Shown: in pieces, positions 1 to 64,000 of the stretch
How positions within the stretch are numbered: the first letter of the stretch is position 1
Layout: every line of letters begins with the position of its first letter
Source: Eubacteriales bacterium
GTDB lineage: Bacteria > Bacillota > Clostridia > Oscillospirales > CAG-272
Length of the DNA: 64,000 nt
Assembly: GCA_045632285.1 (NCBI GenBank)
Contig: JAZQWJ010000051.1
Span: 7,955 to 71,954 of the forward strand
Reading direction: 5' to 3'
Notes under the pieces: generated by a model
Told to the model about the DNA's origin: nothing
The model's input: only the letters and a program-made list of their open reading frames with translations
Databases searched by the model: none
Made by a program: the position numbers and the translations under genes

Positions 1-72
1 TGTGCGGTGCAAATACCCCCACAAATCAAAATTTGAAATCGAAATCACTACATAATAAAAGGAGAAAAAGCT

Positions 73-1317
73 ATGAAAATCATCAAAATAGGCATCTTCG
101 GTCTTGGACGCGGCAGCAGTTTTTACAAGAATATTATGGCAAACAACGCCGAGATCGTGGCCGTATGCGACAGGGATGCCGCAAAGCTGGAGGAGGCCAA
201 AAAGCATCTGGGACAGGATCTTGCGACCTATACCGATTTTGATGCCTTTATCGAACACGAGGGTATGGAGGCCGTATTCCTTTGCAACTTCTTCCATCAG
301 CACGCCCCCTTTGCCATCAAGGCGCTGGAGCGCAATATCCACGTGCTTTCGGAATGTACCGCCAACGGCACCATGGCCGAGGGCGTGGCTCTGGTGCGCG
401 CCGCGGAAAAGAGCAAAGCGATCTATGCCCTTGCCGAAAACTATCCTTATATGAGATTTAATCAGGAAATGAAGCGCGTCTTTGCAAGCGGCACCCTTGG
501 CAAGCTGCTTTTTGCGGAGGGAGAGTACAACCATCCCGTTGACCCTGCCGACGTCAAATACATCAAGGAGCTCCGTCCCTATGCCAAGCATTGGCGCAAT
601 TTTCTGCCTCGCACCTATTACGTGACCCACTCTCTCGCGCCGCTGATGTATATCACGGGTGCCACCCCTGTGCGCGTTACCGCCATGCCTGTTTATTACT
701 CCTTTGAAAAGGAAGGGCTGATGGGTCTTGCCGTGGGTGACCGCGCCGCCATCATCACCTGTCTCAACGACGATGACTCTGTTTTCCGCGTCACGGGCTG
801 TGCCGCCTTCGGTGCGCACGAAAATTCCTACCGCATTTGCGGAACCAAGGGGCAGGTGGAAAACGTCCGCGGCGAGGAAAAGATCCTGCTGCGCTACAAC
901 AAGTGGGATGTGCCGGAGGGCGGACACAGCACGTCTGTTTATAAGCCCGATTGGTTGGACAAGGACAGAGCCTTGATCGAAAAGGCGGGACACGGCGGCG
1001 GTGACTTTTTTGTGATCCGCGAATTCCTTGACTGCATCCGCGAAAACAAAAAGCCGGTGTTTGACGTTTATGCCGCTACCACGATGGCTTCGGTAGGTAT
1101 TCTGGCGCACCGCAGTCTGCTGGAGCGCGGTATGCCTTACGACATTCCCGATTTCAGACGGGAGGAGGATCGTATGAAGTACGAAAACGATCATCTTTCT
1201 CCCTTCTGGGGCCCCAACGGAGAGGAGCCGACCCTGCGCGCATCCTCTCGCCCGGAGGATCACCCTTCTGCTGAGAAGATGGCGGCTTACGACAAATATA
1301 TGGAAGAGATCAACTGA
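73..1317 (+). CDS. Gfo/Idh/MocA family NAD(P)-dependent oxidoreductase
   Basis: 414-aa ORF. N-terminal Rossmann-type segment KIGIFGLGRGS and the family-typical EGEYNHP region. AAGGAG RBS about 8 nt upstream of the ATG. Confidence 0.8.
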   Translation: MKIIKIGIFGLGRGSSFYKNIMANNAEIVAVCDRDAAKLEEAKKHLGQDLATYTDFDAFIEHEGMEAVFLCNFFHQHAPFAIKALERNIHVLSECTANGTMAEGVALVRAAEKSKAIYALAENYPYMRFNQEMKRVFASGTLGKLLFAEGEYNHPVDPADVKYIKELRPYAKHWRNFLPRTYYVTHSLAPLMYITGATPVRVTAMPVYYSFEKEGLMGLAVGDRAAIITCLNDDDSVFRVTGCAAFGAHENSYRICGTKGQVENVRGEEKILLRYNKWDVPEGGHSTSVYKPDWLDKDRALIEKAGHGGGDFFVIREFLDCIRENKKPVFDVYAATTMASVGILAHRSLLERGMPYDIPDFRREEDRMKYENDHLSPFWGPNGEEPTLRASSRPEDHPSAEKMAAYDKYMEEIN

Positions 1318-1325
1318 AAAGTAAA

Positions 1326-1357
1326 GGGCAGAGCGCAATGCGCTCTGCCCTGTTTTT
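1326..1357 (+). terminator. Rho-independent terminator after the oxidoreductase gene
   Basis: Perfect 11-bp stem GGGCAGAGCGC / GCGCTCTGCCC with loop AAT, followed by TGTTTTT. Confidence 0.8.
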
Positions 1358-1400
1358 ATATGGCTAAAGAACCTGTGAAAGCTGGATGCGGAGCGAATGA

Positions 1401-1449
1401 AGCGAATAAAAACGCTTGATTTATGCAAAATGATGAATAAAGATACACA
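1401..1449. promoter_or_regulatory. Candidate distal ARG-box-like sites (ArgR/AhrC)
   Basis: GATGAATAAAGATACACA (1432-1449) and AGCGAATAAAAACGCTTG (1401-1418) partly match the Bacillus-type box CATGAATAAAAATTCAAG. My hand alignment gives about 13/18 and 11/18. Confidence 0.3.
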
Positions 1450-1528
1450 AAACAGATGGGTTTTTACGGACGGCACGGGCCAATATTGCCGAAAAAACAA
1501 TTTAATAAGATTATTTTTATAAAAGGCC

Positions 1529-1557
1529 TTGACAAGCGAAAAATAGTGCAGTATAAT
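1529..1557 (+). promoter_or_regulatory. Sigma-A promoter of the arg operon
   Basis: TTGACA (1529-1534), 17-nt spacer, TATAAT (1552-1557). Sits about 50 nt upstream of argG. Confidence 0.75.
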
Positions 1558-1578
1558 AATGCGCATAACAAGAAAACT

Positions 1579-1596
1579 TGTGAATATTTATTCGCG
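1579..1596. promoter_or_regulatory. Near-consensus ARG box (ArgR operator) in the argG 5' UTR
   Basis: TGTGAATATTTATTCGCG matches the 18-nt consensus TNTGAATWWWWATTCANW at 16/18 positions. It lies between the -10 box and the argG RBS. Confidence 0.55.
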
Positions 1597-1606
1597 GAGG
1601 CACATT

Positions 1607-2830
1607 ATGGATAAGAATAACATCAAAAAAGTCGTTTTGGCCTATTCGGGCGGTCTGGATACGTCCATCATCATCCCGTGGCTGAAAGAGAATTATAACA
1701 ACTGCGAGGTCATTGCGGTTTCGGGTAACGTTGGACAGGCTGACGAGCTGGAGGGCCTGGAGGAAAAGGCCATCAAGACCGGTGCTTCTAAGTGCTACGT
1801 GCTGGATCTGACCGACGATTACGTTGACAATTATATCATCCCCTGCGTAAAGGCAGGCGCCATTTACGAGGAGTATCTGCTTGGCACCAGCCACGCCCGC
1901 CCTTGCATTGCCAAGGCGTTGGTCGACGTTGCCATCAAGGAGGGCGCAGACGCCATTGCTCACGGCTGCACCGGCAAGGGTAACGATCAGGTGCGCTTTG
2001 AGCTGACCATCAAGCGCTTTGCACCCGATATGCCCATCATCGCCCCCTGGCGTGAGTGGACCATCAAGTCCCGTGAGGAGGAGATCGACTATGCAGAGGC
2101 GCACAACGTGCCCCTGAAGATCAACCGCGAGACCAACTATTCCAAGGATAAGAACCTGTGGCATCTCTCTCACGAGGGTCTGGATCTGGAGGATACCGGC
2201 AACGAGCCTAAGTACGAAAAGCCCGGCTTCCTTGAGATGGGCGTTTCTCCCATCAACGCACCCGACGTGCCCACCTACGTAGAGCTGGAGTTCGAGCAGG
2301 GCAAGCCCGTTGCACTGAACGGCGAGAAGATGAGCGCCAAGAACATCATTCTTGCGCTGAACAAGATCGGTGGCGAGAACGGCATCGGCCTTTTGGACAT
2401 CGTGGAGAACCGCCTTGTCGGTATGAAGTGCCGCGGCGTGTACGAGACCCCCGGCGGAGCCATCCTTTACAAGGCGCACAGCGTGCTGGAGACCCTTTGC
2501 CTTGACAAGTACACCATGCACGAAAAGCAGAAGCTGGCCGTGACCTACGGTGAGCTGGTCTACAACGGTCAGTGGTTCACCCCCCTGCGCGAGGCACTTG
2601 CCGCATTTGTTGACAAGACCCAGGAGCGCGTCAGCGGTAAGGTGCGCCTTAAGCTCTACAAGGGCAATATGATCAACGCAGGCGTATGGAGCCCCTATAC
2701 CCTGTACAGCGAGGAGATCGCTACCTTTGGCGAGAGCAATTATAACCAGAAGGACGCAGAGGGCTTTATCAACCTCTTTGGCCTGCCGATCCAGGTGCAG
2801 GCAATGTCCGATATGGGCAAGCTGAAATAA
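1607..2830 (+). CDS. argG: Argininosuccinate synthase
   Basis: N-terminus [20 protein letters not shown] (the [12 protein letters not shown]-binding motif). GGAGG RBS before the ATG at 1607. The track ORF starts earlier at 1559 without an RBS. Confidence 0.95.
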
Positions 2831-2923
2831 TAAAAGCGGAGACCGCTTCGCTTATGACCAAGGACTGCCGTATTTTTGCGGCAGTCCTATGGTGTTCAAA
2901 AGGGAGCTTTAGGAGATAGAAAA

Positions 2924-4297
2924 ATGGCAAAAATGTGGGCGGGGAGGACCGCGGGCGACACCGATCGCGTGGCGGACGATTTCAATTCCTCCATTCACTT
3001 TGACAGCAGAATGTATAAGCAGGATATCACGGGCAGTATGGCGCACGCTGCCATGCTTGCAAAGCAGGGGATCATCACCGAGGCCGAGGCGGCACAGCTG
3101 ATCGACGGCCTTGCCGGCATCCTTTCCGATCTGGATAGCGGTGCTTTGGAGATCGATATGACTGCCGAGGATATCCATATGTTTGTCGAGCAGGTGCTGA
3201 CCGAGCGGCTGGGCGACGTGGGCAAAAAGCTTCACACTGCAAGATCCCGCAACGATCAGGTGGCGCTGGACGTCCGGATGTATCTGCGCGAGGAGACCGA
3301 CGGTATTATGGCACAGCTTCGCACGTTGCTTTCGGTGCTTTGCGACAGTGCCGAGCAATATCAGGCTACCATCATGCCGGGCTATACCCATCTGCAGCGT
3401 GCCCAGCCCATCACCTTTGGTCATTGGCTGATGGCCTATGCCATGATGCTGCTGCGCGATCTTGACAGGCTTTCTGACTGTCGCCGCCGCATCAACGTAT
3501 CTCCCATCGGCTGTTGCGCGCTGGCGGGCACCACCTACAACACCGACCGCCGCTTTGAGGCGGAGCGCCTTGGGTTTGACGGCATCTGCCGCAATTCTCT
3601 GGACGGCGTTTCCGACCGTGATTTCTGCCTTGAATTCATGTCCGCCTGCTCGGTGATGATGATGCACCTTTCCCGTATGTCAGAGGAGATCATTTTGTAT
3701 TCCAGCTGGGAGTTTGCCTTTATCGAGCTGTCGGATGCTTATACCACGGGCTCTTCTATTATGCCGCAAAAGAAAAACTCGGATATGGCCGAGCTGATCC
3801 GCGGCAAGACAGGGCGCGTGTACGGCGATCTGATGGCGCTGCTTACCACCTTAAAGGGTTTGCCCCTTGCCTATAACAAGGATATGCAAGAGGATAAGGA
3901 GAGCCTGTTTGACGCGGTGGATACCGTGAAAATGTGCCTTGCGGTGTTGACGCCGATGCTGAAGACCATGACCGTTAAGCCCCAAAATATGAAAAAAGCG
4001 GCACAGGGCGGCTTTATCAACGCCACCGACTTGGCCGATTATCTGGTGGGCAAGGGGATTCCCTTCCGCACCGCATACAAGATCTCCGGCAGCCTGGTTG
4101 CCCATTGCATCAAGGAAGGCACCGTGTTGGAGGAGCTGCCGCTTGAGGTCTATCGCACCTACAGCGAACTGTTTGACGAAACGCTGTATGATGCCATTGA
4201 CCTGACCGCCTGTGTCGAGCGTCGCATTTCCGAGGGTGGTACCTCTGCTGCATCTGTGCGGGCGCAGATCGCCTACGTAAAGGAGCAACTGCAATGA
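2924..4297 (+). CDS. argH: Argininosuccinate lyase
   Basis: Begins MAKMWAGR. Carries the fumarate-lyase signature region GSSIMPQKKN. AGGAG RBS 8 nt upstream of the ATG at 2924. Confidence 0.95.
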   Translation: MAKMWAGRTAGDTDRVADDFNSSIHFDSRMYKQDITGSMAHAAMLAKQGIITEAEAAQLIDGLAGILSDLDSGALEIDMTAEDIHMFVEQVLTERLGDVGKKLHTARSRNDQVALDVRMYLREETDGIMAQLRTLLSVLCDSAEQYQATIMPGYTHLQRAQPITFGHWLMAYAMMLLRDLDRLSDCRRRINVSPIGCCALAGTTYNTDRRFEAERLGFDGICRNSLDGVSDRDFCLEFMSACSVMMMHLSRMSEEIILYSSWEFAFIELSDAYTTGSSIMPQKKNSDMAELIRGKTGRVYGDLMALLTTLKGLPLAYNKDMQEDKESLFDAVDTVKMCLAVLTPMLKTMTVKPQNMKKAAQGGFINATDLADYLVGKGIPFRTAYKISGSLVAHCIKEGTVLEELPLEVYRTYSELFDETLYDAIDLTACVERRISEGGTSAASVRAQIAYVKEQLQ

Positions 4298-5214
4298 CAA
4301 AAGTATTTATTGACGGCTCTGCCGGCACCACGGGTCTGCGCATTCACGAGCGCTTGGCCGCGCGCGCCGATCTGGAGCTTTTGATCCTGCCGGAGGAGGC
4401 GCGCAAGGACCCCACCGCCCGCCGTGATATGCTGAAGGCGGCCGATATCGCGTTTCTCTGTCTGCCTGATGCCGCCGCTATCGAGGCCGTTGCACTGGCC
4501 GAGGGCTGTAACGTGCGGATCATTGACACCTCTACCGCGCACCGCGTCGATCCCAATTGGGTCTACGGCTTTGCTGAGCTGACGGGATACGATAAGATCG
4601 CCGCAGCCACGCGCGTGGCCAATCCCGGCTGCCACGCCAGCGGATTTTTGGCGCTGACCACGCCCCTTGTGCGGGCGGGACTTTTGAAAAGTGATGCCGC
4701 GCTTACCTGCTTTTCGCTGACCGGCTACTCGGGCGGCGGAAAAAAGATGATCGCCGATTATGAGGGAGAGGGCAGAGATGCGCTTTTAAAGGGTCCCCGT
4801 CAGTATGCTCTGGGGCAAAGCCATAAGCATCTGCCTGAGATGGTGCAGATCGCGGGCCTTTCAAGCGCCCCTGTGTTCTGTCCTATCGTAGGGGATTTTT
4901 ACAGCGGTATGGAAGTGACCGTTCCGGTTTTTGCAAAGGATCTGATGGGCACTGTTGAGGAGCTTAAGGCCGTATACCGTGAGACCTACAAGCGCGGACT
5001 TGTTCGCTTTACCGAGGATGAGGGAGAAGGCGGCTTTTTGTCGGCCTCTGCTTTTTCGGGCAGAGATGATATGGAGTTGCGTGTTGCGGGCAACGGCGAC
5101 CGTATATTGCTGGTGGCTCGCTTTGACAACCTCGGCAAGGGCGCCTCGGGTGCCGCCATTCAAAATATGAACGTGATGCTTGGTGCCAACGAGACCACCG
5201 GGCTGGTCGTATAA
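4294..5214 (+). CDS. argC: N-acetyl-gamma-glutamyl-phosphate reductase (short form)
   Basis: 306 aa. Overlaps the argH stop by 4 nt (ATGA). Has the GCHASG active-site cysteine context and an FDNLGKGASGAA C-terminal motif. Confidence 0.85.
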   Translation: MTKVFIDGSAGTTGLRIHERLAARADLELLILPEEARKDPTARRDMLKAADIAFLCLPDAAAIEAVALAEGCNVRIIDTSTAHRVDPNWVYGFAELTGYDKIAAATRVANPGCHASGFLALTTPLVRAGLLKSDAALTCFSLTGYSGGGKKMIADYEGEGRDALLKGPRQYALGQSHKHLPEMVQIAGLSSAPVFCPIVGDFYSGMEVTVPVFAKDLMGTVEELKAVYRETYKRGLVRFTEDEGEGGFLSASAFSGRDDMELRVAGNGDRILLVARFDNLGKGASGAAIQNMNVMLGANETTGLVV

Positions 5215-5227
5215 AGGAGAAAAAAGT

Positions 5228-6442
5228 ATGAAGATCATTTCCGGCGGCGTTTGTGCCGCAAAGGGCTTTAAAGCAAACGGCATTCACTGCGGCATTCGCA
5301 AAAACCGCACCAAAAAGGATCTGGCGCTGATCGTCAGTGACGTGCGTGCTTCTGCCGCTGCTGTTTACACCACCAATCTGGTCAAGGGCGCACCCCTGAC
5401 CGTAACCAAGCAGCATATTGCCGACGGCTTTGCACAGGCAGTGATCTGCAACAGCGGAAACGCCAACACCTGCAACGCCAATGGCATCGAGATCGCGGAA
5501 AAAATGAGCGAGCTGGTGGCAAAGGAGCTGAACATTGCCGCCACCGACGTGGTGGTCGCCTCCACCGGTGTGATCGGCCAGCCCCTGAATATCGAGCCCA
5601 TTGCAAACGGTCTGCCCGCGCTTGCCGCAGGGCTTTCCGCAAATGGCGGCGAGGCTGCTGCAGAGGGCATTATGACCACCGATACCGTGAAAAAGGAGAT
5701 TGCCATCGAGTTCGAGATCGGCGGCAAGACCTGCCGCCTTGGCGGTATTGCCAAGGGCAGCGGTATGATCCACCCCAATATGGCAACGATGCTGGTGTTT
5801 ATTACCACCGACGTGGCCATTTGTGCCGCTATGCTGGAAAAGGCACTGAAGCATGACGTGCAGAATACCTTTAATATGACCAGTGTGGACGGAGATACCT
5901 CTACCAACGATATGGTCACCGTGCTGGCAAACGGTATGGCAGGCAATGCCGAGATCACCGAGGACGGCGCAGATTTTAGAGCGTTTATGAAGGCGCTGAA
6001 CACCGTAACCGTTCACCTCTGCCGCGAGATCGCGGGCGACGGTGAGGGTGCCACAAAGCTGTTGGAGTGCAAGGTCAGCGGCGCGGCAGACGACAAAACT
6101 GCCAAGACGGTCGCAAAGAGCGTGATCTGCTCCAGCCTTTTAAAGGCGGCTATGTTTGGCGCGGATGCCAACTGGGGTCGTGTGCTGTGCGCCATCGGCT
6201 ACAGCGGTGCTGACGTAGACGTGAACAAGGTTGACGTGTCCTTCCGCTCTCCCAAGGGCACCGTGGTCGTTTGCAAGAACGGTGCGGGTGTGGAATTCTC
6301 TGAGGAGATCGCAAAAGAGATCCTGCTGGAGCGTGAGATCGAGATCCTGATCGGGCTGAACAGCGGTGATTTTGACGCAACCGCCTTTGGCTGCGACTTG
6401 ACGTATGATTACGTCAAAATAAATGGAGACTATCGCACCTGA
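5228..6442 (+). CDS. argJ: Bifunctional ornithine acetyltransferase / N-acetylglutamate synthase
   Basis: Starts MKIISGGVCAAKGFKANG. Self-cleavage site context GMIHPNMATMLVFITTD and C-terminal YVKINGDYRT. AAAGGAG RBS. Confidence 0.95.
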   Translation: MKIISGGVCAAKGFKANGIHCGIRKNRTKKDLALIVSDVRASAAAVYTTNLVKGAPLTVTKQHIADGFAQAVICNSGNANTCNANGIEIAEKMSELVAKELNIAATDVVVASTGVIGQPLNIEPIANGLPALAAGLSANGGEAAAEGIMTTDTVKKEIAIEFEIGGKTCRLGGIAKGSGMIHPNMATMLVFITTDVAICAAMLEKALKHDVQNTFNMTSVDGDTSTNDMVTVLANGMAGNAEITEDGADFRAFMKALNTVTVHLCREIAGDGEGATKLLECKVSGAADDKTAKTVAKSVICSSLLKAAMFGADANWGRVLCAIGYSGADVDVNKVDVSFRSPKGTVVVCKNGAGVEFSEEIAKEILLEREIEILIGLNSGDFDATAFGCDLTYDYVKINGDYRT

Positions 6443-7162
6443 TACGAAATAAGCGGCGCGATGCGTCGTTGCTCCTCGCAGGCGAACTCGACGATCGTCA
6501 AGATCGCCGTTGCCCGTCTGCTGCGGTGCGCCTAGCCTCGCTTGCTTCTTTCGCCTCAGGGCATAGCCGGAGATGCGAGATAAGCGGCGCATAGCTGTGT
6601 TCTTTTTAAAAGTTTTGGCCTCGCTTTTTCAAAAGCGAGCGGGCGCATGTCAACTTGCCTGCGGCAAATAACTTGCCTGCGGCAAGTAGGATAACTTTGG
6701 CTTGCCGAGCAACGGCTCGGCATTTTGCCACGCAAAACCGCCAAACTTACGGCGGCGCCCCATATACGGCATGTTCTTTTTGCTAGCTTTTCATCTTTCT
6801 AAGCTCGCCGTTGGCGAGCAAACGGAGATTTTGCAACGGCTAAGCCGTTGATTTGCAAGCAAATTACCAAAATCTCTTGTGCCTTACATAGGCAAAAGAA
6901 AAAGCGACTAAGGAGGCTTGATTTGCTCAAAACAGCGTAGCCGCAAAGCTTTTCAACCTCCATAGCCACTTTTTCTTTGACGGAAGAAGCCGCAAAGAAA
7001 AAGTTATCAAAAAGAAACGGCGTTTTCGTGGGCTCTGCCCACACCCGCGACCTTTTGAAAAAGGTCGATCAAAACCTTCCCCAAGCGCACGCCGCTCCGC
7101 GAAGGCATATGACGAATAAGTGCCCTAACGGTACGAAAAAACACATATTTTAAGAGGAAATC
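6443..7162. repeat. Non-coding spacer densely packed with short perfect hairpins, splitting the arg cluster
   Basis: 720 nt with no credible ORF. At least nine distinct inverted repeats of 5-9 bp: 6620-6639, 6671-6687, 6703-6722, 6738-6755, 6803-6819, 6834-6850, 6851-6864, 6880-6894, 7048-7067. The 15-mer ACTTGCCTGCGGCAA is repeated at 6653 and 6671. Confidence 0.7.
6468..6546. repeat. Copy A of a dispersed ~78-nt intergenic repeat
   Basis: GTTGCTCCTCGCAGGCGAACTCGACGATCGTCAAGATCGCC...GCGGTGCGCCTAGCCTCGCTTGC aligns without gaps to 12299-12377. About 69 of 78 positions are identical by hand alignment. Confidence 0.75.
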
Positions 7163-8041
7163 ATGAACATCGACAATCATTTTTCCAACGCGCAGCGCGC
7201 CGAGGTGTTGACCCAAGCGCTGCCCTATATCAAAAAATATCACGGCAAGGTCATCGTTGTAAAATACGGTGGAAACGCTATGATCAATCAGCATCTCAAG
7301 GAGCAGGTGATGGAGGATATCGCCCTGCTTTGGTTGATCGGCGTCAAGGTGGTGCTGGTGCACGGCGGCGGCCCCGAGATCAATGAGGTGATGAACAAAT
7401 TTGGCAAACAGCCGGAATTTGTAGACGGCCTGCGCGTGACGGATAAAGAGACCGTGGATATCGTGCAGATGGTGCTGGCGGGCAAGGTCAACAAATCGCT
7501 GGTCACGCTGCTGCAGATGAAGGGCGGTCACGCCGTGGGCCTTTCGGGTATTGACGGCGGCTTGATCGAGGCAAGGGTCAAGGACGAGCGCCTTGGCTTT
7601 GTGGGTAAGATCACCAAGATCCGTCCTCAGCCCATTCAAAGCCTGCTGGAAAACAATTATATCCCCGTGGTATCTACTGTGGCCAGCGACAAGCAGGGCA
7701 ACGTGTATAACATCAACGGTGACACTGCCGCCGCTTATATTGCGGGGGCGTTGGGCGCGGAACGCCTGATCATGATGACGGATATCGCAGGCATCCTGCG
7801 CGACAAGGACGATCCCTCTACGTTGATCCCGCACATCACGATCAGCGAGGCTACCAAGCTGTATGAAGAGGGCGTGATCTCGGGCGGCATGATACCCAAG
7901 GTGGATTGCTGTATCGAGGCGTTGCGCCGCGGTGTGAAGGACGTGACCATTATGGATGGCCGTGTGCCGCACTCCATTTTGATGGAGCTGCTCACAGACG
8001 AGGGCGCAGGCACGATGGTGAAGGGAGAGCGCGATGAGTAA
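7163..8041 (+). CDS. argB: Acetylglutamate kinase
   Basis: 292 aa. Motifs VVKYGGNAM and LVHGGGPEI are typical of the amino-acid kinase family member ArgB. AAGAGGA RBS. Confidence 0.95.
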   Translation: MNIDNHFSNAQRAEVLTQALPYIKKYHGKVIVVKYGGNAMINQHLKEQVMEDIALLWLIGVKVVLVHGGGPEINEVMNKFGKQPEFVDGLRVTDKETVDIVQMVLAGKVNKSLVTLLQMKGGHAVGLSGIDGGLIEARVKDERLGFVGKITKIRPQPIQSLLENNYIPVVSTVASDKQGNVYNINGDTAAAYIAGALGAERLIMMTDIAGILRDKDDPSTLIPHITISEATKLYEEGVISGGMIPKVDCCIEALRRGVKDVTIMDGRVPHSILMELLTDEGAGTMVKGERDE

Positions 8042-9197
8042 GCTGCAGGAGCTGGATCGGCAATATGTTGCGGGCACCTATGCGCGCTTTCCCGTAGAGA
8101 TCGTGCGCGGCAAGGGCTCTTTGGTCTATGATACCGAGGGCAAGGAATATATCGATATGGGCACCGGCATCGGCGTGACTGCCTTTGGCGTTTGTGACGA
8201 TGCTTGGCAAGCTGCAGTGATCGGGCAGCTTGGTCGTGTGCAGCATACCTCTAACCTGTATTATACCGAGCCCTGCGCCAAGCTTGCAGAGCTGTTATGT
8301 ACCAAAACGGGTTTGAAAAAAGTGTTTTTTGGCAATTCGGGAGCCGAGGCCAACGAGTGCGCCATCAAGGTGGCACGCAAATATGCCGCCGAGAAAAAAG
8401 GCCCTGAATACAACGTGATCGTGACCCTGAAAAACAGCTTTCACGGCCGCACGCTCACCACTTTGGCTGCCACCGGGCAAGAGCATTATCACGAGTTGTT
8501 TCAGCCCCTTACCCCCGGCTTTGTGCACGTGGAGGCAGGAAATATCGACGAGCTTTTGCAGACCGTGGCCGACTGTAAGGTGGCAGGTATTCTGATCGAG
8601 TGCATTCAGGGCGAGGGCGGTGTCAACGTGGTAGACGGTGATTATATCCGCGCTGTGGCGGCTCTGTGTGAAAAAGAGGACATCGTCTTTATGGTAGACG
8701 AGGTGCAGACCGGAAACGGCCGCACCGGCCGGCTGTATGCTTATATGAACTTTGGCGTGACCCCCGATGTGGTCACCACGGCCAAGGGTCTTGGCGGCGG
8801 ATTGCCCATCGGCGCTTGCCTGCTTGGCGAGAAGGTGGAGGGCGTGTTAGGGTTTGGAGACCACGGCTCAACCTACGGTGGAAACCCTGTTGCCAGTGCG
8901 GGCGCGTGCAGCGTGATCTCTCGTATTGACGACAGTCTGCTTGCCGACGTGCGCCAAAAAAGCGCATACGTGTTTGATATTTGCAAGCACGCCCCCGGCG
9001 TGAAGTCGGTCAGCGGCCTTGGACTGATGATCGGCCTTGAGACCGAAAAGCCCGCAGGCGAGATCGTGAAGGCCTGTATTGAAAAGGGCGTTTTGTGTTT
9101 GACGGCCAAGAGCAAGGTGCGCTTGCTGCCCGCGCTCAATATCCCTATGGAGCAATTGAAAAAAGCAATCGAGATCATTTTGGATTGCTGCAAATGA
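8034..9197 (+). CDS. argD: Acetylornithine aminotransferase (class III PLP)
   Basis: 387 aa. Overlaps argB by 8 nt. Motifs FFGNSGAEANE, DEVQTGNGRTG and the TTAKGLGGG PLP-lysine region. Confidence 0.9.
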   Translation: MSKLQELDRQYVAGTYARFPVEIVRGKGSLVYDTEGKEYIDMGTGIGVTAFGVCDDAWQAAVIGQLGRVQHTSNLYYTEPCAKLAELLCTKTGLKKVFFGNSGAEANECAIKVARKYAAEKKGPEYNVIVTLKNSFHGRTLTTLAATGQEHYHELFQPLTPGFVHVEAGNIDELLQTVADCKVAGILIECIQGEGGVNVVDGDYIRAVAALCEKEDIVFMVDEVQTGNGRTGRLYAYMNFGVTPDVVTTAKGLGGGLPIGACLLGEKVEGVLGFGDHGSTYGGNPVASAGACSVISRIDDSLLADVRQKSAYVFDICKHAPGVKSVSGLGLMIGLETEKPAGEIVKACIEKGVLCLTAKSKVRLLPALNIPMEQLKKAIEIILDCCK

Positions 9198-9206
9198 GGA
9201 GTTACT

Positions 9207-10193
9207 ATGAACTTGAAAGGTAAAAGCTTTTTAAAGCTGTTGGATCTGACCCCCGAGGAGATCGGCGGTCTGATCGATCTTGCTGCTGAGTTGAAGGCAA
9301 AGAAAAAGGCGGGCATTCCCCACCGTCTTTGCGAGGGCAAGAGCATTGCACTGATTTTTGAAAAGACCAGCACCCGTACCCGCTGTGCCTTTGAGGTGGC
9401 TGCCGCCGATCTTGGTATGCATCCCACCTATCTGGATCCCTCCGGATCTCAGATCGGCAAAAAGGAGAGCATCCCCGATACCGCCCGCGTGCTTGGCCGT
9501 ATGTATGACGGCATCGAGTACCGCGGCTTTGGTCAGGAGATCGTAGAAAGTCTGGCAAAATATGCGGGCGTGCCTGTGTGGAACGGCCTGACCAACGAGT
9601 TTCATCCCACCCAGATCCTGGCCGATTTTTTGACCATTCGTGAGCATTTTGGCGAGCTGAAGGGTAAAAAGCTGGTGTATCTGGGCGATGCGCGCTATAA
9701 CATGGGCAACTCGCTGATGGTGGGCTGCGCCAAGATGGGTATGCATTTTGTGGCCGCCGCCCCCAAGAAATATTGGCCCGAGGCCGCCCTTGTGGCAGAG
9801 TGCAAGGCCATTGCTAAGGAGACCGGTGCGACCATTGCCTTTGAGGAGGACCCCAAGGCAGCCGTGGTGGGTGCCGACGTGCTTTATACCGACGTGTGGG
9901 TATCGATGGGCGAGCCCAAGGAGATCTTTGCCGAGCGCATTCGTGATCTCAGCCCTTACCGCGTGACCAAAGAGTTGATGGATATTGCCGGCGCGCAGTG
10001 CCGCTTTATGCACTGTCTGCCCGCCTTCCACGATCTTGGCACCGTGATCGGCCGCGAGATCCACCAGCAGTTTGGCATTGACTGCATGGAGGTCACCGAC
10101 GAGGTGTTTGAAAGCGAGCGCTCGATCGTGTTTGACGAGGCTGAAAACCGTATGCACACCATCAAGGCCGTGATGGCGGCAACCTTGGTGTAA
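9207..10193 (+). CDS. argF: Ornithine carbamoyltransferase
   Basis: 328 aa. Motifs STRTR, HPTQ and HCLPA. Confidence 0.95.
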
Positions 10194-10226
10194 GAGCAGG
10201 CGCCTTGCATGCTTGGCCATATAAAG

Positions 10227-10257
10227 AAAACGCACCCCGATCGGGGTGCGTTTTTTT
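10227..10257. terminator. Bidirectional terminator between argF and the HPr-like gene
   Basis: CGCACCCC-GATC-GGGGTGCG stem flanked by an A-run upstream and T7 downstream. Confidence 0.85.
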
Positions 10258-10273
10258 GATACCGTTTGGGCAC

Positions 10274-10507
10274 TTATTCTGCAACGATAAAGCGAGAAAG
10301 AGCCTCAAACAGCTCGGTGGTGTCGTCAGAATGTGCGGTAAGCGTGATGGGAGAGAGCAGATCCAGGCTGAAGATGCCCATAATGGATTTGCCGTCTACC
10401 AGATAGCGGCCGGAGGCCAGATCAATATCGATATCGCTTGCGGCCACAATATTGACAAAGTCGCGGACGTCGGCGATGGTGGAAAGGCGGATCTTAACAC
10501 TTTTCAT
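10274..10507 (-). CDS. HPr-fold protein lacking the catalytic histidine
   Basis: A 77-aa ORF forming the C-terminal tail of the spurious 712-aa track ORF. Sequence MKSVKIRLSTIADVRDFV...DGKSIMGIFSLDL. The KSIMG..SL region resembles the HPr Ser46 region, but there is no His15-type GIHARPA motif. GGAG RBS before the ATG at 10507. Confidence 0.6.
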   Translation of the reverse strand: MKSVKIRLSTIADVRDFVNIVAASDIDIDLASGRYLVDGKSIMGIFSLDLLSPITLTAHSDDTTELFEALSRFIVAE

Positions 10508-10625
10508 GACAGGTACTCCTTTTTTATTTGTTGCTATCATTATAGCGGCATCGGGGAGGTTTGTCAAGCGATTTAAAAGAAGAAATTTCAAAACGGAAAA
10601 ACGCACAAAACAGGGGTGCAAACCC

Positions 10626-10654
10626 TTGACATTCTTATAAAAAAGGTGTATAAT
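10626..10654 (+). promoter_or_regulatory. Sigma-A promoter for rny
   Basis: TTGACA, 17 nt, TATAAT. Sits about 85 nt upstream of the rny ATG. Confidence 0.7.
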
Positions 10655-10738
10655 AACATAATGTATACAATGGTGAAGAATTGGCTTTTTGTATATATGA
10701 AATTTTAAAAACAAATTCTGAAAAGGAGGTAAATCAAC

Positions 10739-12280
10739 ATGAATTTGGGACTTGCAATCGGCTTGATTGCAGCTGCTCTTGTTCTGGGTGCCGTTGTTGG
10801 CTTTGTGATCCGCCGTTTTATTGCGGAAAAAAAGATCCACGGTGCCGAGGCAGAGGCCAAGCGCATTCTTGCAGATTGCGCACAGCAGGCTGAAGCGATG
10901 AAAAAAGAGCGCTTGCTTGAGGCAAAGGACGAGATCCTGCGCCAGCGCAACGATGCCGAGGCTGAACTGAAGGAACGTCGTGCAGAGGTCAAGAGCGCCG
11001 AGCGCCGTCTGATCCAAAAAGAAGAAAATCTGGATCACAAATCCGAAGCACTGGACCGTAAAAACGAGACCCTTGAGCAGAAGATCCACGAAAATGATGC
11101 TCTGCGCGAGGAGATCGCCGCAACTCTTGCCCAACACAAAAAGGTTTTGGAGGACTTGGCGGGTATGACTGCCGAGGAGGCCAAGGACGAGCTGCTGGAG
11201 CGTGTAGAGGGTGAGGTCAAGCACGAGCTTGCGCAACGCCTTGACGAGCTGGATGCTCAGTTTAAGGATGAGGCCGAGACCAAGGCACGCAACATCCTTT
11301 CCCTTGCCATTCAGCGTTGCGCCACCGATCACGTGGCAGAATCCACCATTTCTGTGGTGCAGATCCCCAGCGAAGAAATGAAGGGACGCATCATCGGTCG
11401 TGAGGGCCGTAACATCCAAAAGCTGGAGACCCTGACCGGTGTTGAACTGATCATTGACGACACGCCCGAGGCGATCACGCTTTCCGGCTTTGACCCTGTC
11501 CGCCGCGAGGTGGCCCGTCTCACCCTGGAAAAGCTGATCTCTGACGGTCGCATCCATCCCGCCCGCATCGAGGAAACGGTGGAAAAATGCCGCCGCGAGG
11601 TCGATGCCGTGGTGAAGCAGGCGGGCGAGCGCGCCACTTATGAGGTGGGTATCCCCAACCTGCATCCCGATCTTGTCAAGCTGCTTGGCCGCTTGCGCTA
11701 CCGTACCAGCTACGGTCAAAACGTGCTGAAGCACTCGATCGAGGTCGCTTTCCTTGCCGGCATTATGGCAGAGGAGCTGGGTGTTGATGCCGCTGCCGCT
11801 AAGCGCGCAGGCTTGCTGCACGATATCGGCAAGGCATTCCCCCACGACGTAGAGGGAACTCACGTTGAGCTTGGTGTCAACGTGGCACGCAAGTATAAAG
11901 AAAGAAACGACGTGATCCACGCCATCGAGGCGCATCACAATGACGTAGAGCCCCAGACCGTTATCGCTATTTTGGTACAGGCCGCCGATGCCATTTCCGC
12001 ATCTCGCCCCGGTGCCCGTCGTGAGGATCTGGAGAACTACATCAAGCGCTTGCAGAAGCTGGAGGAGATCGCCACCGGCTTTGAGGGCGTTGAAAAGGCA
12101 TTTGCCATTCAGGCCGGCCGCGAGCTGCGCGTAATGGTCAAGCCCGAGGACGTGACCGACGAGGGTATGAAGCTGATCGCACGCGAAATGGCCAAAAAGA
12201 TCCAGGATGAGGTCAAGTACCCCGGACAGATCAAGGTCAACCTGATCCGCGAGAGCAGAGCAGTGGATTACGCCAAGTAA
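10739..12280 (+). CDS. rny: Ribonuclease Y
   Basis: 513 aa. N-terminal TM helix, a coiled-coil region rich in E/K/A, a KH domain ([11 protein letters not shown]) and an HD domain (LLHDIGKA). Confidence 0.95.
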
Positions 12281-12298
12281 AAAGCGTCGCGCTCCTGT

Positions 12299-12377
12299 GT
12301 TGCTCCTCGCAGACGAACTCGACGATCGCCAAGATCGCCATCGCCCGTCTGCTCCGGTGCGCCTTGGATCGCTCGCT
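12299..12377. repeat. Copy B of the dispersed ~78-nt intergenic repeat
   Basis: See copy A at 6468-6546. Located directly 3' of rny. Confidence 0.75.
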
Positions 12378-12455
12378 TTTCCAAAGCTTCGCATTGCGTC
12401 GTTGTTCCTCAAAAGCGGCTCGACGTAGATATACTACGCCTTCGCCTTGCTTTTT

Positions 12456-12517
12456 GCGGTACGCCTAGCACTGCTCGCTTTTGGCGGTGCGCTCCGGTGC
12501 GCCTTGGATCGCTTGTT
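12456..12517. repeat. Two further partial copies of the repeat's 3' module
   Basis: GCGGTACGCCTAGCACTGCTCGCTT (12456-12480), and GCTCCGGTGCGCCTTGGATCGCTTG (12491-12515) which is 24/25 identical to 12351-12375. The module TGCGTCGTTGYTCCTC also recurs at 6462 and 12395. Confidence 0.65.
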
Positions 12518-12546
12518 TCTAGGCAACCGATGCAATCAAACACAAA

Positions 12547-12579
12547 AGTCACCCTGTGTAAGGCGCAGGGTGACTTTTT
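12547..12579 (+). terminator. Terminator after rny and the repeat block
   Basis: AGTCACCCTG / CAGGGTGACT 10-bp stem followed by TTTTT. Confidence 0.8.
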
Positions 12580-12605
12580 ATATGTAAATATTATTATATA
12601 TCCAT

Positions 12606-12634
12606 TTGACATTTTCACAATTATATGTTATACT
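12606..12634 (+). promoter_or_regulatory. Sigma-A promoter for the DUF512-der-obg-ppa string
   Basis: TTGACA, 17 nt, TATACT. Confidence 0.65.
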
Positions 12635-12687
12635 ATAAGGTGATAAAGTCTGTTTTGGCAAAAAATCAAGGAAGGGGAGAGCAGAAT

Positions 12688-14013
12688 ATGGTTCGTATTA
12701 CCGCAGTTTTGGAAAACAGCCGTGCAGAGCGGGCGGGCGTGCAAAACGGCGATATGCTGGTTTCGATCAACGGAAACGAGATCGCTGACGTTTTGGACTA
12801 CCGTTTTTATCTGGCTGAGAGCTGTATCGTGCTGTCGCTCTTGCGTGGCGATGTTCCCTATACCGTTACGATCCGTAAGGATATATACGACGACATCGGC
12901 CTTGATTTTGAAACGCCGCTGATGGATAAAAAGCAGTGCTGCGCCAACAAGTGTATCTTTTGCTTTATCGATCAGCTGCCAAAGGGACTGCGTCCGTCGC
13001 TCTATTTTAAGGACGACGACTCGCGCCTTTCCTTTTTGCACGGCAATTACATTACGCTGACCAATATGCGGGAGGCCGATATTGACCGCATCATCAAGAT
13101 GCACATTTCTCCGGTCAACGTGTCGGTACATACCACAAATCCCGAGTTGCGTTGTGAAATGATGAAGAATCGCCGCGCCGGTGAGGTGCTGAAGTATTTG
13201 GATAAGCTGGCTGCGGCGGGCATCCGCATCTGTGGGCAGATCGTGTTATGCCGCGGGATCAACGACGGTGCTGAGCTGACCCGATCTATGGAGGATCTGG
13301 CAAGGCTACACCCCGCGCTCAGCAGTGTTTCGGTGGTGCCTGCGGGACTGACGCGCTTTCGTGAGGGACTGTATCCGCTGACCTCCTTTACAAAAGAGGA
13401 GTGCCGCGCCGTGATCGAGCAGGTCAATGCCTTTGGCGATCATTGCGAGCGCGAATACGGTGCGCGTATCTTCTGCTGTGCCGATGAGTTTTATCTCAAG
13501 GGTGAGGTACCGCTACCCGAGGAGGCCTATTACGGCGAGTATGAGCAGATCGAAAACGGTGTTGGTATGCTGCGCTCTCTGATGGCCGAATTTGGCCGCG
13601 AGCTGGAATATCTGCAGGACTATCTGTCCGGGCAGGTCAAGCCCTTCCGCACTGTGTCCATTGTAACGGGCGAGGCGGCTGCTCCCACCCTACAGGCACT
13701 GGCCAATGCCTTGATGTGTCGCAAAAACGATATAACGGTGCGCGTTTTTACGTGCAAAAACAACTTTTTTGGGCCTGAGATCAATGTGGCGGGTCTGCTG
13801 ACGGGTCGCGACGTTTGTCAGCAGCTTGCGGGCAAGGAGCTTGGCGACGAGCTATTGATCCCCGCAACGATGCTGCGTGCCGAAAAGGATCTTTTCCTTT
13901 GCGGGATGACCCCTGCCGAGTTATCCGAAACATTAAACGTTCCGATCCGTCCCGTACGCGGTGACGGTGCCGAGCTGCTTGCTGCAATGCTTGGCGTTGA
14001 ATGCCCTTATTGA
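12688..14013 (+). CDS. DUF512 / PDZ-domain protein with a radical-SAM-type cysteine motif
   Basis: Start MVRITAV with a GGGGAG RBS. PDZ-like N-terminus (AGVQNGDMLVSINGNEI). CANKCIFC is a CxxxCxxC motif. This family commonly precedes der in Clostridia. Confidence 0.75.
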   Translation: MVRITAVLENSRAERAGVQNGDMLVSINGNEIADVLDYRFYLAESCIVLSLLRGDVPYTVTIRKDIYDDIGLDFETPLMDKKQCCANKCIFCFIDQLPKGLRPSLYFKDDDSRLSFLHGNYITLTNMREADIDRIIKMHISPVNVSVHTTNPELRCEMMKNRRAGEVLKYLDKLAAAGIRICGQIVLCRGINDGAELTRSMEDLARLHPALSSVSVVPAGLTRFREGLYPLTSFTKEECRAVIEQVNAFGDHCEREYGARIFCCADEFYLKGEVPLPEEAYYGEYEQIENGVGMLRSLMAEFGRELEYLQDYLSGQVKPFRTVSIVTGEAAAPTLQALANALMCRKNDITVRVFTCKNNFFGPEINVAGLLTGRDVCQQLAGKELGDELLIPATMLRAEKDLFLCGMTPAELSETLNVPIRPVRGDGAELLAAMLGVECPY

Positions 14014-14050
14014 CCCATTTTACCATTGCTATAGAAACGAGGTGTTGACA

Positions 14051-15388
14051 ATGGCAAAGCCTGTTGTGGCCATCGTGGGCCGTCCCAATGTGGGAAAAAG
14101 CACGTTTTTTAATAAATTGATCGGCGAGCGTCGCTCGATCGTAGAGGATGTACCGGGCGTGACCCGAGACCGCATCTACGGTGAAACAGAATGGCGTGGG
14201 CGCAAGCTGACTCTGATCGATACCGGCGGTACCGAGCCCAAGACCGATGATGTCATTTTGTTGCAAATGAAGCTCCAGGCCGAGGTGGCTGTAGAGAGCG
14301 CCGACGTCATTATTTTCCTGTGCGACGTGCGCACGGGCCTGACCGCATCCGACCGCGACGTGGCCGTGATGCTGAAAAAAAGCGGAAAGCCCATCGTTCC
14401 TGTGATCAACAAGTGCGATAGTGTGGGTGCGCTGCCCTATGAATTTTATGAATTTTACGAGCTTGGCTTTGAGGTCGAGCCCATTGCCGTGTCCTCGGTA
14501 CACGGCTCGGGCACGGGCGACGTGTTGGATGCCGTTCTGGAGGCTCTGCCCGAAATGACCGAGGAGGAGGAAGACGACGACTCGATCAAGGTGGCGGTCA
14601 TCGGCAAACCCAATGCTGGTAAATCCTCTATGATCAACCGCCTTGTGGGCAGCAACCGCCTGATCGTTTCGGATATTGCGGGCACCACCCGTGACGCCGT
14701 GGATACCCACGTAGAAAATGAATACGGCAAGTTTACCTTTATTGATACGGCCGGCATCCGCCGTCAGTCCAAGATCAACGATAAGATCGAAAAATACAGT
14801 GTTCTGCGTGCCCATATGGCAGTGGAGCGTGCCGACGTCTGCCTGATCATGGTGGATGCCAACGAGGGCGTGACCGAGCAGGACGAAAAGATCGCGGGCA
14901 TTGCGCACGAGGCGGGCAAGGCCTGCATCATTCTGGTGAACAAGTGGGATACCATCGAAAAGGACAACTCCACCGTTAAGCAGTTTACCACCCAGGTCTA
15001 TGAGGCGTTGGGATATATGCAATACGCGCCCTTGATCTTTGTTTCGGCCAAGACAGGTCAGCGCGTGACCAATATTTTTGAGCATATCGTTTACGTATAC
15101 GGTCAAAGCCGTATGCGCGTGTCCACGGGCATGCTCAACGACGTGCTGGGCGATGCTACCACGCGCGTGCAGCCCCCCTCTGATAAGGGACGCCGCCTGA
15201 AGATCTACTATATGACCCAGATCCGCAACGCGCCCCCCACCTTTGTGTTTTTCTGTAACAGTGCGCCGCTGTTCCACTTCTCCTATCAGCGTTATTTGGA
15301 AAATTGCCTGCGCGAGACCTTTGGCTTCCGCGGTACGCCCATCAAGCTGATCGTGCGAGAGAAGGGAGAGGAGGTTCCCAATGCGTGA
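14051..15388 (+). CDS. der: Ribosome biogenesis GTPase Der (EngA)
   Basis: Two G domains: GRPNVGKST and GKPNAGKSS, with DTGG and DTAG. Start at MAKPVVAIVG. Confidence 0.95.
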   Translation: MAKPVVAIVGRPNVGKSTFFNKLIGERRSIVEDVPGVTRDRIYGETEWRGRKLTLIDTGGTEPKTDDVILLQMKLQAEVAVESADVIIFLCDVRTGLTASDRDVAVMLKKSGKPIVPVINKCDSVGALPYEFYEFYELGFEVEPIAVSSVHGSGTGDVLDAVLEALPEMTEEEEDDDSIKVAVIGKPNAGKSSMINRLVGSNRLIVSDIAGTTRDAVDTHVENEYGKFTFIDTAGIRRQSKINDKIEKYSVLRAHMAVERADVCLIMVDANEGVTEQDEKIAGIAHEAGKACIILVNKWDTIEKDNSTVKQFTTQVYEALGYMQYAPLIFVSAKTGQRVTNIFEHIVYVYGQSRMRVSTGMLNDVLGDATTRVQPPSDKGRRLKIYYMTQIRNAPPTFVFFCNSAPLFHFSYQRYLENCLRETFGFRGTPIKLIVREKGEEVPNA

Positions 15389-16673
15389 CGCAGAGAGAAT
15401 TATTGATAAGGTAAAAATTTACGTCAAGGCCGGAGACGGCGGAGACGGCGCGGTGGCCTTTCACCGCGAAAAATACGTATCCCACGGCGGCCCCTCCGGC
15501 GGCGACGGCGGCAAGGGCGGCAGTATCGTGTTCCGTGTGGATCCCGGTGCCACCACGCTGCTGTTTTTCCGTGACCACCGTAAGTTCGTGGCCAAAAACG
15601 GTGAAAACGGTAAGGGCGAAAAATTCCACGGTGCCAACGGCTCTGACGTAGAGATCCTTGTGCCGTTGGGCACGCTGATCCGCGATGCCGAAAGCGGCCG
15701 TATCATCAAGGATATGTCGGATAACGAGCCCTTTGTTTGCTGCAAGGGCGGCCGCGGTGGTTGGGGCAATCGCCATTTTGCAACCCCCACCCGTCAGATC
15801 CCCATGTTCTCCAAGCCCGGTACCAAGGGCGAGGAGCGCGAGCTTGTGCTGGAGTTAAAGATGCTGGCCGACGTAGGACTGATCGGTATGCCCAGTGTTG
15901 GCAAATCCTCGATCCTGTCTTGCATCAGCTCGGCGCGTCCCAAGATTGCTGCCTATCATTTTACCACCCTTTCGCCCAATCTGGGCGTTGTTAAGACCGG
16001 CGGTGAGAGCGGTTTTGTGGCCGCCGACATTCCGGGCCTTATCGAGGGTGCTGCCGACGGTGCGGGCCTTGGTCACGCGTTTTTGCGCCATATCGAGCGT
16101 TGCCGCTTGCTTTTGCACGTGGTAGACATTTCTTGCTCTGAGGGCAGAGACCCCATCGAGGATATCCGCGCCATCAACGGCGAGCTGGAGCGATACAGCG
16201 AAAAGCTGGCAAGGCTGCCCCAGATGGTGGTGGCAAACAAGGCTGATTCGATGGACGAGGAGCTGTTTGACCGCGTTGCCTTTGAAAAATTTGTGGCTGA
16301 CAGCGGCTGCGAGCTGCTGTACGTTTCGGCTGCTACGGGCGAGGGCTTGCAGGAGCTGATCCGCACTGTTGCCAAAAAATTGCCTGAGCTGCCGCCCGTA
16401 ACGGTATTTGAGACCGAGCTGTCGGTAGAGGAGATCGAGGAGGACGAGAGCTTCCACGATACCACCGTCCGCCGCGAAAACAACGATTTCTTTGTGGAGG
16501 GCAAGTGGCTGATCGATCTTGTGGGTAGCACCAACTTTAACAGCTACGAATCGTTGACACACTTCCAAAAGCGTTTGATCCAAGGCGGTGTGATCAAGCT
16601 GCTGGAGGAAAAGGGATGCACCGATGGACACACCGTTCACATTTACGACTTTGAATTTGAATTCATTAAATAA
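15381..16673 (+). CDS. obg: GTPase Obg/CgtA
   Basis: Glycine-rich Obg fold (GGDGGDGAVAFHREK, GGPSGGDGGKGG). G domain GMPSVGKSS. Overlaps der by 8 nt. Confidence 0.95.
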   Translation: MRDAERIIDKVKIYVKAGDGGDGAVAFHREKYVSHGGPSGGDGGKGGSIVFRVDPGATTLLFFRDHRKFVAKNGENGKGEKFHGANGSDVEILVPLGTLIRDAESGRIIKDMSDNEPFVCCKGGRGGWGNRHFATPTRQIPMFSKPGTKGEERELVLELKMLADVGLIGMPSVGKSSILSCISSARPKIAAYHFTTLSPNLGVVKTGGESGFVAADIPGLIEGAADGAGLGHAFLRHIERCRLLLHVVDISCSEGRDPIEDIRAINGELERYSEKLARLPQMVVANKADSMDEELFDRVAFEKFVADSGCELLYVSAATGEGLQELIRTVAKKLPELPPVTVFETELSVEEIEEDESFHDTTVRRENNDFFVEGKWLIDLVGSTNFNSYESLTHFQKRLIQGGVIKLLEEKGCTDGHTVHIYDFEFEFIK

Positions 16674-16687
16674 AGGGAGGACGTCTT

Positions 16688-17221
16688 ATGAATATCTGGC
16701 ATGATATGAACCCCAAGGAAATCACTCCTACCGATTTTTCTGCGGTTATCGAGATTCCAAAGGGAAGCCGCTGTAAGTACGAGCTGGATAAGCACACCGG
16801 CCTTTTGCGACTTGACCGTGTGCTGTATACCTCTACGCACTATCCTGCAAGCTACGGTTTTATTCCTCGCACCTTTGCTGATGACGGTGACCCGCTGGAC
16901 GTACTGGTGCTGTGCAACGAGCCCATTCAGCCCCTGACGCTGGTGCGCGTTTATCCCATTGGCGTGATGCGTATGCTGGATGACGGACACATCGACGATA
17001 AGATCATTGCTGTGCCTTTTACCGACCCCAATTACAATACCTATCACGATATCGACGAGCTGCCCGCACATATTTTTGATGAGATCATGCACTTTTTCAA
17101 GGTGTATAAGCAGCTGGAGAACAAGCAGACCGACATCAAGGAGCTTTACAACCGCGAGGAGGCCGAAAAGATCGTGCGCGAGGCCATCGACGGCTACGTA
17201 GAAAAGTTTTGCAGAGGCTGA
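16688..17221 (+). CDS. ppa: Inorganic pyrophosphatase, family I
   Basis: 177 aa. IEIPKGSRCKYELDK and DGDPLDVLV motifs. Confidence 0.9.
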   Translation: MNIWHDMNPKEITPTDFSAVIEIPKGSRCKYELDKHTGLLRLDRVLYTSTHYPASYGFIPRTFADDGDPLDVLVLCNEPIQPLTLVRVYPIGVMRMLDDGHIDDKIIAVPFTDPNYNTYHDIDELPAHIFDEIMHFFKVYKQLENKQTDIKELYNREEAEKIVREAIDGYVEKFCRG

Positions 17222-17226
17222 TTGCC

Positions 17227-18422
17227 ATGAACAAAGAAAATAAGTCCCTTGACGGGGTAAGATTTTCGGATATTCCCGCTTTTGAGCAGGGTACGGCGCA
17301 CGAGCCCTTTTTGGGCAACAACGGCACCGTGACCTACGGCTTTGAGGGCGTGGGCACCGAGGCTGCTGAGGCCTATCGTCAAGCGCTGGAGGCCTGCGGT
17401 ATGACCCGCGTGGCCGAAAATCGGATCGGTGATTGCAGCTTTGCCACCTTTACGCAGGGCGAGCTTTCGGTGCGCGTTGCCCACTATCCCGCCAAGGCCT
17501 TGGTCAAAATAATCGCCACACGTGGCGAGGATTTTGTGACCTATTGCAACGAAGAGCAGGGAAGCGAGCCACATTGGACCCCCGCCATCACCCAGATCGG
17601 CCGCAAGGGCGCGCTGCAATGGTCGCCCGGTATGTCCTACGTGATCCGCAACCGTGACGGCAGCTATGTGATCTTTGACGGCGGCCCCGTGACGACGAGG
17701 ACGTGGATCACCTGATGACCTTTTTGCGGGTGCATCAGCCGGGAAACGGAAAGCCCGTGATCGCCATGTGGCTCTTTTCCCACCCCCATCAGGATCACCT
17801 CAACACCGCCAAGGCCTTTTGGGATAAGTATCACGATGAGATCGATCTGCGTGCGGTCGCTTTCAATTTCCCCAATATGGATCACACGGTGCTGGGGCGC
17901 GAAAACCCCGACAACGTCAGGGCGCATCACAGGGATCTGCTCACCCGTCTGGATCGCTATTTCCCAAGCACCAAGCGCTACACGCCCCACGCGGGTGATC
18001 GCTATGTGATGCCGGGCTACGTGATCGATACCCTTGTTTCCTACGAGGAGCTGTATCCCGATAAATTCAGTGACGTGAACTATTTTTCGCTGGCTTGGAT
18101 GATCCGCAGCGAGCATAAAAATGTGCTGCTGCTGGGTGACACAGGCCGCCGCGTGTCGCAGTTTATGGCGGATGTATATCGCTTTGAATTAAAGTGCGAC
18201 ATCATGCAGATCTGCCACCACGGCAACTTTGGCGCCACGATGGATCTGTACCGCTATGCCGACCCCGATATTTGCCTGTGGCCCGAAAAGGAGCGGCTCC
18301 TGAGGGAAGAGCCCTTTATTCTCGGCACCAAGCAAGGGTTTGAGTTTAACGATTGGATCTGGCACTCTCGCCCGAGATTGCATTTTCACAACAGCCTGAC
18401 CACTTCCTTTGAATTGGATTAA
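17227..18422 (+). pseudogene. MBL-fold hydrolase family gene disrupted by a frameshift at a C4 run
   Basis: Two abutting ORFs (17209-17715 and 17703-18422) encode one protein. Frame 1 ends ...VIFDGGPVTTRTWIT*. Frame 2 reads ...RRPRDDEDVDHLMTFL...SHPHQDH...ICHHGN. Adding one C to the CCCC run at 17685-17688 gives a continuous FDGGPRDDEDVDHLM. Confidence 0.7.
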
Positions 18423-18430
18423 AATCATAA

Positions 18431-18478
18431 AAACCCACCCCGTTTGGCACTTAAGCGCCAAACGGGGTGGGTTTTTTA
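18431..18478. terminator. Bidirectional terminator
   Basis: 16-bp stem ACCCACCCCGTTTGGC / GCCAAACGGGGTGGGT flanked by A5 and T6. Confidence 0.85.
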
Positions 18479-18481
18479 TGT

Positions 18482-20554
18482 TTATGCTTCAAATTTTGGC
18501 AGTTCCTCGTCCAAAATGCGCTTGGTGACGGCAAGCTTCCATTCAAGGCTTTGGCGGTGGCCCATATAGTCCATACTGGGCTCAAAGCCGAGCTGAGAGT
18601 TGAAGTCTACAAGAGGGAACGTGGCTTTGACGTTTTCGCACTCGGCTGCAGCAATGGTACGCAGTGCGGCGCAGTGTGCTTGGCGGTCACCCTCGCCGTG
18701 TGCAATGGCCATCTTTTCCTTGTACCAGCGCTTGACGTGGTGGGTGGTGAGAAGGGTGCGCCCCACAAACTCGCAAACGCCCACCGTGCGCTGTGCCTCG
18801 TCGCGCTTGTTCTCGGGCAGGGTAGGCACCAGTGCAAAGAGCATAGCGGCACCCCGCAGCACGCGGTCGGCGCAAACGCCAAGGGCGCGGATCTCGCCGT
18901 CAAGCTGCACGCGTTCGGCCTCGTCGGCAAGGCCCTTTTTCATTTTGTAATGGGGGAAGCAGATGGTGTTGCCGCCGTGAACGGAGCCGGGCACGCGGGG
19001 GAGCTGTATCCCCTCGTCCTCAAACAGCACCAGCGGGTAGGCGGGGCCGATGCGCAAGGGGCCGTATTGGTCGCGGTTGGCGCTGACCATATCGTAAACG
19101 CCGCTGTCGATCAGGACAAAGGCCTCCTTGGCGGAACTCAGGTTTTCAGCCCCCCAATCTCTTGCCAGAACGTCGCTTAAAATACGGTCGCCGTTCGGCT
19201 CCTTTTCGGTAAAATAAGCCTTGGCAATGTCGGTGATAAAGGAGGGGGTAAAGCCGTAGTGATGGCCGTCCATCGAGCCGCAAAGGTCACAAATTTCGTG
19301 ATACGTACGCATTTTTTCAAAACGACGCAGCCAAAGCCCGGGGGTGGGGATGTAGGGCACCACGCCAACGTCCCAGGTCCTTCCCGCGGCGTTGGTCATG
19401 GCGTACAGCGGGATGCCGCGGCGCTTTGCGGCGTGGGCCTCGCTGATGAAATACTTGCCGGGATCGGGGAAGGAGATGGTATAGTCTACCGAGCGGGAGG
19501 GGACGCCCTGCCGCAGCTCGTCCTCAAACATTTCAAAGGTGACCTCAAGGCTCACGTCGGTGGGCAGCTTTTCGATCAGTGCAAGGCGCTCCGCCTCGGG
19601 CTGATAGCCCCAGTTGTAGGTCCAGAAAACAATGTCGGCATCCGCCTTTTCGCGGCGGATCGTCCGCTTGACGATGTCCAGCCATTGGGGAAAGTCGCAG
19701 CAGGGGTACCAGCCGGGGCTGGGCTTATCCTTGATGATCCTGTGTCCGTCGGGGCCGATGTTGTCAAGGCGCAGCATACCCGTGGTGTGGGGATCCTTGC
19801 TGGGGAACTCTACGCTCTCGCCCACAAAGACAATGCCCTTAAAGCCGGGGCATTTGCGGAACAGATTGCCGTAAAGCCCATCGTAAAAGGCCTCGGCCTC
19901 GGGGTCATCGGGGTGCAGGCGGCTTTTCATATAGCTGTAAGCATAAACGTCCAATCCTGCGGCGTTGGCTCTTTCGATCAGGGCGTTGAAATCAAAGGAA
20001 TGGGTGGGAGAGCGATCCACGTCGCAGACAAACACCAAAATGGCGTTGATGCCGCTGTGGGCAATGGCCGCAAGATGCTCGTCGGGGTAGTTGTCCAGCG
20101 CATAGCCCGAATGTACCATACGGCAGCGGAGGATGGGCTCGCGGTCGTGGGTGGCGGGGGTAAGATGGGGCGCTTCCTCTAAATTGCAAAGATCCTCCAG
20201 CAGATAGCTTGCCTGTGCGGTGGCCTTTGCATCGGTGCCGATCAGGCGGATGGTCTTTTCGGTGATCTCCACACGGTAGCAGCCCGTCTTTCCAAGAGTT
20301 GGGTCGATGCCGTAGGAAATGGTGAAATCTCGCCCCGTTTGTGGGGTAATTTGCAAAGAAACGCCCATTGAGGTGGCAAAATAGTCCTGCAGATCGGCGG
20401 CGGTGCGGTCCAAAAGGCCATCGTCGCGAGGGGATATGATGTGCCAAGTGTCGGTGATCTCAATCTGCCCCGCACCAAGGGGCTTTTCTACCCTGCGGTT
20501 CGGGCGGTGCACCTGCAAAAGCCGTTTTTGAAAGTCGTAAAGCTGTTCTGTCAT
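18482..20554 (-). CDS. Large cytoplasmic protein of unknown function, possibly a glycoside-hydrolase-like TIM barrel
   Basis: 690-aa intact ORF with a GGAGG RBS and no signal peptide. Only a weak family impression (alternating beta-strand/helix segment HSGINAILVFV...GLDVYAYSY...IVFVGESVEF). No motif I can name. Confidence 0.4.
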   Translation of the reverse strand: MTEQLYDFQKRLLQVHRPNRRVEKPLGAGQIEITDTWHIISPRDDGLLDRTAADLQDYFATSMGVSLQITPQTGRDFTISYGIDPTLGKTGCYRVEITEKTIRLIGTDAKATAQASYLLEDLCNLEEAPHLTPATHDREPILRCRMVHSGYALDNYPDEHLAAIAHSGINAILVFVCDVDRSPTHSFDFNALIERANAAGLDVYAYSYMKSRLHPDDPEAEAFYDGLYGNLFRKCPGFKGIVFVGESVEFPSKDPHTTGMLRLDNIGPDGHRIIKDKPSPGWYPCCDFPQWLDIVKRTIRREKADADIVFWTYNWGYQPEAERLALIEKLPTDVSLEVTFEMFEDELRQGVPSRSVDYTISFPDPGKYFISEAHAAKRRGIPLYAMTNAAGRTWDVGVVPYIPTPGLWLRRFEKMRTYHEICDLCGSMDGHHYGFTPSFITDIAKAYFTEKEPNGDRILSDVLARDWGAENLSSAKEAFVLIDSGVYDMVSANRDQYGPLRIGPAYPLVLFEDEGIQLPRVPGSVHGGNTICFPHYKMKKGLADEAERVQLDGEIRALGVCADRVLRGAAMLFALVPTLPENKRDEAQRTVGVCEFVGRTLLTTHHVKRWYKEKMAIAHGEGDRQAHCAALRTIAAAECENVKATFPLVDFNSQLGFEPSMDYMGHRQSLEWKLAVTKRILDEELPKFEA

Positions 20555-20558
20555 GGTC

Positions 20559-21365
20559 TTACCTCCTGCTTTGTGTGTGACCGTTTGCTTTTAAGTAATC
20601 CCCGGGGGCGCAGCCGAATTCGGCCTCAAATGCGCGATAAAAGGTGCGCAGTGAGGGAAATCCGCTTTCCAAGGCACATTCCGTAATACTTTTGCGCTCC
20701 TGCATCAGTTCAACGGCGCGGCGCAGACGTACGGTGCCGATATAGCGGCTGATGCCGATGTGAAAGCAGGCGCGAAAGCACTTGGAGAGGTGATTTTGGG
20801 TGTATCCCAGCGCTTGCGCCAGCGTTGCCGTGGAGATATCCTCGCTGTAATGCTCGTGGATGTAAAGCAGTAGCTTGGCGGGCAGGGAGTTGTCTTGGGT
20901 GGGGACCTGAGCGCTTTGCAGAGTCAGGTGGCGCAGCACCGTTCCCAGTATCAGGTGGATGTAGCCGATCTGCTCCAGCGTATTGGCGTCCTCACGCTCC
21001 AGCTCGCCGATGGCGCCGGAGATGCGTGCAATGGCCTCGGCGTCCTTGATCACGGGGGTGCGCACGCTTTGATTGCCGATCCTTTCGGTAAATTCGGGGC
21101 ACAGGTGGGCGGGGATGAACAGATCGGTGCAGCGCACGCTGCCTGCCTCGGCGTAAAAGTGATGGGGGCAATAGCCGGTTACAACCGCCATCTGACCGCC
21201 GCGAAGGGTCAGATGCTCGTCACCGATCCAGACCTCGGCCTCGCCCGCCTCCACCAGCAGCAGCTCGATGGGAGAGTGAAAATGGAGCGGCCCTTCAAGG
21301 CCCCCATAATGCTCGATATGAAATTGTCGCATTCGCTCTCGCTTGATATAAAAGGTGGCTTGCAT
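20559..21365 (-). CDS. AraC family transcriptional regulator (cupin sensor plus HTH)
   Basis: C-terminal AraC HTH (ISTATLAQALGYTQNHLSKCFR...GFPSLRTFYRAFEAEFG). N-terminal cupin-like HFHSPIELLLV. ATG at 21365 is preferred over the TTG at 21377. Stop lies 5 nt before the next gene. Confidence 0.85.
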   Translation of the reverse strand: MQATFYIKRERMRQFHIEHYGGLEGPLHFHSPIELLLVEAGEAEVWIGDEHLTLRGGQMAVVTGYCPHHFYAEAGSVRCTDLFIPAHLCPEFTERIGNQSVRTPVIKDAEAIARISGAIGELEREDANTLEQIGYIHLILGTVLRHLTLQSAQVPTQDNSLPAKLLLYIHEHYSEDISTATLAQALGYTQNHLSKCFRACFHIGISRYIGTVRLRRAVELMQERKSITECALESGFPSLRTFYRAFEAEFGCAPGDYLKANGHTQSRR

Positions 21366-21456
21366 AAAATCCCCCAAAATGACACAAATACGGTGATAAT
21401 TGGCAAGAAAATGTCAATAAAAAGGTTTATACTCATTATAAGGCGATGCGTTGTGA

Positions 21457-22902
21457 ATGTCAACCCCCTTTGCCTGTTTTGCACGAAAGGAGAGCATCTT
21501 GATACCGCAAAACGAACAGCGCCTGTTTTCGCGCAAGGATATCAACAAGATCGTCTGGCCGATCCTTTTTCAAAATTTATTGGGTATCGCCATCGGTATG
21601 ATCGACTCGATGATGGTCTCCAACAAAGGCGAGGACGCCTTTGCGGGCGTTTCGCTTGTCAGCTCGCTGGATACCGTGCTGATCACACTGTTTTCGGCAC
21701 TGACCGCAGGTGGCTCGGTGGTGCTGGCCCAGGCCATGGGGCGCAAGGAGCGGGACTATGCCTGCAATGCCGCCAAGCAGATGCTTTATATCACCACCCT
21801 GACGGCAACGGTCATCTCTGCAGTGGTGCTGCTTTTGCGCACGCCGATCCTACACCTTTTGTTTGGAGAGGCCGAGGAGGGCGTGATGCAAAATGCACTG
21901 GCGTATCTCACCTTTATCGTGATCTCCTTCCCCTTTTTGGCTGTGGAATACAGCGTGGGTGCCACGCTTCGTGCGCAGGGAGACAGCATGACCTCACTAA
22001 AGGTCTCTATGATTATGAACCTGTTAAACATCGGCGGCAACGCGCTTTTGATATACGCGGCGGATCTGGGCGCCGCCGGCGCAGCGATCGCCACGCTGAT
22101 CTCGCGCGTGGTGGGGGCCGTAATCAAGCTGTTTATCATTCATAAAAGCAGCCTGTATATCCACGTGCGGCGGCTGCTGCATTACCGACCCGACGGTGCG
22201 GTGATCAAGGCCATTTTGCGCATTGGTGTGCCAAACGGCATTGAAAATACTATGTTTCAGTTTGGGCGCCTGATGACCTCCAGCCTTGTTTCCTCACTTG
22301 GCACCGTGGCCATTGCCGCAAATGCCGCCGCGCTGTCGCTTGCCAATCTGCAATACAATGCGGGTGGCGCTATTCAGGGCGCTATGGTGGCCGTGGTGGG
22401 GCGGTGCGTGGGGGCAGAGAAGGAGGCACAGACCAAGCACTATACGTGGCATCTGTTGGGGCTTGGCTATGCCATCGTCGGCAGTGCCGCCATTGCGCTT
22501 TGCGTATTTTCTACGCCGCTCTTGGGGCTGTACGGGCTTTCGGGCGGCACCTCGGCACTGGCGCGGCAGCTGCTGCTGTACCACGGCATTTTTTCGGTGT
22601 TCCTGTGGCCTGTCGGATTCTGTCTGCCCAACGCCTTCCGCGCGGCGGGCGACGTGCGCTTTACCATGGTGATCTCTACGCTGTCGATGTGGCTGTTCCG
22701 TGTGGCGCTTGGCTACGTGCTGGCGCTAGAGAGCGTCAGCGTGTTCGGGCTTTTCAATATCCCCGGCCTTGGAATGGGCCTTGCCGGCGTGTGGGTGGCC
22801 ATGACGGTGGACTGGGTCTTTCGATCGGTGCTGTTTTTTCACCGCTTGGTCAGGGGAAGCTGGCTTGCGGTGTTTAAAAGAAAACGAGCCGAAACGGTAT
22901 GA
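21457..22902 (+). CDS. MATE family efflux transporter
   Basis: Twelve-TM-type hydrophobic profile. N-terminal KIVWPILFQNLLG...DSMMV is typical of MATE. The true start may be the TTG at 21499, which has AAGGAG 7 nt upstream. Confidence 0.8.
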   Translation: MSTPFACFARKESILIPQNEQRLFSRKDINKIVWPILFQNLLGIAIGMIDSMMVSNKGEDAFAGVSLVSSLDTVLITLFSALTAGGSVVLAQAMGRKERDYACNAAKQMLYITTLTATVISAVVLLLRTPILHLLFGEAEEGVMQNALAYLTFIVISFPFLAVEYSVGATLRAQGDSMTSLKVSMIMNLLNIGGNALLIYAADLGAAGAAIATLISRVVGAVIKLFIIHKSSLYIHVRRLLHYRPDGAVIKAILRIGVPNGIENTMFQFGRLMTSSLVSSLGTVAIAANAAALSLANLQYNAGGAIQGAMVAVVGRCVGAEKEAQTKHYTWHLLGLGYAIVGSAAIALCVFSTPLLGLYGLSGGTSALARQLLLYHGIFSVFLWPVGFCLPNAFRAAGDVRFTMVISTLSMWLFRVALGYVLALESVSVFGLFNIPGLGMGLAGVWVAMTVDWVFRSVLFFHRLVRGSWLAVFKRKRAETV

Positions 22903-22945
22903 GAAAAAGGCCCCTGCGCCCTGGCGCAGATGCCTTTTTGCGTGC

Positions 22946-23905
22946 TTAAAGATCAGCGAGGAAGTTGAAAATGATGTCGTCCTGACCGCGCAGGTTCTCG
23001 TGCTTGAAGTCGGGGTAGATCTTGATCTCCTTTTCGCAGGTCAGCTTGTTATAGGCGGCAAACTGGCTGGAGGGGGGGCAGATGTTGTCCATCAGACCCG
23101 TGGACCACAGCACCTTGGCGCGGATACGGGGCGCAAGGTTTTGAATGTCGATGTAGCCAAGCTTTGTAAAGATCTCGTCCTCGCGCTCGTGGCGGGGGTC
23201 GTAGTGGCGGAAGAAGGAGCGCAGACCGTCGTAGGCATCCTTGGCCAGATCCATTTCCCACACGCGCTTGTAATCGGAAAGGTAGGGGTGAACGGGGGCG
23301 CAGAGCTTGATGGAGGGCACAAGTGCGGCACAGGCCACGGTCAGCGCACCGCCCTGAGAGCCACCGGTGCAGCCCACGCGGGTCTCGTCCACGTCGTCAC
23401 GCCCCATAATGATACGGGCGAACATAGCAGTATCAAGGAACAGATCGCGGCAGAGCAGATTTTCGGGCTCGCCGTCAAGACCTCTCACAAAGGGGGTCAG
23501 CATCGTGCCCACGGTGGGGACACCCACGTCCTGAGAAAGACCTGCCTGGCCGCGGCAGTCCATCGAGGCTACAACAAAGCCCTGGGAGGCGTAGGCCAGC
23601 AGACCGCGGTAAGAGCCGCCGTCGCCGCCAAGGCCGTGGAACATCAGCACGGCGGGAGCCTTGCCCTTGATGTTTTTGGGAACGGCCACCTTGCCAAAGA
23701 TCACAGCGCCCTTGGTAGAGGTAAAGCGCAGCTCAAAAAGATCGGCACAGGCGGATTTGAAGGGATGAGGCGTGTAAACGGGCCTCGGGTCAATGGCGTT
23801 CATTTCGGCCAAGGACTTCTCCCAAAATTCATTAAAATCGGTGGGGCAGGGGGTGCGGCCCATATACTCTTGCAATTTCGCAAGAGGCATATCAAGTTGT
23901 GGCAT
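22946..23905 (-). CDS. Acetylxylan esterase / cephalosporin-C deacetylase (CE7)
   Basis: 319 aa. GGSQGG nucleophile motif plus MPQLDMPLAKLQEY and HGLGG segments typical of the AXE1/CE7 family. Confidence 0.8.
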   Translation of the reverse strand: MPQLDMPLAKLQEYMGRTPCPTDFNEFWEKSLAEMNAIDPRPVYTPHPFKSACADLFELRFTSTKGAVIFGKVAVPKNIKGKAPAVLMFHGLGGDGGSYRGLLAYASQGFVVASMDCRGQAGLSQDVGVPTVGTMLTPFVRGLDGEPENLLCRDLFLDTAMFARIIMGRDDVDETRVGCTGGSQGGALTVACAALVPSIKLCAPVHPYLSDYKRVWEMDLAKDAYDGLRSFFRHYDPRHEREDEIFTKLGYIDIQNLAPRIRAKVLWSTGLMDNICPPSSQFAAYNKLTCEKEIKIYPDFKHENLRGQDDIIFNFLADL

Positions 23906-23949
23906 GATGTATCTCCTTTTTTAAAATTAGTGCTTTAATGGGGTGAGTT

Positions 23950-25659
23950 TTAATCCTCGATAGCGGCCTTGCGGGTGTTGACGGCGTGGAAGAAGGTCAT
24001 ATCGTCAAACTTCTTTTCACGCTCGTAGGTGTAAAGGCCGTTTTGCTCCTGCTCTACGTCGTACAGCTGGGTGTAGCAGAAGGCAAACATAGTGGGGTTG
24101 TCAAGCAGCGCATCGGTCAGACCCTTGTAGCGATCCTTGAACTCCTGCTCGCTGGTGGGGGCGTTGCCGTAGCCCCAGCCCTCCAGGTTCGACCAGCGGA
24201 TGCCGCCGTACTCCGACATAAACATGGGGATCTTGCAGTCCCACTTCAGGGGCTGGGGGCGCTTGACGTTGGGGTCCCAGACCTCACCGTCCACCAGCTT
24301 ATCCAGCTCGGTCTTGAACAGAGTCACGTCCTGCTTGTAGTTGTGCAGGTCGTAAATGTCGGTCTCGACGTGGAAGTTGCCGCTGGTATCGATCACGGGA
24401 CGGGTCTTGTCCAGCGCCTTGGTCATACGGTAGGCAGTGGCGATCACGTCGTCACACTGACGCTTGCCGGTCTGCTTGCTGTCCCAGGTCTCGTTGAAGG
24501 GGCACCAGCCAACGATGGCGGGGTGGTTGTAGTCACGGGCGATCTCCTCGGCCCACTCAGGCATAAAGGAGAGGACAGAGGCGGGATCGGTGTGATCCAG
24601 ACCCCAGTTGGGGAACTCGCCCCAAACGATGTAGCCAAGACGGTCGGCGTGATAGAGGAACAGGGGCTCGAAGATCTTTTGATGCAGACGGGCGCCGTTA
24701 AAGCCTGCTGCCAGCGAGATCTCGATGTCATTGATCAGCGCCTGCTCGTCCTTTGCGGTGTAGATGCCGTCAGGGTACAGACCTTGATCCAGCACCAAGC
24801 GCTGGTAGACCGACTTGCCGTTGATCAAGACCTTGCGGCCGTCGATGCGCACCTCGCGCATACCAAAGTAGGTGTGGACCTTGTCGCCGGCAAACTCCAG
24901 CTCAAGGTCGTACAGGCGGCCGTTGCCCACCTCCCAGAGGTGTAGCTCCTTCAGCTTCATCGAAAGGGTAACGGTGTTTCCACCGGTAAATCTTGCACCG
25001 TTTGCCATGTAATTGCCCTTGTAGGTGGCGGTGGCGTTCAGCACGCCCTCGCCCACAACGTCGGCCTCAACGATCACGTAGCCGTTGACGATGTCGGGGG
25101 TGATGCGGAAATTTTTGATATAATCCTTTGGCACAAACTCCATCCAGACCGTCTGCCAGATGCCCGTGGAGCGGGTGTAGTAGCAGCCCTTGGAGAAGGT
25201 GACCATGCTCTGCTTGCCCGAGGGGATCATGGGGTCCTTGGTGTTGTCGCGGGCGTGGACCACAAGGGTGTTCTTGCCTGCGGTCACGTAGTCGGTGATG
25301 TCAAGGCAGAAGGAGATAAAGCCACCCTTGTGGGTGCCTGCCTTCTTGCCGTTCACGTAGATGTTTGCCTCGTAGTCAACGGCGCCGAAATGCAGCAAAA
25401 CGCGACCCGTCAGGGCACTTTCGGGGATATCGATCTCGCGTGCGTACCAGCAGGCGTTGATGAAATCGGTGTGGCCGATGCCGGAGAGGGCGGACTCGGG
25501 GCAGAAGGGCACCTCGATGCTGCCGTCAAAGGACGTGCGCTCGAAATACTTTTTCTCTGCGCCGTTGTCCTCCTTGTCCATTTGGAAGGACCAGGTGCCG
25601 TTCAGGTTCACCCAGTTGTCGCGGCGAAACTGCGGGTTCGGAAATTCGGGACGAAACAT
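23950..25659 (-). CDS. Glycoside hydrolase family 2 protein
   Basis: GH2 sugar-binding N-domain (WYAREIDIP...LHFGAVDYEANIYVNGK). Catalytic-region motifs CPFNETW and MSEYGG. GGAGGT RBS before the ATG at 25659. Confidence 0.8.
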   Translation of the reverse strand: MFRPEFPNPQFRRDNWVNLNGTWSFQMDKEDNGAEKKYFERTSFDGSIEVPFCPESALSGIGHTDFINACWYAREIDIPESALTGRVLLHFGAVDYEANIYVNGKKAGTHKGGFISFCLDITDYVTAGKNTLVVHARDNTKDPMIPSGKQSMVTFSKGCYYTRSTGIWQTVWMEFVPKDYIKNFRITPDIVNGYVIVEADVVGEGVLNATATYKGNYMANGARFTGGNTVTLSMKLKELHLWEVGNGRLYDLELEFAGDKVHTYFGMREVRIDGRKVLINGKSVYQRLVLDQGLYPDGIYTAKDEQALINDIEISLAAGFNGARLHQKIFEPLFLYHADRLGYIVWGEFPNWGLDHTDPASVLSFMPEWAEEIARDYNHPAIVGWCPFNETWDSKQTGKRQCDDVIATAYRMTKALDKTRPVIDTSGNFHVETDIYDLHNYKQDVTLFKTELDKLVDGEVWDPNVKRPQPLKWDCKIPMFMSEYGGIRWSNLEGWGYGNAPTSEQEFKDRYKGLTDALLDNPTMFAFCYTQLYDVEQEQNGLYTYEREKKFDDMTFFHAVNTRKAAIED

Positions 25660-25686
25660 AGTGTGTACCTCCAATATATGATTGTG

Positions 25687-26256
25687 TTATTTTTTCTCTA
25701 CAACGAAGAAGAAGGGGGATGCGGGGGAGTTGACGATGCGGATCAGGGTGCAGCAGATGGCGTGGCGGTCAAGGGTGGAGAAGTAATCCTGCACCATCTT
25801 GCCCTCGGCATCACCCTCGGCGTGGCCGGGATAGACGGCCACCAGCAGGATGCCGCCGTGGTCCAGCAGCTCCACAGCCGCCTCAATGGCGGGCATAGTG
25901 GTCTCGCGCATGGTGGTGATCTTTTTATCGCTGCCGGGGAGATAGCCAAGGTTGAACATACCCGCCTTGATGGGGCCCTCTACGTACTTTTTTACGTTGT
26001 GGTGCGAGTCCAGGATCAGGGTGTAATTCTGCTCGCAGCCCGCCTTTTCCAGATTAGCGGCGGTAGAGGACACGGCCTGCTCTTGTACGTCAAACGCATA
26101 TACGTGTCCGTCTTTTCCCACCGTTTTAGACAAAAACTCGGTGTCGTGTCCGTTGCCCATGGTAAAGTCAACGGCAGTGTCGCCCTCGCCCAGATGGTTT
26201 AAAATGAATTGCTTTTGCAGCTGCAAAAGGTCGATCATGCTACCGTATTTGCTCAT
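25687..26256 (-). CDS. mnmM: Class I SAM-dependent methyltransferase, YtqB/MnmM-like (tRNA mnm5s2U34 methyltransferase family)
   Basis: 189 aa. Collinear with B. subtilis YtqB as I remember it (DxTMGNGHDT, GHVYAFDxQE, FNLGYLPGxDK, VYxGHxEG). Its ATG overlaps the upstream gene's stop by 4 nt. Confidence 0.65.
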   Translation of the reverse strand: MSKYGSMIDLLQLQKQFILNHLGEGDTAVDFTMGNGHDTEFLSKTVGKDGHVYAFDVQEQAVSSTAANLEKAGCEQNYTLILDSHHNVKKYVEGPIKAGMFNLGYLPGSDKKITTMRETTMPAIEAAVELLDHGGILLVAVYPGHAEGDAEGKMVQDYFSTLDRHAICCTLIRIVNSPASPFFFVVEKK

Positions 26257-27221
26257 TTCTTCAGCAGCCTTTCAAAGTGGGGCAGCAGGTTATCTGCATA
26301 GAACTGGAAGCCGAAGGCATTGGGGTGCAGACGGCGGTCGGCGTATACGTCGGGGATGTGGGGGGTCAGCTCCATACCGTCTACCACGTCGATGTCAAAG
26401 TGGGCGGCGGCCTCGCGGATGATGGTGCGCATATCCTCAAAGCTGCCAACGGCGGTGATGCGGTTCATGTCGCCTCGCCACAGGGGCAGGATCTGCACGA
26501 TGGGAATGCTCGGGTACTTGTCGCGCAGGCGGGCCAAATGGCCGTTGCAGCAGCCCACAAGGCGGCCCCTTGTGGTGCCGGACCAGTCGTTGGTGCCGTA
26601 GGCCACGGATACAAGATCGGGTGCAAAGTCCAGCTGATCGTCAACGGCGCGGGGGTTAAAGCGTTCGCCGCCGATGCCCTGATTGACCACCTCGGCATCC
26701 AGCGCACGCGCCACCTGATGGGCATAGGTCATCGAGGCGTAGGTAGAGGTCGAACCGTGGGTGATGGAGTCACCGATAAAGAGAATGCGGTGCTTGGGTG
26801 CTGCGGCCTCCTTGAAGATGGAGCCCTCTTTCAGCGTTACGTCGCAGATCTGACCTGCGCTGTGATGGGGGAAGTAGATGGTTACGGTCTTCTCGCCTGC
26901 GGGGAGCTTGACCTCCATACGGCCGCGACCTGCGCCGCAGCCCGTGTGGGCGTACATCACGCCGTCGGCCCACACGTCAAAGCTGTGGTCGCCGCCTGCG
27001 GGGGTGGAGATCCAGGAAAAGCCGAGGCTCTTGGAATCGGTGACGAATTTACAAACGATGCCCGAGGTGTGGAACATAGCGCCGTGAAAGCGATCGCCTT
27101 CGGGATAAATATGCTCACGTACGTATTTGCCGTAGCGGTACAGCACAAGGAGGCCGTCGCGCTCGGTGATCTCGGCAGCGCCCCGGATGGTGGAGCGCAG
27201 CTGCTCGTTATTCAAAATCAT
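26253..27221 (-). CDS. SGNH/GDSL hydrolase with N-terminal beta-sandwich domain (CE2-like architecture)
   Basis: FIGDSITHG block I, GTNDW, and the DxxH region (ADRRLHPN). ATG at 27221 with AGGAG 8 nt upstream is preferred over the GTG at 27230. Confidence 0.8.
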   Translation of the reverse strand: MILNNEQLRSTIRGAAEITERDGLLVLYRYGKYVREHIYPEGDRFHGAMFHTSGIVCKFVTDSKSLGFSWISTPAGGDHSFDVWADGVMYAHTGCGAGRGRMEVKLPAGEKTVTIYFPHHSAGQICDVTLKEGSIFKEAAAPKHRILFIGDSITHGSTSTYASMTYAHQVARALDAEVVNQGIGGERFNPRAVDDQLDFAPDLVSVAYGTNDWSGTTRGRLVGCCNGHLARLRDKYPSIPIVQILPLWRGDMNRITAVGSFEDMRTIIREAAAHFDIDVVDGMELTPHIPDVYADRRLHPNAFGFQFYADNLLPHFERLLKK

Positions 27222-27235
27222 ATCGGTCACTCCTT

Positions 27236-28213
27236 TCAGTCAAGATGGGGCTTGATGGCCGCATACAGGGCACTTGCGTAGAACTTAAAGCCATAGTCGT
27301 TGGGGTGCAGATACTTGTCCGCACAGACCTCGGGTAGATGGGGGATCATCTTGGCGCCGTCCACCACAACGATGCCCTCCTGAGCAGAGGCGGCGTCGGC
27401 TACGATCTGCACGCCCTCTGTAAAGCTGCCAACCTTGGTGATGCGGTCGTCGTCGGCGCGCCAGATGGGGGTGATGGCAAAGATCTTGGCCTTGTGATAG
27501 GTCGTGCGGAGCTTTGCGTAAAACTCGTTGGCGCACTGCACCGTACGCTCACGCTCCTGACCGCTCCAGTCGTTGGTGCCGTAGGCCACGGTGATGATAT
27601 CGGGGGCGAAATCCATATCGGGGTCGATCAGCGCGGGGCGGAAGATCTCGCCACCGATGCCTTGATCCACCATCTCGGCATCCAACTTGTCAGCAAGGAG
27701 ATTGGCGTAGGTCTGAGAAGAATATTTGGCATCGTAGCCCTGGGTGATGGAGTCACCGAAGCAGAGCAGACGGCGACTTTTTTCAATGGGCTGCAGGGTA
27801 GCGCCGTCGGAGAGGGTGACGTTTGACAGGGTGGCCTTTGCAAGGCAGGGGAGGTACACGGCCACGCGATGCTCGCCCTCGGGGAGCTTGACCGTGACGG
27901 TAGAGGCCGCCTCGCGCAGTCCCTCGTGACCAAAGTGTTGCACCATAATGCCGTCTACGAATACGTCAAAAAAGTAAAAGCGGCGGCTGGAGGCAATGTT
28001 GATGTTGTAGTCAAATGAGAATTTTTCAGCGTCGGTCACAAACTCCAAACGCACGCCCGAGGTGGCGGGGACCTTAACACGGAAATCGTTGATGTCCTCA
28101 TAGAGCTTTGCCTGGTAGTCGGTAAAGCGGTGGAAGGTGAAGATGCCGTTCTCCTCGGTCACCGACAGGGCGCCGTGGGTGACGGAACGGATCTGTTCAA
28201 GCGTCAGTTTCAT
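27236..28213 (-). CDS. SGNH/GDSL hydrolase, paralog of the downstream gene
   Basis: CFGDSITQG, GTNDW, DKYLHPN. Same two-domain layout as 26253-27221, with less than half of positions identical by eye. AAAGGAG RBS before the ATG at 28213. Confidence 0.8.
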   Translation of the reverse strand: MKLTLEQIRSVTHGALSVTEENGIFTFHRFTDYQAKLYEDINDFRVKVPATSGVRLEFVTDAEKFSFDYNINIASSRRFYFFDVFVDGIMVQHFGHEGLREAASTVTVKLPEGEHRVAVYLPCLAKATLSNVTLSDGATLQPIEKSRRLLCFGDSITQGYDAKYSSQTYANLLADKLDAEMVDQGIGGEIFRPALIDPDMDFAPDIITVAYGTNDWSGQERERTVQCANEFYAKLRTTYHKAKIFAITPIWRADDDRITKVGSFTEGVQIVADAASAQEGIVVVDGAKMIPHLPEVCADKYLHPNDYGFKFYASALYAAIKPHLD

Positions 28214-28223
28214 AATATCTCCT

Positions 28224-28943
28224 TTATTTTTGGTCGTTGCGGTGCAGGTCTGCACGCAGGAATTTTATGGCTCGCTCTACGCTGTCCTTGGAGTTTTTCC
28301 AGGGCTCCTTGTCGTAGCGATAGTCAAATTTTTTGCAGAACCAGCTGACATCCTCGGAAAGGGTATCCAGATAGTCCTTTACAACTCTTTCGGTGAGCTT
28401 GCAAAACTCGGGCAGCTTCTTTTTGGAAAGGCGCGCAGCGGCCTTTTCTAAAAGCAGCCGATAGTGGGGGAGGCAGAAATAGGGCTGCTCTTGCATTTTT
28501 TTGATGAAATTTTCATCGGTGTCGTATAGCAGCACAACGGTTTCGGCCATGTGCTGAAAGTGGAAATCAATGCGGCCGCACACGTAGCAAGAGCCTTCCA
28601 GCGTACCAATGCGCTTGGCGGGCTTTTGGTCGGGCCGCCCTGTCAGCGAGCTGAGCAGACCCTTGGAGAGATCGCCCTTCAGCTCGTTTAAATGACTTTC
28701 CAGCGTCAGCGCCATACCAAGGCGGTTTTTGCGCACAAACATCATATCGTAATGGGTGCGGCAAAAGCCCAGCTTGTTGGTTTTGATGCGGACGTCAGGC
28801 TCCATCATAGAAGCGCCCAATATCAGCTCCAGCTCATCATTTTCCAGCTTATTGTAAAGTGCACACATGGGGCAGCCGCAGCTTTTATCGGCAGCCGACC
28901 GTTCAAAGGCCTCGTTTACGGGTATGGTATAGATCTGTTCCAT
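28224..28943 (-). CDS. Cysteine-rich protein of unknown function (possibly DUF6062-like)
   Basis: 239 aa. First gene of the minus-strand string. Cys clusters CGCPMC...FCRTH and CYVCG...FCLPH suggest two metal-binding knuckles. AAGGAGGG RBS. Confidence 0.6.
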   Translation of the reverse strand: MEQIYTIPVNEAFERSAADKSCGCPMCALYNKLENDELELILGASMMEPDVRIKTNKLGFCRTHYDMMFVRKNRLGMALTLESHLNELKGDLSKGLLSSLTGRPDQKPAKRIGTLEGSCYVCGRIDFHFQHMAETVVLLYDTDENFIKKMQEQPYFCLPHYRLLLEKAAARLSKKKLPEFCKLTERVVKDYLDTLSEDVSWFCKKFDYRYDKEPWKNSKDSVERAIKFLRADLHRNDQK

Positions 28944-29113
28944 CCAAAGCCCTCCTTAAAACAATATACAACACTATTATAACTACTTTATTATAATATT
29001 GCAAGTAAAAAATGGGAATTTTCCGCAAAAATACAAAGTGTGTGCCGTATTGCAGCGCTTGGCTTGACGCATACTGATATTGCAAACAAAACGCGGGAGG
29101 GGGGAATTTTGCA

Positions 29114-29296
29114 ATGACAAGAAAAATGATGGCGGCAACAGGGCTTTTTGGCGCCATTGCTGTGGCGGGTGCTGTAGGGCTTTTGATGGGAACGGGCAGC
29201 AACGGGACGAGAAAAGCCGTAAAAAAGGCTTCTAAGGCGGTGCATCACGTGGGAGAGCGGATGCAGGACGTGGCGCACGCAATGCTGAAAAAATAA
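29114..29296 (+). CDS. Small membrane-anchored hypothetical protein
   Basis: 60 aa. One glycine/alanine-rich TM helix followed by a lysine-rich tail. GGGAGGGGGG RBS-like run upstream. Followed by a terminator. Confidence 0.5.
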   Translation: MTRKMMAATGLFGAIAVAGAVGLLMGTGSNGTRKAVKKASKAVHHVGERMQDVAHAMLKK

Positions 29297-29301
29297 CAAA
29301 A

Positions 29302-29336
29302 AGGGGGGTCGGGGCGGCTTGTCCCGACCTCTTTTT
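29302..29336 (+). terminator. Rho-independent terminator
   Basis: GGTCGGG...CCCGACC stem followed by TCTTTTT. Confidence 0.7.
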
Positions 29337-29408
29337 GCGACTGTTCATATTTTAGAAACAAATACGGTGTAAAATAATTGAAATGACCGAATCAAAAGGG
29401 AGCATCTT

Positions 29409-30200
29409 ATGGGAAAATTTGACGGCATTTTGCTCTGCACCGATTTTGATATGACCTTGGCCGAAAAGGCCGTGATTTCGCCCGAAAACGCAGCAGCCAT
29501 CCGCTATTTTCAAGAGAACGGCGGCCGCTTTACCGTGATCAGCGGGCGCAACCCCTATTTTTTGACCGAGCACTTGGGAAAGGTGCGGGTCAACGCCCCT
29601 TTGGTGGGATATAACGGTGCTTTAATTTTGGACGAAAGTGCCGCAACGGTGCTGTATTCCGGGGGGAGACACGATCTGGATGCCCTTGATTTCGCAGAAA
29701 AATTTTGGAATAAGGACACCCGTATTTTCAGCATCGTTCCCCATGACGAGCGGCTGTTTTTGGGCGCTTGCAAAAGAGAGCCTCAGCCCGACTGCGTGCT
29801 GACGGTAGACGAGCTGCGCACAAAATGCAAGGGCTTTTTACACAACGTGATCTGCAGTTTTCAGCGTACGGAGGATGCCATTGCCGTGCGGGACGAGATG
29901 ATTGCCGCCGCGGGGGATAAGTTCGTGATCCTGCGTAGCTGGGAGCGGGGCGTGGAGATCATCAGTCCGTGGGATCAGAAGGGCGTTGCCGCCCGACGTG
30001 TGAAGGAGATGGTGGGCGCCAAGACCTTGGTCTGTGCGGGAGATTTTGAAAATGATATTTCAATGATCGAGGTTGCCGATATCGGCTACGCCGTGGCAAA
30101 CGCCGTGCCCGAGGTCAAGGCGGTGGCCGACCGCATGACGGTGGATTATCGCGAGCACGCGATGGTTGCCATTATCCAAGAATTAGAAGAAAATTTGTAA
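29409..30200 (+). CDS. HAD-IIB (Cof-type) phosphatase
   Basis: LLCTDFDMTL (DxD motif I), GDFENDISM (motif IV) and a cap-domain layout. Confidence 0.8.
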   Translation: MGKFDGILLCTDFDMTLAEKAVISPENAAAIRYFQENGGRFTVISGRNPYFLTEHLGKVRVNAPLVGYNGALILDESAATVLYSGGRHDLDALDFAEKFWNKDTRIFSIVPHDERLFLGACKREPQPDCVLTVDELRTKCKGFLHNVICSFQRTEDAIAVRDEMIAAAGDKFVILRSWERGVEIISPWDQKGVAARRVKEMVGAKTLVCAGDFENDISMIEVADIGYAVANAVPEVKAVADRMTVDYREHAMVAIIQELEENL

Positions 30201-30208
30201 CATGTCGC

Positions 30209-30256
30209 AAAAACAGGCCTGCGTGTCACGAAAATCGTGACACGCAGGCCTGTTTT
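30209..30256. terminator. Bidirectional terminator
   Basis: 18-bp perfect stem ACAGGCCTGCGTGTCACG / CGTGACACGCAGGCCTGT with flanking A5 and T6. Confidence 0.9.
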
Positions 30257-31003
30257 TTATCTGCGGCCGCGGCTGCCGCCGGAAAAGCCGCCACCGCCCG
30301 AACTGCTGCCGCCCGAGCTGTTGCTTTGTACCCGCACGCGGGTGACGTAGCTGCCCACAAAGAGATCCCGATGCTCGGTCAGGTTCAGCGTGGCATAGCG
30401 ATCAAGCGGATAGCTGACACCGTGCCGCTTTTTGCGGTAGAACAAAAAGACACACAGCACCGTGATGCCGCCGATCAGCACGCCGCCGATCACGCCTGCG
30501 ATCAGGGCGGGCCAGGGAAATGCGTTTTGCCGCGCGATCTCCTTTGCGATCACCTGTTGACAAAGGCCGAAAAAGCTTTCACAGCCCTCGTAAAGATCGC
30601 CGCGCTTGATGTTGCGGTAAACGCTGTCGGCATCCAAAATGTCATCCACGTCCCTATCGGAAAACAGGTCGTCGGCACCGTTAAAGGTGAACATCTCATA
30701 ATAGTAGGTGGTGCCCGTACTGTCGATGACCAGTACAACGGCGCTTTTTTCACCAATGGCACAAACAGAATGCACGCGAGAGGCGCTCATTTGCACAGTG
30801 GCGGTGACCAGATAAAAGGAGACACCGTGGGTGTCTTCACCCCGCATCGATCCTAACCGTATCTCCTCCTCAGCGGTGAAAAATCCCGCACTGTCGTAGA
30901 CCGTAACGTTGTAGGGGAGTACGACCTTTGCTTGTGCCGCAGTGGGGGGAAACAGGGTAAGCAAAAGAAGTAGAATGGGGAACAAAACAATGGTTTTTTT
31001 CAT
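30257..31003 (-). CDS. TPM-domain membrane protein (YdjH/UPF0603-like)
   Basis: Signal peptide MKKTIVLFPILLLLLTLF...AQA, a TPM-like ectodomain, one TM helix, and a glycine/serine-rich tail SSGGSSSGGGGFSGGSRGRR typical of TPM proteins. Confidence 0.7.
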   Translation of the reverse strand: MKKTIVLFPILLLLLTLFPPTAAQAKVVLPYNVTVYDSAGFFTAEEEIRLGSMRGEDTHGVSFYLVTATVQMSASRVHSVCAIGEKSAVVLVIDSTGTTYYYEMFTFNGADDLFSDRDVDDILDADSVYRNIKRGDLYEGCESFFGLCQQVIAKEIARQNAFPWPALIAGVIGGVLIGGITVLCVFLFYRKKRHGVSYPLDRYATLNLTEHRDLFVGSYVTRVRVQSNSSGGSSSGGGGFSGGSRGRR

Positions 31004-31015
31004 ACCGTTACCCCC

Positions 31016-32116
31016 TTAAATCAGCAAAGCGGTCAGCAAGCCAATGGCGGCACCCGACAGGGCCGCAACGGCAGAGCCGAGGATGGCCAGCTTGCCCGCG
31101 CTAACGGGCACGCGCCCATAGACCTTGCCGGTATAGCCGTTCATGGCAAAGGTATAGGTCTTGCCGCCGCGGTTGTAATTCAGCAGCCAGATGGGCATCA
31201 GCGTGTAATCCCAGTGGATGCGACCGGTCAGCAGTCGGGGCGGATTGGGGATCACGGTGGTGTATCCGCCAATGGTGTTGCGCAGCAGTGTTTCGCTGTA
31301 GCTTTGCATACGGCGGCGGACCGCCTCACGCACGGCCTCCTTATCGATGTTGCGTTTTTTGGCAAGAAAGCCCGATAGATAGGCCATAGAAAAATCCTGC
31401 AGAGAGTCGGAGGGGTAGGGCAGAATGCCGTCCAGCATATCCCGATCCTCCTCGGTGATGGCGGGGGTGACGATATCCTCAAAGTGAATATCTCCGCTGC
31501 GATAAATATGAAATTTCGAGGTCTCGGTATAGCGATAGTCTCCCACGCGCCAAGAGCGGACGCGGGTGGCTCTGGCGCTCATTGATGCGGTGGTATCGGC
31601 ATCGGTCACCCAAAAGGGATAATAAATGCCGGTGATACGCTCCAATTGGGCGGTGCTTGTAAAGTCGCGGGGCAAAAACCACTTTTTCTTGGCAAATTTC
31701 AAAAATTCAGCCGAGGCACTCTCGTGGTCAAAGCGGAAGGGGATCACCTTATGGGGGCGCATCTGCCCCGCCAGTCGTCCGCCCAAAATGATGGGGTTGT
31801 GGCAATAGGGGCAGTGGGTCGCGGCGGTGTTTTCGTCACAGGTGACGTCGGCACCGCAAGAGGCGCAATGGTATTCGGTCATTTGCGCGCAATAGTCCTC
31901 GTCGGGGATCTCCGCAGCCTCTGCGGCGGCCTCTGCGGCGGCAGCGGCCGCTTCCTCGGCCAAGCGGGCACTTTCGGTAGCCTTAAGCTCGGCATTGGTA
32001 AACTCAGAAAGACAAAATTCACAGCAAAATTTCTGCTTTTGCGGGTCAAAGGAAAGGCCTGCAGAGCAGTTGGGGCATTGATACGTAACAGCGGCTGTTG
32101 TGTTCATAGAGGTCAA
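31016..32116 (-). CDS. Double zinc-ribbon membrane-anchored protein (YdjG-like)
   Basis: CPNC...CEFC and CASC...CPYC ribbons separated by an alanine/glutamate-rich linker. C-terminal TM helix. The TTG start at 32116 overlaps the upstream stop; an alternative ATG is at 32107. Confidence 0.65.
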   Translation of the reverse strand: MTSMNTTAAVTYQCPNCSAGLSFDPQKQKFCCEFCLSEFTNAELKATESARLAEEAAAAAAEAAAEAAEIPDEDYCAQMTEYHCASCGADVTCDENTAATHCPYCHNPIILGGRLAGQMRPHKVIPFRFDHESASAEFLKFAKKKWFLPRDFTSTAQLERITGIYYPFWVTDADTTASMSARATRVRSWRVGDYRYTETSKFHIYRSGDIHFEDIVTPAITEEDRDMLDGILPYPSDSLQDFSMAYLSGFLAKKRNIDKEAVREAVRRRMQSYSETLLRNTIGGYTTVIPNPPRLLTGRIHWDYTLMPIWLLNYNRGGKTYTFAMNGYTGKVYGRVPVSAGKLAILGSAVAALSGAAIGLLTALLI

Positions 32117-33378
32117 TTTCTCTTACGGCCGCATTCGTTGCAGAACTTACCGGTGTTTTTTGCGCCGCACTCCGGGCAGAACCAGCCGTCACTTTCGGGG
32201 CGCTTGGTGCCGCATTCCTGGCAGAACTTGCCGGTGCTTTGCTTACCGCAGCCGGGGCAGATCCAAGCGCCGACGGGCTCCGGCTTTTTGTTGCCGCACT
32301 CCTGACAGAATTTTCCGGTATTTTGGGCGCCGCAGGCGCAGATCCATCCGTCTGTGGGCTTTGCGGCCTGCTGCTGTTGCTGTTGCATTTGCGCACGGTT
32401 GGTCTCGGAAAATGCGCCAAAGCCACCCATTGCGTTCATACCCATGCCCATGCCAACAAAGGTGTTGGCGCCGCCGTTCGGGTTGCTGCCCGCAGCCTCA
32501 AAGCCGCGCGCCATAGCACCCTGTACATAGCCCTCGCGTACGGTGGCATCGCCCAACATAGCGCCCTGATTGCGCATATTGATCAGCTTTTTGGATTCCT
32601 CGTCATAAGAAACGCTGGCTATACCAACCGACAGGATCTCAAAGCCGCGAAGCGACTTAAAGCCCTCGTCAAGCTCGGTGGCCATATACTGCGACAGCTC
32701 GCGGGATCTGCTGGGAACGTGGGAAATTCTGATACCGTCTGCCGACATTTTATTGATGGCGGCCTGAAACGCCTCTAAAAATTCCGCGAGATATTGCTCG
32801 TTGATCGCGTTGATCTCAACGCGATCGGCGTCGCGGGGAATGGCCTCGGCATAGAATTTCAGCGGGTCGGTGATCTTGATGGAATAGGTGCCGAAGGCGC
32901 GCAAGAAAAGCTCTGCATTGTAGAAGTTGTCAAAGTAATTGACGGGGGTACGGGTGCCGAATTTGATGCCCTTGATCTCTTGCAGGTTGATAAAGAACGC
33001 CTTTTGAGAGGTGGAGGGTACGCCGCCGTATTTGATGCGGCCAAAGGTCTCTTTCAGCGAGGCACCAAACTGCCCCGCAAACAGCGAGGGCATAGCAGAG
33101 TTATCCACCTTATAGTAGCCGGGCTCGGCGGTAAAGTCCACCACCTTGCCGCCGTCCACAAGCAGCATAAACTGGTTGTCGTAAACGTGGATGATCGAGC
33201 CGTTGGAGATGGTGTCGGCCGTGCCCTTTTTGTTGTTGTTGCGCTTGTCGCCCGGGCGCACCTTTACACCCTTTGTAAAGACGACGCCCTCGCCCATACG
33301 GTCGGCCTCAAGCACCTCCTGCCAAGAGTCGGCAAGACCGCCGCCCATGCTTTGAAATACAGCTTTGATGATGCCCAT
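32113..33378 (-). CDS. SPFH/band-7 domain protein (YdjI / COG4260 virion-core-like) with three C-terminal zinc ribbons
   Basis: Start MGIIKAVFQSMGGGLADSWQE with an AAGGAG RBS. Q-rich linker (QMQQQQQQ), then three W-x-C-x2-CG-x4-GKFC-x-ECG modules. Confidence 0.75.
   Translation of the reverse strand: MGIIKAVFQSMGGGLADSWQEVLEADRMGEGVVFTKGVKVRPGDKRNNNKKGTADTISNGSIIHVYDNQFMLLVDGGKVVDFTAEPGYYKVDNSAMPSLFAGQFGASLKETFGRIKYGGVPSTSQKAFFINLQEIKGIKFGTRTPVNYFDNFYNAELFLRAFGTYSIKITDPLKFYAEAIPRDADRVEINAINEQYLAEFLEAFQAAINKMSADGIRISHVPSRSRELSQYMATELDEGFKSLRGFEILSVGIASVSYDEESKKLINMRNQGAMLGDATVREGYVQGAMARGFEAAGSNPNGGANTFVGMGMGMNAMGGFGAFSETNRAQMQQQQQQAAKPTDGWICACGAQNTGKFCQECGNKKPEPVGAWICPGCGKQSTGKFCQECGTKRPESDGWFCPECGAKNTGKFCNECGRKRN
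32116..32352 (-). repeat. Three tandem ~80-90-bp coding repeats (zinc-ribbon modules)
   Basis: CCGCATTCGTTGCAGAACTTACCGGTG..., CCGCATTCCTGGCAGAACTTGCCGGTG... and CCGCACTCCTGACAGAATTTTCCGGTA... This repeat accounts for the cluster of overlapping spurious ORFs in the track here. Confidence 0.85.
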
Positions 33379-33442
33379 TTTAAGATTCTCCTTTATGTGA
33401 TGTCGCAAAAAGGCAGATACGTGCCTTGATTTTGCGCAAATT

Positions 33443-33746
33443 TTAAAAAAGACTGCCTGTGCCCCAAGGCACAAGCAGTCACTTTGTCATGATGCCCCTT
33501 AGGGGCGCACCGAGGTGCGATTATGCAAACCCGCCGAGCCGTGTAACCGGTACCGAGAACCCTGTTTTAAACAAGGCGGTGCCCTGCCGCTCGCTTTACT
33601 GCTCCCAGCATCCTTGACCCCTGTCCGAGACAAGTCGATCGTAACAGGGAAGGGAGGTCTGCAAACCACGCGCGGACTCTATCCGGGCTCCAATTTCTGC
33701 GTGTAGGCTCCACTAACTCGATTATCACGCACTAAGCAGGCGTTTT
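33443..33746 (-). ncRNA. Unclassified structured non-coding region ending in a strong intrinsic terminator (candidate sRNA, long 3' UTR or cis-regulatory leader)
   Basis: About 300 nt with no plausible ORF between the DUF1292 stop (33747) and the SPFH operon. Minus-strand hairpins include CCCTGT...ACAGGG nested in CTCCC...GGGAG, GCAC-CTCG-GTGC, GCCCC-TAA-GGGGC and the palindrome CGGTACCG. It ends with a 13-bp imperfect stem GACTGCTTGTGCC / GGCACAGGCAGTC (one mismatch), then T6 (33443-33480). Confidence 0.45.
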
Positions 33747-34061
33747 TTACTTTTTGGGGGGCTCGGCGTCGTAGTCGATCTCTGCGGTCAGCAGGTCGTC
33801 GAAATAGTCGGCAATATCGTCGAACTCATCGTCGTCGTCAATGGTGACAAGGTTCTCTTCACCGTTTTCGACCACGGCCTTGAGAATGACGTATTCGCAG
33901 ATCTCGTCGTTGTCGTCCTCCTCGGCGGCAGCGGGGATCATAGCGTAATAGGTCGTGCCGTTCTTTTCGCAGGTGGCGATCAGCTCAAACTCGTGCTCGT
34001 TGCCCTCTTCATCCTGCAGGGTGTAGATCTCGACCTCGTTTTCTTTCATTTTTTCATCCAT
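33747..34061 (-). CDS. DUF1292 family acidic protein
   Basis: 104 aa. The pattern YTLQDEEGNEHEFELIA...GTTYYAMIP...EYVILK is typical of DUF1292. Very acidic C-terminus. Confidence 0.7.
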   Translation of the reverse strand: MDEKMKENEVEIYTLQDEEGNEHEFELIATCEKNGTTYYAMIPAAAEEDDNDEICEYVILKAVVENGEENLVTIDDDDEFDDIADYFDDLLTAEIDYDAEPPKK

Positions 34062-34195
34062 TTTATGTTACCTCATTCACCGCCGCAGCGGCCTCTCGTT
34101 GGGGTGGGAAGGCAGGATGCCTCCCTCGTGTATTATTGTACCCCATTTTTTGCAACTTGTCAAGCATTTTTCAAAAAGGAAAGAAATTCGGGTGC

Positions 34196-34224
34196 TTGCA
34201 TTTTGTGCCGCTTGGTGTTATAAT
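34196..34224 (+). promoter_or_regulatory. Sigma-A promoter with extended -10
   Basis: TTGCAT, 17 nt, TGT-TATAAT. Confidence 0.65.
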
Positions 34225-34250
34225 ATGAAAAAAACTACCGGAGGTCAACC

Positions 34251-35132
34251 ATGAAACTATCAACCTCACATTGGCTCCATATGAAGGATCCCGCAACGGG
34301 AGAGGACTATTCTCCGCTAAAGACTATGACCGATCTCAAGGTCGCCGGATATGATTCGGTGGATGCCAATCTTTGGTCGCTGTGCGGTTGCGGAAAGCCG
34401 ATGTCGTGTGATGGATGGGAGCGTGTGGTAGAGGAGATCGGCGCTGCCGCTGCCGCAGCGCAGCTGCCCGTTTGGCAGACCCACGGAGACACCTATAGCG
34501 GAACCGAATGGGATGATCCCGCCTTTTCCTATCATGCCGGGCGGCACGAGAACATTTTGCGCTGTATCGAGGGATCGCGGCGTTTGGGGGCCGACTGCAT
34601 GGTGATGCATCCCTTCAATCTGGCGCACGCGCCCCTGTATTCGCAAAAGGACAATCGCGATGCCTGCATTGCCTATCTTGCACCCTATATCGAGGCTGCC
34701 AAAAGGGCAGGCTTGCGGATCGCGGTGGAGAATATGATCGACTTTGGGCGACGTCATCGCCGTTATTGCGCGGGTGATATTTACGAGCTGATCGATCTGG
34801 TGGATACCATCAACGATCCCGCTGTCGGCATCTGTATCGATACCGGGCACGCCAACATTTCGGGTATGGATCCCGCCGCCGCCATCCGTGCCGCGGGCAA
34901 GCGCCTATATGCGATCCACGTCAACGACAACGATTCCAAGGCGGGTATGGATCAGCACCTGGCCCCCTTTTTTGGGGATATCGATTGGCCCAACGTGATG
35001 CACGCCCTGCGCGAGATCGGCTATGCGGGCCATTTTACCTATGAGCTGAAGCCGCAACGCGTACCCGGCCCCGCACGCGCGGATTGGTTGCGGTATACCG
35101 TAGAGATCGGCAGATATCTGCTTTCGTTGTAA
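34251..35132 (+). CDS. Sugar phosphate isomerase/epimerase (xylose-isomerase-like TIM barrel)
   Basis: 293 aa. Motifs MVMHPF, AVENM, DTGHAN, HVNDN and YEL, which are the metal-ligand positions of the family. A different subfamily from the four paralogs at 42-47 kb. Confidence 0.75.
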   Translation: MKLSTSHWLHMKDPATGEDYSPLKTMTDLKVAGYDSVDANLWSLCGCGKPMSCDGWERVVEEIGAAAAAAQLPVWQTHGDTYSGTEWDDPAFSYHAGRHENILRCIEGSRRLGADCMVMHPFNLAHAPLYSQKDNRDACIAYLAPYIEAAKRAGLRIAVENMIDFGRRHRRYCAGDIYELIDLVDTINDPAVGICIDTGHANISGMDPAAAIRAAGKRLYAIHVNDNDSKAGMDQHLAPFFGDIDWPNVMHALREIGYAGHFTYELKPQRVPGPARADWLRYTVEIGRYLLSL

Positions 35133-35146
35133 CAAAACGGCTCTGT

Positions 35147-35180
35147 AAAAGGAGCGGTACCGATTGGTGCCGCTCCTTTT
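35147..35180 (+). terminator. Rho-independent terminator
   Basis: AAAAGGAGCGG / CCGCTCCTTTT stem including the T-run. Confidence 0.75.
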
Positions 35181-35244
35181 GCGGTTAAAAACGCAAAACC
35201 AAAGTAAAAACAACAAAAACAAAGAGAATTGTGGCAAAAAACGC

Positions 35245-35273
35245 TTGACAATCATACATAAATGTGGTATGAT
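35245..35273 (+). promoter_or_regulatory. Sigma-A promoter with extended -10 for rhaD and the DeoR gene
   Basis: TTGACA, 17 nt, TGG-TATGAT. About 95 nt of 5' UTR containing the palindrome CCCGATCGGG. Confidence 0.7.
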
Positions 35274-35368
35274 GTGGTCGTACAAAGGAAACGCGTATCA
35301 AACGGCGCTTTCCCGATCGGGTCTGTTTTCGGCAGATCTCAAATTTTAACTTATCAAAGGAGAACAAC

Positions 35369-36184
35369 ATGATGAAAGACATTTTTCAGGCACCGTTTAT
35401 CGTAGAAATGGGTGAGACTACGGCCAACATGTACAGACAGGGCTGGGACGAGAGAAACGGCGGCAATATCAGCTATATGCTGGAGGAGGAAGAGGTTGCC
35501 GAATATCTGGATCTCAGCAAGGTGATCAGAACGATCCCCACCGGCTTTGACGCAACCAAGCTGGCCGGCAAGATCTTTTTGGTAACGGGCACCGGCAAAT
35601 ACTTTAAAAACGTACAAAAGGATCCCGAAACCAACCTTGGCATCGTCAGGATCTCTGCAGACGGCACCACGGCAGAGCTGCTTTGGGGCTATAAGGACGG
35701 TGGCAAGTTCACCTCTGAGTTTCCCGCACATATGATGAGCCATATCGCAAGACTTGAGCAGGATCCCAACCACAGAGTTGTGGCGCACTCTCATCCCACC
35801 TACACGATCGCAATGAACACGGTCTGCTCTACCGATGAGAGAGACTTTACCCACAAGCTGTGGCAGTCTAATACCGAGTGTGTCGTTGTTTTCCCCGACG
35901 GCGTAGGCGTGCTGCCCTGTATGGTATGCGGAACCGAGGAGATCGGCATTGCAACGGCCGAAAAGATGAAGTCTCACCGCATCGTGGTATGGACGAACCA
36001 CGGCATCTACGGTACAGGCAAGAATCTTGACGAGGCATTTGGCTTGATCGAGACCGTGGAAAAGACCGCACAGATCTATATGCTTGCACTGGGACATGTT
36101 GTCAACGTGATCCCCGACGAGGTGATCAAGGGTCTTGCAGATCTTTGGAACCTGAAGATGATGGAAGGCGTTATCAAGGAGTGA
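35369..36184 (+). CDS. rhaD: Rhamnulose-1-phosphate aldolase (class II aldolase)
   Basis: Collinear with E. coli RhaD as I remember it: GWDERNGGN, VTGTGKYFKNVQ, SEFPAHM, ECVVVFPDGVGVLP, TEEIG. Confidence 0.8.
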   Translation: MMKDIFQAPFIVEMGETTANMYRQGWDERNGGNISYMLEEEEVAEYLDLSKVIRTIPTGFDATKLAGKIFLVTGTGKYFKNVQKDPETNLGIVRISADGTTAELLWGYKDGGKFTSEFPAHMMSHIARLEQDPNHRVVAHSHPTYTIAMNTVCSTDERDFTHKLWQSNTECVVVFPDGVGVLPCMVCGTEEIGIATAEKMKSHRIVVWTNHGIYGTGKNLDEAFGLIETVEKTAQIYMLALGHVVNVIPDEVIKGLADLWNLKMMEGVIKE

Positions 36185-36230
36185 TCTCCGCACGGCACAG
36201 CCGCACGGTCTCCCATAGGAAAGGAGTCTT

Positions 36231-37001
36231 ATGTTAGCGATCGAAAGAAGGAGAGAGATCCTGGCGCGACTGACGCTGCATGGAAAGGTGCTGGTGGCAG
36301 AGCTTGCACGGGATTTTGACGTAACCGAAGAGACCATTCGGCGCGATCTGGATCGCCTGGACAAGGAGGGGCTTGCCTCTAAAACCTATGGAGGTGCGGT
36401 TTCCAAATACAACGGGGCATTAGAGCTTCCCTATCACATCCGCGAGGACGTTCAGGTAGAGGAAAAGCAAAAGATCGCCCAACTGCTTTGCGACCTGATC
36501 AGGGATGGAGAACGCATTATGCTGGATGCAAGCTCCACCACGCTGTACGCAGTCAGGATGCTGAAGGAGAAAAAGAAAAATCTGACCGTTATCACCAATT
36601 CGGTCAGGATCCTGCTTGAGCTGGCGGATAAGACAGATTGGAACGTGATCTCTACCGGAGGGTCGCTGAGGGCCGATGCCCTCTCCTTGACGGGGGCGGT
36701 CGCCGAGCAAACGATCCGTTCTTATCACGTGGATACGGCGATCTGCTCTGCCAAGGGCGTGGATATGCAGGTGGGGATCACCGATTCTACCGAAAAGGAA
36801 TTTGCGGTCAAGCGGGCGATGTTTCAATCGGCCGAGCGCAGGATCCTTGCCACCGACTCGGATAAGCTGGAGCGCAAGTCCTTTGTCAAGCTGTTTGGTT
36901 TTCAGGAGGTGGACCTTCTGGTGACCGACAGGCAGCCTGCGGATGCGTGGAGACGCTTTTGCGAAAAAGAAAGCATTGAACTGATCTATCAAAAGGGTTG
37001 A
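36231..37001 (+). CDS. DeoR/GlpR family transcriptional regulator
   Basis: N-terminal HTH (RREILARLTLHGKVLVAELARDFDVTEETIRRDL) and a C-terminal DeoR sugar-binding domain. Confidence 0.85.
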   Translation: MLAIERRREILARLTLHGKVLVAELARDFDVTEETIRRDLDRLDKEGLASKTYGGAVSKYNGALELPYHIREDVQVEEKQKIAQLLCDLIRDGERIMLDASSTTLYAVRMLKEKKKNLTVITNSVRILLELADKTDWNVISTGGSLRADALSLTGAVAEQTIRSYHVDTAICSAKGVDMQVGITDSTEKEFAVKRAMFQSAERRILATDSDKLERKSFVKLFGFQEVDLLVTDRQPADAWRRFCEKESIELIYQKG

Positions 37002-37026
37002 CGGCGCCGCTGCGGCCCTTGAAAAG

Positions 37027-37063
37027 AAAAAGCCGATACGGATGTATCCGTGTCGGCTTTTTT
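37027..37063 (+). terminator. Rho-independent terminator
   Basis: 12-bp stem AGCCGATACGGA / TCCGTGTCGGCT with one G-U pair, followed by T6. Confidence 0.85.
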
Positions 37064-37155
37064 ATAGATCTTGCGATGCGGATGCCGACAGCGCAGCGCT
37101 GCTTTTTTATCAATGGCGACAATGCTTTTGATCCTGCGGCCAACGATAAAATGCC

Positions 37156-37184
37156 TTGATTTGTTTGGCTTTGTGTGCTATAAT
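37156..37184 (+). promoter_or_regulatory. Sigma-A promoter with extended -10
   Basis: TTGATT, 17 nt, TGC-TATAAT. Confidence 0.65.
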
Positions 37185-37212
37185 GATTGAAAACAGGAAA
37201 AGGAGATTTTGT

Positions 37213-38505
37213 ATGAGATCAACTGTATTTCGCCTTTTGTTACTTTTACTGGCCCTGCTGATGGCCCTTTCAACGGTGGCTTGCGGCGGAGAGCCTGAGC
37301 CGTCACAGCAGCCTCCCGTGCCTGAGGCACCCGAAGAGCCAAGCGGCCCTCAAGTGCTTTCGCTGAACTGGCATTTTGGCTATATGGCCTCTGATAAGCA
37401 TAATAATTTCCCCGAGCAGCTGGTAGAAAACGGCGATCGCTATTCCTATTCCGACGTATTTACTGTGGAAAAGGCGGGCACCACCATCACCTTCTGTGAC
37501 AACAACACCAACGCCGGCGGCGACCTGCGCTATGCCTCTGCCTCGGCTTACGTTATCTCAAGCTGGAAGCAGGTGGACGGCGAGTGGGTGTGGGATCGCA
37601 ACGGCGCCAATATTGCGGGCAGCAACGGCGATATGACGTCTCTTGTAGAGCACAAGATGGAGAACGGTGCGCTGACCTATTCCTACACCACCCATTTGGA
37701 TAACGAGCATTTGCGCATTTCCTTCCGCTCCGGTCAAAAGGGCAGCTTTACCCCTGCCGCATATCCCGAGGTCGTTGCGGAATATACGGGCAACGCGGGC
37801 ACCGCCATCGAACAGATCGAGTTTAATCTGTGGATGCAGGGCCTCAGAGATGCCTATCACTGTGATGCCCTGGAGGGGCTGACCGTCAATGCGCTGGGTG
37901 ACAGCTATTTTGGCGGATCGGGCTTGCCTCAGGCGCAGATCTGGTTAAATCTTTGGGCCAAAAAGTACGGTATGGAGATGCATAACTACGGCATTGGCGG
38001 CTCCACCGTGACCTACGGCGGTCACGAGCCAATGTGTGTGCGCTATGCCAATATGCAAAATAACAACGCCGATATTGTGATCCTGGAGGGGGGACGCAAC
38101 GACTTTAACGGTCAGTTCCCGTTGGGAGAGCTGAGCAGTGAAGATATCACCACCTATATGGGCGCGTGGAACGTGCTGATCGACGGTGTTCGGGAAAAAT
38201 ATCCCAATGCGATGATCGTGATGATCTCGCCCTGGAACTTCCCCTATGAGGGCGGCAAGGCGCTGCAGCGTGAGGATTATATCGGTGCGATGCGTGCTGT
38301 GGCCGAGGCACAGGGGGTGTATTTTATTGACGCATCGGTCAAAAAAGATACGGGGGTGGATATGGAGTCCCCTTATTTCCGCCGCGAATACTGTAAAAAC
38401 GAAAATGATGTCAGCCACTTGAATGCCGAGGGTATGAAGCTGGTGATGCCCAATTTTGACAAGCTGATCGCCGCCTGCTATGAGGATTTTTTGGCAAAAC
38501 AGTAA
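37213..38505 (+). CDS. Lipoprotein with C-terminal SGNH/GDSL hydrolase domain
   Basis: Lipobox LSTVAC after MRSTVFRLLLLLLALLMA. Pro/Glu-rich linker. GDSYFGG block I, GGRNDF, and the DVSHLN (DxxH) block. Confidence 0.8.
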   Translation: MRSTVFRLLLLLLALLMALSTVACGGEPEPSQQPPVPEAPEEPSGPQVLSLNWHFGYMASDKHNNFPEQLVENGDRYSYSDVFTVEKAGTTITFCDNNTNAGGDLRYASASAYVISSWKQVDGEWVWDRNGANIAGSNGDMTSLVEHKMENGALTYSYTTHLDNEHLRISFRSGQKGSFTPAAYPEVVAEYTGNAGTAIEQIEFNLWMQGLRDAYHCDALEGLTVNALGDSYFGGSGLPQAQIWLNLWAKKYGMEMHNYGIGGSTVTYGGHEPMCVRYANMQNNNADIVILEGGRNDFNGQFPLGELSSEDITTYMGAWNVLIDGVREKYPNAMIVMISPWNFPYEGGKALQREDYIGAMRAVAEAQGVYFIDASVKKDTGVDMESPYFRREYCKNENDVSHLNAEGMKLVMPNFDKLIAACYEDFLAKQ

Positions 38506-38508
38506 GGA

Positions 38509-39411
38509 GTGAGTAGGTTGCTTTTTGCCCCCGCCTATTATAAAAAATTCAGGTGTATTGCCGACAAATGCACCCACAGCTGTTGTGTTGGCTGGGAGAT
38601 CGATATAGACGACGATACCGCAGCGCTGTATGAGGCGCTCCCCGGACGATTTGGAAGCGATGTGCGAGCGGGGATCCAAAAGGGAGAGGATGGCGCGTGC
38701 TTTGCGCTACGCCCCGACGGGCGCTGCCCCAATTTGGATGATAGAGGGCTTTGCCGTATTATTTCCGAACTGGGAGAGGACTATCTATGTGACATCTGCC
38801 GCGAGCATCCCCGCTTTTATAACGTGATAGGGGAGCGGACAGAGTGTGGCGTGGGTGCCTCTTGTGAGGCGGCCGCCGCATTGATCTTGAACGAGGATTA
38901 TGCCGTTATTGAGCCCCTTGATGCCAAGGACGGTATCGAAAACAGCCATACGTGCGGCGATTTTGATGCCATTTCCGTAAGAAACGCGCTTTATGCTGTG
39001 CTTGGCGACCGCGGCACGCCCTATTGCGCACGGCTTGCGGCCGTTCGTGCAGCGTTTGCCGTTTCTGCGCAGCTTGAGGGCGTTTTGCCCGACACGCTGG
39101 AATATCTGGATGCGTCGCACAAAACGCTTTTTGAAAAAAGCTTTGGCAAAGATCATAAACCGACCGCGCGTGAGGCGATCCTATGCGAGCGCTTTTTGGC
39201 GTATTTGATCTACCGACACGCCGCCGAGGCCGAGAGTCTTGCCGAGCATCGATTGGCGATAGCCCTTGCGTTGGAGCTGGAGCGACTGTTTCGCACCTTG
39301 CTTGGGCAGGGAACAGACCCCGTCAAGGCGGCGGTCACCGTGTCGGAGGAGATGGAGTATTCTGAGGATAATCTGGCGGCCATCCGCGCCGCTCTTGCCG
39401 AAAAAGCGTAA
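38509..39411 (+). CDS. FliB-like / YkgJ-type cysteine-cluster protein (the family annotated as flagellin lysine-N-methylase)
   Basis: N-terminal FRCIADKCTHSCCVGWEIDIDDDTAALY matches the F-x-C-x3-C-x3-CC-x-GW-x-I-x-ID pattern of FliB-like proteins. Start is GTG 38509 or TTG 38518. Lies 3 nt after the lipoprotein gene. Confidence 0.6.
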   Translation: MSRLLFAPAYYKKFRCIADKCTHSCCVGWEIDIDDDTAALYEALPGRFGSDVRAGIQKGEDGACFALRPDGRCPNLDDRGLCRIISELGEDYLCDICREHPRFYNVIGERTECGVGASCEAAAALILNEDYAVIEPLDAKDGIENSHTCGDFDAISVRNALYAVLGDRGTPYCARLAAVRAAFAVSAQLEGVLPDTLEYLDASHKTLFEKSFGKDHKPTAREAILCERFLAYLIYRHAAEAESLAEHRLAIALALELERLFRTLLGQGTDPVKAAVTVSEEMEYSEDNLAAIRAALAEKA

Positions 39412-39447
39412 AAAAAGCCCGAAAACGGTATCCGTTTCGGGCTTTTT
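39411..39447. terminator. Bidirectional terminator
   Basis: GCCCGAAAACGG-TAT-CCGTTTCGGGC flanked by A6 and T5. Confidence 0.85.
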
Positions 39448-39449
39448 GC

Positions 39450-40103
39450 TTATTCCAGATTTTCGATATAGCGGTCGATGATGCGGAACAGCCGCTGATA
39501 GCCTGCGTCGTTGGGGTGCAGGCCGTCGGTGGTGAATTTTTCTGCGATCACGGGGATCTGGGGCTGGATGCCCGACTCGGTGCGCAGATCCAGCACGGGG
39601 CAGGCAAAGTAAGCGGCATTTTGGCGAATGGCCTCTGCATATTGATCCAGCGACCAGTATCCGTCGCCCTTATAGCGGGGCTCGGGCTTGGTTTTTCGGT
39701 GCAGGGGAGTGAAATAGACGATGCGTGCGGTGGGGTACTTGTTGATCAGGTCAAGAGTCAGTGTGTACAGCGCACCGTAAAAGGTGTCGTTGGTCTTGCA
39801 GCCAAAGCTGCCCATGGGGGCATCGCCGTGGCCAAAGTCGTTGGTGCCGCCAAAGATGCAGACGAGATCCGCCTCCTCGGGCATTTCGGGCACGCGGCTG
39901 ACAAAGTCCAGATCCCAACGGGGGTTTTCAGAGGGGGCCTTCTGTTTTGCAATGCGGGTGCCGCCGATGCCGAAGTTATACACCTTGGCCTCGGGATGGG
40001 CTGCCGCAAACAGCGACACGTAGCACTTATCCTTTGCGCTGGCGCCTGCGCCCTCGGTAATGCTGTCACCAAGGAAGCAGACGGTCTTTCCGTTCAAATT
40101 CAT
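39450..40103 (-). CDS. SGNH/GDSL hydrolase (single domain)
   Basis: 217 aa. FLGDSITEG, GGTNDF, DGLHPN. Confidence 0.85.
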   Translation of the reverse strand: MNLNGKTVCFLGDSITEGAGASAKDKCYVSLFAAAHPEAKVYNFGIGGTRIAKQKAPSENPRWDLDFVSRVPEMPEEADLVCIFGGTNDFGHGDAPMGSFGCKTNDTFYGALYTLTLDLINKYPTARIVYFTPLHRKTKPEPRYKGDGYWSLDQYAEAIRQNAAYFACPVLDLRTESGIQPQIPVIAEKFTTDGLHPNDAGYQRLFRIIDRYIENLE

Positions 40104-40189
40104 ATGATATCCTCCTGAAAGAGAAATTTAGTCACCCTTATTGTACTTTTTTTAGGTAGGCTTGTCAATCTTTTTTTGAAAAAAGTGAC

Positions 40190-41980
40190 TTATTTCTCCA
40201 CCAAAAACAGTGCGGTGTCGCAGGGCTTCAGCGTGAAAATGACGGTTTGCCCCTCCACGCGCACGTCGGTGGCACCAAACAGCGGCGTTACGCGGCACGC
40301 TTTGGGTAGGCAAAGCCGTTTTTCTCCACCCGTTTCGCTGTGTAATGCCACGTAGCCGTTGCCTGCATAGACCACGTTTCCCTCCGTATCGTACAGATGC
40401 ACGCCCGCATTTTTCAGGAACGCGGTCTGCTCCTCAAGGGTGAGGACGGGATGCTCCAGCGTGGCGGTGAGGTAGGGAATGCCCCGCTCGCGGCAGAGTG
40501 CCATGGCGCGCTCGCCTGCGGGGGAGGGGATGGGAGATGGGAAAATAACCGCCTTGTATTTGTGCAAATAGTCGGCAATGCCCTCGACCATCTCCCCGTC
40601 AAAGGGAGCGCCCACATTGCCCGTAACAATGCGATTGGCAGACACCGCGCTGTCGGCGGCGTGCCTCGCGCACAGATTTTCCTTGGCCTGCTCATCGGCG
40701 ATCACCGCCACCTCGGCGGCAAAAGCGCGGTTGGCGCGAGATACCGCTTGCTCCTGGATATCCTTGAACTTTGCAAGCGCCTCCATCAAAATAGGATCGT
40801 TGTACCATCCGCCCCACATATCAAACCACCAGATGCCCGAGGCCTTGGTCAGCTGATGTGCAAAGCACTTGCGCAACGCCGCGCGGGAAAGCTCCGGCGT
40901 GGGCGGCCCTGACCACACCGAGGGCTCGCCCGGCTTGGATAAGGGATAGATGTCAAGCGGATACACGCCGGGGCGGGCTTCCTGTACGCCCGTGGTCAGA
41001 TAGGTGCGGATGTCGCACTCGACAAAGGCCAGCTTGCCGTGGCGCTTGATGGCATCCACGGGCAGCATATCCGCCCAATCGATACCAAAGCGACGGGCAT
41101 AGGTATAGGAGTTGGGCGAGGAGAAAAAGTCCAGATAGGGAGAGTCAAGCAGCTTGCGCAGGGCACAGCTGCCGGGCAGAATGCGTTGGAATACGTAGCC
41201 GTAAAAGGTGCCCACGATCTGATCGATGCCCACCGCCTCCTTGACGGTCTTTGCAAAGTGCGCAAGGCTTTTTGCTACGCATACGTTACCAAATTCCACA
41301 TACCGTTTCGCGTTTTCGTCTGCACAGACCCCCTCGCCTCGCAGAGCTTCAAAATCGGGGGCGGGGGCATTTTCTATGCCGTAGACCTCTCGCATATAGC
41401 GGCGAAAGCCGCGCAGCACGGCAGGGGCGGGGTAGCCGCACAGATCGTGGTGAAACCACTCCTGGGTCTGGCCGCCGCACAGCTGCCAGCCCGCAATGCG
41501 GGGGGCATAATCGGCGGCCTTGATGTGCGCCACGATCTTGCGTAGCATCTCGGCACCGTCACGGCGAAAGGCCTCGGAGCCGAGGAATTCACGCCGTCCG
41601 CCCTTTGGGGTGTCGATGCACTCGCCGTCGTTTTCTGCCGTCCACCAACGGGGCATGCTGACATAGATGCGGGGGAAGATATAGGCATCGGGGCAGGCGC
41701 GCAGGATCTTGCGCACCGCGTCCTCAAATTCGCTGTAATCGGGGGCTGTGGGATCCTCAAACACGCCCACGCGAAAGGGGGTAAAGCCGGTTACCGCGCT
41801 GTTGATGGGCAGGGCGGTCATACTGATATTAACAAAGAAAATGCGGTAGCCCGCCTTGATAAAATCCTCGTAGCGGCTGCGCTCCTCAAAATAGGTGGTG
41901 TATGCGGCGGCGGGCAGCAGGCGGCCGTCGATCTCGATCTCCGGTCTGCCGTCCACGCACAGAATGCGACTGCTTAACAT
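40190..41980 (-). CDS. Putative glycoside hydrolase-like TIM-barrel protein, family unassigned
   Basis: 596 aa with no signal peptide. Start MLSSRIL with an AGGGGG RBS. Segments such as GWQLCGGQTQEWFHH and WWFDMWGGWY are reminiscent of GH42/GH35-type barrels, but I cannot assign a family. Confidence 0.4.
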   Translation of the reverse strand: MLSSRILCVDGRPEIEIDGRLLPAAAYTTYFEERSRYEDFIKAGYRIFFVNISMTALPINSAVTGFTPFRVGVFEDPTAPDYSEFEDAVRKILRACPDAYIFPRIYVSMPRWWTAENDGECIDTPKGGRREFLGSEAFRRDGAEMLRKIVAHIKAADYAPRIAGWQLCGGQTQEWFHHDLCGYPAPAVLRGFRRYMREVYGIENAPAPDFEALRGEGVCADENAKRYVEFGNVCVAKSLAHFAKTVKEAVGIDQIVGTFYGYVFQRILPGSCALRKLLDSPYLDFFSSPNSYTYARRFGIDWADMLPVDAIKRHGKLAFVECDIRTYLTTGVQEARPGVYPLDIYPLSKPGEPSVWSGPPTPELSRAALRKCFAHQLTKASGIWWFDMWGGWYNDPILMEALAKFKDIQEQAVSRANRAFAAEVAVIADEQAKENLCARHAADSAVSANRIVTGNVGAPFDGEMVEGIADYLHKYKAVIFPSPIPSPAGERAMALCRERGIPYLTATLEHPVLTLEEQTAFLKNAGVHLYDTEGNVVYAGNGYVALHSETGGEKRLCLPKACRVTPLFGATDVRVEGQTVIFTLKPCDTALFLVEK

Positions 41981-42112
41981 AGCGTTGCCCCCTTGCTTCT
42001 TTTTCTTTATCATAACACATCAAGCACCGCTTTGCAATCCCTTTTCCGTGGAGTGGCACAAAAAACGCTACCCGTTGTGGTATTTTTGCAAAATGAAATC
42101 CTGTAAAGGGGG

Positions 42113-42141
42113 TTGACTTTTGCTTTTTTTGTCTTTATAAT
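42113..42141 (+). promoter_or_regulatory. Sigma-A promoter for TIM-barrel paralogs 1 and 2
   Basis: TTGACT, 17 nt, TATAAT. Confidence 0.7.
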
Positions 42142-42151
42142 GTAATCAATA

Positions 42152-42163
42152 CGGGCATGCCCG
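42152..42163. promoter_or_regulatory. Perfect 12-nt palindrome at the predicted transcript start (operator or 5' stem candidate)
   Basis: CGGGCATGCCCG lies about 10-20 nt downstream of the -10 box. Confidence 0.3.
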
Positions 42164-42182
42164 ATTTTAGGAGGATAAGATT

Positions 42183-43127
42183 ATGTTGAAGGTTGGCGTA
42201 CAGTCTGCTGGCTGGTATTCTAAAGACGATCCCGTTGGCTCTTGCGAGTACATCAAGGAATGTGGCTTTGAGGCGATGGATTTCAATATCGATCATTACC
42301 TGAGTGTGGGTAAATTGATCAAGGAGGGCGTTTACCCCTCGTTTTTTGACAAGAGCATCGAGGAGATCCTGACGTTCTTCACCCCCCTCAAGGAGGCAAG
42401 CGAAAAGACCGGCGTTGCCGTTGGTCAGATGCACGCGCCCTTCCCGGTTTGGGTCAAGGACCGCGAGGAGATCAACGACTATATCTTTATGGCGCTGGAC
42501 AAGTGCTTTGCCGTGGCAGAGTATCTGAATTGCCCTGCCATCGTGGTGCATCCTGTCAACCGCTCTACCAGAGAGAAGGAGTGGGACACCAACCTGATGA
42601 TCTACCGCCGTCTGATCCCCGTGATCAAAAAGTACAAGGGCGTTAAGATCTGCCTGGAGAACATCTTCAGCCGCCGTCCCAACCGCATCATCGAGGGTCG
42701 CCTTGCTAACGCAGAGGAGGCCTGCCGCATGATCGACCTGCTCAACAAGGAGGCAGGCGGTGACTACTTTGGCTTCTGCCTTGACGTGGGTCACGCCAAT
42801 CTGACCAACCGTAACATCAAGGAGTACGTCAAGGAGCTGGGCGATCGCCTCACCATCCTGCACATCCACGACAACAACGGCTTTGAGGATATGCACATGA
42901 TCCCTTATTCCTATCTGGCAACCCCCTCCAGCCACGTGTGCGACTGGCAGGGCTTTGTAGAGGGTCTGAAGGAGATCGGCTACAAGGGCGTGCTGGCCTT
43001 TGAGACCTTCCGTATCTTCTCGGCTTATCCCGTTCCCTGCCGCAAGGCCGCGCTGAACCTGATCAGCTCCATCGGCCACTACTGGGCCGAGTGCATCGAC
43101 GATCCCAACTGGCCCGCAGCAAAATAA
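42183..43127 (+). CDS. Xylose-isomerase-like TIM-barrel protein, paralog 1
   Basis: 314 aa. MLKVGVQSAGWY, AIVVHP, CLEN, DVGHAN, HIHDN, FET. AGGAGG RBS. Confidence 0.8.
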   Translation: MLKVGVQSAGWYSKDDPVGSCEYIKECGFEAMDFNIDHYLSVGKLIKEGVYPSFFDKSIEEILTFFTPLKEASEKTGVAVGQMHAPFPVWVKDREEINDYIFMALDKCFAVAEYLNCPAIVVHPVNRSTREKEWDTNLMIYRRLIPVIKKYKGVKICLENIFSRRPNRIIEGRLANAEEACRMIDLLNKEAGGDYFGFCLDVGHANLTNRNIKEYVKELGDRLTILHIHDNNGFEDMHMIPYSYLATPSSHVCDWQGFVEGLKEIGYKGVLAFETFRIFSAYPVPCRKAALNLISSIGHYWAECIDDPNWPAAK

Positions 43128-43137
43128 TGATAAATCA

Positions 43138-43162
43138 TATGGGCGCGGTATCCGCGCCCATA
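43138..43162 (+). other. Intercistronic stem-loop between paralogs 1 and 2
   Basis: TATGGGCGCGG-TAT-CCGCGCCCATA is an 11-bp perfect stem with no U-tract. It sits 10 nt after the stop and 20 nt before the next ATG. Confidence 0.6.
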
Positions 43163-43181
43163 CGTGTAAAGGAGAGCAGTT

Positions 43182-44129
43182 ATGTTAAAAGTAGGTGTAC
43201 AGTCCTGCGGTTTTTACCGCGATGACGACCCCGTAGGATCTTTGGAATATATCAAGGCAAGAGGCTTTCAGTCTGTGGACTTCAACATTGATCTGAAAAT
43301 GCCCGTGGGCCGCCTTGTCAAGCAAAAAAACGGCCCGTTTGACAGCTTTTTCAGCAAATCCACCGAGGAGATCCTGGATTTTTATCGCCCCTTAAAGGAC
43401 GCCATCGCGCAGACCGGCGTGACCGTGGATCAGATGCACGCGCCCTTTCCCAGCTTTTTTCCCGGATATGACGAGCTCAACGACTATCTTTTCGAGGGCG
43501 TAGTCAAGTCCATGGCGGTCTGTCAGCTGGTCGGCTGCCCCGCCATCGTGGTGCATCCCACCCAGCGCTCTACCTTTGAAAAGGAGTGGGATACCAATCT
43601 GGCAAACTATCGCCGCCTGATCCCCGCCGCAAAGAAATACGGCGTTAAGGTGTGTCTGGAGAATATTTTCAACAACCGCGGCGGACGTATGGTAGAGGGT
43701 CGCCTTTCCAACGCCGCCGATGCCTGCCGTCTGATCGATCAGCTCAACGAGGAGGCGGGTGAGGAGTGCTTTGGCTTTTGTTTTGACATCGGCCACGCCA
43801 ATCTCACCAACCGCAACGTCAAGGAGTACGTCAAGACCCTTGGCCACCGTTTGACGATCCTGCACATTCACGACAACAACGGCAAGGATGATCTGCATAT
43901 GATCCCTTACTCCTATCTGGCAACGCCCAACCTGCATTCGATCGACTGGCAGGGCTTTGTAGAGGGCTTAAAGGAGATCGGCTACAAGGGCGTGCTCGGC
44001 TTTGAGGTCTGCCGCACCTGGATCGCTTATCCCAAGGCAGTGCACGATCTTATGCTGAACTTTGTGGCGGGCATCGGCAAATACTGGGCCGAGTGCATCG
44101 ACGACCCCGATTGGCCCGCAAAAAAGTAA
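43182..44129 (+). CDS. Xylose-isomerase-like TIM-barrel protein, paralog 2
   Basis: 315 aa. MLKVGVQSCGFY, AIVVHP, CLEN, DIGHAN, HIHDN, FEV. Confidence 0.8.
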   Translation: MLKVGVQSCGFYRDDDPVGSLEYIKARGFQSVDFNIDLKMPVGRLVKQKNGPFDSFFSKSTEEILDFYRPLKDAIAQTGVTVDQMHAPFPSFFPGYDELNDYLFEGVVKSMAVCQLVGCPAIVVHPTQRSTFEKEWDTNLANYRRLIPAAKKYGVKVCLENIFNNRGGRMVEGRLSNAADACRLIDQLNEEAGEECFGFCFDIGHANLTNRNVKEYVKTLGHRLTILHIHDNNGKDDLHMIPYSYLATPNLHSIDWQGFVEGLKEIGYKGVLGFEVCRTWIAYPKAVHDLMLNFVAGIGKYWAECIDDPDWPAKK

Positions 44130-44137
44130 CAAAAATA

Positions 44138-44171
44138 ACAGAAAACCCCGACACGTGTCGGGGTTTTCTGT
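44138..44171. terminator. Bidirectional terminator (34-nt perfect palindrome)
   Basis: ACAGAAAACCCCGACAC / GTGTCGGGGTTTTCTGT. Confidence 0.9.
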
Positions 44172-44189
44172 TGTTTAACTCGTTTGCGC

Positions 44190-45194
44190 TCAATCGATCC
44201 TTACCAGTACCTTGCCCCGCTTGGTGAGCGCGGGAGCAAGCATTTCTGCGGCGGCCTCATCCATCGAAAGCTCACCTGCGATGATCTTATCGGTCTGCAA
44301 TACGCCGCTTGCCAGCACCTGCACCGCACGGTCAGTGGTGTGAGGATTGACAAAGGAGGTCTTGATGGTCAGTTCCTTGCAGAAGGCATCATAGAGCGAA
44401 ATGGGCAGCTTCACCGCAGAATCGCTGACGCCGAACATCACAACGGTCGCACCCTTGCCTGCCACAGCCAGAGCCGTTTCCTGCGCAGGACCAACGCCAA
44501 CACATTCAATAACACGCTGAACGGGGTGCGTTTCGGCGTATTTTGCGATCGCCTCACTATCCTGCGCAGGCAGGAAAAGCGTGGCGCCAAGCTCCATCGC
44601 AAGGCCTCGGCGTGCCTCGTTGGCATCGATCACCAGAACCTCACCCGCACCCGCATTTTTGATCAGCTGCAGCATCATGGCACCGATGGCACCAAGGCCG
44701 ATCAGCGCAACACGCTCACCGTGGCGAATGCCAAGCAGATCCATACCGCGCAAGCAACAAGCAAGGGGCTCGCAAAGCGCGGCGTCGCGCAAAGAAAGGC
44801 CGGAGGGGAGGGGATATACGTTTTCTTCGGGAGAAACCACAAACTCGGCCATTCCCTTTACAACGCCTCGTCCGTTTTCGCAAAAGGAGCTTTGGCCGTT
44901 TTTGCAGTAATAGCATTTCCCGCAGGTCCAGTTGGGATCCACCGTTACGGGGTCGCCGACGCGAAATGCGGTCACACCCTCGCCGATAGCCTCAACCACA
45001 CCGGAGATCTCGTGTCCAAGCGGCACGGGATAGCGCACAGGGTGGGTATTCTTTTTGCCTGCGACCTTATGAAAATCACTGCCGCAAATGCCGCAAAATG
45101 CGACCCGTACCCGCACTTCTCCGGCTTTGGGAATGGGGGTTGGAAGCTCGCCCACGGTCACATTGCCGGGGTCGTTCAAAATCACTGCCTTCAT
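44190..45194 (-). CDS. Zinc-dependent alcohol/polyol dehydrogenase (MDR family)
   Basis: MKAVILNDPG..., the catalytic zinc region CGICGSDFH...GHEISG, a structural-zinc Cys cluster CGKCYYCKNG, and Rossmann GLGAIG. AAGGAG RBS. Confidence 0.85.
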   Translation of the reverse strand: MKAVILNDPGNVTVGELPTPIPKAGEVRVRVAFCGICGSDFHKVAGKKNTHPVRYPVPLGHEISGVVEAIGEGVTAFRVGDPVTVDPNWTCGKCYYCKNGQSSFCENGRGVVKGMAEFVVSPEENVYPLPSGLSLRDAALCEPLACCLRGMDLLGIRHGERVALIGLGAIGAMMLQLIKNAGAGEVLVIDANEARRGLAMELGATLFLPAQDSEAIAKYAETHPVQRVIECVGVGPAQETALAVAGKGATVVMFGVSDSAVKLPISLYDAFCKELTIKTSFVNPHTTDRAVQVLASGVLQTDKIIAGELSMDEAAAEMLAPALTKRGKVLVRID

Positions 45195-45278
45195 TTTTCG
45201 CGCTCCTTGCTGTTTTTTATCATTATAGCACAAGCACAAACACAATACAAGGATTTTTCAAAAAGTTCCTGCAATGGC

Positions 45279-45307
45279 TTGACATTTCCGATCTGCTTTT
45301 TTATAAT
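45279..45307 (+). promoter_or_regulatory. Sigma-A promoter for TIM-barrel paralogs 3 and 4
   Basis: TTGACA, 17 nt, TATAAT. Divergent from the ADH gene. Confidence 0.7.
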
Positions 45308-45372
45308 GGAGGTAACTGCAAGAAAAGGACAGTCCCCTTGCGGAATTTTTGAAAACCTTGGAGGGTTTTATT

Positions 45373-46305
45373 ATGCTGAGAATTGGTGTGCAGTCTGCGG
45401 GCTGGTATAACAAGGACGATCCCGACGGCTCCTTTGCTTTTATCAAGTCCTGCGGCTTTGATGCAACTGACTTTAACATTGACCACTACCTGTCCACCGG
45501 CGCTCTTGCCAAGAGCCCCGATGCGCCCCACTCCTTCTTTGACAAGAGCATTGAGGAGATCCTGGAGTTCTTTACCCCTTTGAAGGAAGCCTCCGAAAAG
45601 CACGGTGTGGCCATTGCACAGATGCACGCACCCTTCCCGGTGTGGATCAAGGACCGCGAGGATATCACCGAGCACGCCCTGATGGCGGTTGAAAAGTGCC
45701 TGCAGGTCTGTGAGTACGTGGGCTGTCCCGCCATCGTGGTGCACCCCGTTGGCCGTTCCACCAAGGAAAAGGAGGTTGCCTGCAACATGGCGATCTATCG
45801 CCGCCTGATGCCCATGGCCGTTAAGACCGGGGTAAAGGTGTGCCTTGAGAATTTGTTTGGCACCTACAAGGGCCGTGTGATCGAAGGCCCTTGCGCCGAC
45901 GTGAACGAGGCTTGCTGGTATCTGGATACCCTCAATGCCGAGGCCGGCTGTGATGCCTTTGGCTTCTGCCTGGATATCGGCCACGCCAACCTGCTGGGCC
46001 GTAACATCAAGGAATACGTCAAAAAGCTGGGCAACCGTCTGACCGTGTTGCACATTCACGACAACGACGGCAGAGGCGATCTGCACGGCATGCCCTATAC
46101 CTTTACCCGCAACTGGGGCGCAGATTGGATCTGCGACTGGGACGGCTTTGTAGATGGTCTGAAGGAGATCGGCTACCAAGGTGCGCTGGGCTTTGAGACC
46201 TTCCGCGTGATCTGCTCCAACTTCCCCCGCGCACTTTGGCCCGAGGCACTGAAGCTGATCAGCGCAACCGGCCGCTACTGGGCAAGCCGCATTGAGGCGG
46301 AATAA
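45373..46305 (+). CDS. Xylose-isomerase-like TIM-barrel protein, paralog 3
   Basis: 310 aa from MLRIGVQSAGWY. GGAGGG RBS. AIVVHP, CLEN, DIGHAN, HIHDN, FET. Confidence 0.8.
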   Translation: MLRIGVQSAGWYNKDDPDGSFAFIKSCGFDATDFNIDHYLSTGALAKSPDAPHSFFDKSIEEILEFFTPLKEASEKHGVAIAQMHAPFPVWIKDREDITEHALMAVEKCLQVCEYVGCPAIVVHPVGRSTKEKEVACNMAIYRRLMPMAVKTGVKVCLENLFGTYKGRVIEGPCADVNEACWYLDTLNAEAGCDAFGFCLDIGHANLLGRNIKEYVKKLGNRLTVLHIHDNDGRGDLHGMPYTFTRNWGADWICDWDGFVDGLKEIGYQGALGFETFRVICSNFPRALWPEALKLISATGRYWASRIEAE

Positions 46306-46317
46306 GGAGCGATCGCC

Positions 46318-47244
46318 ATGTTAAAGGTTTGCGTACAGACCAGCGGCAGCGGCTTTAACCCCTACGATCCCGCCCCCGGCTTTGCACTGCTGAAGCAGTG
46401 CGGCTTTGAAGAGGTGGACTACAACACGGGCTATCTGCTGCCCGGCACTGCCATCACCAAGGGGCCGCTGACCGAGTTCTTCGATCAGGATATGGAGGCC
46501 ATTCTGGCCCATTTTGCCCCCATCAAGGCCGCCGCTAAGGAAAACGGCATCGGCTTTTCCCAAATGCACGCACCTTTCCCCGTGTGGGTCAAGGATAACG
46601 AGACGGTCAGTGCGTATATGATCACGGTGGTGGAAAAGCTCTGCCGCGTCTGCGCATTTCTCGGCTGCCCCGCCATCGTAGTGCATCCCGTCAACCGTAC
46701 CCTGAAGGAGGACGAGCTTGCCACCAACTTTGCGCTGTATCGGGCGCTGATCCCCGTGGCAAAGGAAACAGGCGTTAAGATCTGCTTGGAAAATATGTTC
46801 ACCAACTTTAACGGACATACCACCGAGGGTGCCTGCGCCGATGCCGCCGAGGTGTGCACGTATATCGACACCTTGAACGCCGAAGCAGGGGAGAATTGCT
46901 TTGGCTATTGTCTTGACGTGGGCCACGCCAATCTGGTGGGCAAAAAGCTGCGCGGCTTTGTCCGCGCGCTGGGTCACAGACTGACCGTTTTGCACCTGCA
47001 CGAGAACAACGGCATACTGGACCAGCATCTGGCCCCCTATACGCAGACCGCTGTTGTCAACACCAAAAGCGCAATGGATTGGGAGGGCTTTATCGGAGCT
47101 CTGCGCGAGATCGGCTACCGGGGAAGCCTCAGCTTTGAGACCTTCCACGCCACCAGCCTGATCCCCGCACCCCTGCGCCCTGCTATGCTGTCCTATATTG
47201 CCGCCGTCGGCCATTATTGGGCACAGCGCATTGACGCGGAATAA
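46318..47244 (+). CDS. Xylose-isomerase-like TIM-barrel protein, paralog 4
   Basis: 308 aa. MLKVCVQTSG, AIVVHP, CLEN, DVGHAN, HLHEN, FET. Confidence 0.8.
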   Translation: MLKVCVQTSGSGFNPYDPAPGFALLKQCGFEEVDYNTGYLLPGTAITKGPLTEFFDQDMEAILAHFAPIKAAAKENGIGFSQMHAPFPVWVKDNETVSAYMITVVEKLCRVCAFLGCPAIVVHPVNRTLKEDELATNFALYRALIPVAKETGVKICLENMFTNFNGHTTEGACADAAEVCTYIDTLNAEAGENCFGYCLDVGHANLVGKKLRGFVRALGHRLTVLHLHENNGILDQHLAPYTQTAVVNTKSAMDWEGFIGALREIGYRGSLSFETFHATSLIPAPLRPAMLSYIAAVGHYWAQRIDAE

Positions 47245-47256
47245 GATGCCTTTTAC

Positions 47257-47292
47257 CCCCGCACAGAGCAGAGGCTCCGTGCGGGGCTTCTT
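47257..47292 (+). terminator. Probable terminator after paralog 4
   Basis: CCCCGCAC / GTGCGGGG stem with a 14-nt loop, followed by CTTCTT. Confidence 0.5.
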
Positions 47293-47339
47293 GTAAAACG
47301 AAAACCACGCGATAGTCGCTTGGTTCAGTAGAGGTTAAC

Positions 47340-47995
47340 CGATGAACAGGAAATCCTCCGTTGTGATATAATGAGTTTGACCTGCCAGTCAAAACTAAAA
47401 AACACAACGGAGGATTTATCTATGAAAGAAGTTTCCACAGACACAAATAGTTTAGCACATACAACATGGAATTGCAAGTACCATATTGTGTTTGCGCCGA
47501 AATACAGACGAAAAGCATTTTTTGATGGCAACCGAGAAGAAATACGAGAAATATTGCGAAAATTATGCGAATGGAAAGGGGTGAGTATAGAAGGGGGAGA
47601 GGTGTGCGCAGATCATGTACATATGTTGGTGAATATCCCGCCCAAAATGAGCGTTTCGGGCTTTATGGGGTATCTGAAAGGTAAAAGCGCAATGCAAATT
47701 TTTCAAAGATGGGGAAATATGAAGTTTGCATACCGAAATCGCGAATTTTGGTGTAAGGGATATTACGTTGATACCGTGGGGAAGAACACGAAAGCAATAA
47801 AGGAATACATAGCGCAACAACTAAAGCACGATAGAGAAAGTGACCAGTTAGCAATGTTCGACCCACGGGACCCATTTATGGGTAGTAAGTAACCCATGCA
47901 TGACTGGCAGGTCCTCTAACGCGCACTTGTGCGCCGCCAGTGACGTAAGGGCTATGCCCGAAAATGAAATCCCCCCCGCTACGCGGGGGGATATT
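47340..47995 (+). mobile_element. IS200-type element (IS200/IS605 family, tnpA only)
   Basis: Y1 transposase gene flanked by structured ends: a 15-bp inverted repeat at 47351-47365 / 47403-47417, the hairpin TTTGACCTGCCAGTCAAA (47376-47393), its reverse-complement core GACTGGCAGGTC at 47902-47913, and the G/C hairpin at 47969-47992. Visibly AT-richer than its flanks. Boundaries are approximate. Confidence 0.7.
47422..47892 (+). CDS. tnpA: IS200/IS605 family transposase TnpA (Y1 HUH)
   Basis: HTTWNCKYHIVFAPKYRRK, the HUH motif DHVHMLV, and the catalytic Tyr region GYYVDTVG. Start MKEVSTD with a GGAGGA RBS. Confidence 0.9.
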   Translation: MKEVSTDTNSLAHTTWNCKYHIVFAPKYRRKAFFDGNREEIREILRKLCEWKGVSIEGGEVCADHVHMLVNIPPKMSVSGFMGYLKGKSAMQIFQRWGNMKFAYRNREFWCKGYYVDTVGKNTKAIKEYIAQQLKHDRESDQLAMFDPRDPFMGSK

Positions 47996-48102
47996 TATTT
48001 GTGGTGCTCCTGCGGAGCTGTGAGAGATGCGAGTAGGGCGCTGTGCGCCCGTCTCCGAGCAAGCTTTTTCAAGAGCTCCCCCAAAATTTTTATAAGGAGA
48101 CG

Positions 48103-49236
48103 TTATTCTCGCACGATCCTGCCTTCATCCACACCCAGGATCGTGGTGTCGTTGGCATTGCGCAGGATCAATCTTGCCTCGGGCTTGGTCAGCGCCAATC
48201 CAATGATCTGGTTGCCGTTTCCTTCGATGATCACGTCGCCGTCGGAGATGTTGTTCATCAAAACGTTGCCGTCGCCGCGCACGATCACCGCTGTGCCCTT
48301 GGTGTGTTGAAACAAATTATCACGGATACGGTTGCGGTTTCCGCTGACAAACAGGGCAGGGCAGGGGCGCTTTTGGGGCTGACGCTCTTTGTTTTCGGTG
48401 GCACTGTCCGCATAGTACCAGAACGTGCCGGGATCGTCAAAATTATTGCGCTCGACTGCACAGTTCGTGACCCCCAAAAGTGACACCGCGGCCTCTTGCG
48501 GGTGAGAGCCGGTAAAGCCGCCGCCGTTGCGCACAAAGTGAGTGGAGGCGATCTCTAAATTGTGGATGTGCTTGTCACGGCCGTCTACAAAAATGCCGTA
48601 ATAGGGGTTATCGGCAATGATACAGTCGCGGATACGCATGTAAAACGAGGCTCTGGGAGAAAAATAGATGCCTGTGCCGCAGCCGTCCATATTACAACGG
48701 GAAATGATGCAGGCATCAACCTCGGCTTCGCCCGTGGCCACAATGGCGGCACCAAGGCCGCAAAGCGACAGCTTGTCGATCTCGCACTGATCGGTGCGCA
48801 CTGCATCAAGGGCGATCCCCGCACCCGCCGTGGGGTTTTCAATGCTGAAAAAGGGGCGGGTATCCATGCCGGGGATGTCGCCCTGCACGCCAAGATCGGC
48901 GATCAGCGCGCCGCTGACCAACCCTTTGGTTCCAAGACGAATGGCGGGAAAACGCATACCGTTCAGGCGTATTTTGGTTCCAAAGCGACTTTCAAACACC
49001 CCGTTGGGGTCGGTGTTGCAGGCCCAGACCTCGCCGCAAAGCTTAGTAGAGCACAGATCGATCTTAATAGGCTCGGAAACGTCATAGCGGGCACAGGGTA
49101 GGGTCAATCTGCCGCCGCGGGCAGAAAGGGCATCAAGCCCCGCTTGAATGCCCGCAGTGCCGTCGGGCGCGGAAAAGGGCGCCTGCTCACTACCGTTGCC
49201 GGTACAATATGCAGTGGGATCAAAAAGACGAGACAT
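48103..49236 (-). CDS. Right-handed parallel beta-helix repeat protein (pectate-lyase fold)
   Basis: 377 aa from MSRLFDP with a GGAGGA RBS. Repeated hydrophobic/Gly/Asn rungs (NNFDD, GNRNRIRDN, GDGNVLMNN, GNGNQIIG). No signal peptide. Confidence 0.65.
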   Translation of the reverse strand: MSRLFDPTAYCTGNGSEQAPFSAPDGTAGIQAGLDALSARGGRLTLPCARYDVSEPIKIDLCSTKLCGEVWACNTDPNGVFESRFGTKIRLNGMRFPAIRLGTKGLVSGALIADLGVQGDIPGMDTRPFFSIENPTAGAGIALDAVRTDQCEIDKLSLCGLGAAIVATGEAEVDACIISRCNMDGCGTGIYFSPRASFYMRIRDCIIADNPYYGIFVDGRDKHIHNLEIASTHFVRNGGGFTGSHPQEAAVSLLGVTNCAVERNNFDDPGTFWYYADSATENKERQPQKRPCPALFVSGNRNRIRDNLFQHTKGTAVIVRGDGNVLMNNISDGDVIIEGNGNQIIGLALTKPEARLILRNANDTTILGVDEGRIVRE

Positions 49237-49376
49237 AACGGTCCTCCTTTTTTGTGATGATTTTATTGTAGCAGAAACGTGCAAGGATTGTCAAGCCGAA
49301 ACACAAAATATTCCACTTGCAATTTTCGCAAAAAAATGTTATAATATACTGGAATTTGTCGCAGAAAGGATGTAGT

Positions 49377-50177
49377 ATGACGAATTGGGCTTTGTGGGGC
49401 ACCATTGTTAACACAGGTGCCGTTTTGCTGGGCTCTCTTTTGGGCCTTGCCATTCGTTTTTTTGCAGAGCGCGCCGCACGCCGTTCTCAAAAAAACAGCA
49501 TTGACCCCTTGAGAGAGGAAAAACGGCCAAGCCGCCTTGCGTACGTGTCAACGGCGGTCCAAAACGGACTTGGCCTTTGTGCCATCGCCATTGGTATACT
49601 GGGCACCTTTGATCTTGACAGCGGCTACCGTTTGAATATTCCCATAGCCATTTTATCCGTGGTGTTGGGTGCCGTACTGGGAGAATTGTTGGGCTTGGAT
49701 GCACTGATCGGCCGCCTTGGGCGACTGATGGAGCAAAAAATGAAGGGGCGTGGCGGCCGCGTAGCCGAGGCTTTTGTTTCCTCCACGCTGCTGTTTTGTG
49801 TGGGCGCTATGACCGTCAGCGGCGCTTTGGAAAGCGGCATTGCCCATCAGCACGACACTTATTATGCCAAGGCCATGCTGGACTTGGTATCCTCAGTGAT
49901 CTTTGCCTCTACCTTGGGGATCGGCGTTTTGTTTTCAACGGTTGCGGTGTTTGTGATACAAAGCGGTCTGACGGGCGTTGCTGTGTTGGCAGGCACTGCC
50001 ATTCAGGGCTCGGTCATGGGCGGCGCGATCATTGCCGAAATGATCGGCGTTGGCTCGCTTTTGATCATTGCACTTGGCACCAATCTATTGGGGATGACCA
50101 AGATCAAGGTGATGAATCTGCTGCCCGCCATGTTTTTGCCCATCGCCCTGTATCCCCTTTATCAATTGATTTTTTAA
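49377..50177 (+). CDS. DUF554 family membrane protein
   Basis: Starts MTNWALWGTIVNTGAVLLGSLLG, the typical DUF554 N-terminus. Multi-pass hydrophobic profile. Confidence 0.7.
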   Translation: MTNWALWGTIVNTGAVLLGSLLGLAIRFFAERAARRSQKNSIDPLREEKRPSRLAYVSTAVQNGLGLCAIAIGILGTFDLDSGYRLNIPIAILSVVLGAVLGELLGLDALIGRLGRLMEQKMKGRGGRVAEAFVSSTLLFCVGAMTVSGALESGIAHQHDTYYAKAMLDLVSSVIFASTLGIGVLFSTVAVFVIQSGLTGVAVLAGTAIQGSVMGGAIIAEMIGVGSLLIIALGTNLLGMTKIKVMNLLPAMFLPIALYPLYQLIF

Positions 50178-50186
50178 GGAGAGTAT

Positions 50187-51260
50187 ATGGATCGATCATA
50201 TTGCCATCACGCGCCTGCAACCTTTGCATATCGGAATTGCGATCTGGTATTGCGCGTGATCCTGCCGGACGGAGAGGGCGATCTGATCGATCTTTTCCTT
50301 TTCTGGCAGACCGAGGGGGGCGAGGGCCGCTTGCGTATGCTGCCCGAGGACGGACTTTATGCCCGCGGTGAGAGCTATACGGTCTATGCCGCCACGCTCA
50401 AGGCCGCGGCGCTTCACGGCGCACAGCTGACCTATCATTTTGCCGGGGCGGGACTGGAGACCGAGCGCTTTTGCGTGCCGCTGACCGAGGAGGCGCAGCC
50501 GGATATGGGCGCCGACGTGGCCCCGTGGCCCCGGACGGCGCTTTCTCCCTTTGCCGTGTTGCCCCTGTCGGCAGAGCGAGTCTATCTTTCAAACGGAGAT
50601 CTTTTCATCCACCTTGCGGTGGCGGGAGAGGGGAACGCCGTCCCCCTTGTTTACGTAAAAAGCGGCAATGCCTTTTTGCCACATCGCGCCCATCCCTCTC
50701 GCAAGGGGCTTTATGAGGTCAGGATCCCTTACGTTGAGGCGGCAAGAGCGCCGGGGAGGTTGGCCTATTACGTTGCTGTGTCCGGCGGAGGCTGTACTGC
50801 CACGCTGGGCAGCGAGACGGCGCCGCTGTTTATCAGGATCGTGGATAATGCCGGCCCCACCGTTTTGTCGGTTGCTCCTGCCGAGGGGACGTGTGTTGGA
50901 GAGGAGCGTTGCCCTGTGATCTGCGTGAGGTACGAGGATCGCTCCGGCGTGGACGTCGGGCGATCGATCCTTTGTTTGGATGGCAGAAACGTTTCTGCAC
51001 GGACGGAATGGGGGCAGCAGGAGCTGCGCTTTCAGCCCCGTCGCCCTCTTGCCGACGGATTGCACACCGTGGAAATGGTGTTGCGCGACGGTCGCGGCAA
51101 TCGCACGCTTCGGCAGTTTGAATTTTACGTTGGCCACGCAGAGGGCACAAGCGCGCAACCGGCACAAGGAGCCGCACCCAAGGCGCACGCGATCCGCGCC
51201 GCGCTGTTTTTTGCCAAGGCCGCATCCACCTTTAAATCGCTGCTCCGTCCAAAAGAATAA
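50187..51260 (+). CDS. Ig-like domain protein (amylase-N-like N-terminus plus Big_5-like domain), no catalytic domain seen
   Basis: N-terminus CHHAPATFAYRNCDLVLRV resembles the N-terminal Ig-like domain of neopullulanase-type amylases. The later segment PTVLSVAPAEG...ICVRYED...LRFQPRRPLADGLHTVEMVLRDGRGN resembles SbsA/Big_5 Ig domains. AAGGAG RBS. Confidence 0.45.
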   Translation: MDRSYCHHAPATFAYRNCDLVLRVILPDGEGDLIDLFLFWQTEGGEGRLRMLPEDGLYARGESYTVYAATLKAAALHGAQLTYHFAGAGLETERFCVPLTEEAQPDMGADVAPWPRTALSPFAVLPLSAERVYLSNGDLFIHLAVAGEGNAVPLVYVKSGNAFLPHRAHPSRKGLYEVRIPYVEAARAPGRLAYYVAVSGGGCTATLGSETAPLFIRIVDNAGPTVLSVAPAEGTCVGEERCPVICVRYEDRSGVDVGRSILCLDGRNVSARTEWGQQELRFQPRRPLADGLHTVEMVLRDGRGNRTLRQFEFYVGHAEGTSAQPAQGAAPKAHAIRAALFFAKAASTFKSLLRPKE

Positions 51261-51302
51261 AGCCCAACGTCACGAAAACTCGTATACGTTGGGCTTTTTT
51301 GC
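51259..51302. terminator. Bidirectional terminator
   Basis: AGCCCAACGT / ACGTTGGGCT stem followed by T6. Confidence 0.8.
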
Positions 51303-51316
51303 TGCATTTTTTGCGG

Positions 51317-52180
51317 TTACAGTAAAATGGTCTGGGTGCCGTCGGCGGTGACGTAGTGCTTTTTCACCCCAAGCAGGTCCATCCACTTGCGGGTCAGCGC
51401 CACGCCGTACATACGGATGCGGCCACGCTTACGGAGCTTTTCGCGGTCGGCAAGCCAACCGGGGATCTCGGGCTCGGCATACAGCCAATCGCGGGCGCAC
51501 CACATGCAGGCCTCGGGCAGGATCTCAGCATATACGTGCATCTGCACGCACTCGTGACCGTGGTGGGCCATCTGCACGATGTCGGCCTTCAGCAGGTGGC
51601 GGGATTCGTCAAACAGGATGTCGCCGCCATCGGGGCCAAGGTCACCAAGAAACAGCACCGTCTTGCGGGGCGTGGTCACCTTAAAGACCATGGAGCTGTC
51701 GTTCATTGGATTGGCGTAAAGCCCCTCGTGGGTGGTGTAAAGCACGTCCACCTTCACCTCGTCAAACTCGTAATGATCGCCCTGCTGTGCAATATGCACG
51801 CGGTCGCCAAGGCAGGGTACCAAGCGGTTGAAGCGGGGGATCTGCTCGTTGAGCTCGTTTTTCATATATTGGGGATTGGGGGCCTCGTCCACGTGCTTCA
51901 TCCACTCGTCATAGTCGGGGAAGTGGTAATAAAGCTTTTCCAGGTCAAAGTCGGCCAGACCGTTCTTTTCCATCTCACTCATAATGCCCGTGATGTGGTC
52001 GCAATGGGCGTGGGTCAAAAACCAAGCGCTGATATGTCTGCCGCCAACGTATTCCTTCAGCAAAGGGATATCCTCGGGGCGTCCACCATCCACTACGATG
52101 CAGTTGTTCTGCTCGGTGACGATGACAAAGGACATCATATAAGGGCTGGTTTCTGTCAGCATATACATCGTTGTTTGCAT
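51317..52180 (-). CDS. MBL-fold metallo-hydrolase, tandem copy A
   Basis: 287 aa from MQTTMYMLTE. THAHCDH, LGDLG and MAHHGH motifs. GGAGG RBS. Coordinates come from ORF-track arithmetic and may be off by 1. Confidence 0.8.
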   Translation of the reverse strand: MQTTMYMLTETSPYMMSFVIVTEQNNCIVVDGGRPEDIPLLKEYVGGRHISAWFLTHAHCDHITGIMSEMEKNGLADFDLEKLYYHFPDYDEWMKHVDEAPNPQYMKNELNEQIPRFNRLVPCLGDRVHIAQQGDHYEFDEVKVDVLYTTHEGLYANPMNDSSMVFKVTTPRKTVLFLGDLGPDGGDILFDESRHLLKADIVQMAHHGHECVQMHVYAEILPEACMWCARDWLYAEPEIPGWLADREKLRKRGRIRMYGVALTRKWMDLLGVKKHYVTADGTQTILL

Positions 52181-52203
52181 GATCAATACCTCCGTTTTTA
52201 TGA

Positions 52204-53067
52204 TCAAAGAAAAATCGTTTGTGTGCCGTTGGCCGTAACGTAGTGCGTTTTTACGCCCAACAGCTCCATCCATTTGCGGGTCAGCGCAGTGCCGTACATA
52301 CGGATGCGCCCTTGCTTTTTCAGCTTTTCGCGGTCTTTTTGCCAATGGGCGATCTCGGGCTCGTCATAGTAATGCCGGCGCATGCACCACAAGCAGGCCT
52401 CGGGCAGGATCTCGGCATATACGTGCATCTGCACGCACTCGTGACCGTGGTGGGCCATCTGCACGATGTCGGCCTTCAGCAGGTGGCGGGATTCGTCAAA
52501 CAGGATGTCGCCGCCGTCGGGGCCAAGGTCGCCAAGAAACAGCACCGTCTTGCGGGGGGTGGTCACCTTAAACACCATCGAGCTGTCGTTCATCGGGTTG
52601 GCATAAAGCCCGTCGTGGGTGGTGTAAAGCACGTCTACCTTCACCTCGTCAAACTCGTAATGCTCTCCCTGCTGTGCAATATGCACGCGGTCGCCAAGGC
52701 AGGGCACCAAGCGGTTAAAGCGAGGGATCTGCTCGTTCATTTCGCGGCGGAAGTAATCCGGATTCGGTGCTTCGTCTGCGTGCTTCATCCACTCGTCATA
52801 GTCGGGGAAGTGATAATAGAGCCTTTCCAGATCGAAATCGGCGAGGCCGTTCTTTTCCATCTCGCTCATAATGCCCGTGATGTGATCGCAATGGGCGTGG
52901 GTCAAAAACCAAGCGCTGATATGTCTGCCGCCAACGTATTCTTTCAGCAGTGGGATATCCTCGGGGCGGCCGCCGTCCACCACAATGCAGTTGTTCTGCT
53001 CGGTGACGATGACAAAGGACATCATATAAGGGCTGGTTTCTGTCAGCATATACATCGTTGTTTGCAT
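52204..53067 (-). CDS. MBL-fold metallo-hydrolase, tandem copy B
   Basis: 287 aa. The first 81 residues are identical to copy A. Same motifs as copy A. Confidence 0.8.
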   Translation of the reverse strand: MQTTMYMLTETSPYMMSFVIVTEQNNCIVVDGGRPEDIPLLKEYVGGRHISAWFLTHAHCDHITGIMSEMEKNGLADFDLERLYYHFPDYDEWMKHADEAPNPDYFRREMNEQIPRFNRLVPCLGDRVHIAQQGEHYEFDEVKVDVLYTTHDGLYANPMNDSSMVFKVTTPRKTVLFLGDLGPDGGDILFDESRHLLKADIVQMAHHGHECVQMHVYAEILPEACLWCMRRHYYDEPEIAHWQKDREKLKKQGRIRMYGTALTRKWMELLGVKTHYVTANGTQTIFL

Positions 53068-53228
53068 AAGGCATCTCCGGAACTTTGATATCCTTATTAT
53101 AGCGCAAAGTTTCGGCAAATGCAATACAAATCAGGTTTTTTATTGCAAAACGAAGGGATGCGTGTTATAATAAAAGCGAATACCGCCGAAACTGCGGTGA
53201 TGCGCCAAGCGCGAGAAAGAGGTACTGT

Positions 53229-54584
53229 ATGTCTGAACGCAAGCAGGTTTTGGAATTATTTGAGGAATATAAGGATTTTACCGCAGATCGCGTAAAAAAC
53301 GGCATTGAGCTGTATCGTAAGGGTTATGCTTTTCTTGTCGTAAAGGACGAGAACGGCGCACCCGTGGAGGGTGCCGAGATCACCGTGAAGCAAAAGAGCC
53401 ACGAATTTCGCTTTGGCGCGAACCTCTTTATGCTGGATGAGTTGGAAACGCCCGAAAAGAACGAGGCATACAAAAAGCACTTTTCGGAGCTTTTTAACAT
53501 GGCCACATTGCCGTTTTACTGGGATGCCACCGAGCCCGAGGAGGGCAAGACCCGCTATCACAAGGATGCTTCGCCGATGTACCGTCGTCCGCCCATTGAC
53601 CGTTGCATGGAATTTTGCGAGGCCCACGGCATCGAGCCCCGTGAGCACGGCCTTGCCTATGAAAACTTCTTTCCCAAATGGTTGCACGGCGCACCTACGC
53701 CCAAGGTCAAGCAGGCGTTGAATCGTCGCTACCGCGAGATCGCGGAGCGTTATGCGGATCGCATCAACACCATTGAAGTCACCAACGAAATGTGCTGGGA
53801 TCGGAAAAACGCCCGTACCGCCTTTTATGAGGATCCCGACTACGTTTCCTTCTGCTTCAAGCTGGCAGAACGGTATTTCCCCGCCAATCAGCTGGTGATC
53901 AACGACGTTACAAGGATATGCTGGGAGGATAAATGCCGCCCCAGCGACAGATATTACGGCAATATCCGCAATGCGATCGATGCGGGCGCCCGTATTGATG
54001 CCATTGGCATGCAGTATCACCAGTTCCACAAGCGTGAGCAGGAATACGAAAAGACCCGCGTCAGCTACGACCCCGTCTGGCTCTACCGCCATATGGATCT
54101 CTACGCACAGTTCGGTAAGCCCCTGCAGGTCACCGAGGTCACGATCCCGGCCTATTCGTGGGAGGCAGAGGACGAAGAGATCCAGGCCGACATTTTGGAG
54201 CAGCTCTATCGGATCTGGTTCTCCCACCCCGCCATGGAGCAGATCGTTTACTGGAATCTGGTGGACGGTTACGCCCACGTGTGGGATCCCGACCCCGAAA
54301 AGATCCGCGCCTCGCAGGGCGATATGACACAGGGTGAGAATTATTATCACGGCGGCTTGTTCCGTTTTGATCTGACCCCCAAGCCCGCTTACTTCAGGCT
54401 GAAGCAACTTATCGAGCAGGAGTGGCACACCGAGGCCGAAATCTCCACCAACGGTATGGGAAAAGCGCAATTCAAGGGCTTTTTCGGCAAGTACGAGGTG
54501 AGCGTAACCGTGAACGGAAAGACCGTTACAAAGGAGCTTGATCTTTCAAAACAGGGCAGAGATACATTTGTGCTGACGATATAA
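53229..54584 (+). CDS. GH10-like glycoside hydrolase (distant 1,4-beta-xylanase family member)
   Basis: 451 aa with no signal peptide. The order of segments mirrors GH10 blocks: FRFGAN, FNMATLPFYW, IEVTNEM (acid/base position), VINDV, IDAIGMQYH, QVTEVTI (nucleophile position). Confidence 0.55.
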   Translation: MSERKQVLELFEEYKDFTADRVKNGIELYRKGYAFLVVKDENGAPVEGAEITVKQKSHEFRFGANLFMLDELETPEKNEAYKKHFSELFNMATLPFYWDATEPEEGKTRYHKDASPMYRRPPIDRCMEFCEAHGIEPREHGLAYENFFPKWLHGAPTPKVKQALNRRYREIAERYADRINTIEVTNEMCWDRKNARTAFYEDPDYVSFCFKLAERYFPANQLVINDVTRICWEDKCRPSDRYYGNIRNAIDAGARIDAIGMQYHQFHKREQEYEKTRVSYDPVWLYRHMDLYAQFGKPLQVTEVTIPAYSWEAEDEEIQADILEQLYRIWFSHPAMEQIVYWNLVDGYAHVWDPDPEKIRASQGDMTQGENYYHGGLFRFDLTPKPAYFRLKQLIEQEWHTEAEISTNGMGKAQFKGFFGKYEVSVTVNGKTVTKELDLSKQGRDTFVLTI

Positions 54585-54591
54585 CTAACGC

Positions 54592-54627
54592 AAAAAGAGC
54601 CGACACAGCGTGTCGGCTCTTTTTTTA
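54592..54627. terminator. Bidirectional terminator
   Basis: AGAGCCGACA / TGTCGGCTCT stem flanked by A5 and T7. Confidence 0.85.
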
Positions 54628-55356
54628 TTACTCCAAAATGTTAGAGGTGATCATGTCAACGCCGCAGGCGATGACGCGTTCGGCATCCTCAAGCGTGTCA
54701 ACCGTCCAACAGTTGACCTTGATGCCATTTTCGTGGCACTTATCCACGATCTCCTTGGTCAGCACCTTGTGGTAAACGTCCAGATCAAGATGCTCCTTCA
54801 ACAGCATATCCAGCCAGTTCATAGGGCAGTTTTTGCCGATCAGGAACTGTGCCGATGCGGTGGGATGCTTGCGACGCAGGTAGACCAGATTGTCATAGCA
54901 GAAGGAAATAAAGGTGGTGTGCTCCAGATAGCCAAGGCCCTCGATGATGTCGCAGATCTCGTAGATGTCCTGCTCCTCAAAGGCATTTTTTAGCTCCAAA
55001 ACAGCTTCTTTTTCATAGTACTTGCAAATACCGATGTACTCCGCAAGAGAGGGCAGCACCAGATCGGAGCGATCCTTGACGTGGGTGGCCTTGTTGCGCA
55101 AGGTGAGCTTGCGCAGGGTGTCAAAGGTGGTTTTTTCTACCACCATATCGTCCACAGCCACGCGGCCGGTTGTATCGTCGTGAATGATGATATACTTGCC
55201 GTCAAGGGTCTTGTGTACGTCGGTCTCGATGCCGAAATAAGAGCGATTGCCGGCTGCCACAAAGGCGGCGTTGGTGTTTTCACGCTCCAGACCGCTGCAA
55301 CCGCGGTGGGCAACCATCAGGGGCTTGTTTTCACAGTTAAGCTTGATCGTATTCAT
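54628..55356 (-). CDS. Glycerophosphodiester phosphodiesterase
   Basis: 242 aa. AHRG...ENT and IETDVH motifs of the GDPD family. Confidence 0.85.
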   Translation of the reverse strand: MNTIKLNCENKPLMVAHRGCSGLERENTNAAFVAAGNRSYFGIETDVHKTLDGKYIIIHDDTTGRVAVDDMVVEKTTFDTLRKLTLRNKATHVKDRSDLVLPSLAEYIGICKYYEKEAVLELKNAFEEQDIYEICDIIEGLGYLEHTTFISFCYDNLVYLRRKHPTASAQFLIGKNCPMNWLDMLLKEHLDLDVYHKVLTKEIVDKCHENGIKVNCWTVDTLEDAERVIACGVDMITSNILE

Positions 55357-55390
55357 AGCAAAACCTCCGTTTTCTATACCCGTTCAGGGG

Positions 55391-57046
55391 TTATTTCTTG
55401 GGGAAGCTGTCCTTCAGGCCCACCACGCGGTTAAAGGTGTTCTCGTATTTCGAGTCCTTGCAGTAGTAGCCGTCACGTACAAACTGGAACTTGTCGCCAA
55501 CCTTGGCCTCGCAAAGTGCGGGCTCGATCTTGGCGTGCTCGACCTTGATCAGCGAATCGGGGTTGAGATAGTCGTTATAGGTCTTGCCCTCGGGCAGATC
55601 GCCGGGGTTTTCGATGGTCAGCAGATTGTCGTACAGCATCAGGGTGGTGTCCTTGGCATACTTAGCGGAGAGCCAATGCACCGTACCCTTGACCTTGCGG
55701 CCGTCAACGGGCATATTGTTGCGGGTCTCCAGATCTGCGGTGCAGAGGATGCGCTCGATATTGCCCTCGGCGTCCTTTACGATCTCGTTGCAGCGCACGA
55801 TATAGGCGCCCATCAGTCGCACCTCGCCATCGGGCTTGAGGCGGAAGAACTTGGGGGGCGGAACCTCGGCAAAGTCGTCGGCATCGATATAGATCTCGCG
55901 GGTAAAGGGCATGGCGCGGGTGCCCATTTCGGGCTTTTGGGGATGGTTGGGCAGGTCAAAGTACTCCTCGCGGCCCTCCTCGTAGTTGGTGATCTCAAGC
56001 AGAACGGGGTTCTTGATGGCAATGCGACGGGGAGCGGTCTCGCCCAGCTCGTCACGAATGCAGTGCTCCAGCATACCGATGTCAACCAGGCTGTCGTTCT
56101 TGGCAACACCGCACTCACGCACGAAGCGGAAGATGGACTCGGGGGTGTAGCCTCTGCGGCGCAGAGCGCAGATGGTGGGCAGACGGGGGTCGTCCCAGCC
56201 GTCTACGGTGCCACCCTCTACCAGAGAGCGCAGGTAGCGCTTGGACATCACGGTGTTGGTAATGTTCAGACGTGCAAACTCACGCTGCTTGGGCTTTTTT
56301 TCAAAGCCGATGTTATCCACCACCCACTCGTACAGGGGGCGATGGTTTTCAAACTCCAGCGAGCAAAGCGAGTGGGTGATGCCCTCCAGCGCATCCTGAA
56401 TGGGGTGCGCATAGTCGTAAAGGGGATAGATGCACCACTTGTCGCCCTGACGGTGATGATGAGCGCGCACGATGCGGTAGATGGCGGGGTCGCGCATATT
56501 GATGTTGGGGGATGCCATATCGATCTTGGCGCGCAGGGTCTTAGAGCCGTCGGGGAACTCGCCGTTTTTCATACGGGTAAACAGGTCAAGATTCTCCTCG
56601 ACCGAGCGGTTGCGATAAGGGCTTTCGGTGCCCTTTTCGGTCAGCGTTCCACGGGTAGCGCGCAGCTCCTCGGCGGAAAGATCGCACACGTAGGCCTTGC
56701 CTTCCTTGATCAGCTGCACGGCAAATTCATAGCACTTGTCAAAGTAGTCAGAGCCGTAGAATACGCCGCCCGTGGGGGTAGCGCCCAGCCAGCAAAGATC
56801 CTCGTAGATCGAATCTACGTACTCGGTGTCCTCTTTTGCGGGGTTGGTGTCGTCATAACGCAGATTGAACAGGCCGCCGTACTTGCGTGCGGTCTCTACG
56901 TTGATGGTGATGGCCTTGGCCGAGCCGATGTGCAGATAGCCGTTGGGCTCGGGCGGGAAACGGGTATGGATCTTCAGATTGGGGTCGTTGCGCAGATCCT
57001 CGTCAATGATGTCGTGTATAAAATTACTTGCGATGATTTCTTCCAT
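55391..57046 (-). CDS. glnS: Glutamine--tRNA ligase
   Basis: Start MEEIIASNF with a GGAGAT RBS. TRFPPEPNGYLHIGSAKA (HIGH) and VMSKR (KMSKS). Confidence 0.9.
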   Translation of the reverse strand: MEEIIASNFIHDIIDEDLRNDPNLKIHTRFPPEPNGYLHIGSAKAITINVETARKYGGLFNLRYDDTNPAKEDTEYVDSIYEDLCWLGATPTGGVFYGSDYFDKCYEFAVQLIKEGKAYVCDLSAEELRATRGTLTEKGTESPYRNRSVEENLDLFTRMKNGEFPDGSKTLRAKIDMASPNINMRDPAIYRIVRAHHHRQGDKWCIYPLYDYAHPIQDALEGITHSLCSLEFENHRPLYEWVVDNIGFEKKPKQREFARLNITNTVMSKRYLRSLVEGGTVDGWDDPRLPTICALRRRGYTPESIFRFVRECGVAKNDSLVDIGMLEHCIRDELGETAPRRIAIKNPVLLEITNYEEGREEYFDLPNHPQKPEMGTRAMPFTREIYIDADDFAEVPPPKFFRLKPDGEVRLMGAYIVRCNEIVKDAEGNIERILCTADLETRNNMPVDGRKVKGTVHWLSAKYAKDTTLMLYDNLLTIENPGDLPEGKTYNDYLNPDSLIKVEHAKIEPALCEAKVGDKFQFVRDGYYCKDSKYENTFNRVVGLKDSFPKK

Positions 57047-57060
57047 CTTTTTATCTCCAA

Positions 57061-58710
57061 TCAAAGGGAATTCAGCATTGCGTCAATGCGGGCAAGCACG
57101 CGCTCGGCGCCCAGCACCTGCATGGCGGCGTACATATCGGGGGAGTTGAGCTTGCCCGTGACGGCCACGCGCAAGAACATACTGACGTCGGCCAGGCTGC
57201 CGCCGAATGCGGCGGGATTTTCTTTGTATGCCTTCATATCCGAGGCATAGCCGATAGATTCGGCCACGGCCTTGATCTTGTCAAACCAAGCGGTGCTGTC
57301 GTCGGCAATAGCAAAGGTCGCCTTAAAGCCCTCAAGAGCAGCCTTGATATCCTTTTTGTCAAAGTTTTCGGGGTACGTATCGGCAATTTTGAACCAATCG
57401 TCATAGAAAAAGTCAAGATAAGGCTTAACGTCGGTCCAAACTGCAAAATCCTTGCGGGGCTTTTTGCCACCGCGTCCAATGGCCAAAATGGACTTGGCAT
57501 AATCGGGGTCGGCGGTAAGGTGATCGTACAGATCGGTGTCAAAATCCTTGGCAAAGGAGGTGACCTCGTCATACACGCGCTGGGCGTCCATGCGGGAGAT
57601 CACGTTCTTCGAAACGTCACGCAGCTTGGCCTCGTCAAAAAGCGAGCCTGCGGGGTTCATCTTTTTGTGCGAGAACTTAAAGCTGTCTACGTCGGCGTCG
57701 GGATTGGCACGGCGCCAGTCCTCAAAGTTAGAGTTCAGCACGGTCATCAGATACTCATAGACCGACTGTACGGGAAAGCCTGCGGCACGGTAGTAGGTCA
57801 GTGCCAGCTCGGGATCCTTGCGCTTGGAAAGCTTGCGCTTGGAGTCGCCGTCCATCTTCATCAGCGGGCCGATGTGCAGATATTTGGGAGCCTTAAAGCC
57901 AAGCGAGCGGAACAGCTGCAGGTGGAAGGGGAGCGTGGGCAGCCACTCGTCGCCGCGCACCACGTGGGTGGTACGCATCAGGTGATCGTCTACCGCGTGG
58001 GCAAAGTGATAGGTGGGGATGCCGTCGGATTTCAGCAGCACGTGGTCGATATCGTTCTCGGTCAGCTCCAGATTGCCCTTGATCAGGTCGGTGAACTTGA
58101 TCTTGTTTTCGATCGAGCCGGTGGAGCGGAAGCGCAGCACGTAGGGCGTGCCCTTTGCAAGCTCTGCCTTGATCTCCTCGATATTGCGGTCGCGCCAGAT
58201 CGCCCACTTGCCAAAATAACCGAAGTTGGCCTTTTCAGCCTCTTGGCGGGCGTGGATATCGGCCAGCTCCTCCTCGGTGCAAAAGCAAGGATAAGCCTCG
58301 CCCTGCAGCACCAGCTGCTTGGCGTACACGTGATAGATCTCCACGCGCTGGCGCTGGCGATAGGGGCCGTAATCGCCGGCATCGCCGTCAATGGTGGCAC
58401 CCTCGTCAAAGTTGATATTATAGTGCTTCAGGCCCTCGATCAGGGTCTGCACCGCGCCGGGCACCTCGCGCTTGGCGTCGGTATCCTCCACGCGCAAAAA
58501 CAGCAGACCGCCCGATTGATGGCACATACGCTCGGAGGTCAGGCCCTGCACCAGATTGCCCAAGTGGACAAAGCCTGTGGGGCTGGGGGCCATACGGGAG
58601 ACCACGGCGCCCTCGGGCATATTGCGCACGGGGAAGCGTGCCTCCATATCGGCGGGGGTCAAGGTCACGTGGGGAAAGAGAAGCTCGGCAAGTACGTTCG
58701 TGTCGATCAT
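57061..58710 (-). CDS. gltX: Glutamate--tRNA ligase (long form)
   Basis: SRMAPSPTGFVHLGNL (HIGH-type) and KLSKRK (KMSKS-type). 549 aa. Confidence 0.85.
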   Translation of the reverse strand: MIDTNVLAELLFPHVTLTPADMEARFPVRNMPEGAVVSRMAPSPTGFVHLGNLVQGLTSERMCHQSGGLLFLRVEDTDAKREVPGAVQTLIEGLKHYNINFDEGATIDGDAGDYGPYRQRQRVEIYHVYAKQLVLQGEAYPCFCTEEELADIHARQEAEKANFGYFGKWAIWRDRNIEEIKAELAKGTPYVLRFRSTGSIENKIKFTDLIKGNLELTENDIDHVLLKSDGIPTYHFAHAVDDHLMRTTHVVRGDEWLPTLPFHLQLFRSLGFKAPKYLHIGPLMKMDGDSKRKLSKRKDPELALTYYRAAGFPVQSVYEYLMTVLNSNFEDWRRANPDADVDSFKFSHKKMNPAGSLFDEAKLRDVSKNVISRMDAQRVYDEVTSFAKDFDTDLYDHLTADPDYAKSILAIGRGGKKPRKDFAVWTDVKPYLDFFYDDWFKIADTYPENFDKKDIKAALEGFKATFAIADDSTAWFDKIKAVAESIGYASDMKAYKENPAAFGGSLADVSMFLRVAVTGKLNSPDMYAAMQVLGAERVLARIDAMLNSL

Positions 58711-58722
58711 AATTTTAACCTC

Positions 58723-59328
58723 TTAAAAAAGTAATTTCAATGCGTTTTCAAGCGTGGTGGGATCCCCGTGTCCGGGGTGGATGCAAAGCCCGCCGTCAAG
58801 GGCGGAGAGGGCCTGCAGAGAGCGGCGGAGCGCAGCGGGGCTTCCGCCGTACAGGTCGGTGCGGCCAACGTTTCCGTCAAACAGCGTATCACCCGTAAAC
58901 AGGTGCCTGTCAGTGCAAAGCACTGCAGAGCCGGGGCTGTGTCCCGGGGTGTGCATCACGCGCAGCGTAATGGCGCCAAGGGTCAGCACGTCGCCATCGC
59001 GAAAGGTCTGCTCGGCAGGCATCCAAACGCGGTCATAGCCAAAAAACAGGGTGTGGGCATTTTTGTGCCCGTCGGTCAGCAGCTCGGCGTCGTTCTCGTG
59101 GATATAAAGCGGCACGTCCAGCGCGCGGCGCAGGGCGTCTGCCGTCAGCAGATGATCGAAATGGCCGTGGGTGCAAACAATGGCGCGCAGGCCTGCACCA
59201 CGGTCGATCAGTGCCTCTCGCACGGTCTCTACCGGGGCAGAGCAATCGATCAGCACGGCATCGGCTCCCTCGGTCACAAGATAGCAGCAGGAGGAAAAGC
59301 CGCCGGGATAAAGGTTGGTGATCTCCAT
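58723..59328 (-). CDS. MBL-fold hydrolase (glyoxalase II-like)
   Basis: 201 aa from MEITNLYPGG. CTHGHFDH motif and HTPGHSPGS. AAGGAGGG RBS. Confidence 0.8.
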   Translation of the reverse strand: MEITNLYPGGFSSCCYLVTEGADAVLIDCSAPVETVREALIDRGAGLRAIVCTHGHFDHLLTADALRRALDVPLYIHENDAELLTDGHKNAHTLFFGYDRVWMPAEQTFRDGDVLTLGAITLRVMHTPGHSPGSAVLCTDRHLFTGDTLFDGNVGRTDLYGGSPAALRRSLQALSALDGGLCIHPGHGDPTTLENALKLLF

Positions 59329-59357
59329 TTTAGCCCTCCTTTTGCACATACATAAAC

Positions 59358-59386
59358 AGTATACCACATTTTATCGAAATTGTCTA
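59358..59386 (-). promoter_or_regulatory. Sigma-A promoter with extended -10 for the MBL-gltX-glnS string
   Basis: On the minus strand: TAGACA, 17 nt, TGG-TATACT. Confidence 0.6.
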
Positions 59387-59404
59387 CCTTTTTATATAAT
59401 AAAA

Positions 59405-59446
59405 TCGCAAAAAAACACCCCGTTGTCCGCAGACAACGGGGTGTTT
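59405..59446 (-). terminator. Terminator of the SBP gene
   Basis: ACACCCCGTTGTC / GACAACGGGGTGT stem followed by a T-run on the minus strand. Confidence 0.85.
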
Positions 59447-59455
59447 TGGAGAGGA

Positions 59456-61351
59456 TCACTCCTCAGATTCTTCTTTTTCCTTTTCGGCTTCGCCAACCGT
59501 AATGCCGGCGGCAACCACAAAGCCCTCGTCCTGGGCGATCTGCCAGTAGTTATCCAGCTCGGCCTCTGCCATCAGGGGCATGCCAAAGAAGGTGTGGGAA
59601 ATGCCGTCCAGCATATCGCCCTGCAGTACGGCGTTCTGGTTAAAGACCACGGGGATCACGGGCATATCGTACATCAGCACCTGCTCGGCCTCGTGGAGCA
59701 GCACGTAGCGTGCGTCCTCGTCCTCGGCGTTAAAGGCGTCCTCGATCTTTTGGTTGTAGGTCTCGCAGTTATAGCCGGTCACGTGGGGGGTGTAAACGCT
59801 TGCACCGTTCAGGTTCAATGCGTTGCCGGAGAACTTTTCTGCATAAGGAGCCAGGAAAGAGAATGCGCTGGTTCCGCAAGCGACCTGATCTACAGCGATC
59901 ACCTCTACCACTTGGGTCTTGTTGCTGTCATCGGTATAAACAAGATCCTCTACGGCATCCTGATACTTGCTGTCAAAAATGCCGCTGGCCGTTTCCTCGC
60001 CCTTGGCGTCCTTGATCATGCGCTCGGTGGCGCCAAGCTCGGTCACGGTAACGTTAAAGCCAAGGGTGACCCAAACGCTTTGTACCATAGAAGCCATCTT
60101 AACGTGCTCCTCGTTGTCTGCGTTCACGCAGATGGAGAAGGAGAACTTAGCGGGCTCGATGCCGGCCTCGGAGAGCAGGCGCTGTGCCTCGGCTACGTTT
60201 GCGGTGGAGGCAATGTAAGAGCCGCCGATCTCACGGAACAGCTCGCTGTCATCGGCACGATTGAACTGGGTGTAGGGAACCAGACCGTTGGCGGGGCGTG
60301 CATAGACCAGCTCGTTTACGATGTCGTCACGGCTGATGGCAAGGGAAAGCGCCTGGCGCACCTCGCGGATGGCAAACAGGTTCTGGCCGCCGATCACGGC
60401 GTTTTGGTTGAGATAATAAACGTGGGTAGAGGGTGCGTCGGTCACAGTGGCCTCGGAAAGCAGACCGCTGAAGGCACCGTCCTTGCGGGCGGCAAGGGGA
60501 ATGTGGCCAAAGTAGTAAACGCCGCCGATGTTGCCGGAGTTAAAGTTGTTCAGCTGCTCTACGGGGTCGGTGGTGTAGTCTACCAAAATGCGGTGGGGGA
60601 GAACGGATTCGTCAATGGCATCGTTGTCGCGGTCACGGTAGTAGTACTCGTTACGCTCCAGCACAAAGCCATCCTTTTCGCTGTAGTTGTTAAAGCGTAC
60701 GCGGAAGGGGCCGCTGCACACAAGGTTGGTGGTCTTTTGGCTCCAAGAATCGGCGTAGGTCGCGATCACGTCCTTGCGGATGGGGAACAGAGCGGGGCTG
60801 CACAGCACGGGCAGGAACTCGTCAACGTCAACGGGACCCTCAAAGCGGATCTCAACGGTCTTGGTGTCCTTAACGGAAACGCCCAAAAAGTCGGGGCTGC
60901 AATCGCCGCTGACAATGGCACGTGCGTTTTTGATGTCGTACAGCAGGCTGACGGCGGGGTGAGAGGTGTTGGGGGCGATCAGTCGGCTGAAGGCGTACTC
61001 TACGTGAGAGGCGGTCAGCGCAACACCGTCGGACCAAGTGGTCTCTCTCAGCTCAAGGGTCAGAACGTACTCGTTCTCCTCCTCGATCTCCTCATAGTCA
61101 TAGTCGTCTACCAGGGCACCCTGAACGTCGCCATCCTCGTCGGCGTAGAACAGGGGCTCGTAAAGCAGGCTCATCAGCTGAAGCGCAGCCTCGTTGGTGT
61201 GAGCCTTCAGGGGGTCAAAGTCATACACGGGCTCGGTGAGATACATCCGGATGAATGCGCCCTCATCGTTAATGTCCTTGTCGGCACAGGATACCATGCA
61301 CATCAGTACGGTTACCAGGCAGAGAACAAGAGCAATCACTCGTTTCATCAT
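59456..61351 (-). CDS. ABC transporter substrate-binding lipoprotein, family 5 (OppA/DppA-like), orphan
   Basis: Lipobox MCMVSC after MMKRVIALVLCLVTVL. Size and segment pattern fit peptide/nickel SBPs. Acidic tail EAEKEKEESEE. No permease or ATPase genes adjacent. Confidence 0.75.
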   Translation of the reverse strand: MMKRVIALVLCLVTVLMCMVSCADKDINDEGAFIRMYLTEPVYDFDPLKAHTNEAALQLMSLLYEPLFYADEDGDVQGALVDDYDYEEIEEENEYVLTLELRETTWSDGVALTASHVEYAFSRLIAPNTSHPAVSLLYDIKNARAIVSGDCSPDFLGVSVKDTKTVEIRFEGPVDVDEFLPVLCSPALFPIRKDVIATYADSWSQKTTNLVCSGPFRVRFNNYSEKDGFVLERNEYYYRDRDNDAIDESVLPHRILVDYTTDPVEQLNNFNSGNIGGVYYFGHIPLAARKDGAFSGLLSEATVTDAPSTHVYYLNQNAVIGGQNLFAIREVRQALSLAISRDDIVNELVYARPANGLVPYTQFNRADDSELFREIGGSYIASTANVAEAQRLLSEAGIEPAKFSFSICVNADNEEHVKMASMVQSVWVTLGFNVTVTELGATERMIKDAKGEETASGIFDSKYQDAVEDLVYTDDSNKTQVVEVIAVDQVACGTSAFSFLAPYAEKFSGNALNLNGASVYTPHVTGYNCETYNQKIEDAFNAEDEDARYVLLHEAEQVLMYDMPVIPVVFNQNAVLQGDMLDGISHTFFGMPLMAEAELDNYWQIAQDEGFVVAAGITVGEAEKEKEESEE

Positions 61352-61517
61352 TTCGGTCATCCTCCTTAATAAGGCCTGAAATGCAGCCTTGCATTCCACG
61401 CCATTTTAACATTCCATATTATAGCACAACTTGCGCTTAAATTCAAGCATTGTCAAAGACAAAACGCAAAGGTTTGGACGTTTGCACAATGTTTTAAAAT
61501 AAAACTATGCAATTTAC

Positions 61518-61546
61518 ACATAGATTTTGTTAAAAAAGACATACTA
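61518..61546 (+). promoter_or_regulatory. Candidate forespore (sigma-G/F-type) promoter of gpr
   Basis: ACATA, 17 nt, CATACTA. The -10 matches the CATnnTA pattern I recall for sigma-G; the -35 is only a partial match. Confidence 0.3.
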
Positions 61547-61578
61547 TAAAGAATAAAAGAGAAAGGGGAGAGAGAAAG

Positions 61579-62430
61579 GTGCTTTCAAACAGCGATCTTG
61601 CCGCAGAGTGCGACGTTGAGCACACACAAGCGGGCGTCCGCGTGATCAAGGGAGAGGGGAACGGCTGTCCCATCCTGCGCGTGCAGATCAAAAGCCAAGA
61701 GGCGGCCGCACGGCTGGGCAAGCCGATGGGGCAATACGTCAGTGTGGAGTTTGACAGCGTTTGGCTGATGGGCGAGCAAGAGCGGGCGCGGGTCAGCCGC
61801 GCCGTGGGGGTGGAGCTACGCTCCATGGCAGAGAAAATGTGCGGCGAAAGGGCTAAAAGCGGGCTTTCGGTGCTGGTGGTGGGGCTTGGAAACCGCGAGA
61901 TCACGGCAGATGCCGTGGGCCCGCAAACGGTGCGGGCACTGACGGTCAGCAGGCCGCGAGAGGGGAAAGGGAGCCTGACCGCCTTTTTGCCGGGGGTCCC
62001 GGCAGAAACGGGTCTGCAGACCGTAGAGGTCGTGCGGGGGCTGGCGCGGGAGCTGATGCCGGATCTGATCTTGGCGGTGGATGCGCTTGCGGCACGTGCG
62101 CCGGACAAGCTTGGCGCAACGGTGCAGCTGGCGGATAGCGGCGTGCAGCCCGGCTCCGGCTTGGGGCGGCGCAGCTGCACCTTAAGTCTTGAAACGGTGG
62201 GCGTGCCCGTGTTGGCTGTGGGAATGCCCACTGTGGTGCGTACCGATGCGCTGATCCGCGCGGCGCTTTGCCGCGCGGGGGTGCCGGAGCTTGCCGATGC
62301 GGTGGCAGAGCAGTGCTTGGGGCGTGTTGGCTATGTTGTTTCACCTGCGGAGATCGATCTTGCAGTGCTGTTTGGCGGAGAGCTGCTGGCGCGGGCCATC
62401 GAGCGCGCATTTTTGGCAATTACCCCATAA
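61579..62430 (+). CDS. gpr: GPR endopeptidase (spore germination protease)
   Basis: VLVVGLGNREITADAVGP and ILAVDALAAR motifs typical of GPR. GTG start after a GGGGAGAG RBS. Confidence 0.75.
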   Translation: MLSNSDLAAECDVEHTQAGVRVIKGEGNGCPILRVQIKSQEAAARLGKPMGQYVSVEFDSVWLMGEQERARVSRAVGVELRSMAEKMCGERAKSGLSVLVVGLGNREITADAVGPQTVRALTVSRPREGKGSLTAFLPGVPAETGLQTVEVVRGLARELMPDLILAVDALAARAPDKLGATVQLADSGVQPGSGLGRRSCTLSLETVGVPVLAVGMPTVVRTDALIRAALCRAGVPELADAVAEQCLGRVGYVVSPAEIDLAVLFGGELLARAIERAFLAITP

Positions 62431-62448
62431 ACGGTGTAAGAAAACAAA

Positions 62449-62478
62449 GAAAAAAGCCACCTGAAAGGGTGGCTTAAA
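62449..62478. terminator. Terminator hairpin between gpr and the RHH gene
   Basis: AAGCCACC / GGTGGCTT stem. T-rich tail on the minus strand, weaker tail on the plus strand. Confidence 0.6.
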
Positions 62479-62479
62479 T

Positions 62480-62653
62480 TTATTTTTTGATTTGGTCTAC
62501 GCAGAGATTGTTTAGGGCGTATTCGCAACACTGAACGATCAAATTGTTCAACGAGACCTGCTTTTCTTGTGCCAATACCTCTAATTTTTGAACAAGCTCA
62601 ACGGGCATTCTAAATGTTTTATTGATGTGTTCCGGCTTTTTGACTTCAAACAT
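62480..62653 (-). CDS. Ribbon-helix-helix (Arc/CopG-like) small DNA-binding protein; not in the ORF track (57 aa)
   Basis: My translation: MFEVKKPEHINKTFRMPVELVQKLEVLAQEKQVSLNNLIVQCCEYALNNLCVDQIKK. The pattern basic beta-strand (KTFRMP), then helix, then SLNNLI helix is RHH-like. AAGGAG RBS 10 nt upstream. AT-rich. Confidence 0.6.
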   Translation of the reverse strand: MFEVKKPEHINKTFRMPVELVQKLEVLAQEKQVSLNNLIVQCCEYALNNLCVDQIKK

Positions 62654-62796
62654 AGTGCATCAACTCCTTACAATCATATTTTACTTTATTTCTGCAAGGA
62701 TTTATATACGCTATTTTAGCACTTATAATTACAAGTGCAAATTGCGCTTGACAAATTCGAAAAGCGTGGTAAAATAAAGTTGAAACAGAAAGGAGC

Positions 62797-63030
62797 GTGA
62801 TTGTGGTGGTCGTATCTAAAATTGATAAGTTGGGGCGTGTTGTGATCCCGATCAGCTATCGGCAAGCATTAAATATCAAAGCCAATGACAGTCTGTCGTT
62901 TTCACTGGAGGGTGGCGCAGTGGTCATACGGCCCACAAAACAGCTCTGCCGTCTTTGCGGCACGACCGTTCAAGAGCATGGCGAGCTCTCGCTTTGCGGG
63001 GCTTGCATCGAAAGGGTCAAAAAACTGTAA
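62797..63030 (+). CDS. AbrB/MazE/SpoVT-family DNA-binding protein with C-terminal CxxC...CxxC zinc ribbon
   Basis: KIDKLGRVVIPISYRQALNIKANDSLSF is a SpoVT-AbrB swapped-hairpin motif. The C-terminus carries CRLCG...CGAC. The real start is probably the GTG at 62803 or 62806, after AGGAG. Confidence 0.7.
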   Translation: MIVVVVSKIDKLGRVVIPISYRQALNIKANDSLSFSLEGGAVVIRPTKQLCRLCGTTVQEHGELSLCGACIERVKKL

Positions 63031-63060
63031 CGTGTCGCAAAAAACGCGCAACGGTATCAA

Positions 63061-63098
63061 AAAATCCCGACAAAACGTGGTTTCGTCGGGATTTTTTC
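63061..63098. terminator. Bidirectional terminator
   Basis: ATCCCGAC / GTCGGGAT stem flanked by an A-run and a T-run. Confidence 0.75.
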
Positions 63099-63099
63099 T

Positions 63100-64000
63100 T
63101 TATTTTTGCAGGCTTTTTACAAACCGCTCTATGCGAGAAAGTGCCTCGGTGATATGCTTGACCGAATAGGCGTAGGAAATGCGGGCAAAGCCCTCTCCGT
63201 CCTCGCCAAAGGCGTTGCCGGGCACAATGGCGCAGCGGTATTCGTAAAGCAGGCGGTTGCAGAATTCCTCGCTGGAAAGACCAAACTTGCGCAGATCGGG
63301 ATAGATATAAAAGGCGCCCTCGGGCATAAACGAGTCAATGCCGATGCGGCGGAGCCCCTCGTAAATATAGCGCCGTCTGCGGTCATATTCGTCGCGCATC
63401 ATTTTAATGTCCTCGTCACCGTTGCGCAGGGCCTCGATGGCGGCAAACTGGCTGGTGGTGGGGGCACACATAATGGCGTATTGATGGATCTTCAGCATCT
63501 GCTCGACAATGGGGGCGGGGGCGGCCAGATAGCCAAGGCGCCAGCCCGTCATAGCATAGGCCTTTGCAAAGCCACTGGCAAGGATGGTACGCTCCCACAT
63601 GCCGTCGATCGAGGCGATGGAGGTGTGCTGACGGCCATAGGTCAGCTCGGCATAGATCTCGTCGGAAAGGATGACGATGTTGGTGTCGCGCAGGACCTCG
63701 GCCAGCCCCTCCAGCTCCTCGCGGGTCAGGATCGCGCCGGTGGGATTGTTGGGATAGGCCAGCACCAGCATTTTGGTGCGGGGCGTGATAGCCGCACGCA
63801 GTGCCTCGGGTGTCAGCTTAAATTTTTCTTCAAATTTGGTCTCTACGATCACGGGCACGCCACCCTGCATACGCACGATGGGATCGTAGCAAACAAAGCA
63901 GGGGGTGGGGATGATCACCTCGTCGCCCGGCTCTACGATGGCGCGGATGGCCAGATCGATGGCCTCGCTGCCGCCCACCGTGACCACGGTGTTTTCGGGG
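63100..64000 (-). CDS. Class I/II PLP-dependent aminotransferase (AspC-like), 5' end outside the window
   Basis: NPTG, the SGFAKAYAMTGWRLGY PLP-lysine region, and ARISY. The ORF runs off the window edge. Confidence 0.85.
   Translation of the reverse strand, partial: PENTVVTVGGSEAIDLAIRAIVEPGDEVIIPTPCFVCYDPIVRMQGGVPVIVETKFEEKFKLTPEALRAAITPRTKMLVLAYPNNPTGAILTREELEGLAEVLRDTNIVILSDEIYAELTYGRQHTSIASIDGMWERTILASGFAKAYAMTGWRLGYLAAPAPIVEQMLKIHQYAIMCAPTTSQFAAIEALRNGDEDIKMMRDEYDRRRRYIYEGLRRIGIDSFMPEGAFYIYPDLRKFGLSSEEFCNRLLYEYRCAIVPGNAFGEDGEGFARISYAYSVKHITEALSRIERFVKSLQK

Follow-up and report, generated by a model that had tools for sequence, protein, structure and literature searches.

What separates argJ from argB in an arginine biosynthesis cluster whose other genes are closely packed? 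In the 64,000-nt stretch of Eubacteriales DNA analyzed here (hereafter, the window), NCBIfam models confirmed the gene order argG-argH-argC-argJ-argB-argD-argF, with rny as the next gene after argF (Table 1). The remaining cluster junctions are overlaps or short gaps, and 720 nt lie between the argJ stop at 6442 and the argB start at 7163. A previous reading of the sequence alone (the sequence-only reading) had reported this gap as devoid of a credible gene, and our annotation agrees. We found no credible gene between argJ and argB, and neither the 81-aa antisense ORF at 6799-7044 nor four further spacer ORFs had a Pfam match; the antisense ORFs present include one of 150 aa. A tRNA/tmRNA scan found none. 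The + strand of the spacer contains no sigma-70-like promoter, in keeping with the earlier statement that argB has no promoter ahead of it, and no canonical terminator; the sole terminator-like site, at 6584-6598, is weak. A ribosome-binding site (AAGAGG, 7152-7157) lies in the leader upstream of argB. Because a promoter is absent and the last 42 nt of the spacer represent an ancestral intra-operon leader (see below), read-through would be the only visible route to argBDF expression, which supports by inference the proposal that these genes require it.

We next consider the hairpins for which the spacer had been singled out. When we searched the spacer for perfect stems (6 bp or longer) closed by loops of 2-8 nt, exactly nine emerged, where at least nine had been claimed: seven that the sequence-only reading had listed and two more, at 6723-6737 and 7028-7042. 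In 1000 dinucleotide-preserving shuffles of the spacer, the count was 2.0 ± 1.4 with a maximum of 8, so that none reached nine; requiring stems of 7 bp or more left six, against 0.56 ± 0.77, and again no shuffle reached the observed number. Elsewhere in the 64 kb, the next-best 720-nt segment contained seven hairpins, and nine were seen only in the spacer. The predicted fold of the whole spacer was correspondingly stable on the + strand (−278.3 kcal/mol, z = −8.7 relative to shuffles), with z = −5.9 on the − strand. The hairpins had been described as unrelated, with stems that are all different. This part of the description did not stand: all nine fall within four multi-hairpin modules (A-D) that have homologues elsewhere, and the hairpins at 6620-6639 and 7048-7067 occupy the equivalent position in two inverted copies of module B.

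Table 1 Genes, repeat modules and associated features of the window.
Feature	Position	Strand	Evidence or detail
argG	1559-2830		NCBIfam
argH	2876-4297		NCBIfam
argC	4294-5214		NCBIfam
argJ	5180-6442		NCBIfam
Module A, ~120-nt long imperfect hairpin	6438-6560	+	nhmmer core match, E = 3e-27
Module A basal stem	6438-6442 / 6556-6560		CCTGA pairs with TCAGG; includes the argJ stop TGA, 6440-6442
Module A conserved core	6448-6549		apical stem CGATC/GATCG
Second A-type module, truncated, 5′ start only	6572-6602	+	ATAAGCGGCGCATAGCTGTGTTC, then T-run
Module B, + copy, piece 1	6604-6645	+	nhmmer, B-profile positions 14-55
Hairpin of B(+) piece 1	6620-6639		CTCGCTTTT-TC-AAAAGCGAG
Module D, nested in the loop of B(+) hairpin 2	6646-6750	+	B(+) hairpin 2, GGGCGC...GCGCCC
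Module D hairpins	6671-6687; 6703-6722; 6723-6737		
Module B, + copy, piece 2	6751-6798	+	nhmmer, B-profile positions 58-102
Module C, inside the left arm of B(+) hairpin 3	6799-6876	+	outer stem GGAGATTTTG/CAAAATCTC around hairpins 6834-6850 and 6851-6864; hairpin 6803-6819 upstream
Module B, + copy, piece 3 (apical sub-hairpin and right arm of hairpin 3)	6877-6917	+	nhmmer, B-profile positions 101 onward
Module B, − copy, tail-to-tail with the + copy	6905-7095	−	nhmmer E = 1.4e-60
B(−) hairpins	7028-7042; 7048-7067		
Direct repeat bracketing the whole composite	7110-7120	+	TGACGAATAAG, repeating TGAtACGAAaTAAG at 6440-6453
Ancestral argJ-argB leader, 42 nt	7121-7162	+	identical to the L058 spacer, 87% to L006
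argB	7163-8041		NCBIfam
argD	8034-9197		NCBIfam
argF	9207-10193		NCBIfam
rny	10739-12280		
Module A, second copy, from the rny TAA stop	12279-12380	+	nhmmer E = 1e-27
Module A, third, diverged copy (A′ variant), direct tandem	12383-12482	+	nhmmer E = 2.6e-12
Canonical terminator, 3′ of the tandem A copies	~12537-12570		
Y1 (HUH) transposase	47423-47892		IS200 TnpA model NF033573, 144.9 bits (cutoff 55)

The modules account for every segment of the spacer except ~6550-6571 and ~7096-7110. The spacer copy of module A folds at −54.2 kcal/mol (z = −3.2); it is 84% identical to the copy behind rny (6448-6547 against 12279-12378) and 87% identical to positions 9787-9910 of the related locus L007. 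The truncated A-type start that follows shares 94% identity with L001 9784-9814 and 87% with L002 9794-9824, both of which are A-variant starts at the argJ-argB junction of those loci. The weak terminator-like site mentioned above falls inside this truncated start. Module B, ~180 nt long with three hairpins, occurs twice. Its + copy is interrupted by module D (105 nt), which breaks the nhmmer alignment to the B profile after position 55, the match resuming at position 58, and by module C (78 nt), and its second piece is 82% identical to L002 13301-13347. The − copy matches L006 4849-4673 with 79% identity over 178 nt, and the two copies together form a large palindrome centred near 6930. At the hairpin position that the inverted copies have in common, compensation of the stems is complete (CTCGC, CGACC and, in L002, CAATC); homologues of the hairpin in B(+) piece 1 read CGACCTTTTTCAAAAGGTCG in L006 and CAATCTTTTTTCAAAAAGATTG in L002. 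Module D includes an 18-nt tandem duplication (6652-6669 / 6670-6687), confirming the earlier observation of a 15-mer repeated 18 nt apart, and from 6670 to 6755 the sequence is 77% identical to L010 87-6 on the minus strand. Module C is 79% identical to L015 183-259, again with compensated stems (GCTCGCC/GGCGAGC versus ACTCGCC/GGCGAGT; GGAGAT/ATCTC versus GGAGTT/AACTC). In total, relatives were found at three loci for B (L006, L058 and L002) and at one each for C (L015) and D (L010). The 9-11-nt repeat that brackets the composite overlaps the conserved A start AAATAAG, and its right-hand member may have arisen as a target duplication or may begin a further A copy. The first 21 nt of the leader recur at 10252-10272 on the − strand, after a different stop codon.

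We then compared the same junction in nine related loci from independent assemblies, reached through ArgB homologues at 89-93% identity. The argJ-argB gap measures 42 nt in L006, in L010 (together with L011/L012, whose ArgB protein is identical) and in L058; 54 nt in L059; 205 nt in L002; 215 nt in L001; 218 nt in L007; and 349 nt in L060, where three tandem units of ~83 nt each are present. The flanks of the junction are collinear with those of the window. An empty junction reads ...ACT TAA tgccctaacggtacgaaaaaacacatattttaagaggaaatc ATG. Since 7121-7162 is identical to the L058 spacer and the TAA at 7117-7119 aligns, by eye, with the argJ stop of the empty L006 and L058 junctions, ~678 nt (6440-7116) can be assigned to an insert that follows the final sense codon of argJ and precedes the former TAA stop with its leader; the insert provides argJ with a new stop, TGA. 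From these comparisons, the spacer appears to be a composite insertion in an ancestrally 42-nt junction. A tree of argJ, argB, argD and argF places L006 and L058, whose junctions are empty, as sisters of the window at ~85% nucleotide identity, and filled and empty junctions are scattered patchily over this gene tree. Every filled allele carries ACC-TGA-TG and every empty allele ACN-TAA-T; the argJ end of the window (CGC ACC TGA) resembles that of the filled L007 (CGT ACC TGA) and not that of its empty sisters (AGG ACT TAA). Given this patchiness and the codons common to filled alleles, the filled allele may have spread by homologous recombination instead of repeated insertion, or the site may have been re-targeted. 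Occupancy also varies at the 3′ end of argF, where module A is found in L002, L010 and L059 but not in L001, L060 or the window. The search for spacer copies and for argJ-argB presence or absence in relatives thus yielded both dispersed copies and gaps of 42-720 nt, and because copies occur in the window and in related genomes, the spacer is not unique to this locus.

Module A is the best represented of the four. An nhmmer census returned 25 matches, three of which are in the window. We also scanned its 23-nt core against one genome per GTDB species: true matches were confined to ruminant-gut Clostridia/Oscillospiraceae MAGs, at least six in number, including RGIG3987, four contigs of which carry at least five exact-core copies; further A-bearing MAGs are RGIG5254, RGIG1736, RGIG8557, SIG624, SIG629 and one labelled Lachnospiraceae. 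About 30 of the 44 genome-scan matches, in Pseudomonas and others, were discarded as chance or coding matches without the GT prefix and downstream core. The module lies in sense orientation relative to the upstream gene at all sites, and all six A tandems are direct, on the same strand. With adjacency defined by an ORF on the same strand, 105 aa or longer, whose stop falls −8 to +5 nt from the A-run, a stop adjoins A in 17 of 18 first-in-array copies, corresponding to ~11 of 12 independent sites. The exception, in L032, sits behind the rpmH terminator and upstream of rnpA. At sites with a canonical terminator, the usual order is stop, modules, terminator, as behind rny in the window, behind argF in L002 and in L037/L055. 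The ends of module A read AAAATAAGCGG ... CGCTTGCTTCTTTT. At operon ends (L002, L059, L015, L037, L043 and L055) an uninterrupted T5-6 run follows a GC-rich stem, whereas in the copies inside the operon, at argJ-argB, the run is broken (TTCTTTC); the window copy ends TTCTTTCG, and other copies end CGCG-TTTTTT or CACGATTTTT. The broken run fits selection against full termination within the operon, in what is a small sample. A 24-codon ORF inside module A was considered and rejected, as 1-nt indels in the apical loop break its frame among copies.

A structural alignment of fourteen copies showed module A to be a long hairpin of 35 pairs, 19 of them with compensatory change. Paired cells made up 91.4% compared with 76.0 ± 1.2 in shuffled controls (0 of 500 as high) and 27-45% when partners were slid. 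The central helices are invariant in sequence. The apical stem exists in at least five mutually compensated versions (ATC/GAT, TAC/GTA, TAG/CTA, AAC/GTT and ATG/CAT), which mark subfamilies because they recur across species; such recurrent compensated variants alone are no proof of ongoing selection on each copy. The outermost 7-12 bp, the basal stem, differ at every A locus, and it is the right flank of the module that pairs with the last codons or the stop of the upstream gene: CCTGATG/CATCAGG at argJ, TCTCTCG/CGAGAGA in L043, TTCGCATA/TATGCGAA in L037 and TAAGACCG/CGGTCTTA in L059. Duplexes between a copy's own flanks averaged −11.9 kcal/mol versus −5.2 kcal/mol for cross-flank combinations (permutation p < 5e-5). 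The A-run/T-run and the inner core are the only parts that A ends have in common. At orthologous sites in two species, stems differ yet remain compensated (basal in L037/L055, apical in L015/L026). Sense-strand helices contain 37 G-U against 13 A-C mismatches, or 23 to 13 when only variable pairs are counted, an excess that weakly favours folding of the sense strand.

Taken together, these observations point to a spacer that is likely a mosaic of small, non-coding, strongly structured dispersed repeats, non-autonomous and co-transcribed with the operon, which accumulated in a 42-nt junction. The repeats are best read as an uncatalogued REP/BIME/ERIC-like family. Their presence or absence at orthologous sites and their multi-copy distribution suggest that the modules are mobile, which upholds in kind the earlier alternative of a non-autonomous mobile element, with copies in the window and in relatives and empty sites in sister species. 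The modules would spread as non-autonomous DNA, with the hairpin needed for propagation. New units would tend to land within or next to existing hairpins, as D did in a B loop and C in a B arm, so that arrays could grow through nesting and tandem duplication. The locus-specific basal stem is best accounted for by fold-back (intrastrand template-switch) synthesis, in which the T-run primes on the A-run and the gene end is then copied in inverted form. Once in place, the array would be transcribed within a single argGHCJBDF mRNA that starts at the arg promoter. If it behaves like REP and ERIC elements, it would probably act as a 3′ barrier that stabilizes the upstream argGHCJ RNA against 3′ exonucleases, and would probably also reduce argBDF compared with argGHCJ by serving as a site of processing or as a partial brake. 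Any such effect on transcript stability or polarity would be dispensable, since sister species do without the array.

A bolder proposal, which we regard as doubtful, is that module A is an undescribed portable gene-end element: a long, sense-oriented hairpin that would settle exactly at stops, re-form its basal helix through fold-back copying of the last codons of the host gene, and then work as a mobile terminator or 3′-end protection tuned by how intact its T-run is, while related modules would preferentially enter existing hairpins and progressively pry operon junctions apart. Similarly unlikely in our judgement is that module A or the whole array is a selected cis-acting 3′-UTR device (a portable terminator, an attenuator or an RNase processing site) and not selfish DNA, with A kept at stops through an interplay of translation termination and the basal helix. 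The strict sense orientation and stop abutment, the position between stop and canonical terminator, the basal helices that stay compensated at orthologous sites, the predominance of G-U over A-C on the sense strand and the contrast between intact and broken T-runs all speak for such a device. Against it, A is absent from equivalent sites in sister species with identical gene order, the number of tandem units varies, the L032 copy sits past a canonical terminator, and the G-U bias is weak among variable pairs.

A true REP/REPIN-BIME system mobilized by a RAYT-type Y1 transposase would also place hairpin repeats in transcribed intergenic DNA. In REPIN-RAYT systems, the repeats flank a RAYT (REP-associated tyrosine transposase) that is present in single copy. 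In the spacer, B occurs as an inverted pair in a REPIN-like manner, and the window does encode one Y1 (HUH) transposase, its only one, but this protein matches the IS200 TnpA model and scores only 32.3 bits against a RAYT cutoff of 80. Its ends share nothing with the modules, and this IS200 copy was rejected as their source. With modules of 80-180 nt instead of 20-40 nt and A arrays that are direct and not alternating, a RAYT-driven system is very improbable. No transposase linked to the modules was seen, and the filled/empty pairs compared showed no consistent target-site duplication; apparent repeats at the point where C is inserted and at either end of the composite overlap element-internal sequence.

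Could the array instead have been created by repeat-induced chimeric joining during MAG assembly? The relatives are all MAGs, the closest database protein lies on a 77-kb NCBI contig, the short contigs of L008 and L009 break exactly at argJ-argB, and the source itself is apparently a short-read MAG, so that the internal order of the repeats could hold an assembly error. Both flanks, however, are collinear with relatives, arrays of 205-349 nt occupy the equivalent junction in independent JGI, ENA and NCBI assemblies, and the nested B(+) pieces stand in the correct order and orientation; we consider an artefact highly unlikely. Least probable of all, and only barely credible, is that the spacer is a decayed gene or insertion sequence, as the two antisense ORFs and the fact that pseudogene remnants sometimes account for long non-coding stretches in operons could suggest, or that it holds independent sRNA genes, as the sequence-only reading had allowed, since its ORFs have no Pfam match, it resembles no plasmid or phage sequence, the modules leave only two short segments unaccounted for, and it has neither promoter/terminator pairs nor an Rfam match.

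The database searches behind these statements were as follows. The Rfam scan that had been suggested gave no match at gathering thresholds across the whole window, and only chance-level matches over 6000-7600 at E values up to 10. Among the latter was a long hairpin at 6882-6989, in the B region, which turned up as a chance match to a miRNA model. Plasmid and phage collections contained no similarity to the spacer. Metagenome scans gave 0 matches for the gapped pattern and one short, partial and probably chance match for the plain pattern, in a collection that is uninformative for this lineage. Full-text literature searches found no description of this repeat family.

The argJ-argB junction offers a concrete, datable case of a tight biosynthetic junction that grows from 42 to ~210, 349 and 720 nt by stepwise accretion of structured repeats while the gene order of the operon is unbroken. 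It also establishes a repeat family, uncatalogued to date, among uncultured ruminant-gut Oscillospiraceae, which bears on the annotation of gene ends and terminators and, because contigs break at these sites, on MAG assembly. Near-obligate stop abutment, sense orientation and a basal helix templated by the host gene are unusual for small bacterial repeats, and these features of module A point to a specific insertion or fold-back mechanism or to a selected role at mRNA 3′ ends.

How do the modules relate to known systems? Intrinsic (rho-independent, bidirectional) terminators resemble module A in their 5′ A-run, GC-rich stem and 3′ T-run just past stop codons, and several operon-end A copies share the uninterrupted T5-6 run of terminators. 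Module A differs in its ~120-nt hairpin with many internal loops, in a T-run that is itself paired and followed by further stem, in the broken T-run of the arg-operon copy and in forming a sequence family with a conserved 60-nt core. Integron attC sites are likewise imperfect palindromes, of 60-140 nt, that directly follow or overlap the stop of the upstream ORF in fixed orientation, and in both the structure is in parts conserved above sequence. The flanks of A, however, are core genes (argJ, argF, rny and rpmH) in conserved synteny and not cassettes; its ends lack the R″/R′ core sites (RYYYAAC ... GTTRRRY) of attC, which is associated with mobile cassettes and an integrase; its central core is strongly conserved; and it is the presence of the element, not of the gene, that varies. 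An identity of module A with attC was rejected on the grounds of core sites and gene context.

Presence or absence at orthologous sites (gaps of 42-720 nt), together with dispersed copies, is a MITE-like trait. MITEs are marked by direct target-site duplications of fixed length. Their terminal inverted repeats are conserved and shared, whereas the outer 7-12 bp of module A differ at every locus. ERIC/IRU (127 bp) and other enterobacterial RU-type MITE-like repeats are, like A, imperfect palindromes of ~100-130 nt in transcribed intergenic DNA; their occupancy of orthologous sites varies and internal insertions produce longer versions, as with the modules here. Pneumococcal BOX elements recall the spacer in being modular with a variable number of units. 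The modules have no sequence similarity to ERIC or BOX, and module A is set apart from both by its strict sense orientation and stop-codon abutment, by termini copied from the host gene end in place of conserved inverted repeats, and by having no TA or other clear target duplication.

REP units are short imperfect palindromes of about 20-40 nt, present as REP/BIME in more than 100 copies per genome, and their classical effect is 3′ stabilization of the upstream cistron, as for the malE-malF REP. We counted three A copies in the 64-kb window and at least five exact-core copies in the MAG RGIG3987. The sequence-only reading had likened the spacer to REP/BIME-type elements, and this stands in kind, with copies elsewhere and empty sister sites, but not as strict membership, given unit size, alternation and RAYT. 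Like the modules, the REP/BIME elements of Enterobacteria and Pseudomonas are structured repeats in transcribed intergenic DNA, often behind intra-operon stops; they too are mosaics of several motif types whose presence varies between relatives. Their REPs are described, in one account of BIMEs, as alternating in orientation (PMC2817692), whereas module A tandems are direct and only the two B copies are inverted. The modules differ further in their size of 80-180 nt with one long or several hairpins, in a window in which no RAYT was seen, in their Clostridia host and in the locus-specific basal stem of A. The spacer modules thus resemble REP/BIME, ERIC and BOX repeats yet qualify as none of them. 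The type of element is familiar, but the graded allele series is unusual, as is the way module A behaves at gene ends: the module family is new, and stop abutment together with a host-templated basal helix sets it apart among small bacterial repeats.

At the argJ-argB junction of a relative, L060, the spacer has been enlarged via three tandem copies of an ~83-nt unit (L060 5760-5990), which carries the right arm of the basal stem (CTTGCTTCTTTTCCATCAGGGCGTAGCCGG) from module A, the long-hairpin repeat. The short metagenome contigs L008 and L009, from a relative, start 39-66 nt before argB, within the repeat-bearing junction. Because these contigs end inside it, 40-70 nt upstream of argB, the findings suggest that the junction repeats break short-read assemblies.

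The ancestral leader of argB also contains a 21-nt motif that recurs in the window (Table), against a chance expectation of about 0.01 matches. The plus-strand copy lies immediately past the ancestral argJ stop, and the minus-strand copy immediately past the stop codon that ends a small HPr-like gene. The relatives L006 and L058, whose argJ-argB junction is empty, also keep the motif.

Features of the window and of a relative's contig, with coordinates.
Feature	Location	Strand	Details
21-nt motif TGCCCWAACGGTAYSAAAAAA	window 7121-7141; 10252-10272	+; -	each directly 3' of a stop codon
6S RNA candidate (RF00013)	window 33524-33745	-	36.7 bits, under the Rfam gathering score of 46.4 bits; E = 1.1e-5
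Five paralogous genes in a row	window 42181-47244	+	~310 aa each; 66-71% DNA identity
IS200-type insertion sequence	window 47330-47960	+	TnpA ORF 47423-47892
Hairpin-dense 3' region	window 47960-48102		3' of beta-helix gene 48103-49284 (-)
Two neighbouring metallo-beta-lactamase-fold genes	window 51308-53067	-	88% identity across 876 nt
Long, structured-looking leader	L059 9330-9640		terminator-like hairpin; upstream of ABC substrate-binding gene

Hairpins are also dense 3' of the beta-helix gene, with four perfect ones in 210 nt, and this region has the 10-mer GAGATGCGAG in common with the spacer (6569-6578). The adjoining IS200-type element encodes a TnpA matching Y1_Tnp (E = 4.7e-38) and NF033573 (144.9 bits), and its left end forms a typical hairpin that sequesters the RBS. 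Its GC content is apparently well below that of neighbouring DNA. The repeat modules showed no relation to the ends of this element.

The first of the five paralogues (42183-43127) matches AP_endonuc_2, the xylose isomerase-like TIM barrel family, and the metallo-beta-lactamase-fold pair is a recent tandem duplication.

Finally, the RF00013 match, which sits within a 776-nt stretch with larger ORFs on either side, is probably a 6S RNA, and the leader in the relative L059 may be a riboswitch or T-box.

Follow-up and report, generated by a model that had tools for sequence, protein, structure and literature searches.

The intergenic sequence that follows argJ and rny is a non-coding repeat element. 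The window, i.e. the whole 64,000-nt stretch of DNA analysed, contains three full copies of it (U1 to U3) and two fragments (Table 1). These belong to a large, apparently undescribed repeat family, members of which are carried by at least 117 loci elsewhere, outside this genome, so that the first-pass annotation was right to describe a dispersed, non-coding intergenic repeat. The element is best filed as a structured interspersed intergenic repeat; its unusual features are the anchoring at stop codons, the asymmetric core conserved across phyla and the long persistence with compensatory evolution. The reading preferred here, held with moderate confidence, is a new REP/ERIC/MITE-like structured repeat which would be co-transcribed as 3'-UTR or intercistronic RNA; the functional part of this reading is drawn by analogy.

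Table 1. Repeat units, fragments and adjoining features in the window (coordinates of the window)
Feature	Position	Strand	Remarks
U1, full hairpin element	6441..6557	+	directly 3' of argJ stop TGA 6440-6442
U1 5' core block	6468-6477	+	GTTGCTCCTC
U1 3' core block	6525-6535	+	GGTGCGCCTAG; apical stem CGATC-GTCAA-GATCG
Insertion of 678 nt	6443..7120	+	compared with a 95%-related genome, in which the argJ-argB site is empty; starts with U1
5'-arm fragment	6577..6607	+	GAGATAAGCGGCGCATAGCTGTGTTCTTTTT; remnant of another unit, weak assignment
U2	12278..12383	+	5' block 12299-12308; 3' block 12356-12366
U3, diverged tandem copy	12384..12482	+	R1 = 87.5 bits, model positions 19-118
U3 5' block	12401-12410		GTTGTTCCTC; 47-nt block spacing
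U3 3' block	12458-12468		GGTACGCCTAG
3'-arm fragment	12483..12529	+	GGTGCGC stutter; GGTGCGCCTTG at 12496-12506; outer 3' arm ..TTTCTAGGCAACCG
Intrinsic terminator of rny transcript	12548..12579	+	3' of the repeat array, not part of the repeat

The 78-nt similarity through which the two loci were recognised is real. It lies inside an ungapped match of 100 nt with 84% identity (6448-6547 against 12279-12378, repeat finder), the core of which is 66 nt long with 92.4% identity (6468-6533 against 12299-12364; blastn inside the window, E=1e-21). The upstream genes encode ArgJ (PF01960; 5228-6442) and RNase Y (PF12072/PF01966; 10739-12280), and both loci do start at plus-strand stop codons, TGA at argJ and TAA (12278-12280) at rny. 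U2 begins with this TAA, which sits at the element's own 'ATAA' loop position. The pattern GTTGYTCCTC-N42-52-GGTRCGCCTWG has three matches in the window, all on the plus strand and each with a 47-nt gap; it is matched in none of 100 dinucleotide-preserving shuffles of the window. A covariance model, R1, built from 128 copies, recognises three units only in the window, and neither blastn, R1 nor a profile search finds a fourth full copy in the 64 kb. U1 scores 97.4 bits over 6433-6564 (model positions 1-134), fits the pattern and folds as one hairpin of -40 kcal/mol. U2 (92.1 bits, model positions 15-121) is without the outermost stem and has fold z scores of -3.4 on the plus strand and -4.6 on the minus strand. 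In the central stems of U3, AAAAGC/GCTTTT replaces the GCAGACG/CGTCTGC of U2 and CGTAG/CTACG replaces CGATC/GATCG, so that both helix sides have changed.

The first-pass annotation pictured a mosaic of independently recurring sub-modules. The sub-modules are all where it placed them: TGCGTCGTTGYTCCTC is present at 6462-6477 and 12395-12410 (identity 15/16), the 3' module at 6504-6547, 12335-12378 and 12475-12518 (repeat finder), and an exact 23-mer at 12351-12373 recurs at 12491-12513, with a weaker version at 12455-12469. Their recurrence is not independent, being that of the arms of U3 and of the 3'-arm fragment. The modules at 12395 and 12456 are both arms of U3 (12384-12482, 87.5 bits). 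There is thus one fixed hairpin architecture rather than a mosaic, and the lone pieces are deletion remnants. The 3'-arm fragment, which has the exact 23-mer in common with U2, is 80% identical to 12335-12378 (repeat finder). The fragment at 6577-6607 was aligned by eye to the 5' arm of U1 (ATAAGCGGCGC occurs at 6449 and at 6580) and has no significant model match; model searches of 6550-7170 and 12470-12600 gave generic hairpins only. The hairpin fold, its covariation and the spread across phyla were absent from the earlier account.

Each unit is a single long imperfect hairpin of about 105-135 nt, and folds on either strand. A complete copy is approximately 125-135 nt long (median 134 nt); the units in the window are approximately 99-117 nt. 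The parts come in the order outer stem, internal loop of the GATAA / TTCTGA type, second stem, core, two variable stems and apical loop. The core is nearly invariant and asymmetric: GYGTTGYTCCTC is paired with CGGTRCGCCTWG, and neither block is an inverted copy of the other (only 6/10 positions correspond). The core helix joins 5'-GYGUUGYUCCUC to 5'-CGGURCGCCUWG with a bulged U, a U.U mismatch and Y.Y mismatches; the order is G-C, U.G, bulged U, G-C, Y-R, U.U, C-G, C-G and then the Y.Y mismatches. It should be noted that the census was seeded by the core pattern, which inflates the measured core conservation; the invariance is therefore partly imposed by the search. The Y/R pair nevertheless covaries cleanly (C-G 106, U-A 18, U-G 4, C-A 0), and copies which were not preselected by the pattern have core blocks with approximately 0-2 mismatches, or are half-copies.

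The folded shape is kept while the sequence has changed. Whether aligned copies would show covariation had been raised in the first-pass annotation; they have conserved hairpin pairing with compensatory changes beyond controls. RNAalifold predicts 22 pairs from a MAFFT alignment, 16 of them with compensatory double changes. When a 37-pair structure is applied to a MAFFT alignment that was not fitted to structure, the share of cells that pair is 81.6%; it falls to 60.1% in shuffles and to 33-47% with slid partners. The covariation score is 0.52, compared with 0.16 in shuffles. The score ranges from 0.52 to 0.62 (slid partners, 0.09-0.18), and none of 500 shuffles reaches the observed value. In the model-fitted alignment 88.6% of cells pair, and double changes occur in 33 of the 37 pairs.

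The family was collected with a pattern scan of one genome per species, in loci of 8 kb that are mostly MAG contigs. At least 120 loci matched, and chance matches among them are L004 and L025 (no model match) and L044 (13 bits). R1 gave 118 matches in the first 100 loci and more in the remaining loci, with E-values down to 1e-33, and it finds extra copies outside the pattern. A profile made from the matches collects 159 copies in 118 sources, the window included. Among the matches listed, the carriers are mainly gut MAGs of Clostridia, Eubacteriales and Oscillospiraceae together with Selenomonadales, Sporomusa and Dendrosporobacter; single carrier genomes belong to Thalassolituus, Saccharospirillaceae, Geobacteraceae, Calditrichales and Deferribacteraceae. 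The loci come from gut and soil bacteria. One contig, L059, is from an archaeal bin and is probably mis-binned.

No named family fits, as had been suspected. Rfam 15 gives no match in the whole window at the gathering threshold and nothing overlapping the units at E<=10 in 6300-12800; scans of the other loci return rRNA, tRNA and one TwoAYGGAY, none of which overlaps an element. Primer sequences of ERIC (ERIC2) and BOX (BOXA1R), allowed up to 3 mismatches, are absent as well. When the literal core motifs were searched for in the literature on both strands, no paper found prints GGTGCGCCTTG or its complement. The core 10-mers occur there in unrelated primers only.

The relation to stop codons seen in the window holds in the family. 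Genes were called crudely, as longest ORFs. A sense ORF of at least 100 codons ends within 70 nt of the core in 78 of 133 copies, while an antisense ORF ends beyond the 3' block in 29; for ORFs of at least 200 codons near the core the counts are 65 sense against 12 antisense. With ORFs of at least 150 codons, 82 copies have a sense stop, and in 66 of these it is 18-41 nt upstream of the core. Sense stops peak either on the TAA/TGA which the element itself has in its (T)GATAA loop or 0-5 nt short of the outer stem; antisense stops scatter over 13-149 nt, often with an intervening terminator. The upstream genes are diverse housekeeping genes, including queA (8 species), infB (6), purH (4), pgk, argF and ilvC. 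The next same-strand ORF begins no more than 120 nt after the element in 29 of 71 copies. Sense copies lie between the stop codon and the terminator or next cistron and should therefore be transcribed with the gene; judged by position in the sequence, the element is normally part of the mRNA. A SECIS-like recoding hairpin was considered but rejected, as all three kinds of stop codon are found and the genes are ordinary ones.

Under the preferred reading of a co-transcribed structured repeat, the sense-strand RNA would be the selected molecule, and the element would serve as a hairpin module of 3' UTRs or intercistronic spacers. Its conserved core may be the docking site for a putative trans-acting factor. 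The stable stem could form a 3'-end barrier or a processing point for the upstream cistron, by analogy with REP, ERIC and Correia elements.

Copies can persist across species, duplicate in tandem and decay by internal deletion. The window comes from an uncultured Clostridia/Oscillospiraceae lineage, these being the names carried by relatives with 87-97% RNase Y identity. In one at 95% (L207) the argJ-argB spacer is 42 nt and reads TAA, TGCCCTAACGG... and ATG; in the window it is 720 nt, with TGA, 678 nt and then TGCCCTAACGG (7121-7131). The site is empty in this relative, so the insertion in the window is exactly after the argJ stop codon. The 678-nt insertion also contains other small hairpins and repeats. 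A 97% relative (L208) has a spacer of 151 nt in which the copy is internally deleted between two GCGG tetramers. After rny, relatives retain only decayed 5'-arm remnants beside the TAA. Close relatives are thus without intact copies after rny and argJ, and these copies are therefore dispensable. Elsewhere, syntenic pairs often share a copy at the same site: identity of the element is 59-91% and that of the upstream coding DNA 62-95%, with the downstream flanks of orthologous copies at 46-60%, which is the level of random alignment. A TAA/TNA target duplication of the IS5/Harbinger type, which the argJ junctions suggest and which would account for the placement at stop codons, is not supported across copies.

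The strand signals are mixed. Apical tetraloops on the gene-sense strand are GNRA in 31 of 55 and UNCG in 7 of 55, and none is the reverse complement of GNRA; the U.G in the core is invariant, and the Y/R pair there is never C-A. Inner stems contain 80 G.U against 45 A.C. These signals, like the anchoring relative to genes, speak for RNA of the sense strand. Outer stems, however, contain 113 A.C against 78 G.U, and all stems together, with two special sites removed, 159 G.U against 158 A.C. At one site 57 copies have A.C. Folding favours the reverse-complement strand in 106 of the 128 copies, with a mean of -54.3 kcal/mol (sense strand, -48.5 kcal/mol). This balance and the antisense folding are not as a purely one-strand RNA constraint predicts. 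Furthermore, the head of some copies adjoins an opposite-strand gene. In Sporomusa malonica (L026) and Calditrichales (L111) the neighbour is the 5' end of 23S rRNA, in the same Calditrichales genome also extra 5S genes, in two Oceanospirillales genomes tRNA-Val and, in a few Bacillota loci, the ribosome-binding site of a gene. In all of these it is the other strand of the element that is transcribed. A DNA-level role is possible, given these rRNA- and tRNA-flanking copies in opposite orientation. Either a dsRNA hairpin or a DNA site would work in both orientations; RNA is therefore placed first and DNA second.

The second explanation, which is possible but clearly less probable, is a selfish palindrome acting at the level of DNA, of the REPIN/MITE type. 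The core would be a binding or cleavage site for a transposase or recombinase on folded single-stranded DNA, the needs of that enzyme would preserve the hairpin, and transcription and any RNA effects would be incidental. Several observations suit such an element. Empty and filled sites occur among close relatives, and copies have been gained, lost and inverted between related species: occupancy differs between L007 and L023, and the copy behind one L007 gene is inverted relative to the L023 ortholog. Density is very uneven, with 1 weak match in the 540 kb of rny loci taken from 80 related gut Clostridia but about one copy per gene in L023, where the element follows four consecutive unrelated genes; sporadic copies turn up in distant phyla. 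The G.U/A.C balance, the better folding of the opposite strand and the occurrence of both orientations relative to transcription are also in its favour, as is a design in which two conserved blocks pair over a variable spacer; this resembles REPINs, whose paired conserved blocks enclose a less conserved spacer in one long hairpin (PMC3337134). However, copies have no terminal inverted repeats in common, since the outer stems vary from copy to copy, and no target-site duplication (the 3-mers on either side agree in just 7 of 120 copies). No recurrent neighbour gene in 117 loci is transposase-like, and the clusters of neighbours reflect conserved synteny. The element is absent from 2.9 million viral contigs (IMG/VR) and from the PLSDB plasmids. 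Only one strand is enriched in GNRA and UNCG loops, orthologous copies persist between species with compensatory change, and the strict anchoring of the head to stop codons, with a loose tail side, is left unexplained. The sole complete genome sampled, that of Sporomusa malonica, has two copies in opposite orientations which, from their coordinates, are probably within one replichore. Orientation by replication strand, as in IS200/IS605-like elements, would account for the sense bias. It is disfavoured because stop spacing is tight only at the head side, copies next to rRNA are antisense and Sporomusa malonica has its two copies in opposed orientations.

It is rather improbable that the element represents a new class of functional RNA or an RNA-mediated mobile element, a 'gene punctuation' hairpin whose asymmetric core, conserved across phyla, recruits a conserved host factor. 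In ORFs it would mark the 3' boundary and, when inverted, in 23S, 5S and tRNA genes the 5' boundary, and these marks would direct processing or protection. It might spread by reading RNA boundaries, e.g. through reverse-transcription or template-switch copying onto transcript ends; spread of this kind would explain exact junctions at stop codons and mature 5' ends without target duplications.

That the element is a transcription terminator or attenuator hairpin which happens to recur is very unlikely. Copies do occupy gene 3' ends, the hairpin is very stable (-40 to -70 kcal/mol) and T-runs follow some copies, e.g. in L059 and L020. However, a TTTT after the outer stem is limited to 13 of the 133 copies, many copies lie between cistrons (in L023 one separates the two transketolase subunit genes) and a terminator would not need a 12-nt core conserved across phyla. 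The array in the window has a separate canonical terminator downstream, and the repeat at rny does precede the real terminator as the first-pass annotation stated: this is GTCACCCTG-N9-CAGGGTGAC-TTTTT, and the fold of 12541-12585 has -25.1 kcal/mol. A simple terminator detector was unspecific, scoring the control strand as often as the test strand.

An integron-type attC site or Xer-type site folded from single-stranded DNA is largely refuted and hardly credible. Sites of the attC class, e.g. the Vibrio cholerae repeats, are imperfect palindromes of approximately 60-140 nt lying right after ORFs on the ORF strand, in which structure and not sequence is conserved. The element is likewise imperfectly palindromic, about 130 nt long and placed on the ORF strand directly behind ORFs; its structure is conserved above its sequence and its bottom strand folds better. 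GGTGCGC may resemble the opening heptamer of the XerC arm in E. coli dif. However, the R''/R' boxes (RYYYAAC...GTTRRRY) are present in 0 of 121 copies on both strands, the conserved boxes of the element are in the middle of the arms and not at the base, what lies upstream is not cassettes but core housekeeping genes, with synteny and operons conserved, and there is no integrase neighbour in the 117 loci. Finally, chance similarity, a local segmental duplication or a coding-gene remnant, the last two having been named in the first-pass annotation as ways in which it could be wrong, are refuted by the census: within the 64-kb window only two loci carry the element, but the shuffles of the window and the loci elsewhere exclude chance and duplication, and the compensatory changes keep pairing and not a reading frame, the forward frames carry stop codons and the spurious ORFs overlapping copies have no Pfam match.

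Among known repeats, the dispersed, co-transcribed gene-end hairpins of the REP/REPIN, ERIC and Correia types would by analogy be nearest to the element in how it works; for each family, it lacks the defining features that were tested. ERIC elements (IRU) of Enterobacteria and Vibrio are imperfect palindromes of about 127 nt in transcribed intergenic regions; folded as RNA, they alter the stability of flanking mRNA segments, according to reports. They differ from the element in their hosts (the element is in Bacillota), in having no fixed orientation and in not being anchored at stop codons. BOX, RUP and bcr1 of Firmicutes and the Correia/NEMIS MITEs of Neisseria resemble it as small, non-coding, dispersed repeats that form stable hairpins, are co-transcribed with adjoining genes and vary between strains. 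BOX is truly modular (boxA, B and C, as A-B(n)-C), whereas the element has one fixed architecture.

REP, BIME and REPIN sequences of Enterobacteria and Pseudomonas are likewise extragenic palindromes of high copy number that lie in transcribed spacers next to the 3' ends of genes; REP hairpins influence mRNA stability and bind host proteins (PMC3184786). REPs are only 20-40 nt long, lineage-specific, marked by a GTAG/CGTC tag at one end and linked to RAYT (Y1) transposases, whose genes often have REPs on their flanks, whereas the element has about 130 nt, a core conserved across phyla and a 5' end anchored at stop codons. No REP tag was found on it; GTAG is seen in some apical stems (CGTAG..CTACG) and covaries away to GTAC, GATC or TTAC. 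No recurrent transposase-like ORF is present within the 117 loci of 8 kb. MITEs are shorter than 200 bp, fold into long hairpins and have common terminal inverted repeats and target-site duplications (PMC3184786). The element lacks both of the latter, and its copies within a genome vary strongly in their stems, unlike those of young MITE families. Presence/absence polymorphism at orthologous sites is a point of likeness (the 42/151/720 nt of argJ-argB; L007 against L023).

If it is indeed undescribed, the family would add a large, well-supported structured element to the Bacillota (many uncultured gut Clostridia, Sporomusa, Selenomonadales), one which in places follows almost every gene. The known biology of REP, ERIC and MITE elements does not account for the tight coupling of the hairpin base to stop codons or, in opposite orientation, to the mature 5' ends of rRNA and tRNA genes. 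This boundary coupling, together with a core conserved from Clostridia to Gammaproteobacteria, points to a putative trans-acting partner. More than 120 natural sequence variants are at hand for structure probing, and the element is a ready marker for strain typing. It also bears on the annotation of 3' UTRs, and it creates spurious antisense ORFs. A reverse-strand promoter or SD-start (GAGGAG...) was considered by eye only and rejected, there being no conserved start codon and no conserved -10/-35 boxes. Beyond the rny array, a promoter-like site for the next gene lies at 12606-12634.

Some copies of the hairpin element, a repeat usually found directly after stop codons of protein genes, lie beside stable-RNA genes. 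The gap between these copies and the mature 5' end, be it of 23S rRNA, of extra 5S rRNA copies or of tRNA-Val, is 0-6 nt (L026, L111, L106 and L005, all loci from other genomes). In all cases they are on the opposite strand; the arrangement is the reverse of that after protein genes. The 16S-23S spacer of Sporomusa malonica holds an extra 5S-like copy (L026 3843-3956), and the Calditrichales contig has three 5S genes in tandem (L111 5097-5788), the second and third of which are each preceded by a hairpin element and followed by a terminator.

The argJ-argB spacer of the window is a 678-nt insertion relative to the empty site of a 95%-related genome. It carries a hairpin unit together with the other features listed in the table. 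The region after rny also differs between the window and close relatives. In six rny loci of the latter (L201-L206), a 3'-UTR motif of the form ACATAGAGCTTCTTTGCAAATGACGC-hairpin-GAGCGAGGAAATA is conserved ~60-160 nt past the stop codon, ahead of the terminator of rny; in the window this motif is absent after rny, and the repeat array stands in its place.

Hairpin elements of this kind can give rise to false gene calls. In the window, rny, the 3' end of argJ and the repeat units are all crossed by long spurious antisense ORFs; scans of two of these (6140-6589 and 12409-12615) gave no Pfam match. In one MAG (L036 60-200), queA reads CAAGAAG rather than CAATAAG and its ORF therefore runs through the entire hairpin element, stopping at the TGA of its 3' CTTCTTGA loop. 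Either the protein is extended by 33 residues at its C-terminus or the assembly is in error here. Downstream lies a second hairpin unit, which bears a copy of a different queA 3' end.

Features of the window and of loci in other genomes
Feature	Location	Remarks
Hairpin family member	L026 3540-3672	Sporomusa malonica; strand opposite to stable RNA
Hairpin family members	L111 975-1106, 5196-5328, 5483-5615	Calditrichales; strand opposite to stable RNA
Hairpin family members	L106 7335-7466, 7854-7985	Thalassolituus; strand opposite to stable RNA
Hairpin family member	L005 5080-5209	strand opposite to stable RNA
argJ-argB insertion	window 6443-7120	contains a hairpin unit and several small hairpins
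Direct repeat AACTTGCCTGCGGCAA x2	window 6652-6695	in argJ-argB insertion
Long hairpin between A-run and T-run	window 6894-6978	in argJ-argB insertion; -28.9 kcal/mol
Head-like GACGAATAAG	window 7111-7120	in argJ-argB insertion; resembles the element's stop-codon end
Long spurious antisense ORFs	window 10274-12412, 6140-6592, 12409-12618	(-) strand
Tandem paralogous gene copies	window 42335-47147	four units, ~1 kb, 63-89% identity
Tandem paralogous gene copies	window 51308-53059	two units 887 nt apart, 78-95% identity
Tandem paralogous gene copies	window 26304-28171	three diverged units

The tandem paralogous genes of the window have no relation to the hairpin repeat. At L023, another hairpin-bearing locus, an Rfam TwoAYGGAY RNA match (4885-5042; 49.6 bits, gathering score 43) comes directly after the third hairpin element; an M50 peptidase ORF overlaps it with its start.

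Follow-up and report, generated by a model that had tools for sequence, protein, structure and literature searches.

Organization of the A-B-C locus

Three genes, designated A, B and C, were found with their flanking elements in the window, i.e. the whole stretch of DNA that was analyzed (64 kb). The features were as follows, with A to C in the direction of transcription.

33451-33480, minus strand: terminator hairpin, located 72 nt before the start codon of A
32113-33378, minus strand: gene A, open reading frame of 421 aa, SamI/YdjI-like soluble SPFH protein
31016-32107, minus strand: gene B, open reading frame of 363 aa from ATG, SamG/YdjG-like tail-anchored protein
30257-31003, minus strand: gene C, open reading frame of 248 aa, SamH/YdjH-like bitopic membrane protein
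30211-30255, no strand assigned: intrinsic terminator hairpin with a 20-bp stem, just 3' of C, with T/A runs on each side
29409-30200, plus strand: convergent HAD-hydrolase gene, on the other side of the 30211-30255 terminator

The open reading frames agreed with the original prediction of three tightly linked minus-strand genes. The ATG of A at 33378 was preceded by the ribosome-binding site AAAGGAG, and the second junction, from B to C, was measured as 12 nt, as had been predicted, and carried the ribosome-binding site AAGGGGG. The first junction had been described as a stop/start overlap, and an alternative TTG start at 32116 would extend B to 366 aa. Since both the gene callers and the N-termini of homologues favoured the ATG at 32107, B probably starts there, and A and B are then separated by a gap of 5 nt. 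The three genes were thus contiguous and co-oriented, with A and B separated by 5 nt (or overlapping) and B and C by 12 nt, and were bounded by terminators on both flanks. The terminator at 30211-30255 is shared, ending the operon as well as the convergent HAD-hydrolase gene. That at 33451-33480 terminates a 6S-RNA-like gene lying upstream and insulates the operon from transcription coming from that side.

The upstream neighbours of the operon were the 6S-like RNA and a DUF1292 gene. The 368-nt spacer upstream of A was considered as a riboswitch or leader and rejected, being better explained by a 6S RNA gene with its own terminator. The DUF1292 gene was also rejected as a functional partner; it adjoined the operon only in the two nearest genomes, which indicated local synteny and not a functional link. 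No promoter, including one of the sigma-W type, and no stress-responsive regulator for the operon was identified in the window.

Features of the encoded proteins

Gene A matched the Pfam family Band_7_1 (PF13421) with 62.9 bits against a cutoff of 24. The protein was composed of the Band_7_1 domain (residues about 55-270), a low-complexity linker rich in Gly, Met and Gln (about 295-343) and three zinc ribbons formed by 12 Cys (residues 347-416), and neither a TM helix nor a hydrophobic segment was found by hydropathy analysis, which indicated a soluble protein. In the AF2 model, the core had pLDDT values of 70-85 and was compared by Foldseek with the structures of stomatin, HflK/C, prohibitin, erlin and flotillin, giving E values from 8e-8 to 1e-3 with a probability of 1.0 and, on isolated SPFH domains, TM-scores up to 0.69. 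The core of A is therefore predicted to adopt the SPFH/Band-7 alpha+beta fold, and the original assignment of A as an SPFH (band-7) protein was borne out by both the Pfam score and the modelled fold. Although its predicted core fold matched the SPFH domains of the stomatin, HflK/C, prohibitin, flotillin and erlin scaffolds, A differed from these cage- or ring-forming proteins in having no membrane anchor of its own, in ending in zinc ribbons and not in a long coiled-coil lid, and in belonging to the Band_7_1 branch (PF13421), for which no relative of solved structure was detectable by sequence search. The public proteins P0121 and P0001 differed from the window proteins by a few residues, and the window's own sequences were used where this mattered.

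The second protein, B, contained zinc ribbon 1 (C11-C32), a helix (38-64), zinc ribbon 2 (C81-C102), a region at about 128-331 modelled by AF2 as two helix-plus-long-beta-hairpin units (pLDDT 83, pTM 0.71 for the model), and a single TM helix at the extreme C-terminus (339-363, by hydropathy), by which the protein is tail-anchored. The zinc ribbons and the alpha+beta body face the cytoplasm. Zinc-ribbon matches in Pfam were only sub-threshold, but the eight Cys in two CxxC...CxxC pairs were invariant across 92 diverse homologues. The two zinc ribbons and the C-terminal TM helix proposed originally were both recovered. For the central region, no model was found in Pfam and no significant match to solved structures was obtained with Foldseek; a sequence search for relatives of B with solved structures likewise found none. 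An NTF2-like or YpeB-related domain has been proposed for YdjG (Ravi et al. 2024). The SamG-like family to which B belongs comprised 6181 cluster representatives (50%-identity clusters) at E<=1e-3. The "phage" matches of B in tblastn were set aside, as they lay in short virome or lysate contigs of Enterococcus and Listeria that carry no annotation and are probably host DNA.

Protein C matched TPM_phosphatase (PF04536) with 26.5 bits against a cutoff of 22.1, and no relative with a solved structure was found by sequence search. It contained a signal peptide (1-25, ending AQA), the TPM domain (35-150) and a TM helix (161-190), followed by a cytoplasmic tail with a Gly/Ser-rich end. The topology of a signal peptide plus one TM helix was supported by hydropathy, in agreement with the secreted TPM protein with a TM helix and a Gly/Ser tail that had been described from the open reading frame. 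The TPM domain is predicted to be extracytoplasmic, anchored by the one TM helix, with the short tail in the cytoplasm.

Relationship with SamI, SamG and SamH of B. subtilis

The comparisons were based on the sequences of PspA proteins (L006-L009) and of the B. subtilis locus (L092). In BLASTP, B and YdjG shared 32% identity over 356 aa (E=2e-69), A and YdjI 21% over 335 aa (E=3e-9), and C and YdjH 22% over 262 aa (E=1e-6). All three alignments were collinear from end to end, including the linker and the ribbon in the case of A and YdjI, and the HMMs built from the window's families scored YdjI, YdjG and YdjH at 7e-63, 1.5e-119 and 1.4e-14, respectively. Judged by these alignments, A, B and C are full-length relatives of SamI, SamG and SamH, and the likeness of domain types to ydjI, ydjG and ydjH noticed originally was extended to the whole proteins.

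The pspA-ydjGHI (pspA-samGHI) operon of B. subtilis encodes three protein types with the same full-length architectures as A, B and C: the YdjI type with an SPFH/Band_7_1 domain, a low-complexity linker and a C-terminal zinc ribbon; the YdjG type, in which two zinc ribbons and an alpha+beta body precede a C-terminal TM helix; and the YdjH type with a signal peptide, a TPM domain, a TM helix and a Gly/Ser tail. In either operon the three genes adjoin one another on a single strand. Differently, the order is I-G-H in the window and G-H-I, after pspA, in B. subtilis, and the identity of A (21%) and C (22%) to their counterparts was low. A was about 100 aa longer than YdjI and carried three ribbons instead of one; since YdjI already has one, A has two more, and not the three extra ribbons of the original prediction. 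The B. subtilis operon is sigma-W dependent, whereas no promoter of this type was identified at the window operon. Furthermore, B. subtilis has pspA in cis, while the window locus was free of pspA within 30 kb on either side.

Distribution of the triad and absence of nearby PspA

PspA/IM30 (PF04012) is the hallmark of Psp systems. When the six-frame open reading frames of the 64-kb window were searched with a PspA HMM, no PspA was found (best E about 2), although this HMM, from whose building the B. subtilis sequence had been left out, scored B. subtilis PspA, the positive control, at E=7e-41. The earlier observation that the window lacks a PspA/IM30 gene was thereby confirmed, and pspA was also absent from its position directly upstream in the same transcription unit (order pspA-G-H-I). 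Plasmid PspA matches from Paenibacillus and Bacillus belonged to PspA-DUF350-DUF4178-DUF4247 operons, not to ydjGHI, and were discarded.

Relatives of the locus were surveyed in 80 species-level genomes, which were scanned with a 23-sequence alignment. The order SPFH-ZnR-TPM (A-B-C) on one strand was present in 61 of the 80, from Oscillospiraceae, Lachnospiraceae, Ruminococcus, Enterococcus, Bacillaceae, Alkaliphilus and Tissierellia, and an Enterococcus gallinarum replicon had the same order. With the positive control working, PspA was detected within 10 kb of none of the 80 related loci. These results showed that in Firmicutes the module usually has the PspA-free layout, which makes the window locus an ordinary, typical member. 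Only Bacillaceae-type loci showed the pspA-G-H-I form; they formed one clade in a rough, unbootstrapped NJ tree, and this layout looks like a Bacillaceae specialty. The original prediction had taken the locus for a PspA-less derivative of the Bacillus operon, and the survey indicated the opposite polarity. Its I-G-H order does differ from that of B. subtilis, but is the majority order among relatives. Similarly, ribbons thought to have been gained by A were the norm in its clade, where two or three were usual and three commonest (46 of 66).

The association of the three genes was not uniform. B and C occurred without an adjacent A in 11 of the 80 relatives, so A is not strictly obligatory. Natural B-C fusion proteins were found (P0317, P0345, P0370 and P0387), which indirectly support cooperation of B and C. 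Pairs of an SPFH gene followed by B were found in Vibrio, Tsukamurella and Comamonas (Proteobacteria and Actinobacteria), without any TPM gene. Together, the fusions and the pairs beyond Firmicutes point to a self-contained module.

Discussion

The window locus is a variant of the known SamGHI type, and literature searches found no description of a PspA-free triad. We consider, with moderate confidence, that A-B-C is a compact, self-contained operon for a membrane complex of the SamI-SamG-SamH type which needs no cis-encoded PspA. In B. subtilis, YdjG and YdjH are needed for the membrane foci of YdjI, and YdjG-YdjH and YdjH-YdjI interactions were detected by two-hybrid assay (PMC8581546). Transferred from these proteins, which are 21-32% identical to those of the window, the mechanism would be that B and C form a membrane-embedded sensor or anchor and recruit A to the inner face of the membrane, where A may oligomerize into an SPFH-type ring or cage that organizes or restrains B-C signalling and the local membrane state during envelope stress. 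The predicted topology fits this arrangement, with C as the outside sensor, B as the cytoplasmic adaptor and A as the soluble scaffold. The literature has drawn a conceptual parallel between SamGHI and E. coli PspA-PspBC and B. subtilis LiaIH, in which a membrane sensor pair is controlled by a peripheral regulator; the likeness is purely one of analogy, and no window protein is homologous to PspA, PspB or PspC (cf. 10.64898/2026.02.06.704340).

Because PspA-free triads are the rule among relatives, the triad may be regarded as an autonomous core, to which PspA would have been added as an accessory effector in Bacillaceae. A terminator lies between pspA and ydjG in B. subtilis (PMC8581546), and PspA-independent roles of SamGHI in that species are described in a 2026 preprint (10.64898/2026.02.06.704340). 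More tentatively, the SPFH-SamG-SamH triad in its PspA-free form and, beyond Firmicutes, the SPFH-SamG pair could represent the ancestral, autonomous envelope module, PspA having been recruited only in a Bacillaceae lineage. That gut Clostridia, enterococci and others encode the same three proteins in a fixed order, without PspA close by, and that two of them are naturally fused, suggested that complexes of the SamGHI type form a widespread and independent membrane module. This shifts the focus to other organisms, and to the signal detected by B-C and the structures scaffolded by the SPFH protein. The SamG-like family also stands out as a large one (more than 6000 50%-identity clusters) without a Pfam model or a recognizable solved fold.

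Other explanations were weighed against the self-contained operon. A PspA or LiaH protein encoded elsewhere in the genome might work with the triad, as would be expected from the homology of A, B and C to B. subtilis proteins among which YdjI is needed for PspA membrane foci and both YdjH and YdjI interact with PspA (PMC8581546); Ravi et al. proposed that, where PSP partner genes have no pspA in cis, a PspA from another locus may be recruited (PMC11237479). However, the lack of PspA within 10 kb at every related locus means that no selection keeps PspA and the triad together, the pspA-linked forms were confined to one narrow clade of the rough tree, A was distant from YdjI in both identity and C-terminal ribbon number, and SamGHI has PspA-independent phenotypes even in B. 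subtilis (10.64898/2026.02.06.704340). We therefore judge a trans-acting PspA to be rather unlikely. It is less probable still that the operon encodes an extracytoplasmic assembly or repair factor, in which the TPM domain of C would serve membrane or cell-wall complexes as a phosphatase or chaperone and A and B would be cytoplasmic scaffolds that position C, with no stress signalling. This domain passed its Pfam cutoff and has a predicted location outside the membrane, other work connects TPM proteins with phosphatase/ATPase activity, with the repair of photosystem II and with the assembly of complexes (cited in PMC11237479), and ydjG and ydjH mutants mislocalize peptidoglycan synthesis under alkaline shock (PMC8581546). 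On the other side, the SPFH-B pairs of Proteobacteria and Actinobacteria showed that TPM does not form the universal core, and the genetics of B. subtilis fits a sensor/brake logic (10.64898/2026.02.06.704340).

A role in anti-phage defence or abortive infection, with B or B-C as a membrane-damaging effector checked by the SPFH protein, appeared very improbable. The Vibrio SPFH-B pair lies near a TIR-domain gene, and loss of SamI in B. subtilis unleashes a harmful activity of SamGH (10.64898/2026.02.06.704340). The very long beta hairpins in the model of B also gave weak matches to pore-forming toxins in Foldseek, but these were not significant (E>0.1, TM<0.15). No PADLOC family matched A, B or C, and no meaningful PHROG match was obtained. 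Moreover, the neighbours in the window and in Enterococcus were housekeeping and sugar-metabolism genes, not defence islands, and the locus, unlike mobile defence genes, was syntenic and present in most relatives.

Structure and boundaries of the operon

As originally predicted, three linked minus-strand genes, relatives of B. subtilis ydjI, ydjG and ydjH (samI, samG and samH), were identified and named A, B and C. The ORFs and bounding features of this triad were as follows.

30257-33378, minus strand: three co-oriented ORFs (A, B, C)
32113-33378, minus strand: gene A, 421 aa, ATG start with AAAGGAG 5' of it
31016-32107, minus strand: gene B, 363 aa, start taken at the ATG at 32107
30257-31003, minus strand: gene C, 248 aa, 12 nt after B
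30211-30255: terminator with a 20-bp stem, directly 3' of C
33524-33745, minus strand: probable 6S (SsrS) RNA gene, full-length sub-threshold match to Rfam RF00013
33451-33480, minus strand: terminator of the 6S-like RNA gene, a hairpin 3' of it

The 12-nt spacer expected between B and C was found and includes AAGGGGG. A stop/start overlap had been predicted between A and B, and an in-frame TTG at 32116, an alternative start of B, would overlap the TGA stop of A; a 5-nt gap is nevertheless most likely, because the ATG was chosen by gene callers in a near-identical metagenome contig and the N-termini of B homologues match the ATG-start length. The terminator after C faces a convergent HAD-family hydrolase gene. 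On the 5' side of A, a 368-nt spacer is followed by a DUF1292 gene, and the 6S-like RNA gene is placed between this gene and A. Since C is followed by a terminator and the upstream RNA gene has its own, the triad is bounded on both sides; it lies about 30 kb from each window edge.

To search for PspA/IM30, an HMM was built from four annotated proteins (E. coli, Paenibacillus, Clostridium sporogenes and Pseudarthrobacter). No match was obtained in the six-frame ORFs of the window (best E ~2), while B. subtilis PspA, left out of the HMM as a positive control, scored 7e-41. PspA is thus absent from the window and the operon, in agreement with the prediction.

Architecture of the encoded proteins

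The predicted SPFH domain of A was verified by Pfam Band_7_1 (PF13421; 62.9 bits, cutoff 24) and by Foldseek, in which the AlphaFold2 model, whose core is of moderate confidence (pLDDT 70-85) and whose ends are disordered, matched structures of stomatin, HflK/C, prohibitin, erlin and flotillin (E down to 8e-8). No hydrophobic segment was found in A by hydropathy. All 12 cysteines of A are located in three ribbons (positions 347-416; W-x-C-x(1,2)-C-G...G-K-F-C-x-E-C-G), preceded by a Gly/Met/Gln-rich linker. Three ribbons were counted in 46 of 66 A homologues (window A included), two in 19 and one in 1.

For B, two zinc ribbons and a C-terminal TM helix had been proposed. The eight cysteines, forming two ribbon pairs, were invariant in 92 diverse homologues and hydropathy agreed with the helix, although all zinc-ribbon domain matches were sub-threshold. 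In the predicted structure (pLDDT 83, pTM 0.71), ribbon 1, a helix and ribbon 2 are followed by two units of short helices and very long beta hairpins, then the terminal helix. As this helix is the sole hydrophobic segment and reaches the last residue, B is a tail-anchored protein, most of which faces the cytoplasm. The central 200 residues were covered by no Pfam model, and no significant neighbour of the B model was found among solved structures by Foldseek. The recognition of this SamG-like family as a large one lacking a domain model (6181 cluster representatives at 50% identity, E<=1e-3) is a useful by-product. Natural fusions of a SamG-like protein with a C-terminal TPM domain (542-649 aa) were observed in four family representatives (P0317, P0345, P0370 and P0387). 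Another, P0342, which has EF-G/BipA C-terminal domains instead, probably arose as a chimera during gene calling or assembly.

C passed the Pfam TPM_phosphatase threshold (26.5 against 22.1 bits). C begins with a signal peptide whose last residues are AQA and has a single TM helix; a Gly/Ser run closes its 58-residue tail. The TPM assignment first made for C stands.

Comparison with B. subtilis

The sequence of a B. subtilis locus (CP062497.1, L092) was retrieved, in which the gene order is pspA (PF04012), ydjG, ydjH (PF04536) and ydjI (PF13421). End-to-end BLASTP alignments were obtained for each pair.

B and YdjG: 32% identity, 356 aa aligned, E=2e-69
A and YdjI: 21% identity, 335 aa aligned, E=3e-9
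C and YdjH: 22% identity, 262 aa aligned, E=1e-6

The A-YdjI alignment takes in the linker and ribbon, and that of C and YdjH spans the signal peptide through the Gly/Ser tail. HMMs from the window families recovered YdjI (7e-63), YdjG (1.5e-119) and YdjH (1.4e-14), and the architectures given by Ravi et al. (PMC11237479) agree with those of A, B and C. The predicted homology therefore stands, and the window locus is of the same known kind as SamGHI/YdjGHI. Differently from pspA-ydjGHI, it lacks pspA, its order is I-G-H instead of G-H-I, and A has three ribbons. YdjI already carries one, so A exceeds it by two ribbons rather than the three first claimed.

Survey of gene arrangements

A B-family scan was performed with one genome per species, and A, B, C and PspA were mapped by HMM at 80 loci, spanning Oscillospiraceae, Lachnospiraceae, Ruminococcus, Enterococcus, Bacillus sp. 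REN16, Robertmurraya, Alkaliphilus, Tissierellia and others. The order A-B-C on one strand was found at 61/80 loci, B-C only at 11, A-B only at 3, B-C-A at 1 and B alone at 2, while two contigs were too short to judge. PspA was detected within 10 kb at none of the 80. An Enterococcus gallinarum replicon is annotated in the same order as the window (SPFH, hypothetical protein, TPM). The order pspA-G-H-I was seen in B. subtilis, Lederbergia lenta and one MAG with a B. subtilis-like SamI. In a rough, unbootstrapped NJ tree rooted on the proteobacterial pair, indicative only, the pspA-linked G proteins formed a single clade nested within PspA-free Firmicute forms, and the lone B-C-A locus fell near it. 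This locus (L082, 3164-6311), in the G-H-I order of B. subtilis with PspA absent, may be an intermediate arrangement.

SPFH-B pairs with neither TPM nor PspA occurred on Vibrio (L003), Tsukamurella (L004) and Comamonas (L005) replicons, and their SPFH proteins have a terminal module other than a ribbon. In Comamonas this is annotated as a helix-turn-helix; in Vibrio and Tsukamurella it is rich in proline and includes a small conserved domain. A TIR-domain gene adjoins the Vibrio pair. In a Ruminococcus MAG (L074), a B-C pair with the SPFH gene absent has three ORFs directly upstream (3002-5425), by eye ECF-sigma-like, zinc-finger/multi-TM anti-sigma-like and a repeat protein with SSSG[DE]I repeats, which could indicate a link to envelope-stress regulation. 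At L044 (1241-3272), a solitary B gene lies beside two divergent ORFs, one with a long Asn-rich low-complexity region and, by eye only, a TerD-like C-terminus.

Discussion

The window locus is a bounded operon of three SamI/G/H homologues with strongly conserved linkage and no PspA in cis. It had been regarded as a permuted, PspA-less derivative; the order indeed differs and pspA is missing, but the reading as an unusual derivative is not supported because, judged from the arrangements surveyed, the triad is the usual arrangement, present in most relatives, and it is the Bacillus operon that stands out. The triad of relatives is routinely annotated as SPFH, TFIIB-type zinc ribbon and TPM proteins, and no description of a PspA-free triad was found in our literature searches; the survey of this arrangement is a useful by-product of the window analysis.

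In B. subtilis, YdjI foci need YdjG and YdjH, G-H and H-I interactions were reported, and pspA and ydjG are separated by a terminator (PMC8581546). Sensing has been assigned to SamGH and a braking role to SamI, and the developmental phenotype did not require PspA (10.64898/2026.02.06.704340). By homology to these proteins, B and C would form a membrane sensor or anchor recruiting the soluble SPFH protein A, which would then oligomerise as a scaffold or a brake on B-C activity. That the module is autonomous and needs no PspA in cis is, on balance, probable. As PspA-free triads predominate, this view is favoured over one in which the three proteins must work with a PspA encoded in trans, which is rather unlikely. 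Two further roles have less support: one centred on the TPM domain, as assembly factor or phosphatase, seems improbable, and defence very improbable. Against defence, PADLOC and PHROG gave no matches, and housekeeping genes surround the operon.

6S-like RNA and other neighbours

The RF00013 match in the window reached 36.7 bits against a gathering score of 46.4; of the syntenic 6S copies, that of a related genome (L011, 8426-8643) scored 57.7 bits, above threshold, and that of L010 (8374-8594) 37.6 bits. In stability, the predicted fold did not exceed shuffled sequence (z = -0.14). Adjacency of the DUF1292 gene to the operon was common only to the window and its two nearest genomes. On a Clostridium sporogenes plasmid (L008, 5001-7288), genes for PspA/IM30, a Bax-inhibitor-1/YccA protein and a DUF1292 protein lie in that order. 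Two adjacent minus-strand ORFs of the window (26253-27230 and 27236-28255), of SGNH/GDSL-hydrolase type, similar in length and visibly related, both have GDSIT...GTNDW motifs and look like a tandem duplication.

Follow-up and report, generated by a model that had tools for sequence, protein, structure and literature searches.

Introduction

The minus strand of the 64,000-nt stretch of DNA analysed here (the window) carries a gene for a DUF1292 protein followed, after a few hundred nucleotides, by an operon that begins with an SPFH gene, and the locus raises the question of what the sequence between them encodes. The original prediction described a GC-rich region of about 300 nt, devoid of plausible open reading frames, full of nested minus-strand helices and closed by a strong terminator. 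It left three readings, namely (a) a structured 3' UTR of the DUF1292 gene or a small RNA derived from it, (b) a riboswitch or attenuator gating read-through into the SPFH operon, and (c) an independent non-coding RNA, and it had compared the region by eye with 6S and other known RNAs without a match. An Rfam scan, a search for homologues, a covariation analysis and an inspection of the neighbouring genes in other genomes were proposed as checks.

6S RNA is an abundant housekeeping RNA, rod-shaped with a large central bubble, that mimics an open promoter and so sequesters RNA polymerase. It sits in the active site of the sigma-A RNA polymerase holoenzyme until synthesis of a short product RNA from the 5' side of the bubble sets it free. 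We conclude from the sequence that the structured region at 33529-33741 on the minus strand (213 nt) most probably is such a 6S RNA (ssrS, Rfam RF00013), with a probability of about 0.92.

Results

A full-length match to the 6S RNA family

When 951 bases (window 33300-34250) were searched in Rfam with an E-value threshold, RF00013 matched the minus strand at 33524-33745 with 36.7 bits (E 1.1e-5) over the entire model (positions 1-187 of 187), and this was the sole match with E < 1. The sub-threshold matches to snoR9, mir-14, msiK and CLRN1-AS1 (E 4-9) were rejected as chance, that of mir-14 being the terminator hairpin. The gathering score of RF00013 is 46.4 bits, above that of the window copy, and a scan of the whole 64-kb window at gathering thresholds returned no Rfam match. 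In the Rfam alignment, a 43-nt insertion stands where RF00013 has a 6-nt apical loop, and the shortfall in score coincides with this insertion in the apical hairpin. An nhmmer profile built from 11 6S RNAs that pass the gathering score gave one match in the 64 kb, at 33740-33527 (E 3.7e-9), covering model positions 6-188 of 191. The dismissal of 6S by eye was therefore wrong, and the Rfam scan essentially returned a housekeeping RNA.

Moreover, a joint alignment showed that the blocks CCUGC, CCnACA, UGCAGACCUCCC, GGGAGC, ACC.CC and ACGGC..GGCGGG are common to the clade of the window copy and to 6S RNAs scoring 51-85 bits. The limits of the 213-nt core at 33529-33741 are the outermost pairs of the closing stem in an alignment of 64 sequences. 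This length, like that of the clade (201-225 nt), exceeds the 160-200 nt usual for 6S RNA, an excess explained by the apical insertion, without which the RNA would measure about 180 nt. The RNA is a divergent yet genuine 6S RNA and represents neither a new RNA class nor a riboswitch.

The absence of a plausible open reading frame was borne out: the 369 nt at 33747-33378 hold only four short, GTG-initiated mechanical frames (52-63 aa), and the homologous region of relatives carries frame-breaking indels. The region is GC-rich in absolute terms only, its GC content (55.6%) being close to that of the window (55.2%).

Conservation next to the DUF1292 gene

The gene preceding the RNA (33747-34061, minus strand) encodes an acidic protein of 104 aa that belongs to Pfam PF06949 (E 7.6e-17); the PDB holds no relative of it by sequence. 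The exact protein was found only on metagenomic contigs, on which gene callers leave the 6S region blank; the contig is represented in SRR13180922 and JGI 3300041663. Eighty loci from species-representative genomes were retrieved through this protein (39-78% protein identity), and all of them belong to uncultured Clostridia, mostly Oscillospirales of animal and human guts. With the intergenic region of the window as query, nhmmer detected a homologue directly 3' of the DUF1292 gene in 63 of the 80 loci; the matches run from about position 10 of the query to about 230, equivalent to 33741 to about 33521 in the window, and reach E-values down to 1e-43.

Twenty of the loci linked in this way were tested in Rfam, and four (L006, L007, L029 and L039) reached the 6S gathering score with 47-49 bits. 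Of the 17 loci missed by nhmmer, 11 have an RNA at the equivalent position with a 6S score of 51-84.8 bits, among them those of Angelakisella, Ruminococcus, Pseudoruminococcus and the lachnospiraceous Marvinbryantia. Two further missed loci scored 43 and 35.9 bits, under the gathering score. A 6S homologue thus directly follows the orthologous DUF1292 gene in 76 of 79 assessable loci (15 at the gathering score, the best at 84.8 bits). The tandem spans Oscillospirales and one member of Lachnospiraceae (L074, Marvinbryantia), usually with a gap of 4-40 nt. The window copy lies within a 6S subfamily of uncultured gut Oscillospirales, and the Rfam gathering score under-calls this subfamily, as only four of the 20 clade members tested pass it.

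The homologue search thus revealed a conserved RNA, and its near-constant companion is DUF1292, the SPFH operon lying downstream in only 24 of the 80 loci. These are the closest relatives, and elsewhere tRNA or other genes are found. Our literature search returned no paper naming both 6S RNA and DUF1292, and DUF1292, YrzB and UPF0473 were mentioned only incidentally. The DUF1292-6S tandem is strongly conserved and without prior description in the literature searched.

Fold and covariation of the conserved core

A hand-curated 6S-type structure was scored on the 64-sequence alignment, which includes the window. Standard pairs fill 97.1% of 3067 cells, versus about 40% in controls with the 3' partners shifted by 1-3 columns. 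Compensatory double changes occur in 24 of the 48 pairs, which form nine helices, and none of 500 shuffles reached any of the observed measures. RNAalifold independently predicts most of these helices. The structure supported is the 6S rod, with a closing stem, a central bubble (about 27 nt on the 5' side and 28 nt on the 3' side) and an internal arm. Conserved U-G pairs in the closing stem would be A-C mismatches on the opposite strand, and the 6S strand is therefore the minus strand.

The closing stem, formed by 33719-33741 (5' strand) and 33529-33549, is the counterpart of the 'downstream duplex', which opens during product-RNA synthesis. Its two helices (helices 1-2) comprise 20 pairs, with 95-96% of cells paired and compensatory double changes in 10 pairs. 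The internal, or apical, arm (33578-33691) holds the invariant blocks GGUUUGCAGACCUCCC and GGAYGYUGGGAGCAGUAAAG; its helices 3-8 are paired in 92-100% of cells, and 13 pairs show compensatory changes. The 6S RNAs of distant relatives that pass the gathering score likewise keep UGCAGACCUCCC and GGGAG without variation. In characterised 6S RNAs the apical arm is the side that bears the '-35-like' contact (PMC8876501). The 3' side of the bubble (33550-33577) contains a 6-bp hairpin at 33559-33577 (helix 9), which is 99.7% paired, mostly with one-sided changes and with two double changes. Free B. subtilis 6S-1 RNA likewise forms a small hairpin on the 3' side of its bubble (PMC8876501).

Folding energy as proof of the core structure was rejected, since the conserved core is no more stable than its shuffles (z -0.46). 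The z-score is -2.59 for the whole 321 nt and -5.69 for 33375-33530, so that most of the thermodynamic signal stems from the trailer and the terminators, and the core structure rests on covariation. The nested minus-strand helices noted at the outset are present, although some of them lie in the non-conserved trailer. The palindrome CGGTACCG forms no hairpin of its own; it bridges the 3' side of the bubble and the adjoining closing stem.

The predicted template for product-RNA synthesis

On its 5' side (33692-33718), the central bubble carries the motif CCnACA at 33707-33702; C43, A45 and C46 do not vary, and A47 is found in 62 of 64 sequences. The same motif occurs in the canonical set, that is, in the 6S RNAs of distant relatives that pass the gathering score. 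A conserved adenine beside the start and a GG at positions 4/5 or 5/6 have been described as hallmarks of product-RNA templates (PMC8414754), and the 5' bubble of the window copy has both, with GG at positions 4/5 of the product RNA and an adenine beside the predicted start. The product RNA is predicted to be 5'-GUAGGCUCC, templated from the C at 33703, a start placed solely by alignment with characterised 6S RNAs.

The extended apical arm

The apical arm exceeds that of usual 6S RNAs by about 30-40 nt. Its lineage-specific extension (33616-33649) consists of variable, co-varying arms and a 10-nt loop at 33629-33638, which reads UCGACUUGUC in the window and UUGACUUGUC in most relatives, the motif being found in 63 of 64 sequences. 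The variable arms sit between the invariant CCUCCC and GGAYGYUGGGAG and close a helix of 3-4 bp under the loop (63 of 64). Across 59 distinct arm pairs, cognate arms have a mean pairing energy of -9.7 kcal/mol, versus -4.3 kcal/mol for non-cognate arms. The CCCTGT/ACAGGG helix first noticed by eye is therefore real and located in this arm, with strands that co-vary across the 59 distinct sequences. All three pairs directly beneath the loop (helix 8) show A-U/G-C exchanges. Given the '-35-like' contact on the apical arm, the extension projects beyond that contact.

Canonical relatives carry a short hairpin at the apical position. Other, unrelated insertions at this position were seen in three 6S RNAs that pass the threshold (L056:3318-3542, L052:3290-3497 and L073:3274-3481). 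The apical tip of 6S RNA appears to tolerate growth and to be a hot spot of lineage-specific expansions.

No convincing pairing partner for the invariant apical loop was found. One candidate, GAYGAGTTYG (33823-33832, minus strand, in about 45 loci), offers an 8-bp complement including G-U pairs about 80-130 nt upstream, within DUF1292. It was judged not significant, because about 0.3 such matches are expected by chance per 330 nt; moreover, the motif corresponds to conserved Asp-Glu-Phe codons of DUF1292, so that the site is kept by the protein sequence. The complementarity is probably coincidental. We also noted that the first five bases of UUGACUUGUC equal the -35 consensus TTGAC.

Probable transcription unit and maturation

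In the window, 5 nt separate the DUF1292 stop codon from the closing stem of the 6S RNA. Across the 64 aligned sequences the gap has a median of 17 nt, although in three it reaches 165-277 nt; of 13 more distant loci, 9 have gaps of 4-23 nt. Such a small gap leaves no room for a promoter, in keeping with the earlier observation that no sigma-A promoter directly precedes the region. A near-consensus sigma-A promoter (TTGACA-17-TACAAT, 11/12 matches) is found at 34135-34163 on the minus strand, and in all 64 aligned loci the DUF1292 start is preceded at short distance by a 10-12/12 match to TTGACA-17-TATAAT. Between this promoter and the 6S RNA, promoter-like sites are sporadic in the 64 loci and none is consistently placed.

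Given the tiny gap, and with the only strong promoter preceding DUF1292, the 6S RNA is probably cut from a DUF1292-6S co-transcript. The promoter at 34135-34163 would drive a co-transcript ending at the terminator at 33445-33480, from which nucleases would then free and trim the 6S RNA. E. coli 6S RNA is processed from long precursors. In B. subtilis, the maturation of both ends of the 6S RNAs depends on RNases (PMC10578484).

Alternatively, the 6S RNA might be made from its own promoter, located towards the 3' end of the DUF1292 coding sequence, and not by processing of the mRNA. A weak candidate, TTGACG-17-GATATT (9/12 matches; 33841-33813), indeed precedes the 6S RNA by about 65 nt, and about six loci have similar sites at the same codons. 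In two loci with longer gaps (L057 and L074), an 11/12 promoter immediately precedes the 6S RNA, and dedicated promoters are known for the 6S RNAs of E. coli and B. subtilis. However, most of the 64 loci lack a site of at least 9/12 between the DUF1292 start and the 6S RNA, while every one of them has the strong promoter upstream of the gene; furthermore, the internal site overlaps conserved Ile-Asp-Asp and Asp-Ile codons, and its recurrence may mirror the protein sequence. We therefore regard an own promoter as rather unlikely, and conserved co-transcription of DUF1292 and 6S as reasonably probable. Of the readings proposed at the outset, the 3' UTR reading (a) would hold in that the RNA likely matures from the DUF1292 transcript, although the product is a functional non-coding RNA, 6S. 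Conversely, reading (c) was right to propose a stand-alone functional non-coding RNA, which most likely derives from the 3' part of the DUF1292 transcript instead of arising independently.

The trailer and the terminator

Between the core and the terminator lies a 3' trailer (33481-33528, minus strand) with two small hairpins, GCAC-CTCG-GTGC (33518-33507) and GCCCC-TAA-GGGGC (33506-33494). Both had been listed among the nested helices and are present, but as parts of the trailer they are not conserved in most relatives. Indeed, most nhmmer matches end near query positions 225-235 and only 4-5 loci run further; the trailers of relatives measure 2-124 nt and are not homologous. The trailer is probably part of a precursor and trimmed off.

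The intrinsic terminator of the DUF1292-6S unit (33445-33480, minus strand) agrees with its first description. Its stem (33480-33451) has 13 pairs, of which 8 are G-C, around a 4-nt loop, and is followed by T6 at 33450-33445; the fold has an energy of -23.4 kcal/mol. A non-homologous hairpin with a T-run is found 26-167 nt after the 6S RNA in 51 of the 64 loci (median +53).

Relation to the downstream operon

The operon of SPFH, 366-aa and TPM-domain genes follows after a spacer (window 33379-33444). A search for a sigma-A-like site (at least 8/12 matches) between the 6S RNA and the SPFH ATG found none in 19 of the 24 SPFH loci, in which spacers are short. The operon may thus depend on read-through or on another sigma factor.

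This possible dependence, together with a strong terminator about 65 nt before the SPFH start, is what could speak for reading (b), a terminator-based riboswitch or attenuator that gates read-through into the SPFH/TPM-domain operon. The conserved RNA is tied to DUF1292 rather than to SPFH, however, and its conserved part stops 48 nt before the terminator stem and contains nothing that competes with that stem. Moreover, the linker is unconserved, the terminators of relatives are non-homologous and stand at variable distances, and the Rfam match is to 6S and to no cis-regulatory family. We consider a cis-regulatory leader extremely unlikely, and this part of the original prediction finds no support.

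In some relatives, tRNA genes replace the SPFH operon a few hundred nucleotides 3' of the 6S RNA (L055:3717-3854, L066:4182-4253, L061:4115-4187 and L033:4354-4438).

Discussion

The window RNA, a 6S RNA by its homology, fold, synteny and promoter and terminator layout, is predicted to bind RNA polymerase, to template product RNAs and to accumulate as a stable, abundant species, predictions for which the 11/12 promoter feeding the unit is indirect support. That it might instead belong to a new family with a superficial resemblance to 6S, for example a base-pairing small RNA derived from a 3' UTR, could be argued from its Rfam score below the threshold, its unusual apical module with an invariant loop and its location in a 3' UTR, but is scarcely credible given that the RF00013 match spans the full model, that CCUGC, CCnACA, UGCAGACCUCCC, GGGAGC and ACGGC..GGCGGG recur in 51-85-bit 6S RNAs at the same genomic position, and that covariation backs exactly the 6S rod.

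The closing stem, the central bubble and the pre-formed hairpin on the 3' side of the bubble are shared with B. subtilis 6S-1 (bsrA) and the 6S RNAs of lactic acid bacteria, both ends of which are trimmed by RNases (PMC8876501, PMC8414754, PMC10578484). The template (...CC.AC|A) and a product RNA that would start with G and contain GG are also alike. In contrast to these RNAs, the window 6S RNA has the longer apical arm with its invariant decaloop, and its neighbour is DUF1292 and not rarA or uspA. It also differs from them in starting 5 nt after a stop codon, with no space for a dedicated promoter. The E. coli bubble, unlike that of the window copy, lacks a pre-formed hairpin on its 3' side (PMC8876501). 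Moreover, a protein gene precedes the window 6S RNA, whereas E. coli 6S RNA is the first gene of its unit and has two promoters of its own.

The RNA may also be compared with the enterobacterial small RNAs CpxQ and SroC, which derive from 3' UTRs: its probable release from an mRNA 3' end and the shared terminator region are similar. However, CpxQ and SroC act by Hfq-dependent base pairing, whereas the window RNA is a 6S RNA with predicted polymerase binding, and it has an additional trailer between its 3' end and the terminator. Finally, Ms1 RNA of Actinobacteria is likewise rod-shaped and 6S-like, binds RNA polymerase and was identified largely by synteny (PMC9130861). It binds the core polymerase, belongs to another phylum and has no match here, in contrast to RF00013 itself, which the window RNA matches.

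The basic picture is unchanged, since the element is an ordinary and expected housekeeping RNA. Nevertheless, a large group of uncultured gut Clostridia will look 6S-less under the Rfam gathering score; seeding RF00013 with the clade subfamily, or anchoring 6S searches on the neighbouring DUF1292 gene, would be a remedy. The tandem is the first genomic link of the uncharacterised DUF1292 family to transcription control, and it seems to illustrate clearly how a housekeeping non-coding RNA can be produced from an mRNA 3' end. In addition, the invariant apical loop offers a defined target for structure-function work on 6S-polymerase contacts upstream of the '-35-like' region.

More speculatively, 6S RNA might be, in Oscillospirales and in L074, the obligate 3' partner of DUF1292 in an mRNA-plus-ncRNA unit whose protein acts with 6S at the polymerase. 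Such a functional partnership seems improbable to us at present. If it existed, the DUF1292 protein might act as a chaperone or processing factor or, being acidic, mimic DNA, and in the clade of the window copy the UUGACUUGUC loop on the extended '-35-side' arm might be a new docking site, with DUF1292, sigma region 4 and the alpha C-terminal domain as candidate partners.

With regard to the genes downstream, E. coli ssrS-ygfA forms a multi-gene unit with longer precursors, and ygfA, located behind ssrS, is expressed by read-through past the 6S 3' end. The window 6S RNA would similarly reside in a multi-gene unit and mature from a longer precursor. By analogy, passive read-through of the 6S terminator, with no ligand gating, may contribute to SPFH expression.

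Two minor features of the spacer between 6S and SPFH were also observed. In one relative (L043:2088-4316), a 2.2-kb AT-rich insertion with its own open reading frames, mobile- or defence-like in character, separates the two. In the window, a second hairpin lies at 33404-33437 (minus strand), between the terminator and the SPFH ribosome-binding site, with the sequence GCGCAAAA-UCA-AGGCA-CGUAUC-UGCCU-UUUUGCG. A sigma-54 reading of GGCAC-N-TGC at 33412-33424 was rejected, the GG-to-GC spacing being 9 nt and not 10. The arrangement of A-tract, hairpin and T-tract resembles a weak or bidirectional terminator, and an element of this kind occurs once in the window and twice in the longer intergenic region of L001 (about 3565-3605 and 3690-3735).
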